Below are positions 1 through 64,000 of a stretch of DNA of 64,000 nucleotides, in pieces. The notes under the pieces were generated by a model. The model saw only the letters and a program-made list of their open reading frames with translations. It was not told where the DNA came from and did no database searches. This stretch comes from a virus (Duplodnaviria > Caudoviricetes): the IMG/VR virus record IMGVR_UViG_3300030433_002456, positions 1 to 64,000 of that record; one strand, written 5' to 3'. Each line of letters begins with the position of its first letter. Position 1 is the stretch's first letter. The position numbers and the translations under genes were made by a program.

Positions 1-1
1 C

Positions 2-490
2 AGCATTTGGATCACCGATGGTGGTGATGGCGATCCGTTCGGTGGATACCGTGGAACCGTCACCCAGAAGGAGTCCGGTCGCGTGTGGTCCTTCGATGCT
101 CACGAAGAGACTGCCCACGGCACCGATATGCTCCTGCGTGTCTACAAGGACATCGCTGGTGGCAACCTCATCGGTATCTTCCTCGACAACAAGAGGAGCA
201 TCGAGCGAGATCTCTACTACCGTTCGGGCAACAATGTCAACATTGAAAAGAAGATCGAAACCTTCAAGAAGGACGGATTCATCGAGCAGAATCACAAGGG
301 TTATGATACCTACTTCCTGATGGACAAGAAAATCGCTGTCTACACCAGTAGCGACAAGATGGATGCTCTTCCCGAAGATGCCTCCACCACTCGCGTCATC
401 AACGCCTTCCGTAAGGATCTTGGCAAGCGTACCATGTCCCGTCCGCTGCTCAACACCTTCACGGATAAGATTGCGAAGGAGATGGTTTGA
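2..490 (+). CDS. C-terminal part of a VWA-domain (CobT-like) protein typical of T4-like phages; 5' end outside the window
   Basis: Frame 2 is open from the window edge (SIWITDGGDGD..., ITDG MIDAS-type motif). It has NLIGIFL and a C-terminal RTMSRPLLNTFTDKIA resembling phage VWA/CobT proteins. Confidence 0.6.
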   Translation, partial: SIWITDGGDGDPFGGYRGTVTQKESGRVWSFDAHEETAHGTDMLLRVYKDIAGGNLIGIFLDNKRSIERDLYYRSGNNVNIEKKIETFKKDGFIEQNHKGYDTYFLMDKKIAVYTSSDKMDALPEDASTTRVINAFRKDLGKRTMSRPLLNTFTDKIAKEMV

Positions 491-924
491 TAACAAATTC
501 GCCACAAGCAAACAATTTTATAAAAATGGTAGACCGAGAAGCATCACGCTTTTCGGTTCAACTGCTTTTCGGCTCCGGCAAAACGATCATTTCGTCAGAT
601 GATAAGACCAGAACAGATGGTTACTTCGACGCACCCGATGACGATAGTCCCGGTGTGATCGCTGTCGCCATAGGTGGTGCAAAGACAAAATGGTTACACA
701 CACTCGCACATGAGTACGCACACATGTGGCAGTGGTTCACCGACGATCCAGTGTGGTTGGAATGGGAAAAGAAAAGTAACGATGTGAACTACCTGAGACT
801 AGAGGAACACACAGAGAGACAGGCGTGTGAGATCATCGAGCGGTACAAGTTGCCATGTGGTGACCACCGGAAAAGAGCGGCAAGATACCTCGCACGAATA
901 CGAAAAGAGGCGGGACTTGACTGA
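487..924 (+). CDS. HExxH zinc metallopeptidase-like protein
   Basis: TLAHEYAHMWQW followed by a downstream E (LEEHTERQA), an ImmA/SprT-like pattern. TTG start overlaps the upstream stop. Confidence 0.6.
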   Translation: MITNSPQANNFIKMVDREASRFSVQLLFGSGKTIISSDDKTRTDGYFDAPDDDSPGVIAVAIGGAKTKWLHTLAHEYAHMWQWFTDDPVWLEWEKKSNDVNYLRLEEHTERQACEIIERYKLPCGDHRKRAARYLARIRKEAGLD

Positions 925-973
925 GACGAACCTTGAATTTTCGCATCGCCCCTGAGCGGCACAAACCACGCAT

Positions 974-1000
974 ACCCTTTTTATTTAATTAATAAAAGGG
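974..1000. terminator. AT-rich imperfect hairpin, possible terminator
   Basis: ccctttt-ttatt-taatt-aataaaaggg inverted repeat after the metallopeptidase gene. A short tandem repeat, cattttcacc x2, follows it. Confidence 0.3.
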
Positions 1001-1053
1001 ATTTTGCAACATTTTCACCCATTTTCACCCACTTTTGAAAGATTGTATACACC

Positions 1054-1791
1054 ATGCCAAAGACTCTACACACCAAGACTTGTCCAAAATGCAACAAAGA
1101 GTTTACTACTAGATTCAAGAAGCAAAAGTATTGTTCGTGTAAGTGTTCTAATAGTGCAAGAACCGAAAGAAGCACGGTTACATTTAATTGTGATTATTGT
1201 GGTAAGTCACACACTCAACCCTTGAGTAGTTACAACAGTCGTAATGGTGCTAAAGGTAAACATTATTGCTGTGATAAATGTGCAAGGTTGGGCAGAGTAG
1301 CAAAAAGGTTTAAGTTTAATTGTCCGGTATGTGACAAGGAGTTTACTCGTAGGGAATGTGATCTTGCAGATCAGTCTGGTAAAAAACATAAAAATTTGTA
1401 TTGTTCTCGAAAGTGTAAAACCATAGGACTATCGGGGGGTGATGAATATAGTCAATTTACATACTTCATGGGAGGAGTGAGAACACGAATGATACAAAAT
1501 GGTACGAGGGATTTATTAGATTTTGATAGAAAGTATCTCAAGGAGTTGTGGGATGCCCAAGGTGCAAAATGTGCGATCACGAACATTCCCATGACACTCG
1601 ATCCGGTGGGGCGAAAAGTGAGAAGATCGAAGAGTCCATACAAAGCGTCACTTGATAGAATTGATTCAAGTAAACCATATACCAAAGATAACATTCAGTT
1701 TGTCTGTATGGCAGTCAACTACATGAAGAACGAGTTTGGTAATGAAGAGATAATTCAGTTCCTTGATTCGATAGAGCGAACACTCTCGTAA
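1054..1791 (+). CDS. Zinc-finger-rich HNH-type (homing) endonuclease
   Basis: Repeated CxxC...YCSxKC zinc fingers. C-terminal CAITNIPM...SLDRIDSSKPYTKDNIQFVCMAVNYMKN nuclease motif. More AT-rich than its flanks. Confidence 0.75.
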   Translation: MPKTLHTKTCPKCNKEFTTRFKKQKYCSCKCSNSARTERSTVTFNCDYCGKSHTQPLSSYNSRNGAKGKHYCCDKCARLGRVAKRFKFNCPVCDKEFTRRECDLADQSGKKHKNLYCSRKCKTIGLSGGDEYSQFTYFMGGVRTRMIQNGTRDLLDFDRKYLKELWDAQGAKCAITNIPMTLDPVGRKVRRSKSPYKASLDRIDSSKPYTKDNIQFVCMAVNYMKNEFGNEEIIQFLDSIERTLS

Positions 1792-1825
1792 AAATACATA
1801 CTATTGACAACATAGGAGAAAGATT

Positions 1826-2596
1826 ATGTCAAAAAATGATCAATTCTCTGAGGGTTGTTCACGATGCAGTGACTACGATAAGTTAAAGGATGATCTTGAA
1901 AACCTCAAAGAGAAGTCTAAGAATGAGCAACGCGAGGCACTCAAGTCTTGCGAACAAGGTCGAGAATTATTACAAAAGAAATTGTTAAAAGTTGGGGCAG
2001 TTGCCGTAATTGGTGGCACTATAGTTGGTAAAGAACTTATAGACAAAGTTGCAAGTTATATTGAATCTTTCAATAAGGTGACCGATTTGATTTCTTATAA
2101 TACCCCCACTTTTACAGCACCGGTTTCCTCACCCGGTGGCGAGCAAGTCGCACAGAATGATGAGGAAGATGATAAAGAAGATGACAAGAAGGATGAAAAA
2201 GATAAAGAAAAGATGGCAGATGCCGGTGGACCCCTCACTCCTCCTTTTCTCGGTCCTGATGTATATGATACCTTTGGTTATAGCAGAGAGAGCGTATTCA
2301 CTGATATGTTCCCTACTGACCCACTCGTAGAATCCTTTCTGGCGAACGAGGCGTTGTCTCTGACCGCTTTGCCCAATGAAATCGATATGGCATCCCTGAT
2401 TCAAGACTTCGCTCTAGCGGATTCATTGAATACATTTGATCTTCCTTGGACTAATGCATTCGAGTTGCCGGGACCGTTTATTGATAATCCATCAATGCCA
2501 CAGCAGGCAATGATCATCCCAGATGCCGGTACGGGTATGCCTTTAATTTTCGCTATTCCTTTGATGGGATTCTTGGGTCGCCGTAGGAATACATAG
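1826..2596 (+). CDS. Membrane protein with a C-terminal PEP-CTERM-like sorting signal
   Basis: AGGAG RBS. Hydrophobic segment VGAVAVIGGTIVG and an acidic low-complexity middle. C-terminus is IPDAG + hydrophobic stretch + GRRR. Confidence 0.6.
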   Translation: MSKNDQFSEGCSRCSDYDKLKDDLENLKEKSKNEQREALKSCEQGRELLQKKLLKVGAVAVIGGTIVGKELIDKVASYIESFNKVTDLISYNTPTFTAPVSSPGGEQVAQNDEEDDKEDDKKDEKDKEKMADAGGPLTPPFLGPDVYDTFGYSRESVFTDMFPTDPLVESFLANEALSLTALPNEIDMASLIQDFALADSLNTFDLPWTNAFELPGPFIDNPSMPQQAMIIPDAGTGMPLIFAIPLMGFLGRRRNT

Positions 2597-2611
2597 AGTA
2601 GGAGTTATATT

Positions 2612-2899
2612 ATGCCAACATATAGTTTTAATTGTGAAAGTTGTGAAAAGTCATTTGATAGTTTTCTTACCATGTCTAGATGTGATGAACCATTGGGTGA
2701 ACCATGTCCTGAATGTGGAGTGAGTGGTAAGGTGGTGAAAGCATACTTGTCTGCACCTAGTGCCATGTTGGATACGAATCACGTTGTTGATAGACCACAG
2801 GGTGGAGCGTTCCAAGAGCGTATGCAACACATCATTGATAATGCACCGGCGTTAGACAAAGAGGCAAAGGCGAATCTAGAAAGACACACAACCCGATGA
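2612..2899 (+). CDS. FmdB-family zinc-ribbon protein
   Basis: MPTYSFNCESC...CPECG pattern; AGGAG RBS. Confidence 0.8.
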   Translation: MPTYSFNCESCEKSFDSFLTMSRCDEPLGEPCPECGVSGKVVKAYLSAPSAMLDTNHVVDRPQGGAFQERMQHIIDNAPALDKEAKANLERHTTR

Positions 2900-5475
2900 C
2901 CAAGCGTATACCCAAATCCAAAGAGGGACAGGATCCCGATACCCACAGTGATCTCTACACAGACGAGGATCCCAAGGGTACGATACATGGACTAGGGTTC
3001 ACGGATGCCGCTAAGGCAAAAGAGTCGGTTGCCAAGATCGAACGATCAGATCGCACCCATGCACATAAGGTGCAGGCAGCAATCGCTATGAGTCAGAGGG
3101 CAAAGGTCGCCAGCAAGAGAGCAAAGGATCCGGAGAAGAAGAAAAACCTCGCCGCTGCGGCGGAGGTTTACTTTGCTTTTATAGAAAAGATGAAAAAAAT
3201 AACTAAGAAGAGACAAATGAAAGAATTCAGCGAATACATCTCCGAGACTAGTGGTGAATACGAGGGCAGGAAAGTTGACCTCGACAATCCGTTCCGTCTA
3301 CCACAAGGATCGAAAAAGAAGTTCGGTGTCTATGTACGAAACGACAAAGGCAACGTGATCAAGGTAACATTCGGTGATCCCAACCTGTCTATCAAGCGTG
3401 ATCATGAAGACCGACTCAAGAACTTCCGTGCGAGACACAATTGTGACGAGAAGAAGGACAAGACCACTCCGGGTTATTGGTCTTGCAAATTCTGGGAGAA
3501 GGATAGTCCAGTGTCGAAACTCTTGAGCAAGGGTGATGTGACCGAGGATGCTGAGTGGAAAGACAAGAACGATGAGCGTGAACACAACAAGTTGTTTATG
3601 CAATCACTGAAAGTCATGCCGGGTTCTCCCAAGCAGAAAAAGATCGTTCAACAGATGAATGTTCTACGCAAGAAGAATGGTCTTGAACTTCTGGGAGAAG
3701 ATACGCAACTCGATGAGCGGAAAAAAATAACTCATGTCATTGATCGAAGAACAGGCGAATCTGTTTACGGTCCCACTGATGTTGCAGATGCAAAAAGATT
3801 TTTGAAAAAGCAAATCCAACCTAACAAGTTTATGATTCGTGATATCAAAGAGGATGTGCAACTCGATGAATCAATCGAATCACTCAAGGGATGGATCCAT
3901 CCTAAAAAGAAGAAGGCATATACCACTGAGCGTATGCGACCATACCATGTGGAGTTCATCGTCAGGAAACCAAGAGACTATGGTCTCAACAAGAAGCAGA
4001 TCCTCGACTATCTTGAGAAAAAGTTTGACTTGATGGATGCACCTGATCCTGAGCAAGCAGCAAAGCAGGGGTACGAGGATATTCTGGCAGGACGAAACGA
4101 CATCGACCGAAACATTGAACACATGGCAATGAAAAAAGGTTGGGTTCGTGTCGTTGGTGGTAAGTTTGCTTCTATTGCAAGCAATGTAAAATTAAATGAC
4201 AGACAGGTCGGTATAATTCTTAGTATCATGGAGGATGAGGGACTGATTGGTGATGCTGCTGGAGTCTACACAAGAGAAGTCGGTCTCGAATACTACGAGG
4301 AGTCGGATCGTGCTGATGTCAATGCCCGTGTAAGATATTACAAAACTATCGAGGGAGCAGACATTCAGAACTTGATCAAGGGTAAACCACGCGGGACCAA
4401 GAGAACAGAGATAGGACAAACTATGGCAATGTTTAGAGGAGAGTCGCTTGAAATTTCGCAACTAGGTGAGGCAGTAGATCAGAAGGATATGCTTCGTATC
4501 TTCAATGATCTCAACAAGGGTGACACCATCAAGGTCAAGTTTAAGTCGGTGATGGCATCGGCAACCAAGAACTTCGTCGAGTTGGTAGTAACCAGTGGTC
4601 GCCGCACAGTAGGCAAGGCAAAGGTCGAGCGTATCATTCTCAAGTCGAAGAAAAATCCCGGCGGTGTGAAGTATTACCTATATCGTCGTGGTGATAATGT
4701 ATCGTTCGCAATGGGCGACATGGCAGCGATCATCGATGAGATTGATGAGTCATACGAGCATGAGTTATTCGAGAGTGCGATGAAGCGTCTAAGTGCGAGA
4801 CTCATGAAACTAACTCCCGTAGCAAACGCTATTGCAAAAAATCCACAAACTACAAATCTTGCAGTAAGTCTCATTGCCATCCCAGCGGTTAATGCTATTC
4901 TTAAGCGTGCAAATTATGATAATTTGCAAAAAGTCATTGATCTCGCTGACTTTATGAAAGATGCGGCGTTGTCACTGGGTGCCGAGAGAGACCCCAAACT
5001 AGAAAACACGGTCCTTAAATATTCGCAGTTCTTAGATGAAAAGGTTTACGCCAAGTCTGGACTCGGCAAGTGGTTTGGCAGTGGTGGCGGTGGTGGTGTT
5101 GAAAAGGGTGGATGGGACAGATATAGCACAACCGGCAAGCGTATGGGGAAATGCGGTGATGCCGAAGAGGGCGAACCATATAGTGCCTGTTTGTCAAAAG
5201 ACAAGGCAAAAAAATTAGGAAAGAAAAAGATCGCCTCTTTCGTTCGTCGCAAGAGAGATGCACAGGATAAGGCAAAGCGTGGCGATGTTGGTGACGGCGG
5301 AAAAGGCAAGAAACCAATTAACGTTAAAACTGGCGTAACTGATAAAGATCCTAAAAAACAAGGTATCCAAGATGACTGGTCCGCTAAATATAAAAGTAGT
5401 ATTGACTGTGACAACCCAAAAGGATTTTCCCAACGCGCCCATTGTCAGGGTAGAAAAAAGAGAGGACTTGACTAA
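2896..5475 (+). CDS. Multi-module Lys-rich protein (859 aa), putative internal head polyprotein
   Basis: Internal capsid-targeting-like MKEFSEYISE at 3217. Modules are separated by EDTQLDE, EDVQLDE, SQLGE, EIDE, ELFE and QFLDE. Several modules resemble small stand-alone phage proteins (FRARHNC...YWSCKFW; GLGKWF...ACL; IDCDNPKGFSQRAHC). Confidence 0.65.
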   Translation: MTKRIPKSKEGQDPDTHSDLYTDEDPKGTIHGLGFTDAAKAKESVAKIERSDRTHAHKVQAAIAMSQRAKVASKRAKDPEKKKNLAAAAEVYFAFIEKMKKITKKRQMKEFSEYISETSGEYEGRKVDLDNPFRLPQGSKKKFGVYVRNDKGNVIKVTFGDPNLSIKRDHEDRLKNFRARHNCDEKKDKTTPGYWSCKFWEKDSPVSKLLSKGDVTEDAEWKDKNDEREHNKLFMQSLKVMPGSPKQKKIVQQMNVLRKKNGLELLGEDTQLDERKKITHVIDRRTGESVYGPTDVADAKRFLKKQIQPNKFMIRDIKEDVQLDESIESLKGWIHPKKKKAYTTERMRPYHVEFIVRKPRDYGLNKKQILDYLEKKFDLMDAPDPEQAAKQGYEDILAGRNDIDRNIEHMAMKKGWVRVVGGKFASIASNVKLNDRQVGIILSIMEDEGLIGDAAGVYTREVGLEYYEESDRADVNARVRYYKTIEGADIQNLIKGKPRGTKRTEIGQTMAMFRGESLEISQLGEAVDQKDMLRIFNDLNKGDTIKVKFKSVMASATKNFVELVVTSGRRTVGKAKVERIILKSKKNPGGVKYYLYRRGDNVSFAMGDMAAIIDEIDESYEHELFESAMKRLSARLMKLTPVANAIAKNPQTTNLAVSLIAIPAVNAILKRANYDNLQKVIDLADFMKDAALSLGAERDPKLENTVLKYSQFLDEKVYAKSGLGKWFGSGGGGGVEKGGWDRYSTTGKRMGKCGDAEEGEPYSACLSKDKAKKLGKKKIASFVRRKRDAQDKAKRGDVGDGGKGKKPINVKTGVTDKDPKKQGIQDDWSAKYKSSIDCDNPKGFSQRAHCQGRKKRGLD

Positions 5476-6653
5476 TGAAATCATTCGGTGAATTTTCGCA
5501 CGATCTCCAAGAGAAAAATGTTCCCAACAACCCGGAACTATGGAAGAAGGCAATCGCAAAAGCGAAGGCAAAGTTTGATGTCTACCCATCCGCATATGCT
5601 AACGCATGGGCATCCAAGTGGTACAAGGGTGAGGGTGGCACATGGAGTACGAAGAAAGAAGAAGTCGAGATCGATGAAAGCACCCCAGCATATCGCAAGA
5701 TGATGAAAGACTATGCCAAGAGCGATGATAAGAAAGTCTTTGATATTCTTGACAAAAACGGTTATCGTCTAGGGGAACAAGGGGACACTCTTGTTCGCAA
5801 CATGCTCAAGAAGTTTAAGGGAGATGTCAAGAAGGCAGCAGCAGAGATCATGAAGAAGTATCCCGGCATGAAGAAAGAGGATGTTGAACTTGACGAGAAC
5901 CGTGATTTCGCTGCAAAGAAGTTTATGAATGCATTGATGAAAGCAAACATCATAGGAGTTTATGATAATCTTTCTGGAACAATGCGAGTTACAAAGAGAA
6001 ACTTGGCCAAAGCACAAAGCATTGGTAAAAAACTCAAGGTCGATAAAGATGGTGTGAGTATTGATATCATAAAAGAGGATGTTGATGAGGGTTTCGCAAG
6101 TGACGCTCAACGCCGTGCCGCATTCGCCAGCGGATATAAGGCGAAGGGTAAGAAGGGCAAAAAGGAAGAAGTTGAGGTTCACGAAGAGGACGAAGACAAG
6201 AAACCACTCATGACATGGTTCGCCCAGTTCGAGAAGGAACTTAAGAAATCAGGTGGCAAGTATAAGGATGTTGATCCTACTGACATGCTCAAACTATACT
6301 ACAAGGGCATTAAACCAAAGGTTGCCGCCAAACAACTTACTGCATCATACACATTTGACAAGGAAAAGGGTGAATATGTCCGCATGGACGAAGCATCTTT
6401 CGCTGATCGTATGATTGTCAAACAAGGTCGCTCTCCCGGTTCTGGTATTGCTCGATCCACCAATATAGGTCTCGTCCTACCCAAAACAGCGTCGATGGAG
6501 AAAAAAATCAAAGCGGTTATGGAAAAGGACGCTGCGATGCGCCGAAAGATGGCAAATCTTGTAGTCGGTCGTGAGGATCGTGAGAAAGAATTTGTTCTTT
6601 ACTTCAAATCCGCACAGGGCAGAAAAAACTTTCGTCAAATGATGGACTCATGA
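5475..6653 (+). CDS. Multi-module protein (392 aa), putative internal head polyprotein
   Basis: N-terminal MKSFGEFSHDLQE. Linkers KKEEVEIDE, KKEDVELDE, IKEDVDE and KKEEVEVHE. First module contains KFDVYPSAYANAW. Confidence 0.65.
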   Translation: MKSFGEFSHDLQEKNVPNNPELWKKAIAKAKAKFDVYPSAYANAWASKWYKGEGGTWSTKKEEVEIDESTPAYRKMMKDYAKSDDKKVFDILDKNGYRLGEQGDTLVRNMLKKFKGDVKKAAAEIMKKYPGMKKEDVELDENRDFAAKKFMNALMKANIIGVYDNLSGTMRVTKRNLAKAQSIGKKLKVDKDGVSIDIIKEDVDEGFASDAQRRAAFASGYKAKGKKGKKEEVEVHEEDEDKKPLMTWFAQFEKELKKSGGKYKDVDPTDMLKLYYKGIKPKVAAKQLTASYTFDKEKGEYVRMDEASFADRMIVKQGRSPGSGIARSTNIGLVLPKTASMEKKIKAVMEKDAAMRRKMANLVVGREDREKEFVLYFKSAQGRKNFRQMMDS

Positions 6654-6672
6654 TTAACACAAAGGGAGTTGC

Positions 6673-7191
6673 ATGAAGAGAGAGGTATTACTACTCAACT
6701 CATGTGAACAAATACTAAAAATTATATCATGGAAAAAAGCAGTTAGACTCTTGCTTTCGGGAAAGGCAACGAAACCGCATACCCCATACAAAAAGACACA
6801 CACGATAAGGACGGTGACCGGTGAGGTAGAGATACCCGCCGCCATCGTCCTTGTTCGTTTTCACGAACTACCCGAACTAGATGTCCGACCGACTCGTAGA
6901 AATATCTTTAAACGAGATAACCACACTTGTCAATATTGCGGTCTTCACACAAAGAATGTAAAAAATTTAACAATAGATCATGTCCACCCCAGATGCAGGG
7001 GTGGGGATAATGGTTGGACCAATCTAGTCACGGCATGTTTTGTTTGTAACAACAAAAAAGGAAACAAGTTACTCAAAGAGTGTGATATGAATCTTCGCTG
7101 TAAACCGAGGAAACCTAGATATTACGCACTTCACCTAACCGGACTTGATGAAAACGGTAAGGAACTTTGGAGTCAATGGATTAACTTATGA
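6673..7191 (+). CDS. HNH endonuclease (McrA-like family)
   Basis: VLLLNS N-terminus; RRNIFKRDNHTCQYCG...TIDHVHP...GG...WTNLVTAC..CN..KG. Confidence 0.9.
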   Translation: MKREVLLLNSCEQILKIISWKKAVRLLLSGKATKPHTPYKKTHTIRTVTGEVEIPAAIVLVRFHELPELDVRPTRRNIFKRDNHTCQYCGLHTKNVKNLTIDHVHPRCRGGDNGWTNLVTACFVCNNKKGNKLLKECDMNLRCKPRKPRYYALHLTGLDENGKELWSQWINL

Positions 7192-7907
7192 AATCTTTTT
7201 TACAATATCTTGACGAGGCGTATATCTCGCCCAACAACGGAGCAAAGTATGGACAGGTCATCTTTCTCGTTGGTGGTGCTGCGTCTGGCAAGAGTACCGC
7301 AATAAGAAAATTTATTGATTTTGCGACATACAAAACAATCAATCCGGATGATGTCAAGGATCTCATGCGTCGAGCGTCTGAGAAGGGCATTGAGGGGTTT
7401 CAGGACTTGATTGGAGTTGATCCACAGACACCCGAGGGAGCAGCAGCGTACCATAGCAAAATGAATCAAATGAAATTGAGTTCTCGTATGTCGAAGAGAC
7501 TCACACTAGATCCAAATCGTTCGCCGGAGGCGTATCCTAATTTGCTTTTCGACCGCACATTTAGTTTTGCAGGTGAAATAGAAAAAATATCGAAGAGTCT
7601 TATAAGATACGGTTACAAACCAGAGAACATACACATCGTGTATGTTTTTACCGATGTGAACATAGCACTCAAACGCAACCGGGAACGATCTAGGACACTT
7701 GCCGATGATATCATTGTGCAAAGTGCAAAGGGGGCGAAGAGAAACTTTATAGATCTCCTCTTCCAAAGAATGAAAGCAGCACCCGTGAATGGAGATTTCT
7801 TCATGGTTGCTAATGATCGTGTCATTCCGATCAAAAAGTCAGGTAAGCGTGTGGACCGTTCAGGAGATGTTGCAAAGAAAGTTGCCCGGACGCTTGGCAT
7901 ACTTTAA
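7188..7907 (+). CDS. Zeta-toxin/AAA_33-like P-loop kinase with a capsid-targeting-like N-terminus
   Basis: Walker [20 protein letters not shown] and [10 protein letters not shown] lid; begins [10 protein letters not shown]. Confidence 0.7.
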
Positions 7908-8484
7908 TTCAATTTTCGCACTTTTAATAATTCTCTGTTCTGCCGCTCTGGGGCAGGAGATTTGTCGTCCCCCGATGGTTTCCTTTGATGTGCATAGACT
8001 TGAACTAGAAAACGGATATCTGCACACCACTGGTGGAGTTGCCCGAGAAACCCGTGTGATTGAAGTTGACTACATCGACAATCGAAGAATCGTAACTAAC
8101 CTATTCGACTCGCAAGGCACAGTCACGCTTACGAATCAAACTCCTCAAGCAAGACGCATTAAATACAGACACTATGTTACCGTTCCTAAAGGTGAATACA
8201 CAATCACACAACATGATGCAGATTATGAAGTGTGTGCCGATAACGGTCAAGTTGTATTTTATACAGATGCGGTTCTTGCAAGCGGTGTGCCATTCACAAA
8301 AGATTGGGTATACACCGTGGAGATACAAGTGTGGGGCGATCTTAACAACGATGGAAACATTAACGGTTTCGATCTAGGAAGTCTGTTCATTCAGTGGGGT
8401 ATGGATGGAGCAGCAGACTTCAACACGGACGGTATCGTGGATGCAGAGGATCTTGGCATTTTACTTACAAATTGGACCGGATGA
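7894..8484 (+). CDS. Secreted protein with a C-terminal dockerin-like (paired EF-hand) domain
   Basis: Probable TTG start giving signal peptide [20 protein letters not shown] (the ORF is open from 7789). C-terminus [22 protein letters not shown]...[21 protein letters not shown]. Confidence 0.7.
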
Positions 8485-8487
8485 ATT

Positions 8488-8495
8488 TATAAATA
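8488..8495 (+). promoter_or_regulatory. Canonical T4 late promoter TATAAATA
   Basis: Exact T4 gp55 consensus, about 50 nt upstream of the 8545 ORF. Confidence 0.45.
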
Positions 8496-8544
8496 TTTTT
8501 GTGAAATTTCGCTAAAAATATGAACCATAGAGGGGAGAAATCTC

Positions 8545-8808
8545 ATGGAAGAAGCACTGAGCAACTACTTCATGGATTTCATTATGGGTGCGTTGGGAAC
8601 AGCGGTGTTCGCACTAATTGGGTTTGTATGGAAAGTGAGTCATAAAGTCTCTGCTCTCGAAAAGCAAGTAGCAAATGAGAGAGAAATGAGACAGCGAGGC
8701 GAAAGAGAGTTTCGTAGAGACATCGACAATATCGTTGACAATGTTGACAAAAATAGAGAATGGTCTACAAATAGAATGATGTCAATTGCTAAAGAATTGC
8801 CCAGATAA
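8545..8808 (+). CDS. Small single-TM coiled-coil protein (holin/XhlA-like architecture)
   Basis: GGAG RBS; N-terminal hydrophobic helix followed by a charged coiled coil. Confidence 0.55.
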   Translation: MEEALSNYFMDFIMGALGTAVFALIGFVWKVSHKVSALEKQVANEREMRQRGEREFRRDIDNIVDNVDKNREWSTNRMMSIAKELPR

Positions 8809-8812
8809 CGAG

Positions 8813-8838
8813 AAACGCCCCAGACATGGGGCGTTTTT
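8813..8838. terminator. Rho-independent terminator, probably bidirectional
   Basis: aaacgcccca-gaca-tggggcgttt plus a T tail, between convergent ORFs. Confidence 0.8.
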
Positions 8839-8840
8839 CA

Positions 8841-9068
8841 TTAGACCGCTTTGCGTCTTGCTCTCGACATGAATCTTGCACGCAACGCTCGGTTGACAAC
8901 CTGATTATATCGGATCACATAGTCTGCGACCTCTTTGTCGGGGACATCATTGATGTCTGGGAGTTTGTCCTGTTCGGTGATCTCTTCAACTTCCTCTTCG
9001 AGTTCTGGTTCGAGAACCCTCTTTGATGCTTCATTGAGTGATTTAAAAAGATTTTTATCTAGACGCAT
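8841..9068 (-). CDS. Hypothetical protein (75 aa)
   Basis: GAGGTG RBS and an ATACATAA motif upstream on the minus strand; converges on the terminator; contains SLNE and ITE motifs. Confidence 0.6.
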   Translation of the reverse strand: MRLDKNLFKSLNEASKRVLEPELEEEVEEITEQDKLPDINDVPDKEVADYVIRYNQVVNRALRARFMSRARRKAV

Positions 9069-9164
9069 GTGTCACCTCTGATATTATGTATAAGAATTTT
9101 AAAACTACTACATATTGAGACGGTTTCTTATAAACCACAATTATCTATTCACAGGAGAATGTCG

Positions 9165-9428
9165 ATGAGCGATGCCTTACAGAAGAAGTTTAGTATGACA
9201 GCGATCATAGTAGGGTGGTTTGTCACAATCGCCGCTTTTATTTACAACTTTGCAACTACGAATGCAAATTACGCACACAGGATTGAAGCGATTGAATCAG
9301 AATTGCTAAATCTAGATCAAAGACTAGACACTAGTGAGGCATTCAGAATTCAACTCGCATCTGACCTAGCAGAAATCAAGACGGATCTCCTATGGATCCG
9401 CAGATCTATCGAAGAACAAGGAAAGTAA
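9165..9428 (+). CDS. Small single-TM coiled-coil protein
   Basis: AGGAG at 9153 with ATG at 9159 or 9165. TM segment AIIVGWFVTIAAFIY; C-terminal LAEIKTDLLWIR. Confidence 0.55.
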   Translation: MSDALQKKFSMTAIIVGWFVTIAAFIYNFATTNANYAHRIEAIESELLNLDQRLDTSEAFRIQLASDLAEIKTDLLWIRRSIEEQGK

Positions 9429-9431
9429 ACT

Positions 9432-12224
9432 ATGTGGTATCCACCAAGTAAACAGCAAATCGAAAGTAACACCAATCCATTCCGTGCTTTGACTCCAGAG
9501 CAGATGCGACAAAAGCAAATGCAGGAGATCGAAGAGGCAAAAAAAGTCAAAGTCCCGTCGAAACTCCTGAAAGACTTCCAGAAGGAGATCAAGAACGAGC
9601 GTGATTATCAGTTCGCCGGGACAGACAGCAAAGAAGATAAAAAAGAAATTATTGAGGACGAAAAAGAACTCCTCAAACTTTTAAGATTACTACAACAGGG
9701 GAAGATTGAAAAGGCATACGACCAGTTCGACCGCTTGGATACCGCGTTGGCAGATGTCGTTCCACAAAAACTACTCCAGTTCATGGATCAGAACCTTGAT
9801 GAGAGCGTTCTCGAAAGTCTCGATGAGATTGTAAGAGCAAAAGACAAGTACCCCGAGATTGACAAGATCAAAAAGGTATTGAAGAAGAAGGGCATTGGGT
9901 TCTACACCAAAGAGGGTGCTATCATGGTCAACCCTGCCAATGTCGTTGAGGCACGCTCGGCACTCAACAAGGCATTCGGTGGTCAGTTCGAGAAGAAGAC
10001 TGGCATGGAAGTGAGATCTGATAAGAGGCAGTCGGTCTCCGATGAAGTCGAACTCGATGAAATGAAAAAGTCTGACGGACCATTCACGATAGTTGCCATC
10101 AAAAACAACAAAGTTGTTAGACAATTTCATAGTATTGAACATCACGAAATTGAAGACGCAATTGAATTGGTGAAAACAATGACGGGGATGGAAGGTGTAA
10201 AGATTTCGGTTGAATCCAAGAAGGGTAAGATTGTTCACACCGAAGAAGTCGAGCAAGTCGATGAGGGTTCCGCAAAAGACAAGCGTATGATGAAGTCGGT
10301 CAAGGATAAGTTGACCAAGGCAGGCATCAAGAACGCTGTCATGTTTGGCGAGGTCCATGTCGCTCCTGCTGATGTAAAAGAAGCAGAAAAGATTGTTGGT
10401 GATATGCCATTCAAGGTTGTCCCACAAAAGAAACTCGAAGAGATGTCCGCCAAGGATCACTACAGAAAAGTCATGAGAGGTGGCAGAGGCAAGGGATTTG
10501 TGGTCAGCAGTCCCATTGACCGTGAGCGATATCCCGACCGTGAGCGAGAAGGACTTGAAGGACCATACAAGAGTCGCAAGTCTGGTAAGATTTTCTACTA
10601 CGACAAGAAGGCAGGCAAATACTACGATCCCGATTCAGACATGTACCTTGATGTCTCTGATGTCATGGAGTCAACTCACGACGCGGCATGGTGGGAGAAA
10701 AAGGTCAACCCAAAAAGTAGGGGTTGGAAGAACGGCACTGTCGCTGTAAACTTTAAAACATTCACCTCTGGTGGTAAATATGTGTCATTCAAAAAGGGTG
10801 ATCCCATCTTTTATCACCCGATGGAAATCAAGGGGACCGGTGGTAGAAAATATAAGGTCGTCATCGCTGCCGATTCGATAGCGGACGCTGATAGTTATTT
10901 CTCGGTTCACCCCGACCGTCTCGGTCTCAAGGGATTCGACAGTGCAACAGGACCACTAAAGAACTCTGTTAACGAGGCGATGTCACCATTTAATGTCATG
11001 GGTGGCAAGAAGAGTGGAACTCCACGCAAAATTGGTAAGGACTTAGAAAACACTCTCAAGATGACAAAACCATCTGAGTATAGTTTCTCTGCACCCGCCG
11101 CCGATGGTAGTGGTCTTTTTGCTGTGATCCCACTCAAGAGACCATCCGGTCAAGCAGGGGTCATGATGGCAACATTTGACACCAAGGGTAGCAGAACAAA
11201 GGTAGTAAACTACTACGGGACACATTTGAACACAGATGCCGCAATGAAGTTTGCGAAGAAAGAGGGTCTCATTGAGTCCGTTCAATTGGATGAGGCAACT
11301 CAACACACCGTGCATGTCAATGTAAGTAAAACAGGTTTTAGAAAACTTGAAGCGATGATTGCAAGTCTTGACGGATACCGAGAGTCAGATTATAGTGATG
11401 GGAAGGCGAGATTTTACTTCGACGCAAAGAAACACGATAGTGCTGAACGAAAGAAGGTAGCAGAGTTTATCAAGAAGACTCGCGGTGCTGAGTTTAGTCA
11501 TGCTATCAAGGAAAATCCAGAGTACGATAAGGGACTATCAGATATGAACATCGGAGAGATTAACGAAAAGGTCATGCGACCAATGGGACTTCCCGGTAAG
11601 TTCCCACCCAAGGGCAAGTTCACTTCACAGCAGATCGCCGCACTTCGCAAGGAGTATCAGAAGATTGGTAGTGTTGATCCTTCATCTAAGACTTATGAGA
11701 ATCTAACCAAGTTCCTTGACTCTTTATCCGATGAGATGCTCAAGCAACTTTCACAGGCAAAGATTAAGTTCATTTCCGGACTCGCACTCAATCGTGTGGT
11801 CAAGCGAGGACTTAAGGACTCATATGAGTTTGACTCAAAAACCGGTGAGTATATTCGTGCAGACGGAGAAGATCCATTGGGAATTGATGGTTCGTTGGGT
11901 AGACAGGTCAAGGAGTCCGTTGAAATTTCGGAAGCAGTGGACGAGGTTGCTGCCCGTGAACTTACCCTCTACATCGAAAACGATGCCGGTCTATACCGGC
12001 AGAGGATTCAACCCATCATCAAGAATCTCGCACGCAAGATGAAAAAGGGAACCTTTGACGCTGGACTAGCACAGAAGGGTTTCATGTACGCGGTCGAGCA
12101 TGGTCTTAAGAATTACAACAAAGAATTTGGTCCCGGATTCAAAATCGATAAGGACACCAAAAAGAAAGTTGCCCAAGACCTGCTAGACAACTTCATGGAC
12201 GAAATCGAAGATGCCGCATCATGA
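9432..12224 (+). CDS. Multi-module Lys-rich protein (930 aa), putative internal head polyprotein
   Basis: About ten modules separated by NLDESVLESLDE, DEVELDE, EEVEQVDE, KLEE, VME, SVNE, ESVQLDE, EINE and ESVEISEAVDE. Confidence 0.65.
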   Translation: MWYPPSKQQIESNTNPFRALTPEQMRQKQMQEIEEAKKVKVPSKLLKDFQKEIKNERDYQFAGTDSKEDKKEIIEDEKELLKLLRLLQQGKIEKAYDQFDRLDTALADVVPQKLLQFMDQNLDESVLESLDEIVRAKDKYPEIDKIKKVLKKKGIGFYTKEGAIMVNPANVVEARSALNKAFGGQFEKKTGMEVRSDKRQSVSDEVELDEMKKSDGPFTIVAIKNNKVVRQFHSIEHHEIEDAIELVKTMTGMEGVKISVESKKGKIVHTEEVEQVDEGSAKDKRMMKSVKDKLTKAGIKNAVMFGEVHVAPADVKEAEKIVGDMPFKVVPQKKLEEMSAKDHYRKVMRGGRGKGFVVSSPIDRERYPDREREGLEGPYKSRKSGKIFYYDKKAGKYYDPDSDMYLDVSDVMESTHDAAWWEKKVNPKSRGWKNGTVAVNFKTFTSGGKYVSFKKGDPIFYHPMEIKGTGGRKYKVVIAADSIADADSYFSVHPDRLGLKGFDSATGPLKNSVNEAMSPFNVMGGKKSGTPRKIGKDLENTLKMTKPSEYSFSAPAADGSGLFAVIPLKRPSGQAGVMMATFDTKGSRTKVVNYYGTHLNTDAAMKFAKKEGLIESVQLDEATQHTVHVNVSKTGFRKLEAMIASLDGYRESDYSDGKARFYFDAKKHDSAERKKVAEFIKKTRGAEFSHAIKENPEYDKGLSDMNIGEINEKVMRPMGLPGKFPPKGKFTSQQIAALRKEYQKIGSVDPSSKTYENLTKFLDSLSDEMLKQLSQAKIKFISGLALNRVVKRGLKDSYEFDSKTGEYIRADGEDPLGIDGSLGRQVKESVEISEAVDEVAARELTLYIENDAGLYRQRIQPIIKNLARKMKKGTFDAGLAQKGFMYAVEHGLKNYNKEFGPGFKIDKDTKKKVAQDLLDNFMDEIEDAAS

Positions 12225-13062
12225 CGAACTTTTAAATTTCGCTGAAGAGTTTTTAACAGAGTCTCCCACTCCCGGTGAGAAGCGAGGTGATTATGAAAAC
12301 TCTAAACTGCGGAAATCTAAGATGTCCACACAGGCAGCAAAGAAGGCAAGTAGTGATGTGTTAAGAGGTGTTGCCTCCCGTGGTGGAGCGAGTGTCTCCG
12401 TTGCTAACACGGAATTGAAAAAAAGAGAGGATTCTAAATCATCCTCCAAAGACGACGATGATTTATCTGCCGATGAAAAAGAAAAAAAGGACAAATTTAA
12501 GTCTGATGCAGAAAAGGCAGTTGATAAAGTTGAGGACATGATTGGTGATGGCGATCCGGATATCCCACCAGATCTTCCAGATGATATGGAAGACCCCGAG
12601 GTCAGAAACAAATTTAAAGATTTCTTTGAAAACAACCCACTAGGAAAGGCGTTATCTGCTTTCTTTGACACGGAACCAGCACCCTTCCCCGGAATGGAAG
12701 ATAGTAAAGCAGAGTTTCTCACCAAAGCGAAGAACGCGGTGATCGCCGCAAGAGACAAGCAGATCGAAAAGGGTTCTGAAAAACGAAAGAAAGAAAAAGA
12801 AAAGGAAGATAAAGAGAAAGAAAGAGAATCTACTTTTAGGGGCATGAGTGTAGATCGTCTAGAAAAAATACTCGACGATCCTGATGTCCCAAAAGAGGAC
12901 AAAAAAGCGGCGAGAGAGATCTTAAAGGATAAGAAGAAAAACAAGAAAGAAACGACAGAGGAAAATTACAATTGTTTATTGTCAACCATCAAAGAAATGT
13001 CGGAACCACAAGCGATTTACAAAAACCTACATACTGTGGTAAAGGAGATAACAAATGAGTGA
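12211..13062 (+). CDS. Highly charged hypothetical protein, possible internal head protein
   Basis: N-terminal ...FAEEFLTE; K/D/E-rich; overlaps the upstream stop. Confidence 0.55.
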   Translation: MPHHDELLNFAEEFLTESPTPGEKRGDYENSKLRKSKMSTQAAKKASSDVLRGVASRGGASVSVANTELKKREDSKSSSKDDDDLSADEKEKKDKFKSDAEKAVDKVEDMIGDGDPDIPPDLPDDMEDPEVRNKFKDFFENNPLGKALSAFFDTEPAPFPGMEDSKAEFLTKAKNAVIAARDKQIEKGSEKRKKEKEKEDKEKERESTFRGMSVDRLEKILDDPDVPKEDKKAAREILKDKKKNKKETTEENYNCLLSTIKEMSEPQAIYKNLHTVVKEITNE

Positions 13063-13471
13063 TCTAGGAGCAGGCGGAACCGTAGATTTTAGCAATCTTC
13101 CGGCATATAGTATCCGCAGTCAACAGACAAACACCACGGATATTCGCAGAACAGTAGCACCACAACCGACTGTGATTGGCACTTTTCATGTGCTGAACTC
13201 CGCAGGATTTAGTGGTGCTGGTGATGTTATTAAAGGGACTCTCCCCGGTGTTAACACAACAACTTTAAATCAAGGTGTTCTTTTCCGAGTTGTTGATAAC
13301 AACACCACCGTAGGACACATTGGAATTACAAAACCGGGAGCGGGAATATCTGATGCCGTCATGCTAGAAGAGGGAGATGAAATTTTCATCCCAGCAGAGA
13401 GGTTGAATGATATAATCATCGGTCATACGACTGCAACAAGCGGCATTACCTTTTCAGCGTTAGGAGAATAA
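13055..13471 (+). CDS. Putative virion/decoration protein, paralog A
   Basis: AAGGAG RBS, CTACATAC motif upstream; starts MSDLGAGGTVDFSNLPAYSIR; Gly/Thr-rich and beta-like. Confidence 0.6.
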   Translation: MSDLGAGGTVDFSNLPAYSIRSQQTNTTDIRRTVAPQPTVIGTFHVLNSAGFSGAGDVIKGTLPGVNTTTLNQGVLFRVVDNNTTVGHIGITKPGAGISDAVMLEEGDEIFIPAERLNDIIIGHTTATSGITFSALGE

Positions 13472-13472
13472 T

Positions 13473-14000
13473 ATGAGTGACCTTGGTGCGGGCGGAACTG
13501 TTGATTACAGCAATATGCCATCATACTCTGTTCGTGCAGACCAGACAAATGCCACGGACATCCGTAGGGTTGTTGGTGTGTTTCCGTCTGTGCATAAACC
13601 AGATATTAATGTCGCAAACACGCCACATACATTTCAAACAATAAAAGAACTTACCGGTGTCGCCACTGCGGTTGAGGGAGTGGAAATAATTTCCAAAGGA
13701 TCGACAACGGGGGTACTCAACGAATACAGATCATTTAATACCCTTATTAAATTGGGTGGAGTAACAGGTTCGGTCACGTTTCCACCCACCGCAGATTTTT
13801 TAAGTGATAAGTTTGTAATTGAGAGAACTCGATTTCAGGGTGGAATTCAGAAAGATCCCAACGAAGAGAAAAGTGAGGGTATTTTTATACCAATCACAGA
13901 TCTTTCACAGATTTCAGTCGCAGGGATAACAAATACAAATACAGCAGTTCTTCCACCGGACACTCAATTCGATGGTTTTACGGAGATTAGAATCAAATGA
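13473..14000 (+). CDS. Putative virion/decoration protein, paralog B
   Basis: Starts MSDLGAGGTVDYSNMPSYSVR, nearly identical to the N-terminus of the preceding ORF. Confidence 0.6.
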   Translation: MSDLGAGGTVDYSNMPSYSVRADQTNATDIRRVVGVFPSVHKPDINVANTPHTFQTIKELTGVATAVEGVEIISKGSTTGVLNEYRSFNTLIKLGGVTGSVTFPPTADFLSDKFVIERTRFQGGIQKDPNEEKSEGIFIPITDLSQISVAGITNTNTAVLPPDTQFDGFTEIRIK

Positions 14001-14530
14001 GCATTTATTCAGGATCATCACCATTCGCAAAAGGCAAACTCAGCGGCGACAAACTTGGCAAACCCGGTGTCACACGCGGCACGGGGAAAAGAAAAAGTGC
14101 AAAAATAAAAAGAAAACGAACCACAAATAGACTTCGTTTACAGGGAACAACTACATCTACTGCCAAAGGCGTGGGATTCAGTGTGATCACAGGAGCAAAC
14201 TCATCGAGATTGCAAAGCATCATTAGTCAGAATTTGACCAGTGAAGCGGTAGATGGTCTTGGTCTTCGTGCAGCAACGAGTAGAAATCATCTCACCATCC
14301 AAGTGCAGACAGGCAGCGACTTTGCAAGTTCGGGAGCAGCGATAGATGGTCTTAAAAATAAAAGAGCGGTTTTGGATGTTGACGGTGAAGTCTTCGAGGG
14401 GTTTGTCACTACCACTGTCACCAGTGGTCTCGGTTCTTTGATAAGAAGATATAGATTAGAATTCCCTGACAAGACCTCTCTTCTTACGGCGGGTTCATCA
14501 ATTAAACTAGATTTAGAATTCTCAAGTTAA
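13997..14530 (+). CDS. Hypothetical protein with a basic N-terminus
   Basis: ATGA overlap with the previous stop; 177-aa ORF. Confidence 0.55.
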   Translation: MSIYSGSSPFAKGKLSGDKLGKPGVTRGTGKRKSAKIKRKRTTNRLRLQGTTTSTAKGVGFSVITGANSSRLQSIISQNLTSEAVDGLGLRAATSRNHLTIQVQTGSDFASSGAAIDGLKNKRAVLDVDGEVFEGFVTTTVTSGLGSLIRRYRLEFPDKTSLLTAGSSIKLDLEFSS

Positions 14531-14545
14531 TAGAAAAAAATAAAC

Positions 14546-14573
14546 TTGACACTTATAGAATGGATGCTAAAAT
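14546..14573 (+). promoter_or_regulatory. Sigma70-type promoter
   Basis: TTGACA-16nt-TAAAAT with an extended TG and an A-rich UP element. Confidence 0.7.
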
Positions 14574-14579
14574 ATGCAT

Positions 14580-15239
14580 GTGAATAACAACAAGACATTT
14601 ACTCATGTCTCACTTAATCATACTTTTGAAAATCTAAAGTGTGTTACGAGTGAGGGCAGCAGACACTATGTCACCCCAGATGGCGACAAGTATTTCTCAG
14701 TTACCACCGTAACGGGACACAAGAAAAAGGCATTCTTCGCTGAGTGGCGAAAGAAGAACCCCAAGGAGTCCGTTCGCGTGACTCGTCGGGGCAACCATCT
14801 CCACAGTCTTATTGAAGATTATATTAATAACAAAGAACTCGACCCCAAGGGCGATGAAATTTTATTGTTCAAGCAAGCACTTCCGATGCTGAACAAAATT
14901 GATAATGTGTATGCACAGGAAGTCCCGCTTTATAGTAAGTTACTAAAACTTGCCGGTCGCGTGGACTGCGTTGCAGAATACAAAGGCAAACTCTCGATCA
15001 TCGACTTCAAGGGATCGACCCGTGAAAAGCGGATTAGCGACATTGACAATTACTTTCAGCAAGCAACTGCATATGCGATTATGTGGAAGGAACTGACTGG
15101 TCAAACCATTGATCAAATTGTCATCCTAATCACAAGCGAAGATGGAACCACACAGGAAATCGTGGATAACCCGATTAACCATGTTGCGTCTCTTCGTAAA
15201 ACCATTAGTGATTTTCAGAACCTCAAAGTCCAGCGGTAG
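14580..15239 (+). CDS. PD-(D/E)XK exonuclease (Cas4/MGME1-like, common in T4-like phages)
   Basis: YFSVTTV, RGNHLH, QEVPLYS...LAGRVDC, IIDFKGS, YFQQATAYA. The ATG at 14574 abuts the -10 box, so the GTG at 14580 is the preferred start. Confidence 0.85.
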   Translation: MNNNKTFTHVSLNHTFENLKCVTSEGSRHYVTPDGDKYFSVTTVTGHKKKAFFAEWRKKNPKESVRVTRRGNHLHSLIEDYINNKELDPKGDEILLFKQALPMLNKIDNVYAQEVPLYSKLLKLAGRVDCVAEYKGKLSIIDFKGSTREKRISDIDNYFQQATAYAIMWKELTGQTIDQIVILITSEDGTTQEIVDNPINHVASLRKTISDFQNLKVQR

Positions 15240-17394
15240 CACGGCGACGAGCGACAGCAGGATTCAGTCTTTGCGTTGCTGGTCGTAGACCCTGATTCAC
15301 CGAGACTTTTACCTTTGGTCTATGGGCACCGGCACCCTGATCAAAGAACTGTAAAAGCATTGCAGGTCTGACATCATCGCTCCCCGGTCGCAAACCAGTT
15401 GACTCGGCAAACCAATCTGATGCCTCGATCATGAAGTTCATGACACCGTTGTTGTTTCGAGCAGCGTCTCTTGCAATCTCAGTGAGATCAAAAGTAATTT
15501 TATCAAGTGGTTTGATCTCGTCACCGATTGTAACACTTGACGTTGCGACTAGATCTCTATCAGTTTCGTTTCTACCAGAGTCAGATGTCCACGATTGTCC
15601 GTTGTCTCTGTTGTTACAACTTACATAACTGGTATCAATGGCGACCTTTGATCTATACACACTAAGTTTTAGTGGTTTTACTCTTGGTGTAGCGGCGGTG
15701 TGGGCGAGTCTGCCGAAGACATCTTTTACGGTGAGTTCTAGAACGCAGGACATAACGGTATCTCTCGGACCAACCACTAGTTGATTTCCACTTGCAAATT
15801 CAAGACCACCATTAAGGTTGTGGTTGAAGTATGCGATTGGAACAATGTCTCCACGAACGTAGTTGCCCTTGATCGATGTTATCTCACCTGACTTGATGGT
15901 CACGGATCGTTCATCTGCACACTGATCGCATTCTTGACACTCGTCAAACGGTGCTTCTGTTGGACAACACAACCCCTGATCTTCACATGGATCTGGGTCT
16001 GTCTCACATGGGTTACCTAAGCAATCTCCTTTGGGACAACCATTTTCATCTAAACCAACACCAAGGACACCGGGATTCTCTGGGCAACCACACCCGTCGG
16101 GACACTCTGCCTCGCAGGTGTCATCACAGTAACTGCCGCAGGGCAGATTCGGTGGACACTTCTCTGGTGTGCCGGGACAGAACCCTCGACAATTTAGTGG
16201 CGGACACTCCGGGACCGGTTGACCCGGACAGTATTCGATCTCTGAGCATACATCACCATCTCTATTTGTGCAAGTCTTGGTCTTCGAGTCTATACAATTG
16301 CAATCTTCGTCTTGTCCACAAAGGTTGTCACATGGTTCACACGGGGGATCGCAATCACAGGTTACTTCATCGGTAAAACAACCGTCACCATCTCGAACAG
16401 GTTCACAAACGCATTTGTCACCGCAACCCCCGTTACCATTTAGACACGGGTTGGGTACTGGGTTGTTGCAGCACCCTCCCCCGGTGTCGAAACACACTTC
16501 CGTATCACATGGGTCGGTAGGGCACTCCGAACGCTGGCAAAAGACTCCGCCACTGCAAATCACCTCGCTGTCGCAACCGCCGCAACAAAATCTGCAAATA
16601 TCACCCCCGTCGTTCGGACATACACAATCGCCTTGACCTCCGCTGCGATTATAGGCATCTCCGTACACACGACTTATTGTGTTTGCGAAGTTGATCTCCC
16701 GGGCCTTCGTAAAATTGCGATCTTTTTCAATCGCATCATATCCGATGTCTTCAATCTTACTTGACAATCTGGGATCGGTGACCGGAGAATTATCCTCTTT
16801 GATGTCCTCTGATGAATTATCAAAAGCAAAGTCAACGCCGCCAGATGACTTTCTTACCTGAACAGAGTTGATAAAACCACTTGAATCACCCATTGACATG
16901 GCGGGAGTTGTTCCAATCACACTCTTTAAGACTGAATATGGTACGTTGGGGATAGGTTGATGTGCCTTTACACCTTTTCTATATCTTGCATGTGCAAAGT
17001 TATGTGATATGTTAAAAACGGGAGCATGTTCGACACCTGCGTCATTGAAGTTTTTTCTATTTTCAGAAAAAACCTGAGTGTGCGATGGAACAAATCGATT
17101 TATTGCCCCAAGACCAAAGAAGTTGTCGTTGTTGACACCACCATTTGTCTGGTGAAATGCAGCGGATCCACCAGCGAGAAGAACATCGGTCGCGTTTCTT
17201 GAGTTATCAGCACCGCCGACACCGGTTCCGTCGAGAAAGTCACCGTCTTCACAAGGGGGACATTCACAGGTCGGTCCCTCGTTACAACTACCATCAGGAC
17301 ATGGTGCATTGTAAACAAAGAAGTCCTGTGTAAGTCGAACGAGGCGACCAGCACCTAGATGACGACCTGCTGTTACGCGATGTCTTGCTGCCAT
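15223..17394 (-). CDS. Cysteine-rich protein with a C-terminal DNRLRE/CBM96-like domain
   Basis: Central ~240 aa densely C/P/D/G/E. The C-terminal LELTV...LSVY...W...ITFDLTEI...RPKVKV resembles DNRLRE domains. Confidence 0.6.
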   Translation of the reverse strand: MAARHRVTAGRHLGAGRLVRLTQDFFVYNAPCPDGSCNEGPTCECPPCEDGDFLDGTGVGGADNSRNATDVLLAGGSAAFHQTNGGVNNDNFFGLGAINRFVPSHTQVFSENRKNFNDAGVEHAPVFNISHNFAHARYRKGVKAHQPIPNVPYSVLKSVIGTTPAMSMGDSSGFINSVQVRKSSGGVDFAFDNSSEDIKEDNSPVTDPRLSSKIEDIGYDAIEKDRNFTKAREINFANTISRVYGDAYNRSGGQGDCVCPNDGGDICRFCCGGCDSEVICSGGVFCQRSECPTDPCDTEVCFDTGGGCCNNPVPNPCLNGNGGCGDKCVCEPVRDGDGCFTDEVTCDCDPPCEPCDNLCGQDEDCNCIDSKTKTCTNRDGDVCSEIEYCPGQPVPECPPLNCRGFCPGTPEKCPPNLPCGSYCDDTCEAECPDGCGCPENPGVLGVGLDENGCPKGDCLGNPCETDPDPCEDQGLCCPTEAPFDECQECDQCADERSVTIKSGEITSIKGNYVRGDIVPIAYFNHNLNGGLEFASGNQLVVGPRDTVMSCVLELTVKDVFGRLAHTAATPRVKPLKLSVYRSKVAIDTSYVSCNNRDNGQSWTSDSGRNETDRDLVATSSVTIGDEIKPLDKITFDLTEIARDAARNNNGVMNFMIEASDWFAESTGLRPGSDDVRPAMLLQFFDQGAGAHRPKVKVSVNQGLRPATQRLNPAVARRRATAGL

Positions 17395-17397
17395 GTG

Positions 17398-18234
17398 TTA
17401 AGTTCCTAAGATTGACATATTAACGTGTTGTTCTGTTCCTTCAAAATCAACGGAGGTCGCTAGTAGTTTGTCTGTGTTCTTGATTTCAATGAACACCTCT
17501 TCACCGGGGGACAGTAGATATCCGGTTGATGCTCCTGCTGCTAATGCACCAGTGAATCCAACACAAAGAAGACCACCACCGGGACCAGAGTTACCGGGAG
17601 TTAAACCCTCAAGACCACTGAAATAGTTCTTTACTTTAACGCCGGATGACAAAGTGAACCCATCAAAAGTTTGCAACGTTTCTTGATCAAATGACTTGGT
17701 ATATGATGTCATGCCAGTGGGTAGTGCAACCGATGTGATCTCAACTGCACCAGTGACGGCAACGTCATAATCATTTTCGGTGCGAACTGCTACCGCTGTC
17801 ATTCCCTCTGTTCCAACAACAGAAAGGGTAATACCCGCTGCAATTGATCTAATATCACAGGACGCACCGGTGATTTGATCGATGGTTCCACCGACGACTG
17901 TAATTTCATTTACCTCTAGTGTAGCACCGGACAAACTGACAGGGACCGCTTGGTCACCGTTTGTATTACCACGAACCGCGATGAATCCATTTGCCAAAAA
18001 TCCAGAGTTTCCGATTGTGGCGAGTTGTGCCGGGACGGGAGCATCTTTGGACAATAGAGCGTATTCACCTACCCCACCAGTGCTTAGTTTAACAATTTGA
18101 AAATGGGCGTTTCCTACGCCATCGCCGTAACCAAAATCCGCCTCTGCGACGAAATCGGTGGCAACGACGGCACCACCCTCACCTAAATTTAGTGTAACAT
18201 GATCTTCTGCTGTTGCTGCATTTGCCATTGACAA
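17398..18234 (-). CDS. Putative virion structural protein
   Basis: GGAG RBS. Gly/Thr-rich. C-terminal GYLLSPGEEVFIEI resembles AVMLEEGDEIFIPA of the 13055 ORF. Confidence 0.6.
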   Translation of the reverse strand: MSMANAATAEDHVTLNLGEGGAVVATDFVAEADFGYGDGVGNAHFQIVKLSTGGVGEYALLSKDAPVPAQLATIGNSGFLANGFIAVRGNTNGDQAVPVSLSGATLEVNEITVVGGTIDQITGASCDIRSIAAGITLSVVGTEGMTAVAVRTENDYDVAVTGAVEITSVALPTGMTSYTKSFDQETLQTFDGFTLSSGVKVKNYFSGLEGLTPGNSGPGGGLLCVGFTGALAAGASTGYLLSPGEEVFIEIKNTDKLLATSVDFEGTEQHVNMSILGT

Positions 18235-18254
18235 TCTCCATTAATTTGTATATG

Positions 18255-18269
18255 ATACATAGTATGTAG
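18255..18269. promoter_or_regulatory. Overlapping pair of putative late promoters for divergent genes
   Basis: ATACATAG (+, 18255-18262) and CTACATAC (-, 18262-18269) between divergent genes. Confidence 0.55.
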
Positions 18270-18299
18270 TGTGATTTAAACCTTAGACATGGAGAAAAA

Positions 18300-18515
18300 A
18301 TGTTTGATAAACTAGAGAAAGAATTCTCAAAAACCGTCGAAAGACATGTTACCGACAACGAATGCGGTTATATCGAGGCAGTCGTTGAGGTATGCAGTGA
18401 ATTAGAAATAGAACCCGCTCTGGGTGCAAAATATCTTTCAAATCCAATAAAAGAAAAGATCAGGGTTGAAGGCGAGGAAATAAATCTTTTGCCGAGAACA
18501 CCAAAACTGTGGTAA
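18300..18515 (+). CDS. gp33: Late-promoter transcription co-activator gp33
   Basis: EFSKTVE...YIEAVVEVC...KEKIRVEGEEINLL; sits next to gp32. Confidence 0.85.
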   Translation: MFDKLEKEFSKTVERHVTDNECGYIEAVVEVCSELEIEPALGAKYLSNPIKEKIRVEGEEINLLPRTPKLW

Positions 18516-18519
18516 ACCC

Positions 18520-18547
18520 TTGACAAACACAAAACACATGCTATACT
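18520..18547 (+). promoter_or_regulatory. Sigma70-type promoter for gp32
   Basis: TTGACA-16nt-TATACT with an extended TG. Confidence 0.75.
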
Positions 18548-18602
18548 TAGCACATACAACTGACGGAAACAGTTGAAAACTATTACAGGAGTAAAAAACA
18601 AT

Positions 18603-19496
18603 ATGTCATTTGAAGCAATGAAAAAGAACAGTAGAAATACTGATGCCCTCATCGAGAAGTTGTCCTCTATGGATGATACCAAGAACTCGTATAAGGATGA
18701 TCGGTTCTGGCGACCCGCCGTCGATGATGCCGGGACAGGTCAGGCAATTATTCGATTCCTTCCCGAAGCACCGGGAGAGGACACCCCGTTTGTGCTTTAC
18801 TACTCACACGGATTCCAAGGTCCGGGTGGTTGGTATATTGAAAACTCTCGCACCACTCTCGGCGAGAAGGATCCCGTGTCTGAGATGAACACTCGTCTTT
18901 GGAACAGCGGGGACCAGAGTAAGAAGGATCAGGTTTCACAAAAGTTTAAGAGAAAGAAGAACTATGTTTCTAACGTTCTCGTAATCAGTGATCCTGCTAA
19001 TCCTGAGAATGAGGGCAAGATCTTCCTCTATCGCTATGGTCAGAAGATCTATCAGAAGATTCAGGATTCTATGCGTCCGGAATTTGCTGATGAAGAGGCA
19101 ATTGTTCCCTTCGATTTTTGGAAGGGTGCAAACTTTAGACTTCGTATTCGTAAAGTTGCCGGTTTCCTCAACTACGATAAGTCGGAATTCGATTCGGTTT
19201 CCGAACTTTTCGATGGAGACGATGATCGTCTCAAGAAGTTGTGGAACAGCGAATACAAGTTGAATGAGTTCGTGGACCCCAGCAACTACAAGTCCTATGA
19301 CGAACTCAAGCAGCGTCTCGATATCGTGCTTGGCGGTTCTGCTCCCAAGGAGACTGCCGAGACCACTTCGCTAGAGTCTAGCAATGATAGTTGGGGAAGT
19401 GATGAGACCCCGACTACCGACACGGTGCAGGATTCAGCACCCGCCGAAGAGGACGATGCAATGTCCTACTTTGAACGACTCGCTAGTGAGGATTGA
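18603..19496 (+). CDS. gp32: Single-stranded DNA-binding protein gp32
   Basis: DDRFW...AIIRFLP...HGFQGPGGWYIENS...PFDFWKGANF...NYDKSEF, acidic tail AMSYFERLASED; AGGAG RBS. Confidence 0.97.
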   Translation: MSFEAMKKNSRNTDALIEKLSSMDDTKNSYKDDRFWRPAVDDAGTGQAIIRFLPEAPGEDTPFVLYYSHGFQGPGGWYIENSRTTLGEKDPVSEMNTRLWNSGDQSKKDQVSQKFKRKKNYVSNVLVISDPANPENEGKIFLYRYGQKIYQKIQDSMRPEFADEEAIVPFDFWKGANFRLRIRKVAGFLNYDKSEFDSVSELFDGDDDRLKKLWNSEYKLNEFVDPSNYKSYDELKQRLDIVLGGSAPKETAETTSLESSNDSWGSDETPTTDTVQDSAPAEEDDAMSYFERLASED

Positions 19497-19517
19497 GAGA
19501 CAGTCCTGTTAGGGACA

Positions 19518-19550
19518 GAAAACCCCCGGAGAAATCCGGGGGTTTTTCTT
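19518..19550. terminator. Rho-independent bidirectional terminator
   Basis: aaaacccccgga-gaaa-tccgggggtttt between convergent gp32 and gp29. Confidence 0.9.
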
Positions 19551-21488
19551 TTATGCCATCCCAAGTGAACCCATATTGGTATTCGCGTAACCGTATTGAT
19601 CTTTTTCGGTCGCAGGTTCATCTGACATCTCAAATGACTGGATATTGTTATTATTTGTAACAACGACCGCTGAGGCACGGTCTCTCGCCGCCTGTAGTCT
19701 CGCCTGTCTTTCCTCTTCTTCTTTTTCTCGTTGCAGTCTTGTGATTTCTTTTAACTCTTCTATTGTCTCTTCGCCAAATCGTTTACCGCCCAGTGCCATT
19801 ATAGAACCTTCACCTGTTCTAAGTGCCTGTATTTCCTTCTCGGATTTACCCTGTAGGAATTGTTGCATCGCCTCGGTAGAGATTTGTTCACGGTCAGCAC
19901 TGGAAACCAGCGACTTTGAGTATATGTCGGCCATCTTTGCACTGACCTTCTTTTTCTTTCCGGCGTTCTTGCCCTGTTCAATGAGTCTACCCTCTGCATC
20001 AAACTCTTGGTTTAATCTTTCATCTCGTCTCGCAAAAAGTTGCCTTTGTTTATTCTGCTCAGACGCGATCTGTGCCTCAAGTTCATCTGTATCCTCGCCC
20101 ATTCCGATGTAACTCAAAAGTTCAGCGATATACAATCTTATTTTTAAGAACATGATTTTCGCTTTAGACACAAATATGGAAAATCTGTCCTTAATGAATT
20201 CAACTGGACTTGTAAAAAATGATATTATGTTGGTAACCAAATTAGAGAAGAAAGTTGGGATAGTGTCAGTAAAGAAACTTATCAACCCATTAAACGCTGA
20301 TTTTACAAAGTTTGGCACTGTAGTTGTGAAGAAGTCGTACAACAAGAAGAAAAAGTTTCCCAAGGTAGTCGTTACGTTATCAAAGAAACCCATGACATCA
20401 TCAAATGATACCAGACCAAATGTTAGTCCACTAATAATTTGGGCAAAGATGCCTTGAACACCACTTATGAGTTTATCGAAGAAACTACCCTCAGTGCCAA
20501 AGAATCCACGGAAGAATCCGACGATACCCTCAATGAGCGTGATAACTTGTCCTAGAATCGGAACTGCTTTAAAAAATTTACCAATCTTACCAACAAAACC
20601 CATGATTGGTTTGAAAACACCAAATACGGGTTTCAGGACTTTGCCAACTGTTCCAAACACACCACCCACTTTACTGGCGACACCACCCGCACCTTTTGCA
20701 AAGTTACCAATTTTCCCAAAGAAACCACCAATGGTTTTAAATACAGGTTGAACTTTTGTTATAACTTTACCAAATGCACCACCAATGATATCAACCGCAG
20801 TCTTCACCTTTGTCATGACTGTCTTGATTGCGTTGAATGCCGGTTGTAACTTAGTCACTATGTTGGAGAAAAATTTACCAATACCAGACTTGGCAAGTAG
20901 TTTCGAGAACAGTCCACCGAGTTTCGTAAATAACCCACCAATCGGACCTTTGACTAGATTAAACAATCCACCAAAGAAAGTTCTTAGACCTCTAAATAAT
21001 CTTGGAAGACCCTTGAAAAGACCCACAACAATTTTTGCTGATGTCTCTAATACTTTAAATGTTCTGAACAAATAAGCGGCGGCGACCAAAATAATCGGTT
21101 TTAGAATCGCCATGATTCCCGACCCATCAAAAGTGTTTTTTAGTGCGCCCTTCAATCCATCAATTGAATCGCTGATAGATTTTCCAAGATCTTTGAAAAG
21201 ACCACGGAACATCGAACGCTGCTCCTGTCTCTCTTCTTTTCCAGATTTTGGTGCAGACGATGTAATTTTTGCAAGATCTTTGAAACTTTGTGTTATGTTG
21301 CCCGCAAGAGATTGAAACGTTTTTCCTATGCTTTCGAGTTCTTGGGTTAGGAAGAATTCAACAGTTCTTGTCTGTGACTCAATGGCGTTAGTAATCTCAC
21401 CGGTATTTACTTCGGTGGGGACTCTCTCTCCTAGTAATGATAATAGTGGGTTATTATCATTTCCTTTTTGTGATGGGGGTTCTGCCAT
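19551..21488 (-). CDS. gp29: Baseplate hub/tape-measure protein (gp29-like)
   Basis: Long amphipathic helical G/F/K-rich repeats, VVTNNNN near the C-terminus; follows gp26 and gp51. Confidence 0.7.
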   Translation of the reverse strand: MAEPPSQKGNDNNPLLSLLGERVPTEVNTGEITNAIESQTRTVEFFLTQELESIGKTFQSLAGNITQSFKDLAKITSSAPKSGKEERQEQRSMFRGLFKDLGKSISDSIDGLKGALKNTFDGSGIMAILKPIILVAAAYLFRTFKVLETSAKIVVGLFKGLPRLFRGLRTFFGGLFNLVKGPIGGLFTKLGGLFSKLLAKSGIGKFFSNIVTKLQPAFNAIKTVMTKVKTAVDIIGGAFGKVITKVQPVFKTIGGFFGKIGNFAKGAGGVASKVGGVFGTVGKVLKPVFGVFKPIMGFVGKIGKFFKAVPILGQVITLIEGIVGFFRGFFGTEGSFFDKLISGVQGIFAQIISGLTFGLVSFDDVMGFFDNVTTTLGNFFFLLYDFFTTTVPNFVKSAFNGLISFFTDTIPTFFSNLVTNIISFFTSPVEFIKDRFSIFVSKAKIMFLKIRLYIAELLSYIGMGEDTDELEAQIASEQNKQRQLFARRDERLNQEFDAEGRLIEQGKNAGKKKKVSAKMADIYSKSLVSSADREQISTEAMQQFLQGKSEKEIQALRTGEGSIMALGGKRFGEETIEELKEITRLQREKEEEERQARLQAARDRASAVVVTNNNNIQSFEMSDEPATEKDQYGYANTNMGSLGMA

Positions 21489-21491
21489 TGA

Positions 21492-21671
21492 TTATCTCCG
21501 TCTAGATTCTCTCTCTTTTTCTTCTCTAAGGAACTCGGTAAGTAAACCAAGATAAACTTGCCTCTCCCACGGAATCATATTTTCTAGATCACTCAAACTA
21601 TATTTATAATGTTGCATCATCATAAAGTTCACTCTATAGTGGTTCTCTAAACTTTCATGAGACAGGCACAT
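21492..21671 (-). CDS. gp51: Small baseplate hub assembly catalyst (gp51-like; not in the ORF track)
   Basis: Manual translation MCLSHESLENHYRVNFMMMQHYKYSLSDLENMIPWERQVYLGLL...; TGATG coupling to the gp26 stop. Confidence 0.85.
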   Translation of the reverse strand: MCLSHESLENHYRVNFMMMQHYKYSLSDLENMIPWERQVYLGLLTEFLREEKERESRRR

Positions 21672-22372
21672 CAGAAAAAATTGGAAAGTCCTCCAATCTC
21701 AAAATCATTTTCGTGTCCGCAATGTGGACATGTAAACTTAATCTTACATTTTACCTTGGGCATCTCATCAAAAAAGGTTTGTAATTTTTGAACATCACGA
21801 ACACTAAGTGAGTTAATAAACTCTCTCACCTCGGCATCGGTATAGTCAGTCACGCTATGAACGGTGTCTTTGTCGTAAATTGACTTCATGCACTTGATGA
21901 TCATACCAACAGAATCATCCTCTTTTAGATCTGTTAGTAAATCTATTGTAGGGAACTTCATTTCAACACCAACGCTGTCGGTGATCGGCACCATGAAATC
22001 AATGTCTGATATTTTCTTCCCACCGTAGTCAATGTATACATCGGTCTCAATGTTAACATCAACTGGGCATTTTTCGTTGCACTCCTCACAACCGATCATG
22101 ATTGAGACATCTTCGCCAACCGATTTCGCTCGAAGGTTTAGAAAAATATATTCTAAATCAAATGTGGTGAGCGTCTTGATGTCGATCTTTGTTTGAATGC
22201 ACGACTCAAGTAGTTTTGCCACTATCTCTGACGTTTGTTTTTGGTCTGTGCCTTCCCCCATCATGAGGAGAAGTTTTTCCTCTTTGACCAAAAAAGGTCT
22301 ATATTCAATTGTCTTCCCTGTCGAGGGAACTTTCACCTTAAATGTCGGTGTTTCTAATTTAGGTAACGCCAT
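21671..22372 (-). CDS. gp26: Baseplate hub subunit/chaperone gp26
   Basis: MALPKL...YRPFLVKEEKLLL...FDLEYIFLNLRAKSVGE, two CxxC pairs, ends GLSNFF. Confidence 0.9.
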   Translation of the reverse strand: MALPKLETPTFKVKVPSTGKTIEYRPFLVKEEKLLLMMGEGTDQKQTSEIVAKLLESCIQTKIDIKTLTTFDLEYIFLNLRAKSVGEDVSIMIGCEECNEKCPVDVNIETDVYIDYGGKKISDIDFMVPITDSVGVEMKFPTIDLLTDLKEDDSVGMIIKCMKSIYDKDTVHSVTDYTDAEVREFINSLSVRDVQKLQTFFDEMPKVKCKIKFTCPHCGHENDFEIGGLSNFF

Positions 22373-22393
22373 TTTATAACTCCTATCAATTTA

Positions 22394-22978
22394 TTATATT
22401 GGTAATTGGAAGGGAGATGACACATCCCCTCCTCGTTCGCCAGATTTCCATCGACGGAAAGATAGTGACACGCTTGTCTTTACCAGACCCTCGTCTCCGC
22501 CTGACAATTCTATCGCATTTATACTTTTGGGAAACAAATCAAACAATTTTACGTTGTATGTTCCTTTATTTGTTTCATCTAGCACAGCAATATCGAGTTC
22601 TTCGCAGATATACTCATCATAGTATCCACACTGATATGTAATATCGTCGATAACTCTTTTTTGCCAACTTTCAAATATTTTTCTTATTCTAAAGTCTCTG
22701 TCCTCTAGGAAGGTAAGTGTGATATCTCCTTCATAAATTCTACCATAAGGCATTTCTCGATCTATGCTTTGCAGTTTGACAGGATTACTTCCAATCGTGC
22801 TTGCAGGGAGACTCAGGGACTCTAAGCGACTGTTTAACTTTTCTTGTGCTGCTCTATTGAATAAGGGTCCACCAGACCTTGTTGAACCAAATAATATTTC
22901 ATATCGGTTGGTGCGTGCCGTTCCGTTTGCCGCTATCTCGGCGATGAATCTGTTAACAGAAAAACCAAATACGCTCAT
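22394..22978 (-). CDS. gp54: Baseplate-tail tube initiator (gp54/gp19-like)
   Basis: ARTNRYE...SLSLPA...MPYGRIY..ITLTFL...FESWQ...FPKSINAIEL tube-protein pattern. Confidence 0.75.
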   Translation of the reverse strand: MSVFGFSVNRFIAEIAANGTARTNRYEILFGSTRSGGPLFNRAAQEKLNSRLESLSLPASTIGSNPVKLQSIDREMPYGRIYEGDITLTFLEDRDFRIRKIFESWQKRVIDDITYQCGYYDEYICEELDIAVLDETNKGTYNVKLFDLFPKSINAIELSGGDEGLVKTSVSLSFRRWKSGERGGDVSSPFQLPI

Positions 22979-23580
22979 AGTTTTCTTCTCCTATCTCTTC
23001 CCATTTCTTTGCTGGTAACCACGCTTTCGCTCCATACTGATTTTGGTGACCGCCCAATGAAAAAGGTTGAGTGTTTTTTTGATATATCTCCCAGATAAAA
23101 TTCTTTCCAAAGGGACGGTTTCATTTCTAAAACGATGGGACTCATTAAATTGTGCCGGTATTGCTTAATACACGGGAACGCAGTTCTGAGACTCCTTCTA
23201 TATTTAGCAATAGTTTTGTAAGTTATTTTTGATCTAGCATCTTCGTCTTCGATATCACCAGCAAGACGAGCGAGTAAGTTCTCTATGAGATCCTCTCTAA
23301 GATTCGGTGGCAGATAAAATGGATTTAGTGCCAGCATCGTTTTTTCTCTTTGCTCTAAATTTATCACCATAGGAAAAATGTGATAGTATGGAAGATCAGG
23401 TTTGCCTTTTCCAACAGGATTTCTATAGTTGAATAAGTAAGATCGACCAACAAAATTTCTAGACCTTGGAATTGATTTTGGTTTTCGGATCACCACATCT
23501 TCCCCTGCTAATTCTGGGGCGACTTTTAACAAAAATTTAGATAATGGCGGGGATATCTTGCGAAGTTCGTCTGACAGCAT
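22975..23580 (-). CDS. gp2: DNA end protector gp2
   Basis: YLFNY...LPYYHIFPMV...LNPFYLPP...PCIKQY...VWSES. Confidence 0.85.
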   Translation of the reverse strand: MLSDELRKISPPLSKFLLKVAPELAGEDVVIRKPKSIPRSRNFVGRSYLFNYRNPVGKGKPDLPYYHIFPMVINLEQREKTMLALNPFYLPPNLREDLIENLLARLAGDIEDEDARSKITYKTIAKYRRSLRTAFPCIKQYRHNLMSPIVLEMKPSLWKEFYLGDISKKHSTFFIGRSPKSVWSESVVTSKEMGRDRRRKL

Positions 23581-24017
23581 TAGAAAATGTCCTTCTCTGT
23601 TAATATTCTAAACTGCCACCCATAATTTTCGCACACGGACTTTGCTGCCTCCCACTTGGCGGCGTTCACGGCGTATCGTTTAACCTCGGTGATATATCGT
23701 TGCGTGATTTTACCACTTATTGGTTTTTTTGGTTCTGATGTTTGTTTATCCGGTTTTACTTCTATCAAAAGTGTTTGTATTTTACCCTCGTTGTTTTTCA
23801 ATTCGATCAAGAAATCAGGATAATACTTATGTCGCTTTCCATCAACAGGAGACATATATGGCACGGATATTTCTTCTGACGACCACATAATAACGTTTGG
23901 GTTTGAGTCAAATACTTTCATGCACTTTCTCTCCCAGAGACTTCGGTATGTTATTTTTGTAGGGTCGCCCTGATATTTATCTGGATGAACCGGTTTATAT
24001 TTTCCTCTGTATGCCAT
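23580..24017 (-). CDS. gp4: Head completion nuclease gp4 (TnsA-like)
   Basis: MAYRGKYKP..KY.GDP..ITYRSLWE...WSSEE...YYPDF...EVKP...KWEAA...ILTEKD. Confidence 0.95.
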   Translation of the reverse strand: MAYRGKYKPVHPDKYQGDPTKITYRSLWERKCMKVFDSNPNVIMWSSEEISVPYMSPVDGKRHKYYPDFLIELKNNEGKIQTLLIEVKPDKQTSEPKKPISGKITQRYITEVKRYAVNAAKWEAAKSVCENYGWQFRILTEKDIF

Positions 24018-24031
24018 ATACATATATCTAG
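24018..24031. promoter_or_regulatory. Overlapping putative late promoters for divergent gp4 and gp48
   Basis: ATACATAT (+, 24018-24025) and CTAGATAT (-, 24024-24031) in a 23-bp divergent gap. Confidence 0.55.
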
Positions 24032-24040
24032 GAGCAAAAA

Positions 24041-25141
24041 ATGTCAGATCCACAATCAGAGTTCAGCGAATCAGGCGGATTATTGAATAACGCAGTTCAA
24101 CAAGTTGATGGGTTACTAGAATCCTCGCAGCGAAGTGGGAACTTTAATTCTCTCACGGACGGTTCTCCATTATATTACCCACTTGATATATTTGCAAACG
24201 AAAATCCAACTGAAAACAGTTCAGCGGAAAGCATTGTCAATTGGATGGAGTTTAGAATCTTTTTTAAACAAAATGGAAATCTATCATCTACAGTCAAAAC
24301 GATTGAATCATTTGGACAATCAGCAGTGGAAACTGGCAGTGGTCTTCTTGGTTTAAATCAAACCGACGAGGCATCAGGTGAACTAAGAACAATTTTAGCA
24401 GACCAAAGTGCATCGGGTGTTCCCGGATCAGGTCAACAGCAAAGCGTAACCAGAGATACTAGATTTGCAAAAGCAACGGAAAATACTGGTGACTCTGTTT
24501 TTCTTTATCTCCCCGGTGGAATACAATTTGATGACGGGATTAACTATGAAGAGACCTCTTTTGCCGGTCTACAAGCAGTAAAGTCTGGTGCGAGTGCGGT
24601 TGGTGGTGTGGTTGCACTTAACGCTCTAAGAAAACTCGCAGGTGGGGTGGATAAAGCAGCGGGTATAGTTGGACAAGAAAGTTTAAACACGGGTGCAGCA
24701 CTCTCCGCTGGACTGGGCGTTGTTGTTAACCCAAGAAAAGAGCAAATGTTTCAGGGTATAAACATGAGAACATTCAACTTTAGTTTTGTATTCTCTCCCA
24801 GAAGCAGAGAGGAAGCAGAAATGGTTGCTAAAATAATTAAGGTTTTTAGGTTCCACGCTTATCCTGAAGTTTCATCAAACAGTGCTTTCTTTAACTTCCC
24901 ATCGGAGTTTGAAATAAAGTTTAGAACGTTAAATACGGATTTGTCTCCCGGTGTTGGCGTAACGGACAACCCTGTGCTACCAAAACTAAACCGTTGTGTG
25001 TTAGAGAAAATTTCTACGAACTTTACACCAGATGAAGTTTTCTACTCGTTTAAAAATGGTATGCCTCCAAAAATTACACTTGAACTTTCCTTCAAAGAGG
25101 CAGAGTTCATTACAAGACAGCATGTTAATGAAGGGTTCTAA
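24041..25141 (+). CDS. gp48: Baseplate tail tube cap gp48
   Basis: LYYPLD, FLYLPGG, VNPRKEQMFQG..MRTFNFSF.FSPRS.EEA, FPSEF, LELSFKE. Confidence 0.9.
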   Translation: MSDPQSEFSESGGLLNNAVQQVDGLLESSQRSGNFNSLTDGSPLYYPLDIFANENPTENSSAESIVNWMEFRIFFKQNGNLSSTVKTIESFGQSAVETGSGLLGLNQTDEASGELRTILADQSASGVPGSGQQQSVTRDTRFAKATENTGDSVFLYLPGGIQFDDGINYEETSFAGLQAVKSGASAVGGVVALNALRKLAGGVDKAAGIVGQESLNTGAALSAGLGVVVNPRKEQMFQGINMRTFNFSFVFSPRSREEAEMVAKIIKVFRFHAYPEVSSNSAFFNFPSEFEIKFRTLNTDLSPGVGVTDNPVLPKLNRCVLEKISTNFTPDEVFYSFKNGMPPKITLELSFKEAEFITRQHVNEGF

Positions 25142-26034
25142 TGTATTTCAGTAAATTTCCAACCTTTAACTATCCCATCACTGGCGGTCAAGTAGAGCAA
25201 ATACAGGATATCCTCCTTCGTGTTGGGTTTACCGACAAAGTGAAGGACGAAACTGGGACGTTTATCAAATACAACGTGTCTGAGGGTGCAACACCTGAGT
25301 CTATCGCTGAAGATGTCTACGGAGATCAACAGTTCTTTTGGGTCGTATTGCTTTTTAATGATTTGCTCGATCCTCAATATCGTTTGCCTTTACGATCTCG
25401 ATCACTAGACGATTTCATAGACAAGAAATATAGATCGGTCACCCTTTTCCTTTCACCAGAATCGGACTCTGAACAATTTTTTACACATCCAATTAGTCCA
25501 ACATCAACAGTCAGGACATTTACAGAGGGCGACACAATCACCCTTTATCTTGGTAAACGAAACAGTTATAAAGACAGTGGACCAGATAAAGTTTTAGGAG
25601 TTGTGAGAAAATATATCCCAGAACTATCCGCCATACAATTAGATCGAGTCTCTGGGGAAATAAAAGTCGGAGATATTATCTCTAGAGGATACGATACTGA
25701 AATTCGGGCACAGGTTAGAAGGGTTAGTGATAGTAGATTTGCGGTCCACCATTTTGAAGAGGACAACAGAATTTTAAATCCTATGGCAACGCCTCCGGAT
25801 GATAATGGGAATCAGGTTCCGGTTGGACAAACCGGCGATGGATTCTCCTCCACTCCTGTTGGCGTGACACAAACTGTTCTTGAAAATTATATTAATGATA
25901 AAAACGGTAATTTTATAGTGACGAATGAGGAGTACGAATTTACGCAAAACGATGTCAGTAGGGAACTAAAACTTTTAGATCCCTCGCTTTTAGAAAATGT
26001 GGTAAGAGAATTGAGAGAGGTTTTTGACACATAA
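25141..26034 (+). CDS. gp53: Baseplate wedge subunit gp53
   Basis: MYFSKFP...EGATPESIAEDVYGD...WVVLLFN, VHHFE, VTNEEYE. Confidence 0.92.
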   Translation: MYFSKFPTFNYPITGGQVEQIQDILLRVGFTDKVKDETGTFIKYNVSEGATPESIAEDVYGDQQFFWVVLLFNDLLDPQYRLPLRSRSLDDFIDKKYRSVTLFLSPESDSEQFFTHPISPTSTVRTFTEGDTITLYLGKRNSYKDSGPDKVLGVVRKYIPELSAIQLDRVSGEIKVGDIISRGYDTEIRAQVRRVSDSRFAVHHFEEDNRILNPMATPPDDNGNQVPVGQTGDGFSSTPVGVTQTVLENYINDKNGNFIVTNEEYEFTQNDVSRELKLLDPSLLENVVRELREVFDT

Positions 26035-27386
26035 TGGCAGAGTTTAATCTCCAACCCAGCATCGTCCCATCCGACAGTTACACAAAACCAAACGATTTTG
26101 AACTTGTTTCTCTTTCGTTGGAGAGTGACTCGGGTGGTGCTGTAGATTTAAGACCGATGTATGAAAATGTATCATTTTCTGAAAATATTCACGCAACCAG
26201 CATCATTGGGAATGTTCTTATAAAAGACACAGTTGATTTACTAAACACATTTCCAATCACGGGTCATGAAAAACTAAAAATAGTTTTCAGAACACCCGGC
26301 ATAGGATCTGAACTGGTCGAGATGAATTTTCGTGTTGTTGAGGTCACAGATAGAGTCAGATCCTCAAATGAAAGATCTGAAGTATATCGATTAAAAATTC
26401 TCTCTGATGTTGGGTTCGTTGATAAATCACTAAAGTTATCAAAGTCAGTGAAAGGGAAAATTAGTGATATTGCTAGTTCAGTTTACTCTGAGTCTTTCGG
26501 AAAAGAATTAGACACTCAAGAAACATTAAATGAACAAAAATATGTCATACCCAGATGGTCTCCCTTTAAATTTTTAGAATGGTTGTCTAGTCGTGCTATT
26601 CCCGCCAAGAAAAGTGATGAGACCAACTATCTTTTTTTTGAAACCACGAATGGACACAGGTTTATTACTCTAAGTGAATTGTGTTCCCAAGAACCTCTTC
26701 TCGCATATGTTCAAATGCCTCCCAATATAAGATTTGAAAGAGGTGGTCCTAGAGAGATAAACAGGGAGTTTTTAAATCCTAGAGAGGTTAAGTTTTTAAA
26801 AACGAACCAAAAATTAAAAGAGCATATGCAAGGTGCTTTTTCTTCTGTTTTATATCAACATGATTTAAAAACAAAAAAATGGCAGCAGAAGGTTTTTAAC
26901 TATAATGATGATACGAATGTTCGTTACATCACTGATAATAGAGTGACTCAAAATAAAAGCATCTATACAGAGAGTCCAAATGTAAATTTTAACTTGATCA
27001 CAAAACAAACCGGTCTCATGGGGGAGGACTTTCCAAACGTGCAAAACCATGAGGAGTGGTTTCAAAGAACACTCTCATCAAAATCATTAGTTGATACAAT
27101 CAAGATGCGGTTAGGTACTGCTGGAAACTCTCTACTCCGAGCAGGAACAGTCATAGAAATATTCGTCCCCAAGACAGGATCAATTAAGGGATCTGATCCA
27201 GAGTGGTATGATAGAAATGTTAGCGGAAAATACTTGATAACAACTCTAAGACATATCATAACACCAGAAGGATACACTAATAGCATGTTGCTTTCTAAAA
27301 ATTCATATGAAGAACCAATCGCTGATAAGTCTGAGTTCATGGGGACCGGTTCCTCAAGCAGTGATTCTATTTTAAAGAGAAATTAA
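26034..27386 (+). CDS. Baseplate hub protein (gp27-like)
   Basis: Located between gp53 and gp5; FPITGHE, YLFFET, GNSLLRAG, SGKYLITTLRH. Confidence 0.75.
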   Translation: MAEFNLQPSIVPSDSYTKPNDFELVSLSLESDSGGAVDLRPMYENVSFSENIHATSIIGNVLIKDTVDLLNTFPITGHEKLKIVFRTPGIGSELVEMNFRVVEVTDRVRSSNERSEVYRLKILSDVGFVDKSLKLSKSVKGKISDIASSVYSESFGKELDTQETLNEQKYVIPRWSPFKFLEWLSSRAIPAKKSDETNYLFFETTNGHRFITLSELCSQEPLLAYVQMPPNIRFERGGPREINREFLNPREVKFLKTNQKLKEHMQGAFSSVLYQHDLKTKKWQQKVFNYNDDTNVRYITDNRVTQNKSIYTESPNVNFNLITKQTGLMGEDFPNVQNHEEWFQRTLSSKSLVDTIKMRLGTAGNSLLRAGTVIEIFVPKTGSIKGSDPEWYDRNVSGKYLITTLRHIITPEGYTNSMLLSKNSYEEPIADKSEFMGTGSSSSDSILKRN

Positions 27387-27400
27387 AGATAGGTTAGTTT

Positions 27401-28306
27401 ATGGAATACTTTGCAGGGAAAAATGGTTTTATTTGGTTTCAGGGTGTTGTCGAGGATAGAAAAGATCCCGATGAACTTGGTCGCGTTAAGGTTCGTTGTT
27501 TAGGTTTTCACACTGAGGACAAAACCGAATTGCCAACCGAGGATCTGCCGTGGGCATATCCAATTCAACCCATAACATCTGCTGCCATGAACGGGATCGG
27601 TCAGACACCGCTCGGTCCCGTTGAAGGCACTTGGGTCTTTGGTTTTTTCCGTGATGGTGAGTCATCCCAAGAACCTATGATTTTAGGAACACTTGGCGGC
27701 GTTCCAGAAGAAGCAGCGAACACCCAAGAGGGATTCAATGATCCCAGTGGTAAATATCCACTAGAGGATTTACTAAACGAACCAGACACAAATAAAATTG
27801 CTAGGGGTATTGAAGAAGAAACTGTCGTTGAAAAAAAGAAAAGCGACATAGACAAAATGACATTGGCAGGGGGAATCGGTGGTGGTTCAGAGGTGGAGGA
27901 ACCAGAGACTCCATACAAAGCAGAATATCCCTTCAACCATGTCAAACAATCAGAGTCAGGACACATAGAGGAAATTGATGACACTCCGGGTGCCGAGAGA
28001 CTCCATACATATCATAAGTCAGGGACGTTTGAAGAGATCCATCCAGATGGTAAACAAGTCATCAAAGTGGTCGGAGACAAATACGAAGCGGTAATTAAAG
28101 ATAATAATTTGCATGTGAAAGGCAACTTAAATATAACCGTCGAGGGTGACTCCACAATTTACACGAAAGAAAATTGTGCGTTACAAGTTGATGGAGACAT
28201 GGAACAAATCATAGGTGGTAATCTTACGATAAACGCTGGGGGCGAAATGAAGTTGACTGCTGCTTCTAACGTAATAGTTCGAGGGAGTTCCATTAGGTTA
28301 AATTAA
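27401..28306 (+). CDS. gp5: Baseplate central spike gp5 (OB fold + beta-helix, no lysozyme domain)
   Basis: [22 protein letters not shown]...LPWA, YPFNHV..SESGH..EIDDTPG.ERL..YH.SG; only 301 aa. Confidence 0.93.
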
Positions 28307-28307
28307 T

Positions 28308-31300
28308 ATGGCATACGAATTAGTTGAGAAAATTATTAAGGACTTAAGAGTTCGTAGAATTTTTCTACGACTGTTTTACATTGATACCCCTCTTCAACGA
28401 AGTTCATCTAGACCATTTTCTTATACAATTGATGACATCGGCGTAGAAATTTTCGGTGAAATCGATGACGCTGATGATACCATCATAAGTCTTCTTGTAA
28501 GTAATATTGAAAATATTCATGCTTACCTGTCAGAAACACAACCGCTGCCCCCAAGAATAGAACCAGAGTCCATTTCAGCAGGTGATACCACAACGCAGGT
28601 GGTTAGTTTTAAAAGAACCGAACCAACATTAGTTACAGATTTTGTTCGTGGAAGTGTGGGTGCTACCGGTTCGACCGGAACAAGCGTAACTGATGTTGCA
28701 ATCGAAAATGGTGAACTTAAAATCACAACGACAGATGCGGATGCGGTTTCAGTTCAAACAAATGTCGGTGTTGTAAAAGGCGACAGTGTTTCCGCTACCA
28801 GAGTTGGTGATAATCTAGTTATTGAAACAATATCTGGCACGGGTGGCACACAAACTATTAGTGACGAAAAGGTAGTGGGTGCTGATGGTGTCGGTGTTTC
28901 TCTTGATGTAACACAAGACTCTGATGGCAATCAAATTTTTACAGTCACCACCATCAACTCCGATGGAACTATCGGGGCAACACAAGAAGTAGGCATATCA
29001 CAAGGTAAGACTGGTGCTGACGGTAAAACACCACTTTCTGCTTTTGATACTACTGCGTGGTTAACAAACTCAACCAGTTCAGCGGGAGGTGCAGTTGAAG
29101 GTGTGGGTGGAGTCGCAGGCAAGGATATCATATCAACAGGCGGTGAGTTCCATGTAAAATTTAATGGGCGATCATCTGGTTCTGGTGATTTTATCCAATT
29201 CCCCACAGGTGTCTCGGCAAGAGCAAACCAAGCAGCAGAAACTTACATAAATCTTTTAAAAGTGGGAACTCAGGTTGACATCGTAAAAACTCAAGTTGAC
29301 AGTCTTATAAACCCCACCATCGCTGGATCTTCGTTTACCGATGATCAAACTTTTTCAAGAGTTATTCTCACGACTGACGCAGTAACCGGCGAATCACTCG
29401 GAGGTCGCTCCAACTTCTTTGGGTTCACCGCTACTGTTAGTATTACATCAACTAGAGATGCTGGTGAAACCTTCGGAACACTAAATGAGAACAGTTGTTA
29501 TTACAGACTTAAAAACTTTGTTTTACCGAAAGGCGACAAAGGAGACGGGGGAACTGCGGCGACAATTGGTAGCGTTCGTTATACATTTACAACATCCCCA
29601 CCGTCATCTGCAAACGCAAATGGTGATCCGGGACTGACCAATGGATTTTTATTCTTCTCTTCGTCTTCGGGTGGATCATGTGCAGTTTCAATCGAAGACA
29701 CAGATGGCAACGGCGCGCCGATTAACTTTAGCACTCAAAATAATATATCCAAAGTTTATACACTTTTGATTGAAAAAGAATTTGATCCCTCCGTAAAAAG
29801 ATCTTTAAATGTTGGAGATGGATCATTTAACCCACAAGTAGATCAGTATAGTATCGGTGACTTAAATGAAATCGACTTGTTCAAGCAAGTTTCATCACCG
29901 TTTTCGACAGGCACACTGACAACTGGTGACATTGTTGTATTAAGTCTCATACAAGGTGGGGCGAAAGGTTCCACAGGTGCCACTGGTATTACTGGTTCAA
30001 CCGGTGCTACTGGTACTACTGGTTCAACCGGTGCCACTGGTATTACTGGTTCAACCGGTGCTACTGGTACTACTGGTTCAACCGGTGCCACTGGTACTAC
30101 TGGTTCAACCGGTGCCACTGGTATTACTGGTTCAACCGGATCGACCGGTAAAACTGGTGCGAAGGTAAACAACATATCGATTAACGCCACCAAATCGTCA
30201 TCATTTTTTGATGGCGGAGGTGTCTTTGGAAATCAAAATGGGCAAAACCTCACACTCAACTTTGGATTCAGTTTCGGTATATTGGATGAGGATGGAAACG
30301 GAATTACGATTGAAATTAACGACAGCACCCCACCAATTGAAATTTTAGATGGTGTTCCCGGTGGTGTCTCCTCAAACCCACTTGCTCCCGTAACTGGTAC
30401 AGATGTGCCAGCGGATTCAAGTGGCGAAAACATAAAAAATGCTGGTGTTATTGCTTATACCACGGCGAGTGGTTTTTACGGTGATGGCGTTTTGCAAAAA
30501 ACCTTTACTCTCTCCAGTCTTGTAGAAACAAAGAATACACTAAGATCAAATTCATCTTACGGTGGTGGGAGTTTTGGTAAAGGTGGATTTACTGGTGCTA
30601 CGAATGACTTTTACTTTATGTTTACCACCGGAGTCTCACATGACCCCACCGTCACGGTCTCTGGAATTTCTTTAGACACCGAGTCGGGTGCTGTCGGATT
30701 CCCGTATGGTATAAACTCTGTTGAGTCTATTACCTTTGGAGATGGAACCAACATTCACAGTAAAAATGAATTTGTAACATCTGTTGGAGGTGCGACGGGA
30801 GATATTTTGGTTCATCCTGTCGATGGTCTTACCATAATTGATCGTGGTGCCAATGGACTCGGAGCAGGTAGATACCTCGGGATTGATGAGACAACAGCGA
30901 TTCATACTGCTGGGTTGTCTCTGGATACAAATGGGGTTACCTTCCCCGATGGAACTCACCAAAATACTGCGTTCCGTGCAGGACTCAAATATACCGTTAC
31001 TCATACAGGTATCGCAGAAACTCCGAGTGCTGGCGGAGTCAAGATGGCATCTAATGTCTCGGGAACGGCAGTTGATGTTCTGTCAATTCACGATACCGAT
31101 GCCAACGGAAATGATATTTCTTCCATCATGACTTTGTTTGCCGACAATGGTGGTTTCTTACAAGTTTTGAAAGAGGACGGCACTGAGTTGTTGATTGCGG
31201 CGGTTGACTCTACAGAAACAAGTATAGCAACTTTTGGTTCGGATGTTCTTACAATCACCGCTGTAAGTGGTATTGAAGTTGACACCACTCCTTCGGTCAA

Positions 31301-31841
31301 TGATGTAGTTTATGTTTACATTGTTCCAAGTCTTTCGACCGCCGTTCAGACAATCGGTGGAACCAACATATGGAACTCTGGTAACATTCAAGTCCCGACA
31401 AGTGGTGGTCTAACTGTTGATGAAATTGCAAATGTTGGATACTTGAAAATCCTACAACACGCAAGACGAGAGGTTGCACATTTCACGGTCCAAGCATCAT
31501 CTGGAATCAACTCTGGTGCAAAAACAACATCCATGCATTATGTTCCGTATAACGCCACCGTGGTAGAGGCAGGAGTGCGAACAGGAAGAACCGGTGGAAT
31601 CACTGCATCTTTTGTCACTGCTAACTATGCCGATCCTTTTGGATCACCAACAACATCGACCAGAACACTTGCGACTGTTAACGCGGCAACAGCGGCACAC
31701 GGAGCGACCACCTCAACAATTGCGAGTTCTTCTATTACAAGTGATAGTTATATTTACATGAACATTGATGGAATATCATTCCCCGGAATCACTGGGATTC
31801 AGGGATTCCTCACATATGAAAGAAATCAGGATAGTTCATAA
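28308..31841 (+). CDS. Tail fibre-like protein with a collagen-like G-x-T repeat
   Basis: 1177 aa, Gly/Thr/Ser-rich; (GSTGATG[IT]T)n; VTSVGGATG and [13 protein letters not shown] fibre motifs. Confidence 0.75.
29967..30128 (+). repeat. Six 27-bp tandem units encoding a collagen-like repeat
   Basis: ggttcaaccggtgc[ct]actggta[ct]tact repeated; first unit slightly diverged. Confidence 0.95.
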
Positions 31842-32977
31842 TGGCATTAACTGACGTATTCATTTCACCAGAAGGTGCGGGGAGTAAGGACGGTAGTTCT
31901 GTTGCGAACGCACTACAGGCAATTGACAGTGGTGATTGGTCAACAGACATCGAGGGACTCGACCGAGCGAACAAGCGGTTTATATTTCTTGAGGGGACAT
32001 ATGCACACACAACTCAGTTAACTTTTAGTGGTTCTGCCCCTACAGACGAACAACCCAATCAGTGGGTTGGTGCCAAGTCTGATGGAACCATTCTTAGACC
32101 TAAGTTTGATCAAACGGGTCTTCGATTGGACCTGACAAACTATCCACTTTTTGTCAATAGTGCGAATACCAGTTCGATTAATACAGAAGAACACACATAT
32201 TATAAATGCTTGTCTTTTGAAAATACGAACGCCTCATACAGTCAAAATTCAATAGTTGAATCCAACACCGGTGATATTGACGCACAGATGTGGTTTGGTT
32301 GTAATTTTAAAGCAGCACCGGCAAATAACAATGCAGAAGTTATGATCGGAAATAGCACTATATTTTCAATGTGCGTTTTTGAGTCAACAACAAAACAGTA
32401 TGATAGAATACTTGACGTAAGAAGTAACACTAGTGTATCAGATTGTAGGATCATCGGGGGAGGCACATCTTCAGGTAGTGGTGATGGAGATGGTGTAACC
32501 ACAACTAACTACTTTGGAAAGTTGGAGAGATGTGTGATTTGTAATGTTCATGGTCATGGTTTTAACCACACGGCAACGAGCAACAGAAGTAACCCGCACA
32601 TTCGTAACTCCTCGATTATCAATTGTGGGTCAGATGGAATGAAATTATCACCCCCTGATTCAGCAGTCGTTCAATCAGGAGTGATAGAGGGATGTATTAT
32701 TTTTAACTGTGCGGGTAATGGTATCGCAGCGGAGGCAAGTGACGACAGACAGAGTGGGGCGCAAATCGCCGCGATGGGGAGTAACGGTGCAAACTTTGAA
32801 AACATGGACTCTTACGAGGACATGATTGATGTGATTGCGATCACCACCGCTGACTTTGTTGATTATGCGAATGATGATTTTAGAATCAGAAGAGATTCTG
32901 TTTTGTATAATTTTTACGGTGTGCAAAACTTTGGTGCTATTATGAACGAAGATTTCGAGTTTGTGAGTGTGAGTTAA
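31841..32977 (+). CDS. Parallel beta-helix (pectin-lyase-like) protein, possible tailspike/depolymerase
   Basis: N-terminal FISPEGAGSKDGSS..NA; repeated CxF/CxI strands; C-terminal FVDYANDDFRI...S.L. Confidence 0.65.
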   Translation: MALTDVFISPEGAGSKDGSSVANALQAIDSGDWSTDIEGLDRANKRFIFLEGTYAHTTQLTFSGSAPTDEQPNQWVGAKSDGTILRPKFDQTGLRLDLTNYPLFVNSANTSSINTEEHTYYKCLSFENTNASYSQNSIVESNTGDIDAQMWFGCNFKAAPANNNAEVMIGNSTIFSMCVFESTTKQYDRILDVRSNTSVSDCRIIGGGTSSGSGDGDGVTTTNYFGKLERCVICNVHGHGFNHTATSNRSNPHIRNSSIINCGSDGMKLSPPDSAVVQSGVIEGCIIFNCAGNGIAAEASDDRQSGAQIAAMGSNGANFENMDSYEDMIDVIAITTADFVDYANDDFRIRRDSVLYNFYGVQNFGAIMNEDFEFVSVS

Positions 32978-33606
32978 TGGAAAAGATTGTAATTGAAGAA
33001 CTAAAATATCCCGAAGTTGATCATCTTGACGTTATGATCAAAGAGATACGAAATATAAATGGAATTGAAAATTTTGATTGTTTCATACATGGTTCTTTTC
33101 CATATTGGTGTTCAGTTGGTGGAAAGACCGAGTGGAGACCAAAAGATATTGATTTAGCATTATTAGGTGAGTTTGAAGATCACAGACTTTTACGGCAAGT
33201 TGCTTTAAATATTATTTACCTTGGTCTTTATAAATACAGCATTTGGATAGACACCATGTGGTATCCGAAATATGAATACTTTCATCTATGGGAGAAGCAT
33301 ATTGCCATTGCAGTTCATGGTGATCGGGGTTCGGTTCCAGAGACACCTTGCGTCGGGTTCATGAATATTAGACAACCAGAGACACAGAAAATTAGAACTT
33401 GGAAACCATACAAAAACTTTCTTGATGGGTATCATAAAATGGAGACGATACATTACCTTAACGATAAACATAAAAAGAGAAATACGAGTCCAAGAATAAT
33501 TGATGTTAAAAAGTTTGACTTGTCGAGAAAAACAAACGAGGGTGTTTACTCAACTGTAGAGCAAATAAGACAATTAAAAATAGATAGTAGGAAGAGTCTT
33601 TCATGA
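32977..33606 (+). CDS. Nucleotidyltransferase-fold protein (putative)
   Basis: FIHGSF...KDIDLALL and a later IWID, resembling the pol-beta hGS...DhD signature; AT-rich. Confidence 0.5.
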   Translation: MEKIVIEELKYPEVDHLDVMIKEIRNINGIENFDCFIHGSFPYWCSVGGKTEWRPKDIDLALLGEFEDHRLLRQVALNIIYLGLYKYSIWIDTMWYPKYEYFHLWEKHIAIAVHGDRGSVPETPCVGFMNIRQPETQKIRTWKPYKNFLDGYHKMETIHYLNDKHKKRNTSPRIIDVKKFDLSRKTNEGVYSTVEQIRQLKIDSRKSLS

Positions 33607-33872
33607 AGTTAGTGGGAAGAATCGGAGATATGTGTGGAGGGAAGATCGTGACGGGAGCGAGTTCTGTCATCGTGGAGGGTAAGGTTGCCGCACATATTGG
33701 TAGTTTTATCACACCCCATCCCTTTGGTGATCACACTCACGTTGTTAGGATCGCCACAGGTTCAACATCTGTATACGTTGAGGGAAAACCAATTGCAAGA
33801 ATTGGAGATCAAGCGGAGTGTGCTGTTCATAAAGTAAGCACATCAGCAAACACGGTTTCAGCAGGAGGATAA
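33603..33872 (+). CDS. gp5.4: PAAR spike-tip protein (gp5.4-like)
   Basis: GRIGD..GG.I.TG..SV.VEGK.AA.IG...H...GS.SV.VEGKPIARIGD...C. Confidence 0.92.
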   Translation: MKLVGRIGDMCGGKIVTGASSVIVEGKVAAHIGSFITPHPFGDHTHVVRIATGSTSVYVEGKPIARIGDQAECAVHKVSTSANTVSAGG

Positions 33873-33874
33873 TT

Positions 33875-34882
33875 ATGCCAGTTTTTACAAGACAACTATT
33901 AGATGTTACAGGATGCGATATTCCATCTTTAGATTTAAGCACCGCCGAAAAGAAACTTTTAGATTTGATTGGATCGGATGAGGGCGCATTTCAAAATCCA
34001 ATTGAGGGTGCAATGGGAAAGGTGCAGGGTTCTATTAGTGATATATTAACATCCATTAATAACGCTGGTGGACCCAGTGCTGGGATCACAATTGATGTCA
34101 TAACAAACGCAGACGGGTCGGTCACCATTAGTGAAAATCCACTTGGGAGTCAAACCACCTTTGGTTTTTTAGCAGAAAATCTAGAGTTATTAAATGGAAA
34201 TGTTGATGAATTTAGAATTCATAGTGATCGTCTTAGCGGAGTGAGTGTTGCAAATCCATTTGGTTCCAATGAATATGGTCCCGGTGGCATTCAAGGTGAA
34301 TATCCCGGAATCGCTGGACTTCATGCCATAGCGTCACAATTTAACTCTCTTCAAGAAACTTTCAGAGACCCCGCACAGGCGGCGAAAGATCACTACTCTC
34401 CTATTTTTAATAGTCTATTTGGTCCCGGAGATGACATGATGCGATCTTTAGATTCACTAGTTTCAGGGGATATCGGAAACTTTTTGACAAACTTCCCCAC
34501 GGGAGGAAATCCCGGCGGAGGAAACTCTCAAGCAGTGCAAGATTTAGCAAGACTTGGTTCTAGTCTTAAAGACTTTCAAGCAAGCATACCCGCTTTAATT
34601 AATGACGACAATTTACAGTTTGAATTTGCCATAGATTACATTGCAAAGAAAACAACGGGACTCAGTATTTTATCCATGTTAGACGATCCTTGTTTTGGAA
34701 CTCGCTTACTAAATAAAGTTGGTAAGGGTGAATTCAAGGCAGCGGCAAATCAAGTGACTGGACTCGCTGCTGGGAGCGGCGGTCTTCTTGATCCCGGCAT
34801 CGAATCGCCAGACGACATAGGTGGATCAGATGAAGATTCTGATGACGGAATTTTGTATAGTGAGAGTGGCACCGGATTATAA
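33875..34882 (+). CDS. Hypothetical baseplate-region protein
   Basis: 335-aa ORF with a GGAGGA RBS, between PAAR and gp25. Confidence 0.6.
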   Translation: MPVFTRQLLDVTGCDIPSLDLSTAEKKLLDLIGSDEGAFQNPIEGAMGKVQGSISDILTSINNAGGPSAGITIDVITNADGSVTISENPLGSQTTFGFLAENLELLNGNVDEFRIHSDRLSGVSVANPFGSNEYGPGGIQGEYPGIAGLHAIASQFNSLQETFRDPAQAAKDHYSPIFNSLFGPGDDMMRSLDSLVSGDIGNFLTNFPTGGNPGGGNSQAVQDLARLGSSLKDFQASIPALINDDNLQFEFAIDYIAKKTTGLSILSMLDDPCFGTRLLNKVGKGEFKAAANQVTGLAAGSGGLLDPGIESPDDIGGSDEDSDDGILYSESGTGL

Positions 34883-34899
34883 AGTATAGATAATAAGAC

Positions 34900-35280
34900 A
34901 TGGCAAAGTTTACAGATATAGATCTAAATTTTACAAGGAATCCTGTCACGAATGACGTTTCAATCTTACAGGATGATGCCGCTGTCAAAGCGGCGGTTAG
35001 AAATTTAGTATTGACTGATGCAGGAGAGAGACCATTTAGTCCAACACTAGGTTCTTCTATTCGCGGACTACTTTTTGAACCAACATCCCCCATCATCGGC
35101 AGTGAGATTGAGGCGAGGATCAGAACCGTTCTAAAAAACTTTGAACCAAGAATTAAATTATTAAAAGTAGAAGTTATCACTAGAATTGATCTAAACGAAT
35201 TTGAAGTGACAATAGGATTTAGAATGGCAGGGGACACCAGAGTTAGTCTGGTTCCAATAACACTTAAGAGGTTGAGGTAA
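34900..35280 (+). CDS. gp25: Baseplate wedge subunit gp25
   Basis: FTDIDLNF..NPVTND...AVKAAVRNLVLT..GERPF.P.LGS...FEPRI. Confidence 0.95.
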   Translation: MAKFTDIDLNFTRNPVTNDVSILQDDAAVKAAVRNLVLTDAGERPFSPTLGSSIRGLLFEPTSPIIGSEIEARIRTVLKNFEPRIKLLKVEVITRIDLNEFEVTIGFRMAGDTRVSLVPITLKRLR

Positions 35281-37310
35281 TGACAAACAGAAAAAGTCTA
35301 TCAGTAAACTCTGTTGATTTTGAAGATATCAAAACTAACTTAAAAGAGTTTTTAAGAGGTCAGGAAAAATTTAAGGACTATGACTTTGACGGTTCAGGTC
35401 TCTCTGTTCTCATCGATCTACTCGCGTACAACACCCACTATCAGGCGTTTTATAATAACGTTGCCGCTAATGAAATGTTTTTAGATAGTGCCGTCAAAAG
35501 ACCCTCTGTCGTCTCCATTGCCAAAAGTCTAGGTTATGTTCCAAACTCAAAGACCGCACCCTCCGCGACGGTTGATGTGACATTTTCATCTGATCCCTCA
35601 TCCTCCGTCTTACTACCCGGCGCACAGTTCACGACAACTGTTGGTGGTGTGTCATACACTTTTGTAAATACTGAATCTGCCACAATCAACTTTGTAGATT
35701 CATCCACCCCTGCGATCACTGACTTGATCATAAAAGAGGGATCGCTTGCAAACACCACATATGTTGTGCCGGACTCCGATACAAATAGAAAATACAAAAT
35801 AAATGATAAAAACGCTGACATCTCGACGGTCAAGGTTCGTGTTCAAAACTCACAGACGGATACGACTGGACTGACAGACACTTGGTCAAAGGCAGGAGAT
35901 TTTACAGAGATAACTTCCACATCAAATGTATTTTGGATTGAAGAAAATACTTCTGGTGAATTTCAGGTTTATTTTGGTGATGACGTTATTGGTAAAAAAC
36001 TAGAGGCAGGTAATGTAATCACTATCACATATCTTGTGACAAATGGCACGGCGGCGAATGGAGCGGGAAACGAAGATAGTGAATCATCTAGAAGTTTTAC
36101 ATATTTAAATGCAGGAAATACTGTAGTAGTAAAGTCGGTGGCGAGTGGGGGAACTGATCTTGAGACAGTTGATGCGATTAGATTTAAAGCACCCAGAGCA
36201 TACACAACACAAAACAGAGCAGTGACCAAGGGGGACTATTCCTCTCTAGTCGAGTCTAACTTCACTGGATTTGACTCTGTGTTTGTTTTTGGTGGAGAGG
36301 AAGCAGATCCACCAACTTTCGGAACTGTTTTTGTTGCCATCAAACCAAGTATTGGCACGATAGTGAGTGACTCTGTAAAAAAACAAGTTCAGGACTTTTT
36401 AAGCACTAAGGCAGTTTTATCGATCACCCCACAGGTAGTCGATCCAGATTATACTTTTATCCGAATAAGTGCTAATGTTTTGTTTGATTCAACTAAAACA
36501 TCACTTTCCGCAGATGCGATTAGTTCTTCTGTCCGAGGAAACATAGTTTCAAATATTAATTCTAATCTTGGTAAGTTTGATCAGTCATTTTCAATCTCAA
36601 ATCTGTTGACGGATATAGATGCATCCTCTTCCGCGATTGACTCGTCGGCGGTTTCCATTCAAATGGAAAAAAGAATTTTACCACAATCCGTGAGAGCAGT
36701 TTCATATGTTGTTTCTTTTGGAAACCCAATTGACCACCCCCATGACGGACACAAGAATGTTGTGACCTCCAACACCTTTAAATACCTTGATCCTGTCGAT
36801 GGGGAGACAAAAGATGTTTTTGTTGGTGATGATGGGTTTGGTAATATTTCTTTCTTTAGAACAGTCAACTCGTCAACTGAATTGATTGCAGAGAACGTAG
36901 GCACAGTTGATTATGCACGCGGTATAGTGCGAATAAATTCTGTCCAAATATCATCGCCCGCAGACACACCCCTTATTAAAATATTTGCGGTTGCAACAAA
37001 TCAAAGATATATTTCTGTTAGAGATCAAATCTTATTTAATGATTATCTGGAGGATACCTCCGCGATTCGAGTAACGACAAACGGGATAGAGCAAACTCAA
37101 ATTACAAACGCTGGATCTGTTACGGTCGCAACAACATCTAGTTCAACGAGTGCCGGTGTTGGATCAGTCAGTTCGGGTGGTGGTGGTTCATCTAGTTCGG
37201 GTGGTGGTGGTTCATCTAGTTCTGGTGGTGGTGGTTCGTCTAGTTCTGGTGGTGGTGGTTCGTCTAGTTCTGGTGGTGGTGGTTCGTCTAGTTCTGGCGG
37301 CGGTTATTGA
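35280..37310 (+). CDS. gp6: Baseplate wedge subunit gp6
   Basis: DFEDIK.NLK.FL..Q..FKDYDFDGSGLSVLIDLLAYNTHY, QNRAVT..DY, GTVDY..G. Confidence 0.97.
   Translation: MTNRKSLSVNSVDFEDIKTNLKEFLRGQEKFKDYDFDGSGLSVLIDLLAYNTHYQAFYNNVAANEMFLDSAVKRPSVVSIAKSLGYVPNSKTAPSATVDVTFSSDPSSSVLLPGAQFTTTVGGVSYTFVNTESATINFVDSSTPAITDLIIKEGSLANTTYVVPDSDTNRKYKINDKNADISTVKVRVQNSQTDTTGLTDTWSKAGDFTEITSTSNVFWIEENTSGEFQVYFGDDVIGKKLEAGNVITITYLVTNGTAANGAGNEDSESSRSFTYLNAGNTVVVKSVASGGTDLETVDAIRFKAPRAYTTQNRAVTKGDYSSLVESNFTGFDSVFVFGGEEADPPTFGTVFVAIKPSIGTIVSDSVKKQVQDFLSTKAVLSITPQVVDPDYTFIRISANVLFDSTKTSLSADAISSSVRGNIVSNINSNLGKFDQSFSISNLLTDIDASSSAIDSSAVSIQMEKRILPQSVRAVSYVVSFGNPIDHPHDGHKNVVTSNTFKYLDPVDGETKDVFVGDDGFGNISFFRTVNSSTELIAENVGTVDYARGIVRINSVQISSPADTPLIKIFAVATNQRYISVRDQILFNDYLEDTSAIRVTTNGIEQTQITNAGSVTVATTSSSTSAGVGSVSSGGGGSSSSGGGGSSSSGGGGSSSSGGGGSSSSGGGGSSSSGGGY
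37170..37307 (+). repeat. 24-bp tandem repeat encoding the (SSSSGGGG)n tail of gp6
   Basis: agttc[gt]ggtggtggtggttc[ag]tct x5 plus a partial unit. Confidence 0.95.
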
Positions 37311-37329
37311 TAATAAGTAGGAGACACAC

Positions 37330-39795
37330 ATGCCATTAAAAGTATTCGGTGGGTCTTTACTCCTACCTCTGAGAATTGATGGATATACATTTGATCAACT
37401 TCCGTACACACCATCGGTTGATGAGAGATTTTCAACACAACTTAAAGATCAACTGCCTGATTTCGTAGTAAGTAACTACGATGCATTTTTGTCATTTGTC
37501 GAGTCGTATTACGAGTGGAGTGAGCAACATGGTAATCCCAGAGCAGAGGGTGTCAGACTTAACACATATAAAGACATTGATGAAACTCTCGATGGGTTCT
37601 TAGAGTATTTTAGAAACACATACATTAGAGATTTCCCATTTACACTAGCAGATGGTGTAAGTGAGAAAAATCTTATTAAAAATGTTGGAGATATGTATAG
37701 GGCAAAAGGCAGCAAAGCATCTTTTGACCTGCTGTTTCGTATTTTATACAATACTACGATTGATGTAAACTATCCAAAAGATAGAATACTAAAATTGTCC
37801 GACAGTAGATTTGATGATAGACAGTTTATTAGAATTGGACCCAGCATATCAATTGAAGAAGCGAAGACCATTGAGAATAGTTTACTTGTTCAACGGAGTG
37901 GTTCTAAAAGAGAAATTTATGCGACTGCCCTGATTGATAAAGTTGATTATGTTCATGAGGGTGGTTTTGATTTCTTCTCTCTTGCAGTGGAGGATGTTTC
38001 AGGTGAATTCAACACCGAAAATTTTGCAGAGATAGTAACATCTGGAGTGACTGCGACGAGTTATAAAGTTTCAGTTCTTCCCACCCTAGAATCTTTACAA
38101 ATAAATGCAGGTGGTACAGGATACGAACTCGGTGACACAGTTACCGTTACTGACTCTGGTGGACAAAAATTACTCAAAGCACAAATAAACAATATAGGTC
38201 CGCTCGGTCAAATTCGAGGTTTTGAATATAAAAATAATTTTGGAGTGTATCGAGACGGAGAAAACACTTTGTTTTCTTTTGAGACATTCTCCGGAACAGG
38301 TGCGAGTTTGTCCGCAGGTCCGGGTGCAGTTCTCACAGATGGTCCCGACACATACTTGGATGACACCGGTAGACTAAGTGGTCGCTCTTTTATTCAAGAC
38401 AGTTTCTTTTATCAAAACTACTCCTACATTATTAGGGTTGATAAGAGTCTGAGAGTATTTGCTGATGCTGTTCGACGACTGGTACACCCCTCCGGAACTC
38501 TAATGTTCGCTGAGTTTATAAACGAGGTATCACTATCTGGTGATGCTGGTTTAACATCGGACGCAAGAAGTAGATTTATTCCCATAATCGGTCACTATCT
38601 CCCACATACCTTTGGGACGACCATTGATCCTAGAGGATTTACTTTGGGTGCGGTTCATACCGATTTCTATCCAACAGGTTATAACGGTCAGGACGGAAGA
38701 ACCGCTGGAGATTTTGTGGGACTAACTCTTTCTTCGGGGGCAAGTGGTACGCCTCACTTGTTCCCAGAGTTGGGACACACGCATAATCCAGACAAACTTT
38801 TATTCGGCGATGCGAGTGGTCTTGCAACACCAATTTCCTTTCCATTTGATGGTGCTGAAACAACTCGAACAATTGTCGATGGTTCATTGGGGGGAACTGG
38901 TTATATTGGAGTGACCACCGACACTGACGGAGAACACGCAGGTCTTTTTGGTGCGTTTCCTGCTGGATCAAATAGAACGAATGCTTTCATTGCCGGTGCC
39001 GCCGGGGTCACTCACTTTGGTGGTTACACATCTCCATCAGAAACTAGTCTCTCCGGTGGTTTCTCTGGTGGTCAAATTATTCAGGTGGTTGGCACAGATT
39101 CCGCGACCGCAGACTTCTGGATCGTGTATCGTCATCCTGCTCACTTAGGACTAGAGAATCTAGGAACGACTGGTTCTAGAGAGGTTGTTCGTATTCCTGT
39201 AAAACCTGTCGCTGCCGACGAAGATCAGATTCAAACAATAAATCCCTCTAGTGATGGTTATTATTACCAAGACAGTGCTGGTATTACGTTAAACGGGACA
39301 CCGTACTTGATTGGAGAAATTGTAACTCAAGAAAAACCCAATGAACCTCTAGCAATTGGAAGAGTTGTTCAGTTTAATGCATCCGCACACCATCAGGGGT
39401 TAGGAACACCATTTTATAATATCGGAGTTGATATTCTTGAAATCGAAGTCTTAAACGGAAGATTTACCAAGGGTCTACTTGATGGCGATATTAACAAGGA
39501 TGGCAAGGTTAACGCTTCGGACTTATCTCTAGTTCTATCAAAATTTGGTTTAACCGGGGGTATCGCAGATGTAAATCAAGATGGTAAAGTTGATGGTGCT
39601 GACTTAGTAACAGTTTTATCTGGTTGGAACCAAACACCGAGACCGATAGTCGGAGAGTCATCGGGAGCAGCGAGATTAGTTGATGACTCTTTTGTGAGTG
39701 ATACATATAGGAGTGTTGTGTATGATACTAGTTGGATGGACATTCCAATTAGTGTCATGGTTAATGATATTGAATACAGCAACGTAACAAACTGA
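37330..39795 (+). CDS. gp7: Baseplate wedge initiator (gp7-like) with an embedded dockerin-like domain
   Basis: QLPDFV...F.SFVESYYEW, YRAKGSKASF.LLFRILY, IQDSFFYQNYSY, VHPSG; dockerin-like repeat at 39484-39630. Confidence 0.8.
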   Translation: MPLKVFGGSLLLPLRIDGYTFDQLPYTPSVDERFSTQLKDQLPDFVVSNYDAFLSFVESYYEWSEQHGNPRAEGVRLNTYKDIDETLDGFLEYFRNTYIRDFPFTLADGVSEKNLIKNVGDMYRAKGSKASFDLLFRILYNTTIDVNYPKDRILKLSDSRFDDRQFIRIGPSISIEEAKTIENSLLVQRSGSKREIYATALIDKVDYVHEGGFDFFSLAVEDVSGEFNTENFAEIVTSGVTATSYKVSVLPTLESLQINAGGTGYELGDTVTVTDSGGQKLLKAQINNIGPLGQIRGFEYKNNFGVYRDGENTLFSFETFSGTGASLSAGPGAVLTDGPDTYLDDTGRLSGRSFIQDSFFYQNYSYIIRVDKSLRVFADAVRRLVHPSGTLMFAEFINEVSLSGDAGLTSDARSRFIPIIGHYLPHTFGTTIDPRGFTLGAVHTDFYPTGYNGQDGRTAGDFVGLTLSSGASGTPHLFPELGHTHNPDKLLFGDASGLATPISFPFDGAETTRTIVDGSLGGTGYIGVTTDTDGEHAGLFGAFPAGSNRTNAFIAGAAGVTHFGGYTSPSETSLSGGFSGGQIIQVVGTDSATADFWIVYRHPAHLGLENLGTTGSREVVRIPVKPVAADEDQIQTINPSSDGYYYQDSAGITLNGTPYLIGEIVTQEKPNEPLAIGRVVQFNASAHHQGLGTPFYNIGVDILEIEVLNGRFTKGLLDGDINKDGKVNASDLSLVLSKFGLTGGIADVNQDGKVDGADLVTVLSGWNQTPRPIVGESSGAARLVDDSFVSDTYRSVVYDTSWMDIPISVMVNDIEYSNVTN

Positions 39796-39802
39796 GAGTA
39801 AA

Positions 39803-41728
39803 ATGGCAGACCTATCACCAAACTTAAAAGTATTTTTAGCAAGAGAATTACAGAGACAGTTTTCCTCCCTTGACAATAGCGTGTCTTTGTTTATTGGTGG
39901 CACAGACAGCACTGCTACATCAACTGTGCTTTCACCAAATAACGAGATTAATACTCGACGACAAATACAAACTGCAAAAATACTCACAGACTCTAGGGTC
40001 GCTCTCATGATTCCGAGAGTCAACTGGACGAATAAAACAATATACCAAAATTACTCGCTTGCTCACGACAACTCAACGAGAAATTTTTATGTTTATACAA
40101 CTGATGGGAATGTATATGCCTGTATCTCAAATGGTGGAGGAAGACAATCAATAGAGGAACCGACAGGCACCGGGACTGGATTAATTTATCTTAGCAACGG
40201 GTACGTCTGGAAATTTTTGTATAAAGTTCCAACAGAGTTGATTGATTTTGTGGACAGTGATTATATCCCCGTTCGAGAACTACCCGTTTATGAAGATAAA
40301 CCATTCGCTTACGCGAGTGAGGATAAGCAATTGCAGTATGCAGTTCAGTTTACATCAACTGGCGGAATTATCGATTCCATTAACGTGGTCACGCAGGGGA
40401 GTGAGTATCCAAGAATCATAAAAGCAGCGAGCAATCATAGATTCCGAGAAACAACCACCACTACTCTTAAATTAGATCAACGAGCGAGTTCCACCGATGA
40501 TTTTTATAATGATTATACTATAAGAATTACGTCGGGACAAGCAGCGGGTCAGTTCAGAAAAATAACCGACTACGATGGTTCAACAAAAACTGCAACCGTC
40601 GAGACTGCCTTTGACCCTGCCCCAGATACCTCCAGTATTTACGAAATAATACCATCAATCACTATTAGTGGTGACGGCAGAAACGCGACAGCATACGCTA
40701 AAATTACAGGATACGCCGCAAAAAGCATTCAAAGTGTCGTGGTGGCGAATGCAGGTCAAAATTATACGACTGCAACTGTCACTGTCTCTCCCGCAACGAC
40801 TCCAACTGCCACAGTTCTCTCTGCAAATGTTGATCCGAGAGACGCACTAGGTCGAAGTGCGTTATTTGATCTTTTTGCCACAAGACTATCAATCATTGTA
40901 AAAATTGAGGGGAGAGAGCGACAGAGAGCGGTTTTAGGTAATGACTATAGACAGTACGGTCTTTGGGTCTCCCCAAAAATAGGTGCGGGATATGCTGATG
41001 CGGGAGAGGTCGCTGGAACAAATTCATATATCAGAACAAAAGTTGACTTGGAACCACTTTCCGGTAAAACATTTGACAACAATTGGGCACAAGCGGGCGA
41101 CTACCTTTTCGGAAGCGAATCTTATAATAGCGGTAAAATCGCAGATGTCACTAATGGATTTTCTCGACTGAGTTTGACCAAAGCACAAGTTACCATTGAT
41201 GGATTAGATCGTCCATTTAAAAATGGCGAACAAGTTTATACATTCAAAGATGTTGCTGGTGGTGGATACACGTTTACTAATAACGTTGCTAAAGTGAAAA
41301 ATACTTTGTTTGAGGATTCAACTCGGTCATCTTTCACTGAAACTTATCGATGCTCACATAAAGTAGGCGTGAGTAGAACTGATGGTCTTTCGTTTGATCC
41401 CGGAGTCCCATTCTCAAATATTCCCTTTGATCAGGGAGTGACTGGCGGTAGCGGTTCTGTTGGTTTAGTTTTAGATTTCACGAATATAAAAGGTGGCAGT
41501 GGAGACCTATTTTTAACTAAAGTTATAAGCGGATCGTCGGCAGACACAACGAGCGGATTTATCGCTGGAGAGACATTAGCGGCAGGTAGTCTCGAACTAG
41601 ATATAACCAGCGTTTCTCCACCAGAACTAAATCTTTTTTCTGGTAGAATCTTATACATAAATGATATAGAGCAGGTTACTAGAAACGCAGAGCAATTAGA
41701 TCTGTTCAAGATTAACTTTGACTTTTAA
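39803..41728 (+). CDS. gp8: Baseplate wedge subunit gp8
   Basis: IPRVNW....Y, FYV.T....VY.CISN, EPT, GYVWKFLY, YIPV, NDYRQYG, SGRILYI. Confidence 0.88.
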   Translation: MADLSPNLKVFLARELQRQFSSLDNSVSLFIGGTDSTATSTVLSPNNEINTRRQIQTAKILTDSRVALMIPRVNWTNKTIYQNYSLAHDNSTRNFYVYTTDGNVYACISNGGGRQSIEEPTGTGTGLIYLSNGYVWKFLYKVPTELIDFVDSDYIPVRELPVYEDKPFAYASEDKQLQYAVQFTSTGGIIDSINVVTQGSEYPRIIKAASNHRFRETTTTTLKLDQRASSTDDFYNDYTIRITSGQAAGQFRKITDYDGSTKTATVETAFDPAPDTSSIYEIIPSITISGDGRNATAYAKITGYAAKSIQSVVVANAGQNYTTATVTVSPATTPTATVLSANVDPRDALGRSALFDLFATRLSIIVKIEGRERQRAVLGNDYRQYGLWVSPKIGAGYADAGEVAGTNSYIRTKVDLEPLSGKTFDNNWAQAGDYLFGSESYNSGKIADVTNGFSRLSLTKAQVTIDGLDRPFKNGEQVYTFKDVAGGGYTFTNNVAKVKNTLFEDSTRSSFTETYRCSHKVGVSRTDGLSFDPGVPFSNIPFDQGVTGGSGSVGLVLDFTNIKGGSGDLFLTKVISGSSADTTSGFIAGETLAAGSLELDITSVSPPELNLFSGRILYINDIEQVTRNAEQLDLFKINFDF

Positions 41729-41736
41729 GGAACAAG

Positions 41737-44700
41737 ATGGCGAAATCATATAGAAAAGACATTCACGGAAGTAACCCATACTATGACGATTTTAATCCTG
41801 CAAAGAAATTTGTGAGGGTTATGTCTCGTCCGGGATTCCCTCTACAGGCGAGAGAAATAACACAACTTCAAACCATCCTTCAAAACCAAATTGAGCGGTT
41901 TGGTGATCACTTTTTTGAAGAGGGTGCTTCTGTAAATGGTGGAGAGATTACCGAAACAAATGGTGTTGCTATTCGCCTCAAAGACACCGACTTCACCGAA
42001 GAAGTTTTAAAGTCTTTTCATAACAAAGTCATCACTAATGAAACCAGCGGTGTTCAGGCGAGAATCATAGCACACGCCGATTCAAGTGCGAGTCTTGTGG
42101 ATGACAACTATCAGATTTTATTTGTCACATATATTACATCAGGTCAATTTTCTGCATCAGAAGTCTTGAAAATTCTAGGAACTTTACCAGAGGTTGAAGT
42201 CACTGTAATTGAGAGTGGACTGGCAGCAGATGCTATTAGTAATGTTACTAACATTGTAGGTGTTGCCTCGGGTATCTACTACTCGGATGGTTTCTTTGTG
42301 GAATCTGATTCCGATACGACTGCCGCCTTTGCCTCTGGTTCTGGTGTTAGAAACTTTGAAAATCCATCGTCCTCTATTGGTTTTGATATTAAAAGGGAAC
42401 TAGTCTCGTCAGAGGAGGATGACACTCTTAAAGATCCATCGTTTGGTTTTTATAACTTCAACTCACCCGGTGCTGATCGTTACAAGGTCACTCTTGAACT
42501 AACACAAAAAGAGTTTACTGGTGAGGGGATTACTTTTGAAAGCAGTGACTACTTTGAGGTCATGCGTATTGTCAATGGTCAAACAACAAAGCAAGTTCGT
42601 TACACCGATTACGCTTTATTCGAGGAAACTCTCGCAAGAAGAACTTTTGATGAGTCTGGTAATTATACTGTAAGACCATTTCCGATTACAACTGACACCT
42701 ACTTGACTGCATTTGGAACGAGAAGTTCGGAGCAACATGCAATTAAAATTGATCCCGGTAAAGCATATGTTGGTGGGTATGAGTTTGAAACAACTGCACC
42801 AAAATATATTGCCATCGACAGAGGATTGACCACGAATGTTGTTAATAATGCAATTCTTTCAACCCCACTAGAAAACTATGTTGACATCTTAAAGTCTGAG
42901 TCGTTTGAGTCTCGTTCAAGTGGAGACAACCAACTCCGTGATACCTTCCTAAAAAATAGAAAAGCAACAGTTCAGCACGAAACGTCCGCTGGCATTACCG
43001 CTCTTGGCACATGTAATATTAGAACCATCGAGCAAACCGCCGGTGGTTCAACAAGACTATACCTGTTTAATATTAACATGACCGCGACTGGTGCTGGTAG
43101 TGGGTTTGGGAATGCAACTCACATCGCAGTTGGAGATACCACCGAGGAAGATAACACCAATAGATTTAAACTTGCAACCGCTAATATTGACACTGCACTT
43201 GAAAGCGTCGGACAGTCTAGACAAATTTTTAAAGCACCAGTTGGATCTGGTCTCATCCGTGCTACTAGCAAAGATGGACTAAACTCGTCTTTCCTTGTAA
43301 AGAAAGCATATAATTTTGAAATGTCTGGCGGCAACCCTGCCGTCATCACATCGACAAAACCATTCCTTCAAGGTTCACAGGTATCATACTCAGTTTTCTA
43401 CACCACGAACACTGCCGATGGTTCTGATGGTGCGACCCTAATGAATGTGGGAACCGATATGAAATTATTGGTTGCTAACAACCAGTCAAATCCAACCCTT
43501 ACAATCACTAGAGGGACTGGTATTCCAGATGGTGGTAAAGGAACTATTATCGCATCACAAGAATGGCAATCCGATGCGAGTGGTGTGGATCAAGAAAATA
43601 ATATCAGACAGAAAACTTTAGTTGACGCGACATCCAGTAACATTTCGGGTCCAGTCTCAACTGGAATTATTCCTCTTGATCACTGCGATGTTTTTTCAAT
43701 CACAGAAATCAGTGATGGCACTCGAAGTCTGCTAAACGACTTTGATCTAGACGTAAACTCAGGTGTTGATGCTTACCGTAGGAGTAGACTAATTCTAAAG
43801 GCGGGTGCAACTTGTGCGACCGACCCAAATGATCCAACTAAATTCTTGCTGGATAGTGTTCAATATAAGAGATTTGATCACTCAGGTGAGGGTCCGTTCA
43901 CTGTTGACTCATATCCACTTGAGCAAATTACCTATGACGAAATCCCAACATTTACTGACCCAGAAACCGGAGAGACATATAGTCTCGCCGATGCATACGA
44001 CTTTAGACCTATCGCAATAGACGCTAACGAGACTGGGTTTGATAATGGAAACGGAGAACCACAGGTTGTCGCCTTCCAGAATAACATAATCCTCTCTACT
44101 GTTTCGTATGAACACTATCTTGGTAGAGTTGATAATATTGTTCTTGATAGACAAACCAGAGATTTTAAAATTATCAAAGGTGAACCGGCGATCAATCCAA
44201 AACCACCTGAAATTGATTCACTTGACATGAATCTTGGTGATCTTAGAGTCCCTCCGTATACACCAACCTCGTCTGATATTAAGTATCGTTACATTGATAA
44301 TCAACGAACGACCATGAGGGAAATTAATGAGTTAGAAACCACTACACAATTTGACTCATACTTTACCTTCAAGAGTGACCTAGAGCAACAGGTGCTTAAC
44401 AGGGCGCAAAACTTTAGAGCAAACAAAACTGCTCTTGCAGATGGAATTTTTGTTGATACTTTTATTGGACATAATAACTCCGTCACCGCAAAAAGAGATC
44501 ACAACTGCTCCATTGACCCTGAGTTTGGGGAATTGCGACCAGCATTTGAAACCACCTTTATCCGAATGGGTATCACGGGCGCAAGTTCGGGTTCAAACAT
44601 AACTCGAACAGATGATAATATTTACATCCCTAATTCTGTATCGACAGCATACGCATCAAACCTTCAAGCAAACGACACGATAAGTGCAAACCAATTTTCG

Positions 44701-47505
44701 GTCTCTGATTTTCTTGGCACCGCAACACTAAGTCCCAGTAGCGATCCATTTTTCTCACAGCAAATCAGACCAAAAGTTATTGTAAATACAGTTGGAGAAG
44801 TTGATAACTGGGAAACATCTATCTCTGCCTTCCAGCGTGGTAGAACAAAGGGATTTGGCGCACAGTGGAGAGACTGGGAGTCATTGTGGTTTGGTTCTCG
44901 AAAGAGAAACGATAATGAAATCCCTCATGATTCTGGTGGATCTGAATATACCAACCCTAGAACATCATCTTATGTTTCTCGGATTATCTCTGATAAACTA
45001 ATTAAGAAAATTGGTAACAAGATTGTTGATCTTAGTGTTGTCCCTTACTGCACCTATAGAAATGTCACCGTAACATGCAATAACCTTAAACCAACTCAAC
45101 ACTATGTTTTCTTTGATGGTGTGCAAAAGGGAGGAATGTCTGTAAATAACTCGGGATTTGGACAGATGACATTTAACATTCCCTCAAACACGCACTTAAC
45201 AGGCAAGAAACTAGTTCGAGTCACTGATACACCAGATGGTGATATTGCTACTGCGACATCAAGTGCTGACGCGATTTATTACGCCGAGGGTCTTCTTGAT
45301 ACAAAGGAAGGCGATTCATACTCAGTTCGTCCGGTTATTACGAGAAGAAAAGCAAGTAATGTTGAGGACTCCTCTAGTGACTATTATGAGGCAAACTCAT
45401 CCGGAAACTTGTCTAGATCTTTCAACTCTTTAACCCCATTCGCACAAGAAATCAATGTGGACCCATCCGAGTATCCTAATGGAATCATGCTGAAGGATAT
45501 AGATTTATTCTTCGCAGAGATTCCAACAAATGAAAGAGGTGTTATTGGTCCAGTTAAAGTTCATATTCGACCGATGTTCAATGGTTCACCTCATCCGTTC
45601 AAGGTTTTGCCTTTCTCAGAGGTCACTCGCAGCGATATCACGGCAGGTGACTATGATTCACAAGACGGAGTTAACTTTGAATTTTCAACTCCTGTTTATC
45701 TGAAACCAAATGTAAACTATGCGATTTGTATATCCACAAACAGCGACTATAAACTTTATTACGCGGAAGATCTAAAAAATGTTCTTCAGGGAGCATCAAT
45801 TTCTCCGATTGAGGGTAATATCACTGCGATGAAACCACGACACTTTGAGAGACTTCATTTGCCTCTTAATAACGGAACTATCACCGCATTTGATAATAAG
45901 TTCTTAAAAATGAAAATCAATAGATGTGCGTTTGTTGACTTAAATGCGACTGACAGTTTTGTTCAGTTTAACTCACCATCCCAAATAAGAACCACCCCAC
46001 ACCACGTTTCCTTTGTTCACTCTAATGAGCAGGTAACTGATGCAGTTCGTCCGACATATGAACTAACAACATCTAACTACAACGCGGATGGTAACTCTGT
46101 TCGGACGGTTCAACCCAATACGACAATTGACGATCATGAACAAAAACGAGTTTTATCTGGTCCTAAACCAGTTAAAATCAAGACAGTCTTCGCAACAGAT
46201 GCAGATCAGGCAGTTGCTAGTATGATTGATGGTGACCGTCTCGGTTACGCCGCTATTGAATATATGGCAAACAATGATGACGTTGCCGCGATTAGTGAGG
46301 AACTTGAACCAACATCAAGACTCGCAACAAACCGATCACGATATATTGGGAGAAAAGTTTCTCTATCCGGAGAGGCAGGCGATATCGTGGTGATCGTTGA
46401 TGGTTCTTTTATCGACAACTCTCAGATTAAAGTTTATGTAAAACTACAAGGTCCAGACCAACCAAATGGTAACTTTGATGACAACCCATATGAAGAGTTG
46501 TTCCCAGAGGGACTTGTGGGCGAGGGGTCAAGCACCAGTGAAATTTTCAATGAATTGAAACCAATCGGCGAGGATGGTGGAATTCTAAGATTTACAACTA
46601 ACTCCACCAGTCCGGGAACAAGCACTAAGTTCACTGCTTATCAAATTAAGATTGTTCTCATGGGACAAAATATTGATAATAGCGGAACCGCAAAACAAAT
46701 CCCAGTGATCAGGACAGTTGGTGCTGTTCCACTTAAGAGTGTTTCACAAGATGAAATTAGACGATTCATTCCAGTCGGGACCATTTTCCCGTTCGCCAGA
46801 AATGTACCCCCCGATGGTTATGTGGCGTGCGATGGTAGCAAGTTAAATTATGTTGAAACACCGCAATTCAAACCACTCTTCGATGCGATCGGAACAGCGT
46901 TTAATGACGGGACCGAGGGTGAGAATGAGTTTAGAGTCCCTGACCTCAAGGGTAGAACCATTGTGGGCATAGGTGATTCTGGAACAACCGATTCGGTAGA
47001 CAGAAGTCTCGCTGATAAGTTTGGTCTTGATCAATTTACTCTTACTGAAACACAAGTTCCTCTACCCCTACACTTCCACGGCACTGGTTACATCGATAAA
47101 GATGATGACACCTATTTCCCAATTGCAGGTGAGGAGAACGAGCATGGATTTATGGGACAACCGGGATTTGGTAATCAAAAAGTGGCACTAATTAGTGGTG
47201 ATGGTCCCGATGGTAGTGATCCGACCACCGGTCGCACCATGCGGTCGGTTTCCGCCAATGTGAATGCAAGCACCGAGTATATCAGAGAGGACAGTATAAT
47301 CTACCCTGCACTCACAACATATCAAGTTCGACCCTCCGTCTCATCGGAGACAAATGGTTTCTTGGGTGGGTTCCCACCAAGACCCGGAACGATTACTCCC
47401 GCCGAGTTTACCGGTAACACCCGAGGTTATGATACGGAAGTGTCCCTTGATAAAATTACCAACACACAACCGTCCATCGCGTTGAACTACATAATTAAGT
47501 TCTAA
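41737..47505 (+). CDS. Large virion structural protein (VrlC/DUF4815-like) with a C-terminal phage tail-collar domain
   Basis: PYYDDF...RPGFPLQAREITQLQTILQNQIERFG.HFF.EG, PGADRYK, LARRTFDESGNY; collar motif PVGTIFPF...GY..CDG...LFDAIG...FRVPDLKGR. Confidence 0.85.
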   Translation: MAKSYRKDIHGSNPYYDDFNPAKKFVRVMSRPGFPLQAREITQLQTILQNQIERFGDHFFEEGASVNGGEITETNGVAIRLKDTDFTEEVLKSFHNKVITNETSGVQARIIAHADSSASLVDDNYQILFVTYITSGQFSASEVLKILGTLPEVEVTVIESGLAADAISNVTNIVGVASGIYYSDGFFVESDSDTTAAFASGSGVRNFENPSSSIGFDIKRELVSSEEDDTLKDPSFGFYNFNSPGADRYKVTLELTQKEFTGEGITFESSDYFEVMRIVNGQTTKQVRYTDYALFEETLARRTFDESGNYTVRPFPITTDTYLTAFGTRSSEQHAIKIDPGKAYVGGYEFETTAPKYIAIDRGLTTNVVNNAILSTPLENYVDILKSESFESRSSGDNQLRDTFLKNRKATVQHETSAGITALGTCNIRTIEQTAGGSTRLYLFNINMTATGAGSGFGNATHIAVGDTTEEDNTNRFKLATANIDTALESVGQSRQIFKAPVGSGLIRATSKDGLNSSFLVKKAYNFEMSGGNPAVITSTKPFLQGSQVSYSVFYTTNTADGSDGATLMNVGTDMKLLVANNQSNPTLTITRGTGIPDGGKGTIIASQEWQSDASGVDQENNIRQKTLVDATSSNISGPVSTGIIPLDHCDVFSITEISDGTRSLLNDFDLDVNSGVDAYRRSRLILKAGATCATDPNDPTKFLLDSVQYKRFDHSGEGPFTVDSYPLEQITYDEIPTFTDPETGETYSLADAYDFRPIAIDANETGFDNGNGEPQVVAFQNNIILSTVSYEHYLGRVDNIVLDRQTRDFKIIKGEPAINPKPPEIDSLDMNLGDLRVPPYTPTSSDIKYRYIDNQRTTMREINELETTTQFDSYFTFKSDLEQQVLNRAQNFRANKTALADGIFVDTFIGHNNSVTAKRDHNCSIDPEFGELRPAFETTFIRMGITGASSGSNITRTDDNIYIPNSVSTAYASNLQANDTISANQFSVSDFLGTATLSPSSDPFFSQQIRPKVIVNTVGEVDNWETSISAFQRGRTKGFGAQWRDWESLWFGSRKRNDNEIPHDSGGSEYTNPRTSSYVSRIISDKLIKKIGNKIVDLSVVPYCTYRNVTVTCNNLKPTQHYVFFDGVQKGGMSVNNSGFGQMTFNIPSNTHLTGKKLVRVTDTPDGDIATATSSADAIYYAEGLLDTKEGDSYSVRPVITRRKASNVEDSSSDYYEANSSGNLSRSFNSLTPFAQEINVDPSEYPNGIMLKDIDLFFAEIPTNERGVIGPVKVHIRPMFNGSPHPFKVLPFSEVTRSDITAGDYDSQDGVNFEFSTPVYLKPNVNYAICISTNSDYKLYYAEDLKNVLQGASISPIEGNITAMKPRHFERLHLPLNNGTITAFDNKFLKMKINRCAFVDLNATDSFVQFNSPSQIRTTPHHVSFVHSNEQVTDAVRPTYELTTSNYNADGNSVRTVQPNTTIDDHEQKRVLSGPKPVKIKTVFATDADQAVASMIDGDRLGYAAIEYMANNDDVAAISEELEPTSRLATNRSRYIGRKVSLSGEAGDIVVIVDGSFIDNSQIKVYVKLQGPDQPNGNFDDNPYEELFPEGLVGEGSSTSEIFNELKPIGEDGGILRFTTNSTSPGTSTKFTAYQIKIVLMGQNIDNSGTAKQIPVIRTVGAVPLKSVSQDEIRRFIPVGTIFPFARNVPPDGYVACDGSKLNYVETPQFKPLFDAIGTAFNDGTEGENEFRVPDLKGRTIVGIGDSGTTDSVDRSLADKFGLDQFTLTETQVPLPLHFHGTGYIDKDDDTYFPIAGEENEHGFMGQPGFGNQKVALISGDGPDGSDPTTGRTMRSVSANVNASTEYIREDSIIYPALTTYQVRPSVSSETNGFLGGFPPRPGTITPAEFTGNTRGYDTEVSLDKITNTQPSIALNYIIKF

Positions 47506-47520
47506 TAGAGAAAGAGATCA

Positions 47521-49299
47521 ATGGCAGGAAAAGCATTTACAAATTTAAACAAGATCTTTCTATCGGATACCTTTCGTGCGTGGTTTGATAAAACAAACCA
47601 AATCATAAGCACAATTAACCCGCTCGAAATCTACGGTGTCACCGCTGGTGTCGGCGAAGTCGCTGGCATCACTATGGAATTCAATACTGACGGAACAGTG
47701 ACCATTGGTCTTGACCTACCGGACGCACTTACAGGTGACTTTAGTTTTAATACTGGGGTAACTTTTAATAATTTTATAAGTGTCGCTGGTCTGACTGTAG
47801 ACTTTTCTGCGAACGGAGGACATGGTGCGACTTTAACCGGTCGAGTTGTCCGCACCATCAACGGAGCAACGGGAGATGTCGCTCTGGATTTTGTTGCTAT
47901 CCCCGGAAACTCTGCGGACGGTGATATACTCTACTATGAGAACACAGGGGCGGGGGCAACCTTCCGTTCCTATAACTTGTTCTCAGATGGAACCGCTGAT
48001 AACGGCATGGTTCATGTTGGCGGTAGTGGTGGTGTTTTCTTCGGCATCACCGCAGGCGGTGCCTCTTCGGCAAATGAATTTGTAAAACTAGGGAACATTC
48101 AACTTGTAGGCACAACCGCCTCTGGTATCTACATGGTTGATAACTCACAAACATCCCTAAGCACTGCGAAGATCGCCGGTGCAGACATTCGCTACGGCAC
48201 GGAGGGTAGTTCACAGTTACTCACTATCGGTGGTAGGAATATTAGTGGGACTAAACACTCCACGAACAACCTTATTTTAGATTTTAATAATCAGACCACG
48301 ACGGTTGGTGGTGGAGTGACTGGAAACGGTTCCCTAAACATCGGAGACGCGAGTAACTTCGGAAGACCCATTCTCTATACGGACAACGGTGGGGAAACAT
48401 TTGCTCTTCGATACCTTTTAGTAAACGAAAAGGGCGGTAGGACATCCGGCGGATCTGCTGGTGTCGCTGCCCTCGGAGGAAACCCATCAACCAAGGGACT
48501 TTCGGATGTTGGCAAGCGGATTCGACTGGAGCATGACGCTGCCTCTGTTGAAGTTGAAATTTCTGGTCCGGGCAAAACCTCTGGTTTTGTAGTTTATGGT
48601 CAAGAGGAATCTGGACATGTTTACGGCGACTTGCTTCTTCCAACGCTTGTTGCAAGAAAAGACGGAAACGTTGTAATTGGTGGTATTGCTCCAGATGATG
48701 GTGGTATCACAGGAACAACATTTGGTAGTCTCAACGTTCCTAGTGGTAAATTATATCTTGGAGGAAAGATTGGAGAGTCTGCCACCAAGGGAATGCAAAT
48801 CATCACCAGTAATGGTGTAACCGCTGGATGGACCTCACTATCAAGCACGGCATTTAACTACGTTGGGACAATTTCCTCCTTGAATGATACTACCTCCTCT
48901 CTAGGCGAAAGTCCATCAGTCTCAGAGAATTCAAGCAATACTATTTTGTTCAGGGATGAAAATAGGTTAGAGCAAACTGGTCCCTTTACAATTCAAGTAA
49001 ACTTCCCGTTAGTTAAACTATCAGGAAAACAATCAAGAACTTATGATGCAGTTTTAGGTGTCGCAATAAATATAGATGGCACTCAAAAGTTAATGAGAGA
49101 AACTGTTTTGTGGAAAGATCTCCATGCACATGGGATAGATTCAATTTCTCCGACATTTGTGATGGCAGGTCAAGCGAATAAATTTGTAAGGATAACACCA
49201 TTCGCCACACTTAGACTAACTACTGCGAACGGTGCTGACGAGAGATTTTCATATGTTATTCCCGGAACTTACACGGCAACATTCAATAAGATAGGTTAA
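47521..49299 (+). CDS. Tail fibre/baseplate-associated protein
   Basis: N-terminal SDTFRAWFDKTNQII fibre-attachment motif; Gly/Thr-rich. Confidence 0.65.
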   Translation: MAGKAFTNLNKIFLSDTFRAWFDKTNQIISTINPLEIYGVTAGVGEVAGITMEFNTDGTVTIGLDLPDALTGDFSFNTGVTFNNFISVAGLTVDFSANGGHGATLTGRVVRTINGATGDVALDFVAIPGNSADGDILYYENTGAGATFRSYNLFSDGTADNGMVHVGGSGGVFFGITAGGASSANEFVKLGNIQLVGTTASGIYMVDNSQTSLSTAKIAGADIRYGTEGSSQLLTIGGRNISGTKHSTNNLILDFNNQTTTVGGGVTGNGSLNIGDASNFGRPILYTDNGGETFALRYLLVNEKGGRTSGGSAGVAALGGNPSTKGLSDVGKRIRLEHDAASVEVEISGPGKTSGFVVYGQEESGHVYGDLLLPTLVARKDGNVVIGGIAPDDGGITGTTFGSLNVPSGKLYLGGKIGESATKGMQIITSNGVTAGWTSLSSTAFNYVGTISSLNDTTSSLGESPSVSENSSNTILFRDENRLEQTGPFTIQVNFPLVKLSGKQSRTYDAVLGVAINIDGTQKLMRETVLWKDLHAHGIDSISPTFVMAGQANKFVRITPFATLRLTTANGADERFSYVIPGTYTATFNKIG

Positions 49300-49300
49300 A

Positions 49301-50365
49301 ATGGCACTATACTCAGGAAATGTAAATGGTAATACTCGAACGTTTGTTTTCTCCGCCACAGGCGGAACAAACGCTAATTTCGTAACGACTATTGGTGCTG
49401 GTGCTTCCACCGGTGATTATGTCTCCGCTGGTGGAGACACCTTTGGCACTACAGCGGAGATTAGATCGTTTCGTGGAAACGTGGCATATTTAAACTATAA
49501 AAGAAACACCACCGAGGTTAGAACAGAACTTTTACCAAGTGGTGGTATAACCTTCACAGAGGAAGATGTTATTCCTGATCCAAGAATTGTCGTTGGATTT
49601 TTGGTGGGAGAGGGAATAACTGGTCACCACATGGATGAGATTCACTATCAGAGTGGTGCTGGAAATGTTGAGGCATTTCTTGGTCGATTAACCTACTCTA
49701 GCGGTTCTACTCTAGTCCCTGAAGGTTCAGCACTAATTGAACTTGTTGCCCCCGGTCTTACGGGAGTTACTACCCCAAATAGAGATGACCCGGACCCACT
49801 TAAAGATATTTTTACTGTCGCTGCTGGGAATACCATCGAAAATAAAACAAATGGTATGGTAAGTTCAAATACAACCGGTTCAACTTTTACCAGCACCGCT
49901 ACTTTTGTTCGAGTGCCTGTTCCCACTTATAAAAACGTAATTTTAGGTCAAGTTAGGGGTAGTGTTGAGTCTGCTGGTTTAGACTCTAACGGTCTCACTG
50001 GTATCACCATCGGAGATGCTACTCACCTAAGACACGTTATGGTCGAACTAGGATCTAAAGAATTAAATGAATTTTTAAATAAATCAGCACACGTTAGAAA
50101 TAACAATGCAATAACTGGTGACTCTTCCCGAGTTGGACAAATATTTACGTCTACAGGTATTTCAGGAACCACTATCTCAAACAAGGGGATCCTACTCAAC
50201 GCGGTTACTGGTGGAACGGTGGCGGGAACTAGTGTTTTGCAAGAGTTTGCCGCTAAGGTAGCAAACGCTGAATTTCAATTAGACCTAGATGAGAGGACCA
50301 CTGTAGAGAAAATCTTAAATCAAACCTCTGTTCGTGGAATTGATCAGATCCCATTCACTTCTTGA
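49301..50365 (+). CDS. Putative virion structural protein
   Basis: Gly/Thr-rich 354-aa ORF within the structural operon. Confidence 0.55.
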   Translation: MALYSGNVNGNTRTFVFSATGGTNANFVTTIGAGASTGDYVSAGGDTFGTTAEIRSFRGNVAYLNYKRNTTEVRTELLPSGGITFTEEDVIPDPRIVVGFLVGEGITGHHMDEIHYQSGAGNVEAFLGRLTYSSGSTLVPEGSALIELVAPGLTGVTTPNRDDPDPLKDIFTVAAGNTIENKTNGMVSSNTTGSTFTSTATFVRVPVPTYKNVILGQVRGSVESAGLDSNGLTGITIGDATHLRHVMVELGSKELNEFLNKSAHVRNNNAITGDSSRVGQIFTSTGISGTTISNKGILLNAVTGGTVAGTSVLQEFAAKVANAEFQLDLDERTTVEKILNQTSVRGIDQIPFTS

Positions 50366-50406
50366 CATTCTCGCTCCATACATATATTATGATAAGGAGC
50401 GTATAG

Positions 50407-51198
50407 ATGGCAAAACCCACATCACGACAAGGACTTAAAGACTATGCGTTACGCAGACTAGGTTCGCCTGTAGTAGAGATCAACGTAGATGACTCGCAGG
50501 TAGAAGATCGAGTCGATGACGCTTTACAAATGTTTTCTGAATATCACTTTGATGGTGTGCAGAAGGCGTATTACAAATACCAAGTAACTAGCACGGATAT
50601 CAGTAACGGATTTATTGATACCGACGAGTTGGTAAAAAATGATGGGGCGATTGGTCCTGAACTTGAAGCGGGTAACCAAATCATATCTGTTCTCAGAATT
50701 TTTGAATTTTCTGATTCAGGCACCAGTAATATTTTTAGCGTCCCATATCAATTAGCATTAAATGATGTTTATGGTATTCGTAATCCCGGTTCACTCACCG
50801 ACTATACGATTACACAACAACATATTCAGATGATTCAAGATTATTTGGATCCCGAGAAGATGATTAGGTTTAGTAGGGTGACAAATAGAATTTATATTGA
50901 TAACAATTGGACAGAGGACATCAAGGAAAATACTTTCCTGACAATTGAGTGCTATGTCGCTCTAAATCCGAACACATATCCTGAGATATTTAATGATATT
51001 CTTCTTAAAAGATATGTCACTGCCTCAATTAAACAACAATGGGGGGCAAACCTTTCAAAGTATAATAACGTAACTCTTCCCGGAGGTCTTTCGTATAATG
51101 GTGCTGAAATTTATCAGCAAGCGACAGACGAGATGAATCAAATAGAAGAAACTCTTCAAGACAAGTACGAACTTCCTCCGGACATAATGGTAGGATAA
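50407..51198 (+). CDS. gp13: Neck protein gp13
   Basis: MAKPTSRQ.LKDYALRRLG.PV.EINVDD.Q.EDR.D.ALQ.F.EYHFDG...KQQWG.NL.KY...LPGG. Confidence 0.96.
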   Translation: MAKPTSRQGLKDYALRRLGSPVVEINVDDSQVEDRVDDALQMFSEYHFDGVQKAYYKYQVTSTDISNGFIDTDELVKNDGAIGPELEAGNQIISVLRIFEFSDSGTSNIFSVPYQLALNDVYGIRNPGSLTDYTITQQHIQMIQDYLDPEKMIRFSRVTNRIYIDNNWTEDIKENTFLTIECYVALNPNTYPEIFNDILLKRYVTASIKQQWGANLSKYNNVTLPGGLSYNGAEIYQQATDEMNQIEETLQDKYELPPDIMVG

Positions 51199-51201
51199 TC
51201 A

Positions 51202-51663
51202 ATGGTAGAATTTAACAAAGACATAGACACATCGGATTTTGACGAGTTTGATTTTGGATTTGAGTTGGTTGATGGTCCCGCTCCAGTCGAGACCACTTCT
51301 GAACCACAATCCGTTTCCGTTGACACGACGGAGATTGATGATCGACTAGACACACTCGAAGACAAGATTAATAATGTTCTTAATATCGTTTCGCTCAGTG
51401 ATTCTAGCGATGATATTCGTAGAGCGATTGAGGACCAAGGGGTCTCTATTTCAACCGCACTCGAATCTGTCGAGGATATGAAAGAAAATATGCAAAGAGA
51501 ATATGAAAGAAAACTAGAAGAAGTTGAAAAACTTGTTCTACCTCTTTTAGTCAATCTTACAAAAAACCCAGAACGAGAATACATCAAGTGGCCAAATCGT
51601 GCTAAGTCCGTGCAAGGTCACATTAATAAGATTTTAGAGGTAACCAGAGGTAATGGCGACTAA
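51202..51663 (+). CDS. Conserved T4-like hypothetical protein
   Basis: FDFGF N-terminus, coiled coil, LPLL.NL.KNPE..YI.WPNR. Confidence 0.65.
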   Translation: MVEFNKDIDTSDFDEFDFGFELVDGPAPVETTSEPQSVSVDTTEIDDRLDTLEDKINNVLNIVSLSDSSDDIRRAIEDQGVSISTALESVEDMKENMQREYERKLEEVEKLVLPLLVNLTKNPEREYIKWPNRAKSVQGHINKILEVTRGNGD

Positions 51664-52507
51664 TCCATACTTTCGTAAAGCAGTTCGCTCAGAGCAAGAC
51701 CTTATTGATGATCTTTCTATTGAAGTGATCAAAATCAATGGGTTTGATATGATATATCTCCCGCGAACTCTTGTGAGAGAGGATGAAATTTTCGGTGAAG
51801 ACAGAACTCCCTCTAGATTTAGCACTGGTAGAGAAATTGAAATGCTCGTCGAATCAGTCGATGGTTTTGAAGGAGACGGAGAGGTCTTTGGCAGATTTGG
51901 TCTTGAGATTAAAGATAATGTTTCTCTGCTTGTTTCAAAAACAAGATTTGAAAAAGAGTTTTCTGATCTTGGGTTCAAGGAACCAAGAGAAGGTGATCTG
52001 ATCTATTTCCCCATATCAGGTGGTCTTTTTGAAATTGATTACGTTGAGAGAGAAAATCCATTCTATCAACTTAACAAGATTAATACGTTCAAGTTAACTT
52101 GCTCGCTTTTCCGTTTCAGTGGAGAGGATTTCCAAACTGGGTTCTCAGTGGTCGATGGTGTCACTAGTGATCACCTCGATCAATTGCAAACTCTTGTGCT
52201 TGGTGCGGGGACAGGAAACTACACAGAGGGAGAGACTGTTATTCAGGGTGCGGGTTCCACAATCGCTGCTCTCGTTCAGGAGTGGAAGTCCGCCAGCAAA
52301 ACTCTTTTCGTCAACGGTATTACCGGTGCGTTCCAAGTTGGTGTTACCGTTGAGGGTCAGTCCTCCGGAACCAAGTATCTTCTTGGAAGCACCGGAACCA
52401 CCAACGAGTTCGTTGTCCCCGACGCTGATGAGGATAACACCGAATTTGAAAGTAACGCATTGTTCGACTTTACAGACCTCGATCCGTTCTCGGAGGGTGA
52501 CCTATAA
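51653..52507 (+). CDS. gp14: Neck protein gp14
   Basis: MATNPYF...EQDL..DL.IE.IKI.G.D..YLPR, FGLEIKD, PREGDLIYFP, FEI.YVE.E.PFYQL. Confidence 0.95.
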   Translation: MATNPYFRKAVRSEQDLIDDLSIEVIKINGFDMIYLPRTLVREDEIFGEDRTPSRFSTGREIEMLVESVDGFEGDGEVFGRFGLEIKDNVSLLVSKTRFEKEFSDLGFKEPREGDLIYFPISGGLFEIDYVERENPFYQLNKINTFKLTCSLFRFSGEDFQTGFSVVDGVTSDHLDQLQTLVLGAGTGNYTEGETVIQGAGSTIAALVQEWKSASKTLFVNGITGAFQVGVTVEGQSSGTKYLLGSTGTTNEFVVPDADEDNTEFESNALFDFTDLDPFSEGDL

Positions 52508-53355
52508 TGTTTGAAACATTTTATAACGAAACTATAAGAAACACCGTCATTGGGTTTGGTTCTTTATTCAATGAGATATTTGTAAGCAGAAAAGACTCAG
52601 ACGGAAACGAGACGAGTAGATTTAAAGTCCCGATTACATACGCACCAAAAGAAAAGTTTATTCGTATGCTTAACGAATACTCTGGTCTCAAGGGAACAGC
52701 GAACGAGCGTGATATATCAACTATTTTGCCGAGAATTGGTTTTAACATAGAGGCGATAAATTATGATTCTGAGAGAAAAAGAAACACCCTCTCAAAAAGA
52801 TATACTGCTAGTTCAACATCAAATCAAATTAAGTTTGAGTATGCAGAGGTTCCGTACTCGATAGACTTCTTTCTAACCATTGCGTCTAGAACTATGGAAG
52901 ACGCTCTACAAATAATAGAGCAAATTCTCGCATTCTTCACACCAGAGTTTATTGTTTCCATAAACTTCACTGACGCTAGAAATAAAATAGATGTGCCGAT
53001 TACTCTAACTTCGGTTGCCTCAGAGGTTGACTTCGAGGGTGATACATCAACACAAAGATCCATAGTTTTTAATCTATCTTTCACCGCGAGAACATATGTT
53101 TACGGTCCAACTAAAGAAAGCAAGGTTATTACAAAAGTCGATACGACTTTCTTCAACGCAGACTTCGACTCGCAAGGTGTCACCGGGGCAACCGGCGCAC
53201 TGGCACGGGTCATCGCTGGTATCACCGGACCTAATGGACTAACGTCTGATATCAATGAATATACTGGAGTAAATGTATTCGGGTCAACAACTGACAGAGC
53301 AAATTCTATCTTTGAGTATCCAAATACGCTTGACTCACTAGGAGCAACAATATGA
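52507..53355 (+). CDS. gp15: Tail sheath stabiliser/terminator gp15
   Basis: FYNETIR..VI.FG.LFN.I, VP..YAPKEKF, LPRI.F, YD..RK, QIIEQIL.FF.P. Confidence 0.95.
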   Translation: MFETFYNETIRNTVIGFGSLFNEIFVSRKDSDGNETSRFKVPITYAPKEKFIRMLNEYSGLKGTANERDISTILPRIGFNIEAINYDSERKRNTLSKRYTASSTSNQIKFEYAEVPYSIDFFLTIASRTMEDALQIIEQILAFFTPEFIVSINFTDARNKIDVPITLTSVASEVDFEGDTSTQRSIVFNLSFTARTYVYGPTKESKVITKVDTTFFNADFDSQGVTGATGALARVIAGITGPNGLTSDINEYTGVNVFGSTTDRANSIFEYPNTLDSLGATI

Positions 53356-53813
53356 GTGATAAATTAGAAAAATCATTAAATATCGATCCCGTCGAAAAAA
53401 TCAAACAACCGGTCGTAAGAAAAAAACCAGTTGAGATCGTGGTTTCCGATGAAGTTCGTGAAAATAAAAAGAAAATGGATCAAAACGCTGACTACGCTGA
53501 AGTTCGTGATAATCTAAAGAATATAATTGGCACGGGGTTGAACGCCATAGATGGGATTCTTTCCGTTGCGAGTGAGGGAGAGTCTCCACGGGCATATGAG
53601 GTCGTCTCACAGTTAATCAAGAGTGTCACCGATGCAAACAAAGATCTCATCGGACTGCACAAGCAGATGCAGGACTTGGATGAACAGGGTGGAGGCAAAA
53701 CCACCGGACCTGTCACTAATAATTCGATCTTCGTCGGTTCGACAAAGGAACTACAAAAACTAGTGAAAAGTAATTTTAAACAATTGAAGGACGAAGCGGA
53801 TGGCGGATCATGA
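53352..53813 (+). CDS. gp16: Terminase small subunit gp16
   Basis: DY..VR.NL..II..G..AI, ESPRAYEV..QLIK, TNNSIFVGST.ELQK. Confidence 0.95.
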   Translation: MSDKLEKSLNIDPVEKIKQPVVRKKPVEIVVSDEVRENKKKMDQNADYAEVRDNLKNIIGTGLNAIDGILSVASEGESPRAYEVVSQLIKSVTDANKDLIGLHKQMQDLDEQGGGKTTGPVTNNSIFVGSTKELQKLVKSNFKQLKDEADGGS

Positions 53814-55443
53814 ATCTACTTATCTTGGCAACATAAACCTAAAACCCGCCGGGGTAAACATAGAGTTTACAGAGGAGCAGGTTCAAGAGTATCTCAAGTG
53901 CCAGCAGGATCCTCTTTACTTTATTAAAAATTATATTAAAATCATTTCTCTTGACGAGGGTCTTGTTCCATTCAAGACTTGGGCATATCAAGATAATATG
54001 ATCAATACAATTCATAATAATAGATTTACAATTGCCAAACTTCCACGGCAGTCAGGAAAGTCTACTACGGTTATCGCTTACCTTTTACATTATGTTCTTT
54101 TCAACTCTGAAGTTAATGTTGCAATTCTCGCCAACAAGCAAGCGACCGCACGGGAACTCCTCTACCGATTAAAGTTGGCATATGAAAACTTACCCAAGTG
54201 GTTGCAGCAAGGGATCATCGAATGGAACAAGGGAAATATTTCTTTAGAAAACAACTCTAAGGTTCTTGCCTCCTCCACCTCGTCCAGTGCGGTTCGTGGT
54301 GGTTCATTCAACATGATCTTTCTTGATGAATTTGCATATGTCCCTGAAAATGTGGCAGATGAATTTTTCTCATCTGTCTATCCGACAATCTCATCTGGTA
54401 AAGAAACCAAAGTTTTAATTATCAGCACGCCCAAAGGTTTGAACATGTATTACAAACTTTGGCGTGATGCGGAGGAAGGAAACAACTCTTATGTTCCCAT
54501 TGAAGTGCATTGGTCGGAAGTTCCGGGACGCGATGATAAGTGGAAGAAAGAGACGATTGCAAACACCTCGCAGTCACAGTTTCGTGCTGAGTTTGAATGT
54601 GAGTTTATTGGATCACAGAACACACTGATCGACCCTGCTAAATTAAAATGCTTGGCGTATCGAAAACCCATAGCAGAACGAGATGATGGTTTTGTGCAAT
54701 ATTATCCACCAGAAGAGGATCGCACATACTTCATGTCAGTGGATGTGTCCCGTGGTCGTGAACTAGACTACCACGCGGTAACTGTTCTGGATATAACGGA
54801 GATGCCATATAAAATTTGTGCAATTTATAGAAACAACGAACTCGCTCCCATGCTTTTACCAAATATTGTAAATGCCATAGGTAATATTTACAACAAAGCA
54901 TGGTGTCTAGTTGAGATCAACGATATCGGTGGTCAGGTCGCGGATGTTCTCTATAACGAACTCGAATATGAGAATCTTATGATTACCAGTGTTCGTGGTC
55001 GTAAGGGTCAGACGATGGATGGTGGTTTTGGTAGTTTTCAATCACAACTGGGTGTGCGAACCAGTCCTGCTGTGAAGAAACTTGGGTGTGCTTTACTTAA
55101 AGACATGATCGAGGGCGACAAGATGCTCATCGAAGATTATCAAATGATCCAAGAACTCACGGCGTTTGTTTCAAAAAAGAATTCATATGAGGCAGAAACG
55201 GGTCACCACGATGACTTGGTAATGACTCTGGTTTTATTTGCATGGACCACTTCGCAAAACTATTTCAAAGAACTAACTGACCTAGATATAAGGACGAAAC
55301 TTTATCAAGACAAAATTCGTCAAATAGAAGAAGATCTTGCTCCATTTGGTTTTATTGACGACGGATCGTTGGACGATACCTTTATCGATAATCAAGGAAC
55401 GCGGTGGAGTGTGGATAAAGACAACGACAGTATGGGTTGGTGA
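53800..55443 (+). CDS. gp17: Terminase large subunit gp17
   Basis: Walker A PRQSGKST, FLDEFA, ISTPKG, VDVSRG, HDDLVM. Confidence 0.98.
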   Translation: MADHESTYLGNINLKPAGVNIEFTEEQVQEYLKCQQDPLYFIKNYIKIISLDEGLVPFKTWAYQDNMINTIHNNRFTIAKLPRQSGKSTTVIAYLLHYVLFNSEVNVAILANKQATARELLYRLKLAYENLPKWLQQGIIEWNKGNISLENNSKVLASSTSSSAVRGGSFNMIFLDEFAYVPENVADEFFSSVYPTISSGKETKVLIISTPKGLNMYYKLWRDAEEGNNSYVPIEVHWSEVPGRDDKWKKETIANTSQSQFRAEFECEFIGSQNTLIDPAKLKCLAYRKPIAERDDGFVQYYPPEEDRTYFMSVDVSRGRELDYHAVTVLDITEMPYKICAIYRNNELAPMLLPNIVNAIGNIYNKAWCLVEINDIGGQVADVLYNELEYENLMITSVRGRKGQTMDGGFGSFQSQLGVRTSPAVKKLGCALLKDMIEGDKMLIEDYQMIQELTAFVSKKNSYEAETGHHDDLVMTLVLFAWTTSQNYFKELTDLDIRTKLYQDKIRQIEEDLAPFGFIDDGSLDDTFIDNQGTRWSVDKDNDSMGW

Positions 55444-55489
55444 AAATAACTAATTTGCTAGATACTACAGCGTTGATAAGGAGATAACA

Positions 55490-57823
55490 ATGGCATTTCA
55501 ACTTAGTCCCGGTGTCGATGTAAAAGAAATCGATCTGACAGCAATCATCCCTGCCGTGTCCACAACCAAGGCAGGATTTGCAGGACTCTTTAACTGGGGT
55601 CCAGTGGAACAAAGAATTACAGTCACCAGTGTAAACGACTTGGTGGAGCGGTTTAACAACCCAGATAACGTAAACTACTCGTATTGGTTTACCGCAGCGA
55701 ACTACCTTGGTTACTCAAATAACCTTCAAGTGGTTCGAGTAGTAGATCAAGACACTGCAAAGAACGCATCTACCAATGGTGGATTCTTTGTAAAAAATGA
55801 TGAACACTTTGAAGAAGTCGATTCAACAGCAACCGCTGCAAACCATGAGTTCATTGGTAAATATTGCGGAACACTTGGTAACTCTCTGTTCGTCTCTGTC
55901 TCTGATAGGACCGAACAAAGTCTGAACCCAGTTATCGCCTTCCCATCTACTTCTACCGGATTTACCATTACAAACACAAGTGGTCCAACCACATCATCCA
56001 CTGCGTTTGGTTTTATTACAACCAACCTACCAAGTGGAATTGTTGCAAATAGTGATAAGTTGAGATTTAAGCGAGGTGAACCAAGAACTATTACCGGAGT
56101 TACCAATGCCGTCTCCTTTGGTAAGTTTGAATCAAGTGGTGCTGGTGCTACCGTCGCTGCTCTCGGTAAAGCAGTAACTCGCGCCGCAGGTGCTACTTTC
56201 AACATCACGCTAACCACTGCTGGATCCACCGCTGGTCTCGAACCCGGAGGTTATCTAACGTTTACTAATAGCAGTGGTGTCGTTGGTGTGGCAAAAATTA
56301 GTGCGATGTCAAACGCGGCAGCGGGTGTAACGTGTCAGGTCACAACCGGTGCAAGTGGGTTTGGTTTTGCAGGTGATTCTACTACCTTCACGACAGACAG
56401 TGAATTTATTACTCTCGGTCAAGTAACCGCAGGAGGATTCACTTTCGCAGATGCTACCTCTGGTCTCACCGCCGCCAGTGTTCGATGGAAGTATGCTGAA
56501 GAGTTTGATCAAAAACTACCAGCGACCAGTTCCTCCGTTGAAGCACACGGTGCCTCTTTCGATCTACTCCACGCCATTGTGATCGACGAAGACGGTGACT
56601 GGACAGGGACAAAGGGAACTGTTCTTGAAAGATTCCCATCACTTTCTAAGGCAAAGAATGCCAAGAGAGCGAATGGTTCCTCGATTTACTATAAGGACTT
56701 TATTAACGCCAACTCTGAGTATGTGTTCTCAGCAGATGATCCCGGTTTTGCCACACACGTTGCGGGAACCTTTGCCTTTGGTGATGATTCAACTTCATCT
56801 GGTGGAACGTTTGCTAAACTCTCACAGAACTACTATGAGTCTCTCTCTGGTGGTACGTCCTCTGCCCCCGCCCAGAATGATTTCTACGAAAATGGTTACG
56901 AATTGTTCGCCGACTCAGAAACCGTGGATATTTCACTAATTCTAGGTGGTCCGACAGAGGGAATCCAAGCGAAGAAACTTGTCGATCTTGTTACCGCTAG
57001 GAAAGATGCAGTTGTATTCTTGTCTCCTCCATCTAACGCGGTTGTTAACTCAACCGGAAACGCATCTAAGAGTGCGGCGGTTGCAACAGCAAATGTTGCA
57101 GCATATCGTCAAGGTCTTAACGGTGCTGATGCCGGAGGTGATGTCAACTACACTAATGATAACTTAAATGTATCTTCTTCCTATGCAGTTCTAGATAGTG
57201 GTTACAAGTATATGTTTGATCAGTTTAATGATGTCTTCCGGTTCGTCCCGCTTAACGGGGATATCGCAGGTATCGCAGTTAGATCAGACCTCGAAACTGA
57301 AACTTGGTTCTCTCCAGCAGGATTTAACCGTGGACAGGTTCGTGGAGTCGTGAAACTTGCATACAACCCACTCAAGGCACAGAGAGATGAACTCTATATC
57401 AACGGAATCAACCCAGTTGTTTCCTTCCCCGGAGAAGGCACAGTTCTCTTCGGTGATAAGACTCTACTCTCCAAACCAAGTGCGTTTGATAGAATTAATG
57501 TAAGACGACTCTTTATTGTTCTTGAGAAGGCAATTGCCACCGCTGCTAAGTTCCAACTCTTCGAGCAGAACGATGCGTTTACCCGTGCTTCCTTCCGACA
57601 GTTGATCGAACCATTCCTTCGAGATGTTCAGTCTCGAAGAGGTATCATCGACTTCAAGGTCGTGTGTGATGAGTCCAACAACACCGGAGAGGTGATTGAT
57701 AGAAACGAGTTTGTTGCAGATATCTTTATCAAACCAACTCGCTCGATCAACTTCATCTCGCTTAACTTCATTGCCACTAGAACTGGCATTGACTTTGACG
57801 AAATTGGCGGATCGTCCGCATAA
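55490..57823 (+). CDS. gp18: Tail sheath protein gp18
   Basis: LSPGV.VKE.DLT, F.WGP, WFSPAG.NRG, GDKT, FDRINVRRLF, RSINFI.LNF.A. Confidence 0.98.
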   Translation: MAFQLSPGVDVKEIDLTAIIPAVSTTKAGFAGLFNWGPVEQRITVTSVNDLVERFNNPDNVNYSYWFTAANYLGYSNNLQVVRVVDQDTAKNASTNGGFFVKNDEHFEEVDSTATAANHEFIGKYCGTLGNSLFVSVSDRTEQSLNPVIAFPSTSTGFTITNTSGPTTSSTAFGFITTNLPSGIVANSDKLRFKRGEPRTITGVTNAVSFGKFESSGAGATVAALGKAVTRAAGATFNITLTTAGSTAGLEPGGYLTFTNSSGVVGVAKISAMSNAAAGVTCQVTTGASGFGFAGDSTTFTTDSEFITLGQVTAGGFTFADATSGLTAASVRWKYAEEFDQKLPATSSSVEAHGASFDLLHAIVIDEDGDWTGTKGTVLERFPSLSKAKNAKRANGSSIYYKDFINANSEYVFSADDPGFATHVAGTFAFGDDSTSSGGTFAKLSQNYYESLSGGTSSAPAQNDFYENGYELFADSETVDISLILGGPTEGIQAKKLVDLVTARKDAVVFLSPPSNAVVNSTGNASKSAAVATANVAAYRQGLNGADAGGDVNYTNDNLNVSSSYAVLDSGYKYMFDQFNDVFRFVPLNGDIAGIAVRSDLETETWFSPAGFNRGQVRGVVKLAYNPLKAQRDELYINGINPVVSFPGEGTVLFGDKTLLSKPSAFDRINVRRLFIVLEKAIATAAKFQLFEQNDAFTRASFRQLIEPFLRDVQSRRGIIDFKVVCDESNNTGEVIDRNEFVADIFIKPTRSINFISLNFIATRTGIDFDEIGGSSA

Positions 57824-57853
57824 ACGCCATACATAGAAAAGGAGATCTAACAC

Positions 57854-58417
57854 ATGAATATCGAAAGATTTAAATCAGCACTTTCTACAGGTGGCGTTCG
57901 TCCAGCATTTTTCCGGGTTCAGGGTAACATCGGAAAGACAACGCTACCTGATAAGGTTGGTTTTCTAGTTAAAACCGCCGCCCTACCTGCCACTGAGATT
58001 GGTGAAATCCCAGTGGACTATAGGGGTCGAACCATCAAACTTCCCGGAAAAAGAACCTATGGTGACTGGGAGATTACGCTTCTCGCGGATGGTGAGTTCC
58101 AACTTAGAAACGCCTTCGAGCGTTGGGTCAATGACCTAAACGATACTGTAGAGAATGTTGCCGATCAAGAGCATAACCTAAACAATGTTTTGTTCCCAAA
58201 CTGGAGTATTGATCAACTCGATAGACGAGGCAATCCAATTAAAACTTATACCATGTTCCACTGCTGGCCAAAGGCGGTTTCTCAGATCGAGAACACATAT
58301 GATAATGAAGGTCTAGCAGAGTTTTCCGTGACACTCGCCTATTCTTACTTCCTCACCAATGACGGAACTGGTGCGAATCGAGTCCCACTCGGTGATGCTG
58401 CGTTCCCCGGTGAGTGA
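57854..58417 (+). CDS. gp19: Tail tube protein gp19
   Basis: GGVRP..F, AALPA..IG.I.V.YRGR..K.PG.RT...W..T, RNAFE.W, QLDR.G. Confidence 0.95.
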   Translation: MNIERFKSALSTGGVRPAFFRVQGNIGKTTLPDKVGFLVKTAALPATEIGEIPVDYRGRTIKLPGKRTYGDWEITLLADGEFQLRNAFERWVNDLNDTVENVADQEHNLNNVLFPNWSIDQLDRRGNPIKTYTMFHCWPKAVSQIENTYDNEGLAEFSVTLAYSYFLTNDGTGANRVPLGDAAFPGE

Positions 58418-58438
58418 TAGATAAAGAAGAGGTGAATT

Positions 58439-59941
58439 ATGCCAATAGATATTTTTGGTTTTAGTATTGGAAGAACAAAATCTTCCCCAAACATGGACCC
58501 CTCCTTAGATGCTAAAGAGGTGAAGTCGTTCGTTCCACCGTTACTCGACGATGCAAGTTATGTCGATGCCGGTGGATATTTTGGTGCTTATCTTGATTTA
58601 GATGGGTCACTAAAAACTGAGCAAGAGTTTATCGCAAAATATAGAGAGATGTCACTACACCCAGAGGTAGAGAGTGCCATCGAGGATGTTTGTAACGAGG
58701 CGATAGTTTTTGATGAAGAGAGAAAATCAGTAGAGTTAGTTCTTGATCAAGTTGATATTTCAGATCAAATGAAGGGCAAAATTCAAGAGGAATACGCACA
58801 AATATTACGTCTTCTTGATTTTGGCAATCGTGGTTATGAAATTTTCCGACGATGGTTTATTGATGGTAAAGGATACTACCATATTCTTATCGATAAATCG
58901 AACCCCAAAAAAGGAATTATAGAATTACGTCCCGTAGATGCACTAAAGATGAAGAAAATTGTCGAGGTTCAGAAAGAGACGGACCAAAAAACTGGGACTA
59001 AGGTGGTCAAAGGTGTTAAAGAATTTTACACTTTTAGAGAAAAGTCAACCGATCAAACTGGATTAAAACTATCACCTGAATCAATTTGTTACTATCATTC
59101 TGGACTGTTTGATCCACTTTCCAACCGTGCCATAAGTTATCTACACAAAGCAATCAAACCGCTCAATCAACTCAGAATGATCGAGGACGCTGTTGTAATT
59201 TATAGAATATCTCGGGCACCAGAGAGAAGAATATTTTACGTTGATGTCGGTTCTTTGCCAAAGAATAAAGCAGAGGCATACGTTCGAGATCTCATGAATA
59301 GATACCGAACAAAACTTACATATGACGCTTCAACCGGAGAAATCCGCGATCAGAAAAAGTTCATGTCAATGCTAGAGGATTACTGGTTACCAAGACGAGA
59401 GGGTGGTAAAGGCACAGAAATCCAAACTCTTGATGGTGGACAAAATCTAGGTGAAATGGAAGATGTCGAGTATTTCCTTAAGAAACTTTACAAAGCACTC
59501 AACGTCCCACAATCAAGACTAGAGGCAGAGAATGGTTTTAACATGGGTAGATCATCTGAAATCACCCGCGATGAACTAAAATTTTATAAGTATATTGAAA
59601 GACTTCGTTCAAAGTTCAACAGTATTTTTATTCATCTACTAAAAACTCAATGTATTCTCAAGGGTATGATGAAGGAGGAAGATTGGTTTAAGATTGAACA
59701 AGATATTCGTTTCGAGTATGTGACTGATTCTTACTTCACAGAGTTAAAAGAATATGAAATATTAAAGGAAAGACTAGATACTCTAGACACTGTTCAACAA
59801 CACATCGGTGATTACTACTCTAGAGAGTGGGTTCGTAAGAATATCTTGCAGCAAACGGACAAAGAAATAAAGAAGCAAGATAAGGTAATTCAGAAAGAAA
59901 GAGAACTAGGTCTAATTAAAGACGACACCGGAGGATTCTAA
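58439..59941 (+). CDS. gp20: Portal protein gp20
   Basis: YREM..HPEV..AI, SYLHKAIKP.NQLRMIEDA.VIYR.SRAPERRIFY.DVG, MLEDYWLPRREGG.GTEI. Confidence 0.98.
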   Translation: MPIDIFGFSIGRTKSSPNMDPSLDAKEVKSFVPPLLDDASYVDAGGYFGAYLDLDGSLKTEQEFIAKYREMSLHPEVESAIEDVCNEAIVFDEERKSVELVLDQVDISDQMKGKIQEEYAQILRLLDFGNRGYEIFRRWFIDGKGYYHILIDKSNPKKGIIELRPVDALKMKKIVEVQKETDQKTGTKVVKGVKEFYTFREKSTDQTGLKLSPESICYYHSGLFDPLSNRAISYLHKAIKPLNQLRMIEDAVVIYRISRAPERRIFYVDVGSLPKNKAEAYVRDLMNRYRTKLTYDASTGEIRDQKKFMSMLEDYWLPRREGGKGTEIQTLDGGQNLGEMEDVEYFLKKLYKALNVPQSRLEAENGFNMGRSSEITRDELKFYKYIERLRSKFNSIFIHLLKTQCILKGMMKEEDWFKIEQDIRFEYVTDSYFTELKEYEILKERLDTLDTVQQHIGDYYSREWVRKNILQQTDKEIKKQDKVIQKERELGLIKDDTGGF

Positions 59942-60672
59942 TGCGTTCGCTTATAGATTTTATAGAAAACGATCAGATTGACTTACTTGAAACTTTTATC
60001 GAGTCTCGTTTATCTGAACTTGCTATAAAAAACTTTGACGAGGCGACTCCGCGTGTGTTTAATATTTTTGAACAAGAGGGTTCTGCGACAGAGGATCCCA
60101 AAGGAACAATAGAGGATCCGTTACTACAACCATCTGACATTGTTTCAAAGGAATATTTCTTCAAAAGGTTTCCATACGGTGATCATGAGATTCTCATGAA
60201 AAAGGTTGGCATGGGACAAAACGCACCAACGGTAACTTACATTGATGGTGAGCGGTATGAAGTTTTCACCACATCGAAGCAGGCAGAAAAGGAGACCATT
60301 CGCTATATTAAGGATGGTTCTTATGCTAAAGCAAACGACGCAAAAAAAGCAAAAGAAGATGAGGCGGCGAAGGCAGAGCAAGACAAAGTAGAGGCAGAAG
60401 ATCAAAAGAAAAAAGAGGAAGAGGCGAACCACGAAAAAATAACTGAGTCTCTACGTCGGGTCACTGACACTGGTCGTCCCTCTATTTTTACAATGACAAA
60501 CGGCGAGGAAATGATAATTACGCTATCAGAAGCGACACACGCCTTAGAAATACTAAATCTGCTAAATAATCAGAACGGCATTAAGTTTTTAAGGCGTTTG
60601 TCTGACAGTGTGACTTCATATCAAGACACTATGGACTTTTTTCTCGACAGAATTAGAAAAGGAATCTATTGA
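59941..60672 (+). CDS. Prohead core protein (gp67/gp68-region)
   Basis: Located between portal and protease; charged; contains NFDE, IFE and ITE motifs. Confidence 0.55.
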   Translation: MRSLIDFIENDQIDLLETFIESRLSELAIKNFDEATPRVFNIFEQEGSATEDPKGTIEDPLLQPSDIVSKEYFFKRFPYGDHEILMKKVGMGQNAPTVTYIDGERYEVFTTSKQAEKETIRYIKDGSYAKANDAKKAKEDEAAKAEQDKVEAEDQKKKEEEANHEKITESLRRVTDTGRPSIFTMTNGEEMIITLSEATHALEILNLLNNQNGIKFLRRLSDSVTSYQDTMDFFLDRIRKGIY

Positions 60673-61187
60673 TGGAAACGGAAACTATTTTACGGTCAAT
60701 TGAAAATGGAAAACTTAACGATGCCCGTGAGGGTATTGATGAGATTCTACTTAACAAGATTGCAGATTCTCTTGAAGAGAAACGTCAAGGTCTTGGTGAC
60801 GCACTAGTTGGTGTGTGTGAGGGATGTGAAGAAGAAATCGCAGAAATAAAAATGGATGCCAAAGAAATGAAAATGGAAATGGCAGCAATGAAAGAAGCGA
60901 TGCATAAAGAGATGGCAGGCGGCGGCGCATCTGAAATGGAAATCGCTGAAATGATGAAAAAAATGGAAGCAATGACCTACAAAGAAATGAAAGAACTCAT
61001 GCATAAAGAGGGCATCCATTATGAGACAAGTCACATGGACGAGGAGTCAGACTATGACGCTTTTTTTAAAAAGGCGATGAAAAAGTTTAATATCTCTTCG
61101 CCCGCCGATCTCAAGAGTGATGAGGAAAAGAAAAAGTTCTTTAACTATGTTGACAAGAACTACAAAGCAGAAAAAGAGACAGACTGA
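60669..61187 (+). CDS. Prohead core protein (gp67-like) with a Met-rich insert
   Basis: N-terminal I...G.L..A......L..KI...LE.KR helix; Met/His-rich middle; C-terminal Y..FFKKAMKKF.I.SPADL...KKKFF..VDK module. Confidence 0.65.
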   Translation: MMETETILRSIENGKLNDAREGIDEILLNKIADSLEEKRQGLGDALVGVCEGCEEEIAEIKMDAKEMKMEMAAMKEAMHKEMAGGGASEMEIAEMMKKMEAMTYKEMKELMHKEGIHYETSHMDEESDYDAFFKKAMKKFNISSPADLKSDEEKKKFFNYVDKNYKAEKETD

Positions 61188-61834
61188 TGCTACTTATTAC
61201 CGAACATACTGATAACATCAACTTGATCACTGAAGGAACTGATGGTTCTAAGGAGTATCATATTGAAGGTATCTTTATGGAGGCAGATAAGAAAAACCGC
61301 AACGGTCGTGTTTACCCTAAGAAAATTCTTTTTAATGAAGTCAAGCGATACAATGAAGACTTTGTTTCTAAGAATCGGGGTATGGGTGAACTAGGTCACC
61401 CTGATGGTCCCACCGTAAATCTTGAGCGAGTTTCTCATATTATCAAGGAACTTAAGACAGACGGAACAAATATCATGGGCAAGGCAAAGATCCTTGATAC
61501 TCCATATGGTAAAATTGTAAAGAACCTGATCGACGAGGGCGTTAAGATTGGCGTTTCCTCCCGTGGAATGGGTTCCCTTAAAAACGTAGACGGCATCAAT
61601 GAAGTCCAAGATGACTTTTTACTTGCCGCAGTAGACATCGTTGCTGATCCATCAGCACCCAATGCATTTGTTGAGGGAGTTATGGAAGGCAAGGAATGGG
61701 TTTGGAACAACGGAGTTCTCGAACCAAGACACATTGAGTCTTACAAGGACAGGATTCAAAAAGCATCGACTATACGAGAATCTAATGAAGCGAAGTTGTA
61801 TGCCTTCGCTGATTTCCTGTCAAAACTTATTTAA
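61187..61834 (+). CDS. gp21: Prohead protease gp21
   Basis: IEGIFM.A...NRNGRVYP, GELGHP.GP.VNL.RVSH, GVSSRG.GS, DIVADPSAP.AFV. Confidence 0.98.
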   Translation: MLLITEHTDNINLITEGTDGSKEYHIEGIFMEADKKNRNGRVYPKKILFNEVKRYNEDFVSKNRGMGELGHPDGPTVNLERVSHIIKELKTDGTNIMGKAKILDTPYGKIVKNLIDEGVKIGVSSRGMGSLKNVDGINEVQDDFLLAAVDIVADPSAPNAFVEGVMEGKEWVWNNGVLEPRHIESYKDRIQKASTIRESNEAKLYAFADFLSKLI

Positions 61835-61865
61835 TTATAGATAAGAGGAATAAGGAGCGTTACAA

Positions 61866-63122
61866 ATGACTCGCAAAGACCCACTTGAAACAGCGAAGGC
61901 AATTTTAGAAGGGAAGTCTTCGATGGATGAAGGAAAGCACACCCGAGAAGGTATGCATGACCAAGAGCAAGCAGAGATGGTTGCTATGAAGGAAGCAATG
62001 CATAAAGAAATGGCACACGCTGGTGCCTCCGAAGACGAGATTGCTGAAATGATGAAAAAGATGGAAGCAATGTCGTATAAGGAAATGAAAGAATTAATGC
62101 ATAAAGAAGGCATCAAGTACGAGATGAGTCACATGGATGAAGAGTCCAGTGAAGATCTTGAAGTCTACAGCGAAGATGCCGAGGATCTAGAAGAAATGGA
62201 TGAAAAGGGAGTTGGTAAAACAAAGACCGACCGTCCTGATGCAACTCTTGCTGATACTGAAGACGATCTTGAACCTCTTAAGAAGGCAAAAAGCACCAAG
62301 AAGGTTGAAGCAGGTAAGATTAAACCTTCCGCCGCTTCAGGTAAGATTGAGAAACCATCCATGAAGGAAGATCTCGACGCTCTATTCACTGGTGAGGAAC
62401 TCACCGAGGACTTCAAGGAGAAGGCATCGGTTATTTTTGAGTCCGCCATTAACATGCGAGTCGAAGCACTCCGCGAGGAGATTGAGGCAGAGTCCGCTGC
62501 ACAACTAGAGGAAGAGAAGGAAGAGTTCCGTAACGAACTATCCGCCAAAATGGATGACTATCTTTCCTATGTTATTGAAGAGTGGATGAAGGAAAACGAA
62601 CTTGCCATTGAGCGTGGTCTCAAGGGTGATATCGCTGAGTCCTTTATGACTGGTCTCAAGGGTCTTTTCGAGGATCACTACATCAGCGTTCCTGATGACA
62701 AGTATGATCTTCTTGAAGGTCTTTATGAGAAGATCTCTGGTCTCGAAACCAAACTCGACGAGCAAATTCAGAAGAACACTGAACTCAACAAGGACGCTAT
62801 GGTCTCTCGTTGTATCAATGTCTTCAATGATGTCGCCGAGGGTTTAACCGAGGTCGAAATTGAAAAATTACAATCTCTCGCAGAAGGTCTTGAGTATGAC
62901 TCAGAAGACCAATTCCGCGATAAACTATCCGTTCTTCGTGAAAATTATTTCAACGATGTTTCAGAAACAAATGAACTTGCCAATGAAATTGTGGGTGACA
63001 CAATCACCGAGTCCGCAAACGTAGAGGAACACGCCCCCTCTCTAGACGGTTCCATGAAGTTCTATTCTGATATGCTAACCCGGTCAGCAATCGTAGAAAA
63101 GCAGACCAACTTTAAGGGTTGA
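61866..63122 (+). CDS. gp22: Major prohead scaffold protein gp22
   Basis: LF.GE.L.E.FK.KA..IFE.A, DDYL.YV.EEW..EN..AIE.G, ESF..GLK.LF..HYI.VP. Confidence 0.95.
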   Translation: MTRKDPLETAKAILEGKSSMDEGKHTREGMHDQEQAEMVAMKEAMHKEMAHAGASEDEIAEMMKKMEAMSYKEMKELMHKEGIKYEMSHMDEESSEDLEVYSEDAEDLEEMDEKGVGKTKTDRPDATLADTEDDLEPLKKAKSTKKVEAGKIKPSAASGKIEKPSMKEDLDALFTGEELTEDFKEKASVIFESAINMRVEALREEIEAESAAQLEEEKEEFRNELSAKMDDYLSYVIEEWMKENELAIERGLKGDIAESFMTGLKGLFEDHYISVPDDKYDLLEGLYEKISGLETKLDEQIQKNTELNKDAMVSRCINVFNDVAEGLTEVEIEKLQSLAEGLEYDSEDQFRDKLSVLRENYFNDVSETNELANEIVGDTITESANVEEHAPSLDGSMKFYSDMLTRSAIVEKQTNFKG

Positions 63123-63158
63123 CACGGTATTAATTCCATTAACTAAGGAGAATCAAAA

Positions 63159-64000
63159 ATGGAAAAGAAAGAATTCGTTACCGAACAACTCAGAAAGAAG
63201 TGGGCACCCGTTATTGAACACGCTGACATGCCCACAATTTCTGACGACTATCGGAAAAATATCACTGCCGTTCTTCTAGAGAACCAAGAGCAGTATCTTA
63301 AGGAAGCAGCACCCTCCAACTTTGGTTCGGGTCTTGCCGGTGGTGCTAACACCGATGGTAACTTTAGCAGCGTTGCTGGATTCGATCCAGTGCTTATCTC
63401 GCTCGTTCGTCGTGCGATGCCAAACCTAATGGCATATGATGTCTGTGGTGTTCAACCAATGAACGCTCCCACCGGACTCATCTTTGCCATGAAGGCAAAC
63501 TTCAAGCAGCAAGGCGGCGGTGAAGCACTCTTCAACGAGGCACCCACCTCATTCGGTGCAACTGGTAACAACGGCGTTGTTCACGGTAGCACTGCCGCAC
63601 AGGGTACTGACCCACTACTTGCCGAGACTTATGGCGACAACACTGCTGATTATCTCGTTAATGGTGGTATGTCAACTGCCCGTGCTGAAGCACTCGGTGG
63701 TGTTCAACTCGACGATGGTAACTTCAACGAGATGGCATTCGTCATTGATCGTCAGTCTGTTACCGCTAAGACTCGCGCCCTCAAGGCAGAATACACCACT
63801 GAACTCGCTCAGGATCTCAAGGCAGTTCACGGTCTAGATGCCGAAACCGAACTCGCTAACATTCTCAGCACTGAGATTCTTAGCGAAATCAACCGTGAAG
63901 TAGTCCGTACCATTTACAAGACTGCTAAACTCGGCGCACAGCAACCAGACCTCTTCTTCAAGGGTGGTCAAAACGTTGGTGCATCGCTTCCCGGATCCGA
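63159..64000 (+). CDS. gp23: Major capsid protein gp23 (partial, runs off the window)
   Basis: AAGGAG RBS; ...KKWAPVIE...TAVLLENQE.YLKE-A...FDPVLISLVRRAMPNLMAYDVCGVQPM..PTGLIFAM...RALKAEYT.ELAQDLKAVHGLDAE.ELANILS.EI. Confidence 0.98.
   Translation, partial: MEKKEFVTEQLRKKWAPVIEHADMPTISDDYRKNITAVLLENQEQYLKEAAPSNFGSGLAGGANTDGNFSSVAGFDPVLISLVRRAMPNLMAYDVCGVQPMNAPTGLIFAMKANFKQQGGGEALFNEAPTSFGATGNNGVVHGSTAAQGTDPLLAETYGDNTADYLVNGGMSTARAEALGGVQLDDGNFNEMAFVIDRQSVTAKTRALKAEYTTELAQDLKAVHGLDAETELANILSTEILSEINREVVRTIYKTAKLGAQQPDLFFKGGQNVGASLPGS

Follow-up and report, generated by a model that had tools for sequence, protein, structure and literature searches.

Strings of small basic modules joined by a recurring acidic linker: candidate cargo polyproteins in a marine T4-like phage

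The stretch of DNA analysed here (the window, 64,000 nucleotides) is from an uncultured marine T4-like phage. Three ORFs on its plus strand encode basic proteins of 859 (2896..5475, pI 9.6), 392 (5475..6653, pI 9.5) and 930 amino acids (9432..12224, pI 9.1); the median pI of the 79 ORFs on the contig is 5.2. The first-pass annotation had described these ORFs as strings of basic modules, and most individual modules do have a pI of 8.9-9.7, even with their acidic linker tail included. An ORF that starts at 2612, and whose stop overlaps the start of the 859-aa ORF, is preceded at 23 nt by an ATACATA motif (2589..2595, plus strand). Of the 13 contig copies of this motif, eight precede a start by 12-45 nt; the genes concerned include the baseplate gp48-like, head-tail adaptor, tail tube and gp33-like ones, making the copy upstream of the polyprotein operon a candidate late-promoter variant. 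The system had been drawn as the range 2896..13062, which stands for the three linker-bearing ORFs but not for everything between its limits: no linker occurs in the HNH gene (6673-7191), in the ORFs at 7789-9428 or in the 283-aa ORF at 12211-13062, none of which is demonstrably a member.

The acidic linker has the consensus E-[D/E/S]-V-[E/Q]-[L/I/V]-[D/S/H]-E, and all ten instances listed in the first-pass annotation end at the nucleotides given there. They are EDTQLDE (3697..3717) and EDVQLDE (3850..3870) in the 859-aa ORF, EEVEIDE (5658..5678), EDVELDE (5877..5897), the short EDVDE (6075..6089) and EEVEVHE (6165..6185) in the 392-aa ORF, and DEVELDE (10041..10061), EEVEQVDE (10242..10265), ESVQLDE (11274..11294) and ESVEISE (11913..11933) in the 930-aa ORF, all on the plus strand and all containing [LIV]-x-E, with a median spacing of about 82 aa. 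A strict pattern, [DE][DES]V[EQ][LIV][DSH]E, which was defined post hoc, has seven matches across the three ORFs (2,181 aa) and none in the remaining 76 called ORFs (24,066 aa). Across 2,000 composition-preserving shuffles its mean count was 0.00 and its maximum one, with no shuffle reaching seven. Plain [LIV]xE is mildly enriched in the three ORFs (41 seen, shuffle mean 28.4; 12 of the 2,000 shuffles reach 41). The codons of the linkers vary at synonymous positions, so that the conservation lies at the level of the peptide and does not reflect a DNA repeat, which points to selection on the linker as a peptide.

Module boundaries in the 859-aa ORF were taken from homology breaks, and putative cut sites, placed by [LI]xE positions, follow residues 117 (ISE), 217 (VTE), 274 (LDE), 325 (LDE), 525 (LGE) and 615/618 (IDE). 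Module 121-198 matches phrog_7595, a stand-alone family of 96 positions, and the module beginning RKKITHVIDR at residue 275, before EDVQLDE, is preceded in protein P0029 by the capsid-targeting peptide (CTS) MKRFSRFITE. Two close relatives (L006, L007) lack residues ~218-325, and the ends of the deletion therefore fall on linker-type sites. The CTS-like peptide MKEFSEYISE does lie at 3217 (3217..3246, plus strand), where it had been reported as a start, but it is internal to the ORF (residues 108-117) and opens no ORF; the N-terminus of the 859-aa ORF carries no T4-type CTS. Only a purine-rich stretch, AAGAAGAG, precedes the internal ATG. Probably the peptide is left over from the joining of a CTS-led gene to a module gene upstream of it, or else it is an internal start. 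In loci L008-L011 the match to the first module (residues 3-110) is C-terminal in the ORF concerned, and at least some of these ORFs are cut off by the start of the locus.

The 392-aa ORF consists of an N-terminal T4-type CTS followed by about six modules. Its CTS-like propeptide, MKSFGEFSHDLQE (5475..5513, plus strand), begins at the reported position and has aromatic residues at positions 4 and 7 and L-Q-E at 11-13; residues 1-11 of the ORF have a pLDDT below 50 in the AlphaFold model. The module that follows, KNVPNNP..., is preceded by LQE, LDE, LEE or LNE in six other proteins, and the module GFASDAQRRAAF, which follows EDVDE, has a preceding Glu in nine of nine other contexts. The L006 homologue of this ORF is only 140 aa long, keeping the first and fifth modules alone, and in that locus a T4-like CTS, MKTFSDLSLNLQE, stands before the first module. 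A further CTS-like peptide had been reported at 7188; the position is correct, but the peptide opens a separate ORF of 239 aa (7188..7907, plus strand, pI 9.9) and none of the three large ones. This ORF encodes a P-loop kinase-like protein (Pfam AAA_33, E=3.7e-07; Zeta_toxin, E=1.2e-05; phrog_5268, E=8.3e-35) and is, by its N-terminus, a candidate single-domain cargo of the same system.

The 930-aa ORF is made up of an acidic leader of 132 aa (9432..9827, plus strand, pI 4.9), which starts MWYPPSKQQIESNTNPF and ends ESVLESLDE, and at least seven modules. Its N-terminus has no T4-type CTS and carries instead a conserved MWYPP...NPF leader, so that the claim of T4-type CTS starts heading the ORFs holds, among the three large ones, for the 392-aa ORF alone. 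Starts of the form [WFY]x(1,2)P[PQ]...NP[FY] occur in 20 of the best 150 relatives of the 930-aa ORF, 18 of which have [LIVM]xE within 40 residues after the PP...NPF-type start. The first boundary, at residue 132, falls inside a helix predicted by AlphaFold with moderate confidence; in locus L004, EETEQVDE immediately precedes the homologue of IVRAKD, the module next after the leader. A degenerate junction, KLEE|MSAK (L-E-E; 10431..10442, plus strand), lies in a loop between elements predicted by AlphaFold, and in L003 the two modules flanking it have full linkers, DDVQIDE after the first and ESVEQVDE before the second. The fifth module follows a T4-like CTS, MQGFKDYFKKGEVKLQE, in KVP40.0154, and all 14 internal contexts of the ATQHTVHV... 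module, which comes after ESVQLDE, have [LIVM]xE directly before it. The last module, after ESVEISE, stands behind the CTS MKAFREIKE in P0146 and begins at or near Met1 in P0089, P0104 and P0109.

A phmmer search with the 930-aa ORF returned 3,418 cluster representatives at E<=1e-3, with match boundaries clustering at linkers; the best 150 of these contain 112 strict linkers, at least one in 70 of the 150. Among close relatives, whole modules are added, dropped and swapped exactly at the linkers, which bears out the description of the three ORFs as strings of independently evolving small basic modules. Their architecture is modular, and modules are gained, lost and shuffled as units bounded by the linker. 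The 264 module HSPs reduce to 77 unique contexts that start at module residue 1, 70 of them internal. Glu occupies P1 in 56 of these 70, and [LIVM]xE is found in 51, the background per position being 0.077 for E and 0.023 for [LIVM]xE; P3 is L in 33, V in 13, I in 8 and A in 8. P1 is not Glu at 14 of the 70 boundaries. The NRDFAAKK module has Glu at P1 in none of three contexts, and the MKKSDGPF module has it three residues upstream in several. Homologous modules occur by themselves, after a T4-like CTS or after a linker, and the Glu keeps a constant position with respect to the first residue of the module; in some proteins the module directly follows Met, and others open with a bare linker (P0028, MEESVELDE...; P0084, MAKIFEEVELDE...). 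A nucleotidyltransferase joins the same architecture in P0011, ORF18 of the cultured Methylophilales phage Melnitz and ORF175 of the cultured cyanophage S-SCSM2R, an NMNAT with a CTS-like start that is not named in the available text on the 23 virion proteins found by mass spectrometry. A homologue of one module adjoins the major head protein gene in Rhizobium phage RHEph12, and others occur in podoviruses, siphoviruses and an archaeal spindle-shaped virus, all of which lack a T4 head.

The proposed processing enzyme, a gp21-type prohead protease, is encoded at 61187..61834 (plus strand), where it had been placed, and matches phrog_207 (E=2.9e-77) and the T4 gp21 structure (PDB 5JBL, E=7.2e-20). 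T4 gp21 is described in the available text of a T4 review as cleaving after Glu in L/I-X-E (PMC9026906), and the linkers end in L/I-X-E|x, as had been claimed. After the strict linkers of the best 150 relatives the commonest P1' residue is Ala (37 of 112), which fits the glutamyl-alanyl bond cut in gp22 according to that text (PMC9026906). It also gives the CTS as 10-19 residues ending in Glu, with positions 4 and 7 serving targeting and 8 and 10 processing (PMC9026906); the CTS candidates here have aromatic residues at 4 and 7 and [LI]xE at 8-10 or 11-13, so that their key residues agree with both functions. The linker matches the gp21 rule, and the cut sites of linker and targeting peptide are positionally equivalent. 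Conservation of the linker extends over P7-P4 (E-[DES]-V-[EQ]), more than the minimal gp21 rule, and the putative gp23 site (ENQEQYLKE) lacks it; a different protease, or a binding motif, could account for this conservation. The YLKE|A cited earlier as a matching site in the phage's own gp23 is present at residues 46-49|50, but its counterpart in the HMMER alignment is T4 YKDE53, not the T4 maturation site LTE65|A66; on sequence YLKE|A is a plausible [L]xE|A cut site. The phage also encodes its own gp22 and two core ORFs in the gp67/68 position, and gp22 and the gp68-position ORF bear acidic, linker-like E-x-E-I-A-E sites.

AlphaFold predicts compact domains, with low pTM (0.37 and 0.28). Six of the ten linkers were modelled, and five lie fully and one partly in segments with pLDDT<50 between compact domains: EEVEIDE (residues 61-69), EDVELDE (135-141) and EEVEVHE (within 199-242) in the 392-aa ORF, and in the 930-aa ORF DEVELDE (model residues 84-93) and EEVEQVDE, at a domain end and partly in segment 157-171, are among them. 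Linkers buried inside single domains had been named as evidence against the proposal, and these six are therefore not of that kind, although the folding alignments are shallow and noisy at the junctions, which alone is enough to depress pLDDT there. Searches of the three ORFs gave no Pfam family at E<=0.01, for any module, and no PADLOC match; NCBIfam gave nothing meaningful for the modules, and a PDB fold search no significant match for any of them. The only PHROG families matched by the three ORFs are phrog_7595, phrog_27331 and phrog_13298, all of them small and of unknown function and none annotated as an internal head protein.

We favour, with some confidence, the reading that the 859-, 392- and 930-aa ORFs encode cargo polyproteins belonging to an internal-protein system of T4 type, packaged by their leaders and cut by gp21 at the linkers. 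An N-terminal leader, either the T4-type capsid-targeting peptide of the 392-aa ORF and the neighbouring kinase or the PP...NPF leader of the 930-aa ORF, would carry the whole chain into the prohead core. Activated gp21 would then cleave each chain after the terminal Glu of its leader and after that of each linker, freeing some 6-8 small basic proteins per chain, which would be retained with the DNA and exit the head with it.

The conservation of seven linker residues beyond what L/I-X-E needs would also suit uncleaved 'beads-on-a-string' multidomain proteins, for example DNA-coating or polyvalent whole chains, in which the linker is a flexible spacer, charge balancer or docking motif; the N4 virion RNA polymerase, a polyvalent multidomain protein, is indeed reported to be packaged unprocessed (PMC5512222, available text). 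We regard this as unlikely, however, given that module starts are almost always preceded by Glu, irrespective of which module stands upstream (56 of 70), that in other proteins this place is taken by the final Glu of a T4-type targeting peptide or by the start Met, that Ala prevails at P1' and that a bare linker opens P0028 and P0084. Another protease might instead cut unpackaged chains at the linkers, either a host enzyme or the product of a small HExxH ORF (487-924, motif TLAHEYAHMWQW) that lies 2 kb upstream of the polyproteins and is also found upstream of the cassettes in L002 and L006. That ORF resembles DUF6782 (E=0.0031), M91 (E=0.049) and SprT-like proteins (E=0.13), but every one of its Pfam matches is below its cut-off. 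The lack of an N-terminal T4-type CTS in the 859- and 930-aa ORFs and the module homologues in viruses without a T4 head would agree with such cutting, yet aliphatic P3, Glu at P1 and Ala-rich P1' are the gp21 pattern as the review text gives it (PMC9026906) and the peptides that replace linkers are T4 head-loading tags, leaving this explanation very improbable.

A role in assembly and not in delivery would keep gp21 as the enzyme: the chains, resembling gp22, gp67 and gp68, would act as accessory proteins of the prohead core or would condense DNA, and the peptides cut from them would neutralise DNA charge or leave, with no effector role in the next host. The parts of the literature available report that gp21 cuts T4 core proteins into many fragments and that IPIII influences head assembly (PMC9026906, PMC5694885), and the modules here are basic, with no recognisable enzymatic or anti-defence domain. 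Against this stand the prediction of distinct compact domains and the rapid shuffling, gain and loss of modules among close relatives, features that fit accessory or conflict genes better than assembly components. The phage moreover already encodes its own gp22 and gp67/68-position ORFs, and enzyme domains share the architecture (the nucleotidyltransferases above and the kinase at 7188). An assembly role is therefore quite improbable in our estimate.

The T4 internal proteins are among the closest known systems. IPI, IPII, IPIII and Alt are likewise small basic proteins; their N-terminal tag of 10-19 residues (PMC9026906, available text) has its counterpart on the 392-aa ORF and the kinase; and the L/I-X-E rule and a T4-type gp21 are shared, cleavage here being predicted. 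The T4 cargo set is described in the available texts as diverse and poorly conserved (PMC9026906, PMC3012670), as is the set here. T4 cargo, however, is encoded in separate genes, each with its own tag and cut once (Alt at both ends), whereas here many modules are fused per chain, a conserved seven-residue internal linker is repeated, modules are shuffled at the linkers and a second, unrelated leader (PP...NPF) heads many chains. The T4 core proteins gp22, gp67 and gp68 also offer gp21 several L/I-X-E sites in one precursor in the prohead, as far as the source text goes, sites that are predicted here; unlike the chains described here, which are strings of basic compact domains of unrelated sequence, they are acidic helical scaffolds most of whose fragments exit the head.

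In the giant phages phiKZ, 201phi2-1 and SPN3US, the available text of PMC5694885 describes many head-internal proteins, some cut at several sites, that are ejected into the host and whose propeptides probably target them to the prohead. Their motif is A/S-x-E, in contrast to that found here, their propeptides exceed 100 residues and the cuts mainly trim propeptides; that portion of the paper mentions neither shuffled modules nor a conserved linker between modules in their inner-body proteins. The present ORFs do not fit processing at the giant-phage A/S/G-X-E motif by a phiKZ-type protease, as the boundary P3 is most often L (33 of 70) and the protease matches T4 gp21. Polyvalent proteins, as described in the available text of Iyer et al. 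2017 (PMC5512222), have 2-15 domains with extensive domain shuffling and by prediction are carried in the capsid and delivered along with the DNA, and the chains here are similarly multidomain and shuffled. Enzymatic effector domains can be recognised in those proteins, a metallopeptidase is often embedded in them, and some reach the host without processing (PMC5512222), whereas these chains have no embedded peptidase and their junctions form a uniform site of external-protease type; the lack of Pfam and PADLOC matches likewise sets the three ORFs apart from that class.

The literature searched holds no description of such linker-joined cargo polyproteins. What would be new relative to T4, and appears reasonably probable from the sequences compared, is that many cargo modules share one chain in which the cut site is repeated as an internal linker. 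Since the linker fits the cutting rule of the phage's own head-maturation protease, loading of the modules into the capsid and their cutting there is probable, and the phage would thus probably carry its small basic modules as a swappable kit, cut apart within the capsid.

The three large ORFs of 859 aa (2896..5475), 392 aa (5475..6653) and 930 aa (9432..12224), all on the plus strand, are built from basic modules joined by an acidic seven-residue linker, and every linker and motif listed in the first-pass annotation lies where it had been placed. Their pI values are 9.6, 9.5 and 9.1, with most modules between 8.9 and 9.7, against a proteome median of 5.2. A strict form of the linker, [DE][DES]V[EQ][LIV][DSH]E, occurs seven times in these 2,181 aa and not once in the other 76 called ORFs (24,066 aa), and the enrichment over shuffled sequence expected by that annotation is borne out, 2,000 shuffles giving a mean of 0.00 and a maximum of 1 copy. 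The strict pattern was drawn up post hoc from instances already seen, but the margin is far too large for this choice to account for it. Linker codons vary at synonymous sites (GAA/GAG, GAT/GAC, GTT/GTC/GTG, CTC/CTT/TTG), so conservation is at the level of the peptide, and a DNA repeat or recombination site is ruled out. The peptides annotated as starts are correctly positioned, with two of them misassigned: MKEFSEYISE (3217) is internal, at residue 108 of the 859-aa ORF, and the peptide at 7188 heads a separate 239-aa P-loop kinase-like ORF (7188..7907, plus strand; AAA_33, E=3.7e-07) rather than one of the large ORFs.

The 64 kb form the first part of a 79,951-bp viral contig that encodes a large terminase, tail sheath, tail tube, scaffold gp22, major head protein gp23, homologues of gp32 and gp33, two prohead-core ORFs in the gp67/68 position, a portal (58439-59941) with about 52% identity to those of cyanomyoviruses and Pelagibacter phage Mosig, and a gp21-type prohead protease (61187-61834) matching the T4 gp21 structure 5JBL at E=7.2e-20. 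Because of this T4-like gene set, the gp21 match and the portal identity, the source is an uncultured marine T4-like myovirus related to Kyanoviridae-type phages; megablast of the cassette region against 50,697 phage records gave no match. The core ORF in the gp68 position (60669-61187) and the N-terminal part of gp22 (61866-63122) have in common a Met-rich 61-residue segment (85% identical, E=9e-29) that includes E-x-E-I-A-E sites and suggests duplication of a cassette among the genes of the prohead core.

Similar long ORFs are found in related IMG/VR contigs (L001-L014), with the linker variants EDVQLDE, DDVQIDE, ESVELDE, ESVEQVDE and ENVHLDE and with modules that vary in order and combination. 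In a 354-aa ORF of L002, the ATQHTVHV...SHAIK module of the 930-aa ORF is flanked by ENVHLDE and EDVQLDE, and the C-terminal end is a homologue of the RKKITHVIDR module of the 859-aa ORF, while the C-terminus of a 663-aa ORF in L003 is GFASDAQRRAAFASGYKAKGKK of the 392-aa ORF. The closest relatives, L006 and L007, are syntenic, and whole modules separate them from the contig studied here: residues ~218-325, two small modules ending in EDTQLDE and EDVQLDE, are missing from their 859-aa homologue, and their 392-aa homologue has 140 aa, consisting of the first and fifth modules only. A phmmer search of 1.84 billion cluster representatives with the 930-aa ORF returned 3,418 proteins at E<=1e-3 (581 at E<=1e-10). 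The best 150 of these range from 61 to 2,125 aa, with match ends concentrated at linkers; 70 of the 150 carry at least one strict linker, 112 copies in all, most commonly ESVELDE (38) and EDVQLDE (20), and successive linkers are spaced at a median of 82 aa (interquartile range 72-146). The linker-bounded modular architecture of the three ORFs is established.

The modules have the appearance of separate folds. Global MAFFT alignments of the shuffled relatives (A1, A3) were too noisy, and alignments A2 and A4 were used instead. Residues 120-420 of the 930-aa ORF (A2, 38 rows) were predicted as four compact domains, with a mean pLDDT of 74.9, a pTM of 0.37 and best blocks at pLDDT 92-97; the whole 392-aa ORF (A4, 18 rows) was predicted as five, with a mean pLDDT of 66.3 and a pTM of 0.28. 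In the 930-aa segment, pLDDT falls below 50 at 84-93, where DEVELDE (85-91) lies, at 157-171, which begins within EEVEQVDE (152-159), and at 296-301. In the 392-aa model it does so at 1-11, 61-69, 135-141, 191-193, 199-242 and 317-337, the low-confidence stretches covering the tag, EEVEIDE (62-68), EDVELDE (135-141), EDVDE (201-205) and EEVEVHE (231-237). The concern that linkers might be buried inside single domains is answered for the six of ten linkers modelled: low-confidence segments between domains hold five of them completely and the sixth in part. The folding alignments are shallow, however, and module shuffling perturbs them at the junctions, which alone lowers confidence there. The first boundary of the 930-aa ORF (residue 132) falls inside a helix predicted with moderate confidence. 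Searches of the modules gave no hits in Pfam or PADLOC, only noise above E=0.01 in NCBIfam, no Foldseek match to the PDB at E<=1e-3, only uncharacterised small viral proteins in BFVD and no usable match in the ESM Atlas; Foldseek matches to an AcrIF9-like small alpha/beta fold were weak (E ~0.3-0.5) and were rejected.

The residues before module starts resemble a protease site. The three ORFs were split after the annotated linkers and tags, and the residues preceding homologous module starts in other proteins were tallied, 264 HSPs yielding 77 unique contexts that start exactly at module residue 1, 70 of them internal. Glu stands just before the module in 56 of these 70 and [LIVM]-x-E in 51, where the per-position background in the same proteins is 0.077 and 0.023, respectively; the sequences farther upstream are dissimilar and thus belong to different modules. 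Taking the modules one by one, [LIVM]xE precedes ATQHTVHV in 14/14 contexts, KNVPNNP in 5/5, MKKSDGPF in 4/12 and NRDFAAKK in 0/3, several MKKSDGPF contexts having Glu three residues upstream of the start. After the strict linkers of the best 150 relatives the commonest residue is Ala (37/112), then Met (22/112). According to passages of PMC9026906, gp21 cuts C-terminal to Glu after L/I-X-E, a specificity of which a glutamyl-alanyl bond in gp22 gave the first sign, and T4 capsid-targeting sequences (CTS) have 10-19 residues, with residues 4 and 7 serving targeting and residues 8 and 10 processing; with Asp at position 10 of the CTS, processing is prevented. The 392-aa ORF begins with MKSFGEFSHDLQE, which has aromatic residues at 4 and 7 and [L]xE at 11-13; the N-terminal peptide of the kinase likewise has aromatic residues at 4 and 7, and [L]xE at 8-10.

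Tags and linkers exchange places before the same cargo. In other proteins, modules that stand behind a linker here stand behind such a tag: MKRFSRFITE leads into KKMTHVIDRK... (P0029), MKAFREIKE into AVDKTT... (P0146) and MKSFKEITE into the last module of the 392-aa ORF (P0075). In L006, MKTFSDLSLNLQE precedes KNVPDNP..., and ORF 0154 of Vibrio phage KVP40 (83 aa; the founding type of phrog_13298) consists of MQGFKDYFKKGEVKLQE followed by a homologue of the fifth module of the 930-aa ORF. Other proteins begin with a bare linker (MEESVELDE... in P0028, MAKIFEEVELDE... in P0084) or have the module immediately after Met. At the point where the 392-aa ORF continues ...YVRMDE-ASFADRM..., the L006 gene ends ...YVRMDSE and a new gene starts from MKSFKRYLKE. 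In these comparisons of sequence, the final Glu of the tag and that of the linker hold equivalent positions relative to the cargo, and this equivalence is our strongest argument that both would be cut in the same way. The linkers are probably protease sites.

Not every chain carries a T4-type tag. A leader of the form [WFY]x(1,2)P[PQ]...NP[FY], for example MYFNPPTPGNNSSNPFWHPLN or MWYPPSKQQIESNTNPF, heads the 930-aa ORF and 20 of its best 150 relatives, and in 18 of the 20 [LIVM]xE follows within the next 40 residues and then assorted modules; this PP...NPF leader is possibly a second loading signal. Neither type of leader stands at the N-terminus of the 859-aa ORF. Its first 107 residues are a module found C-terminally in the matched ORFs of L008-L011 (some of these ORFs, at least, are cut off by the start of the locus), and for this reason the internal MKEFSEYISE seems once to have begun a tag-led gene of its own.

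The identity of the protease is less firmly indicated. Conservation of all seven linker residues goes beyond the minimal gp21 rule and is absent at the putative gp23 site. That site, claimed as a match in this phage's own gp23, is present as YLKE49-A50, with no further [LI]xE between it and the conserved core, but HMMER aligns YLKE with T4 YKDE53 and not with LTE65-A66. An alternative cutter is possible in a small HExxH ORF (487-924), which is syntenic in L002 and L006 but whose peptidase matches are all sub-threshold. This 145-aa protein (TLAHEYAHMWQW) follows the C-terminal part of a vWA/phrog_459 'peptidase' (2-490), the pair lying upstream of the polyprotein cassettes in both contigs. The gp21 gene itself was found in one of five other polyprotein-bearing contigs, the remaining four being fragments, estimated as 20-27% complete, and hence uninformative. 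Podoviruses, siphoviruses and an archaeal spindle-shaped virus encode homologues of one module of the 859-aa ORF, so modules are not intrinsically head proteins. It is somewhat more likely than not that gp21 does the cutting and that the chains serve as head cargo, and an injected effector function of the modules is speculative.

The T4 late promoter in its canonical form, TATAAATA, shows no enrichment, with 3 copies where 1.84 are expected; its only copy near the cassettes is at 8488, and it was rejected as their driver. ATACATA occurs 13 times in the contig (for example at 1794, 2589, 18255, 24018, 50378 and 57829, and at 9091 on the minus strand), with 8 of the 13 copies 12-45 nt upstream of start codons, and may be a late-promoter variant of this lineage. 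The genes so preceded include a gp48-like baseplate gene, the head-tail adaptor, the tail tube, the gp33 homologue and the ORF at 2612, whose stop overlaps the start of the 859-aa ORF, an arrangement that suggests co-regulation of the polyprotein cassette with structural genes. In Rhizobium phage RHEph12 a homologue of one module of the 930-aa ORF directly follows the major head protein gene. A protein adjoining that gene (1498-2187 of the RHEph12 locus) contains the peptide L(S/T)PLKALMVE repeated twice, which may represent protease sites in an unrelated phage.

Several neighbouring genes deserve mention. HNH endonuclease genes at 1054-1791 and 6673-7191 flank or interrupt the cassette region, the latter lying between the 392-aa ORF and the CTS-bearing kinase and being kept in L006. 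A 231-aa ORF (7789-8484) has a weak dockerin-like C-terminus (E=0.0058, below cut-off) and longer homologues in L001. The 283-aa ORF at 12211-13062 matches its positional counterpart in L003 at only E=0.036 and was left out of the system. Tandem paralogues at 13055-13471 and 13473-14000, both beginning MSDLGAGGTVD(F/Y)SN, had no match in a family search and are kept downstream of the L001 polyprotein. L001 also keeps a 723-aa protein (15223-17394, minus strand) with a long central region rich in Cys, Pro, Gly and Asp and no PHROG match, in whose place L003 has a shorter, Cys-poor ORF.

Cultured phages carry related arrangements. ORFs 17-21 of Methylophilales phage Melnitz (EXVC044M) have MKKFSE... 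starts together with EEIEIDE and EEVELDE linkers, and in cyanophage S-SCSM2R ORF175 (NMNAT) starts MKSFSKFFSE and the basic 815-aa ORF176 starts MSSWEKFSSEIVE. CTS-like starts occur in both loci (Melnitz, 1941-6691, MKKFSEIIE...; S-SCSM2R, 3845-7613, MKSFSKFFSE...) on a nucleotidyltransferase/NMNAT-like enzyme and also on long basic proteins, and in P0011 the same enzyme type is fused to modules; head cargo may include an NAD-related enzyme. Mass spectrometry of S-SCSM2R virions gave 23 proteins, among which ORF175 is not named in text passages of PMC12801897.

We found no description of linker-joined internal-protein polyproteins in full-text literature outside subscription journals. The T4 internal proteins are the classic case of proteins injected with phage DNA, and one of them, IPI*, blocks a restriction enzyme. 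The system described here shares with them the type of protease and would work in a like manner. Whereas each T4 cargo is a separate gene with its own tag, here many cargoes share one fused chain, a standard internal adaptor repeats the putative cut site and is the point at which modules are shuffled, and a second leader type is in use. Multi-site processing is also known for gp22, gp67 and gp68 and for the inner-body proteins of giant phages, although motif and purpose differ, and Aravind's polyvalent proteins are likewise shuffled, probably packaged multidomain proteins, but with recognisable effector and peptidase domains that are lacking here.

A broader reading, which we offer tentatively, is that of a plug-and-play head-cargo system widespread in aquatic T4-like phages. 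One leader would load a whole chain of interchangeable mini-proteins, a universal seven-residue adaptor would let modules come, go or change chains with loading and release unaffected, a rapidly evolving effector kit would be injected, and PP...NPF would be a second, previously unrecognised capsid-targeting signal. This reading is directly testable in cultured relatives such as Melnitz, and if true would supply design rules, taken from nature, for packing several foreign proteins into T4-type heads. T4-like phages of oceans and lakes would then, as a large group, have turned the T4 internal-protein system into a polyprotein, and the combination of a single tag with many cargoes and a standard adaptor bearing the protease site would account for how freely small orphan genes are shuffled between phages. 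Dozens of orphan small-protein families of marine viruses would become injected head cargo, and many protein families without an assigned function would gain both a location, the capsid interior, and a delivery route.
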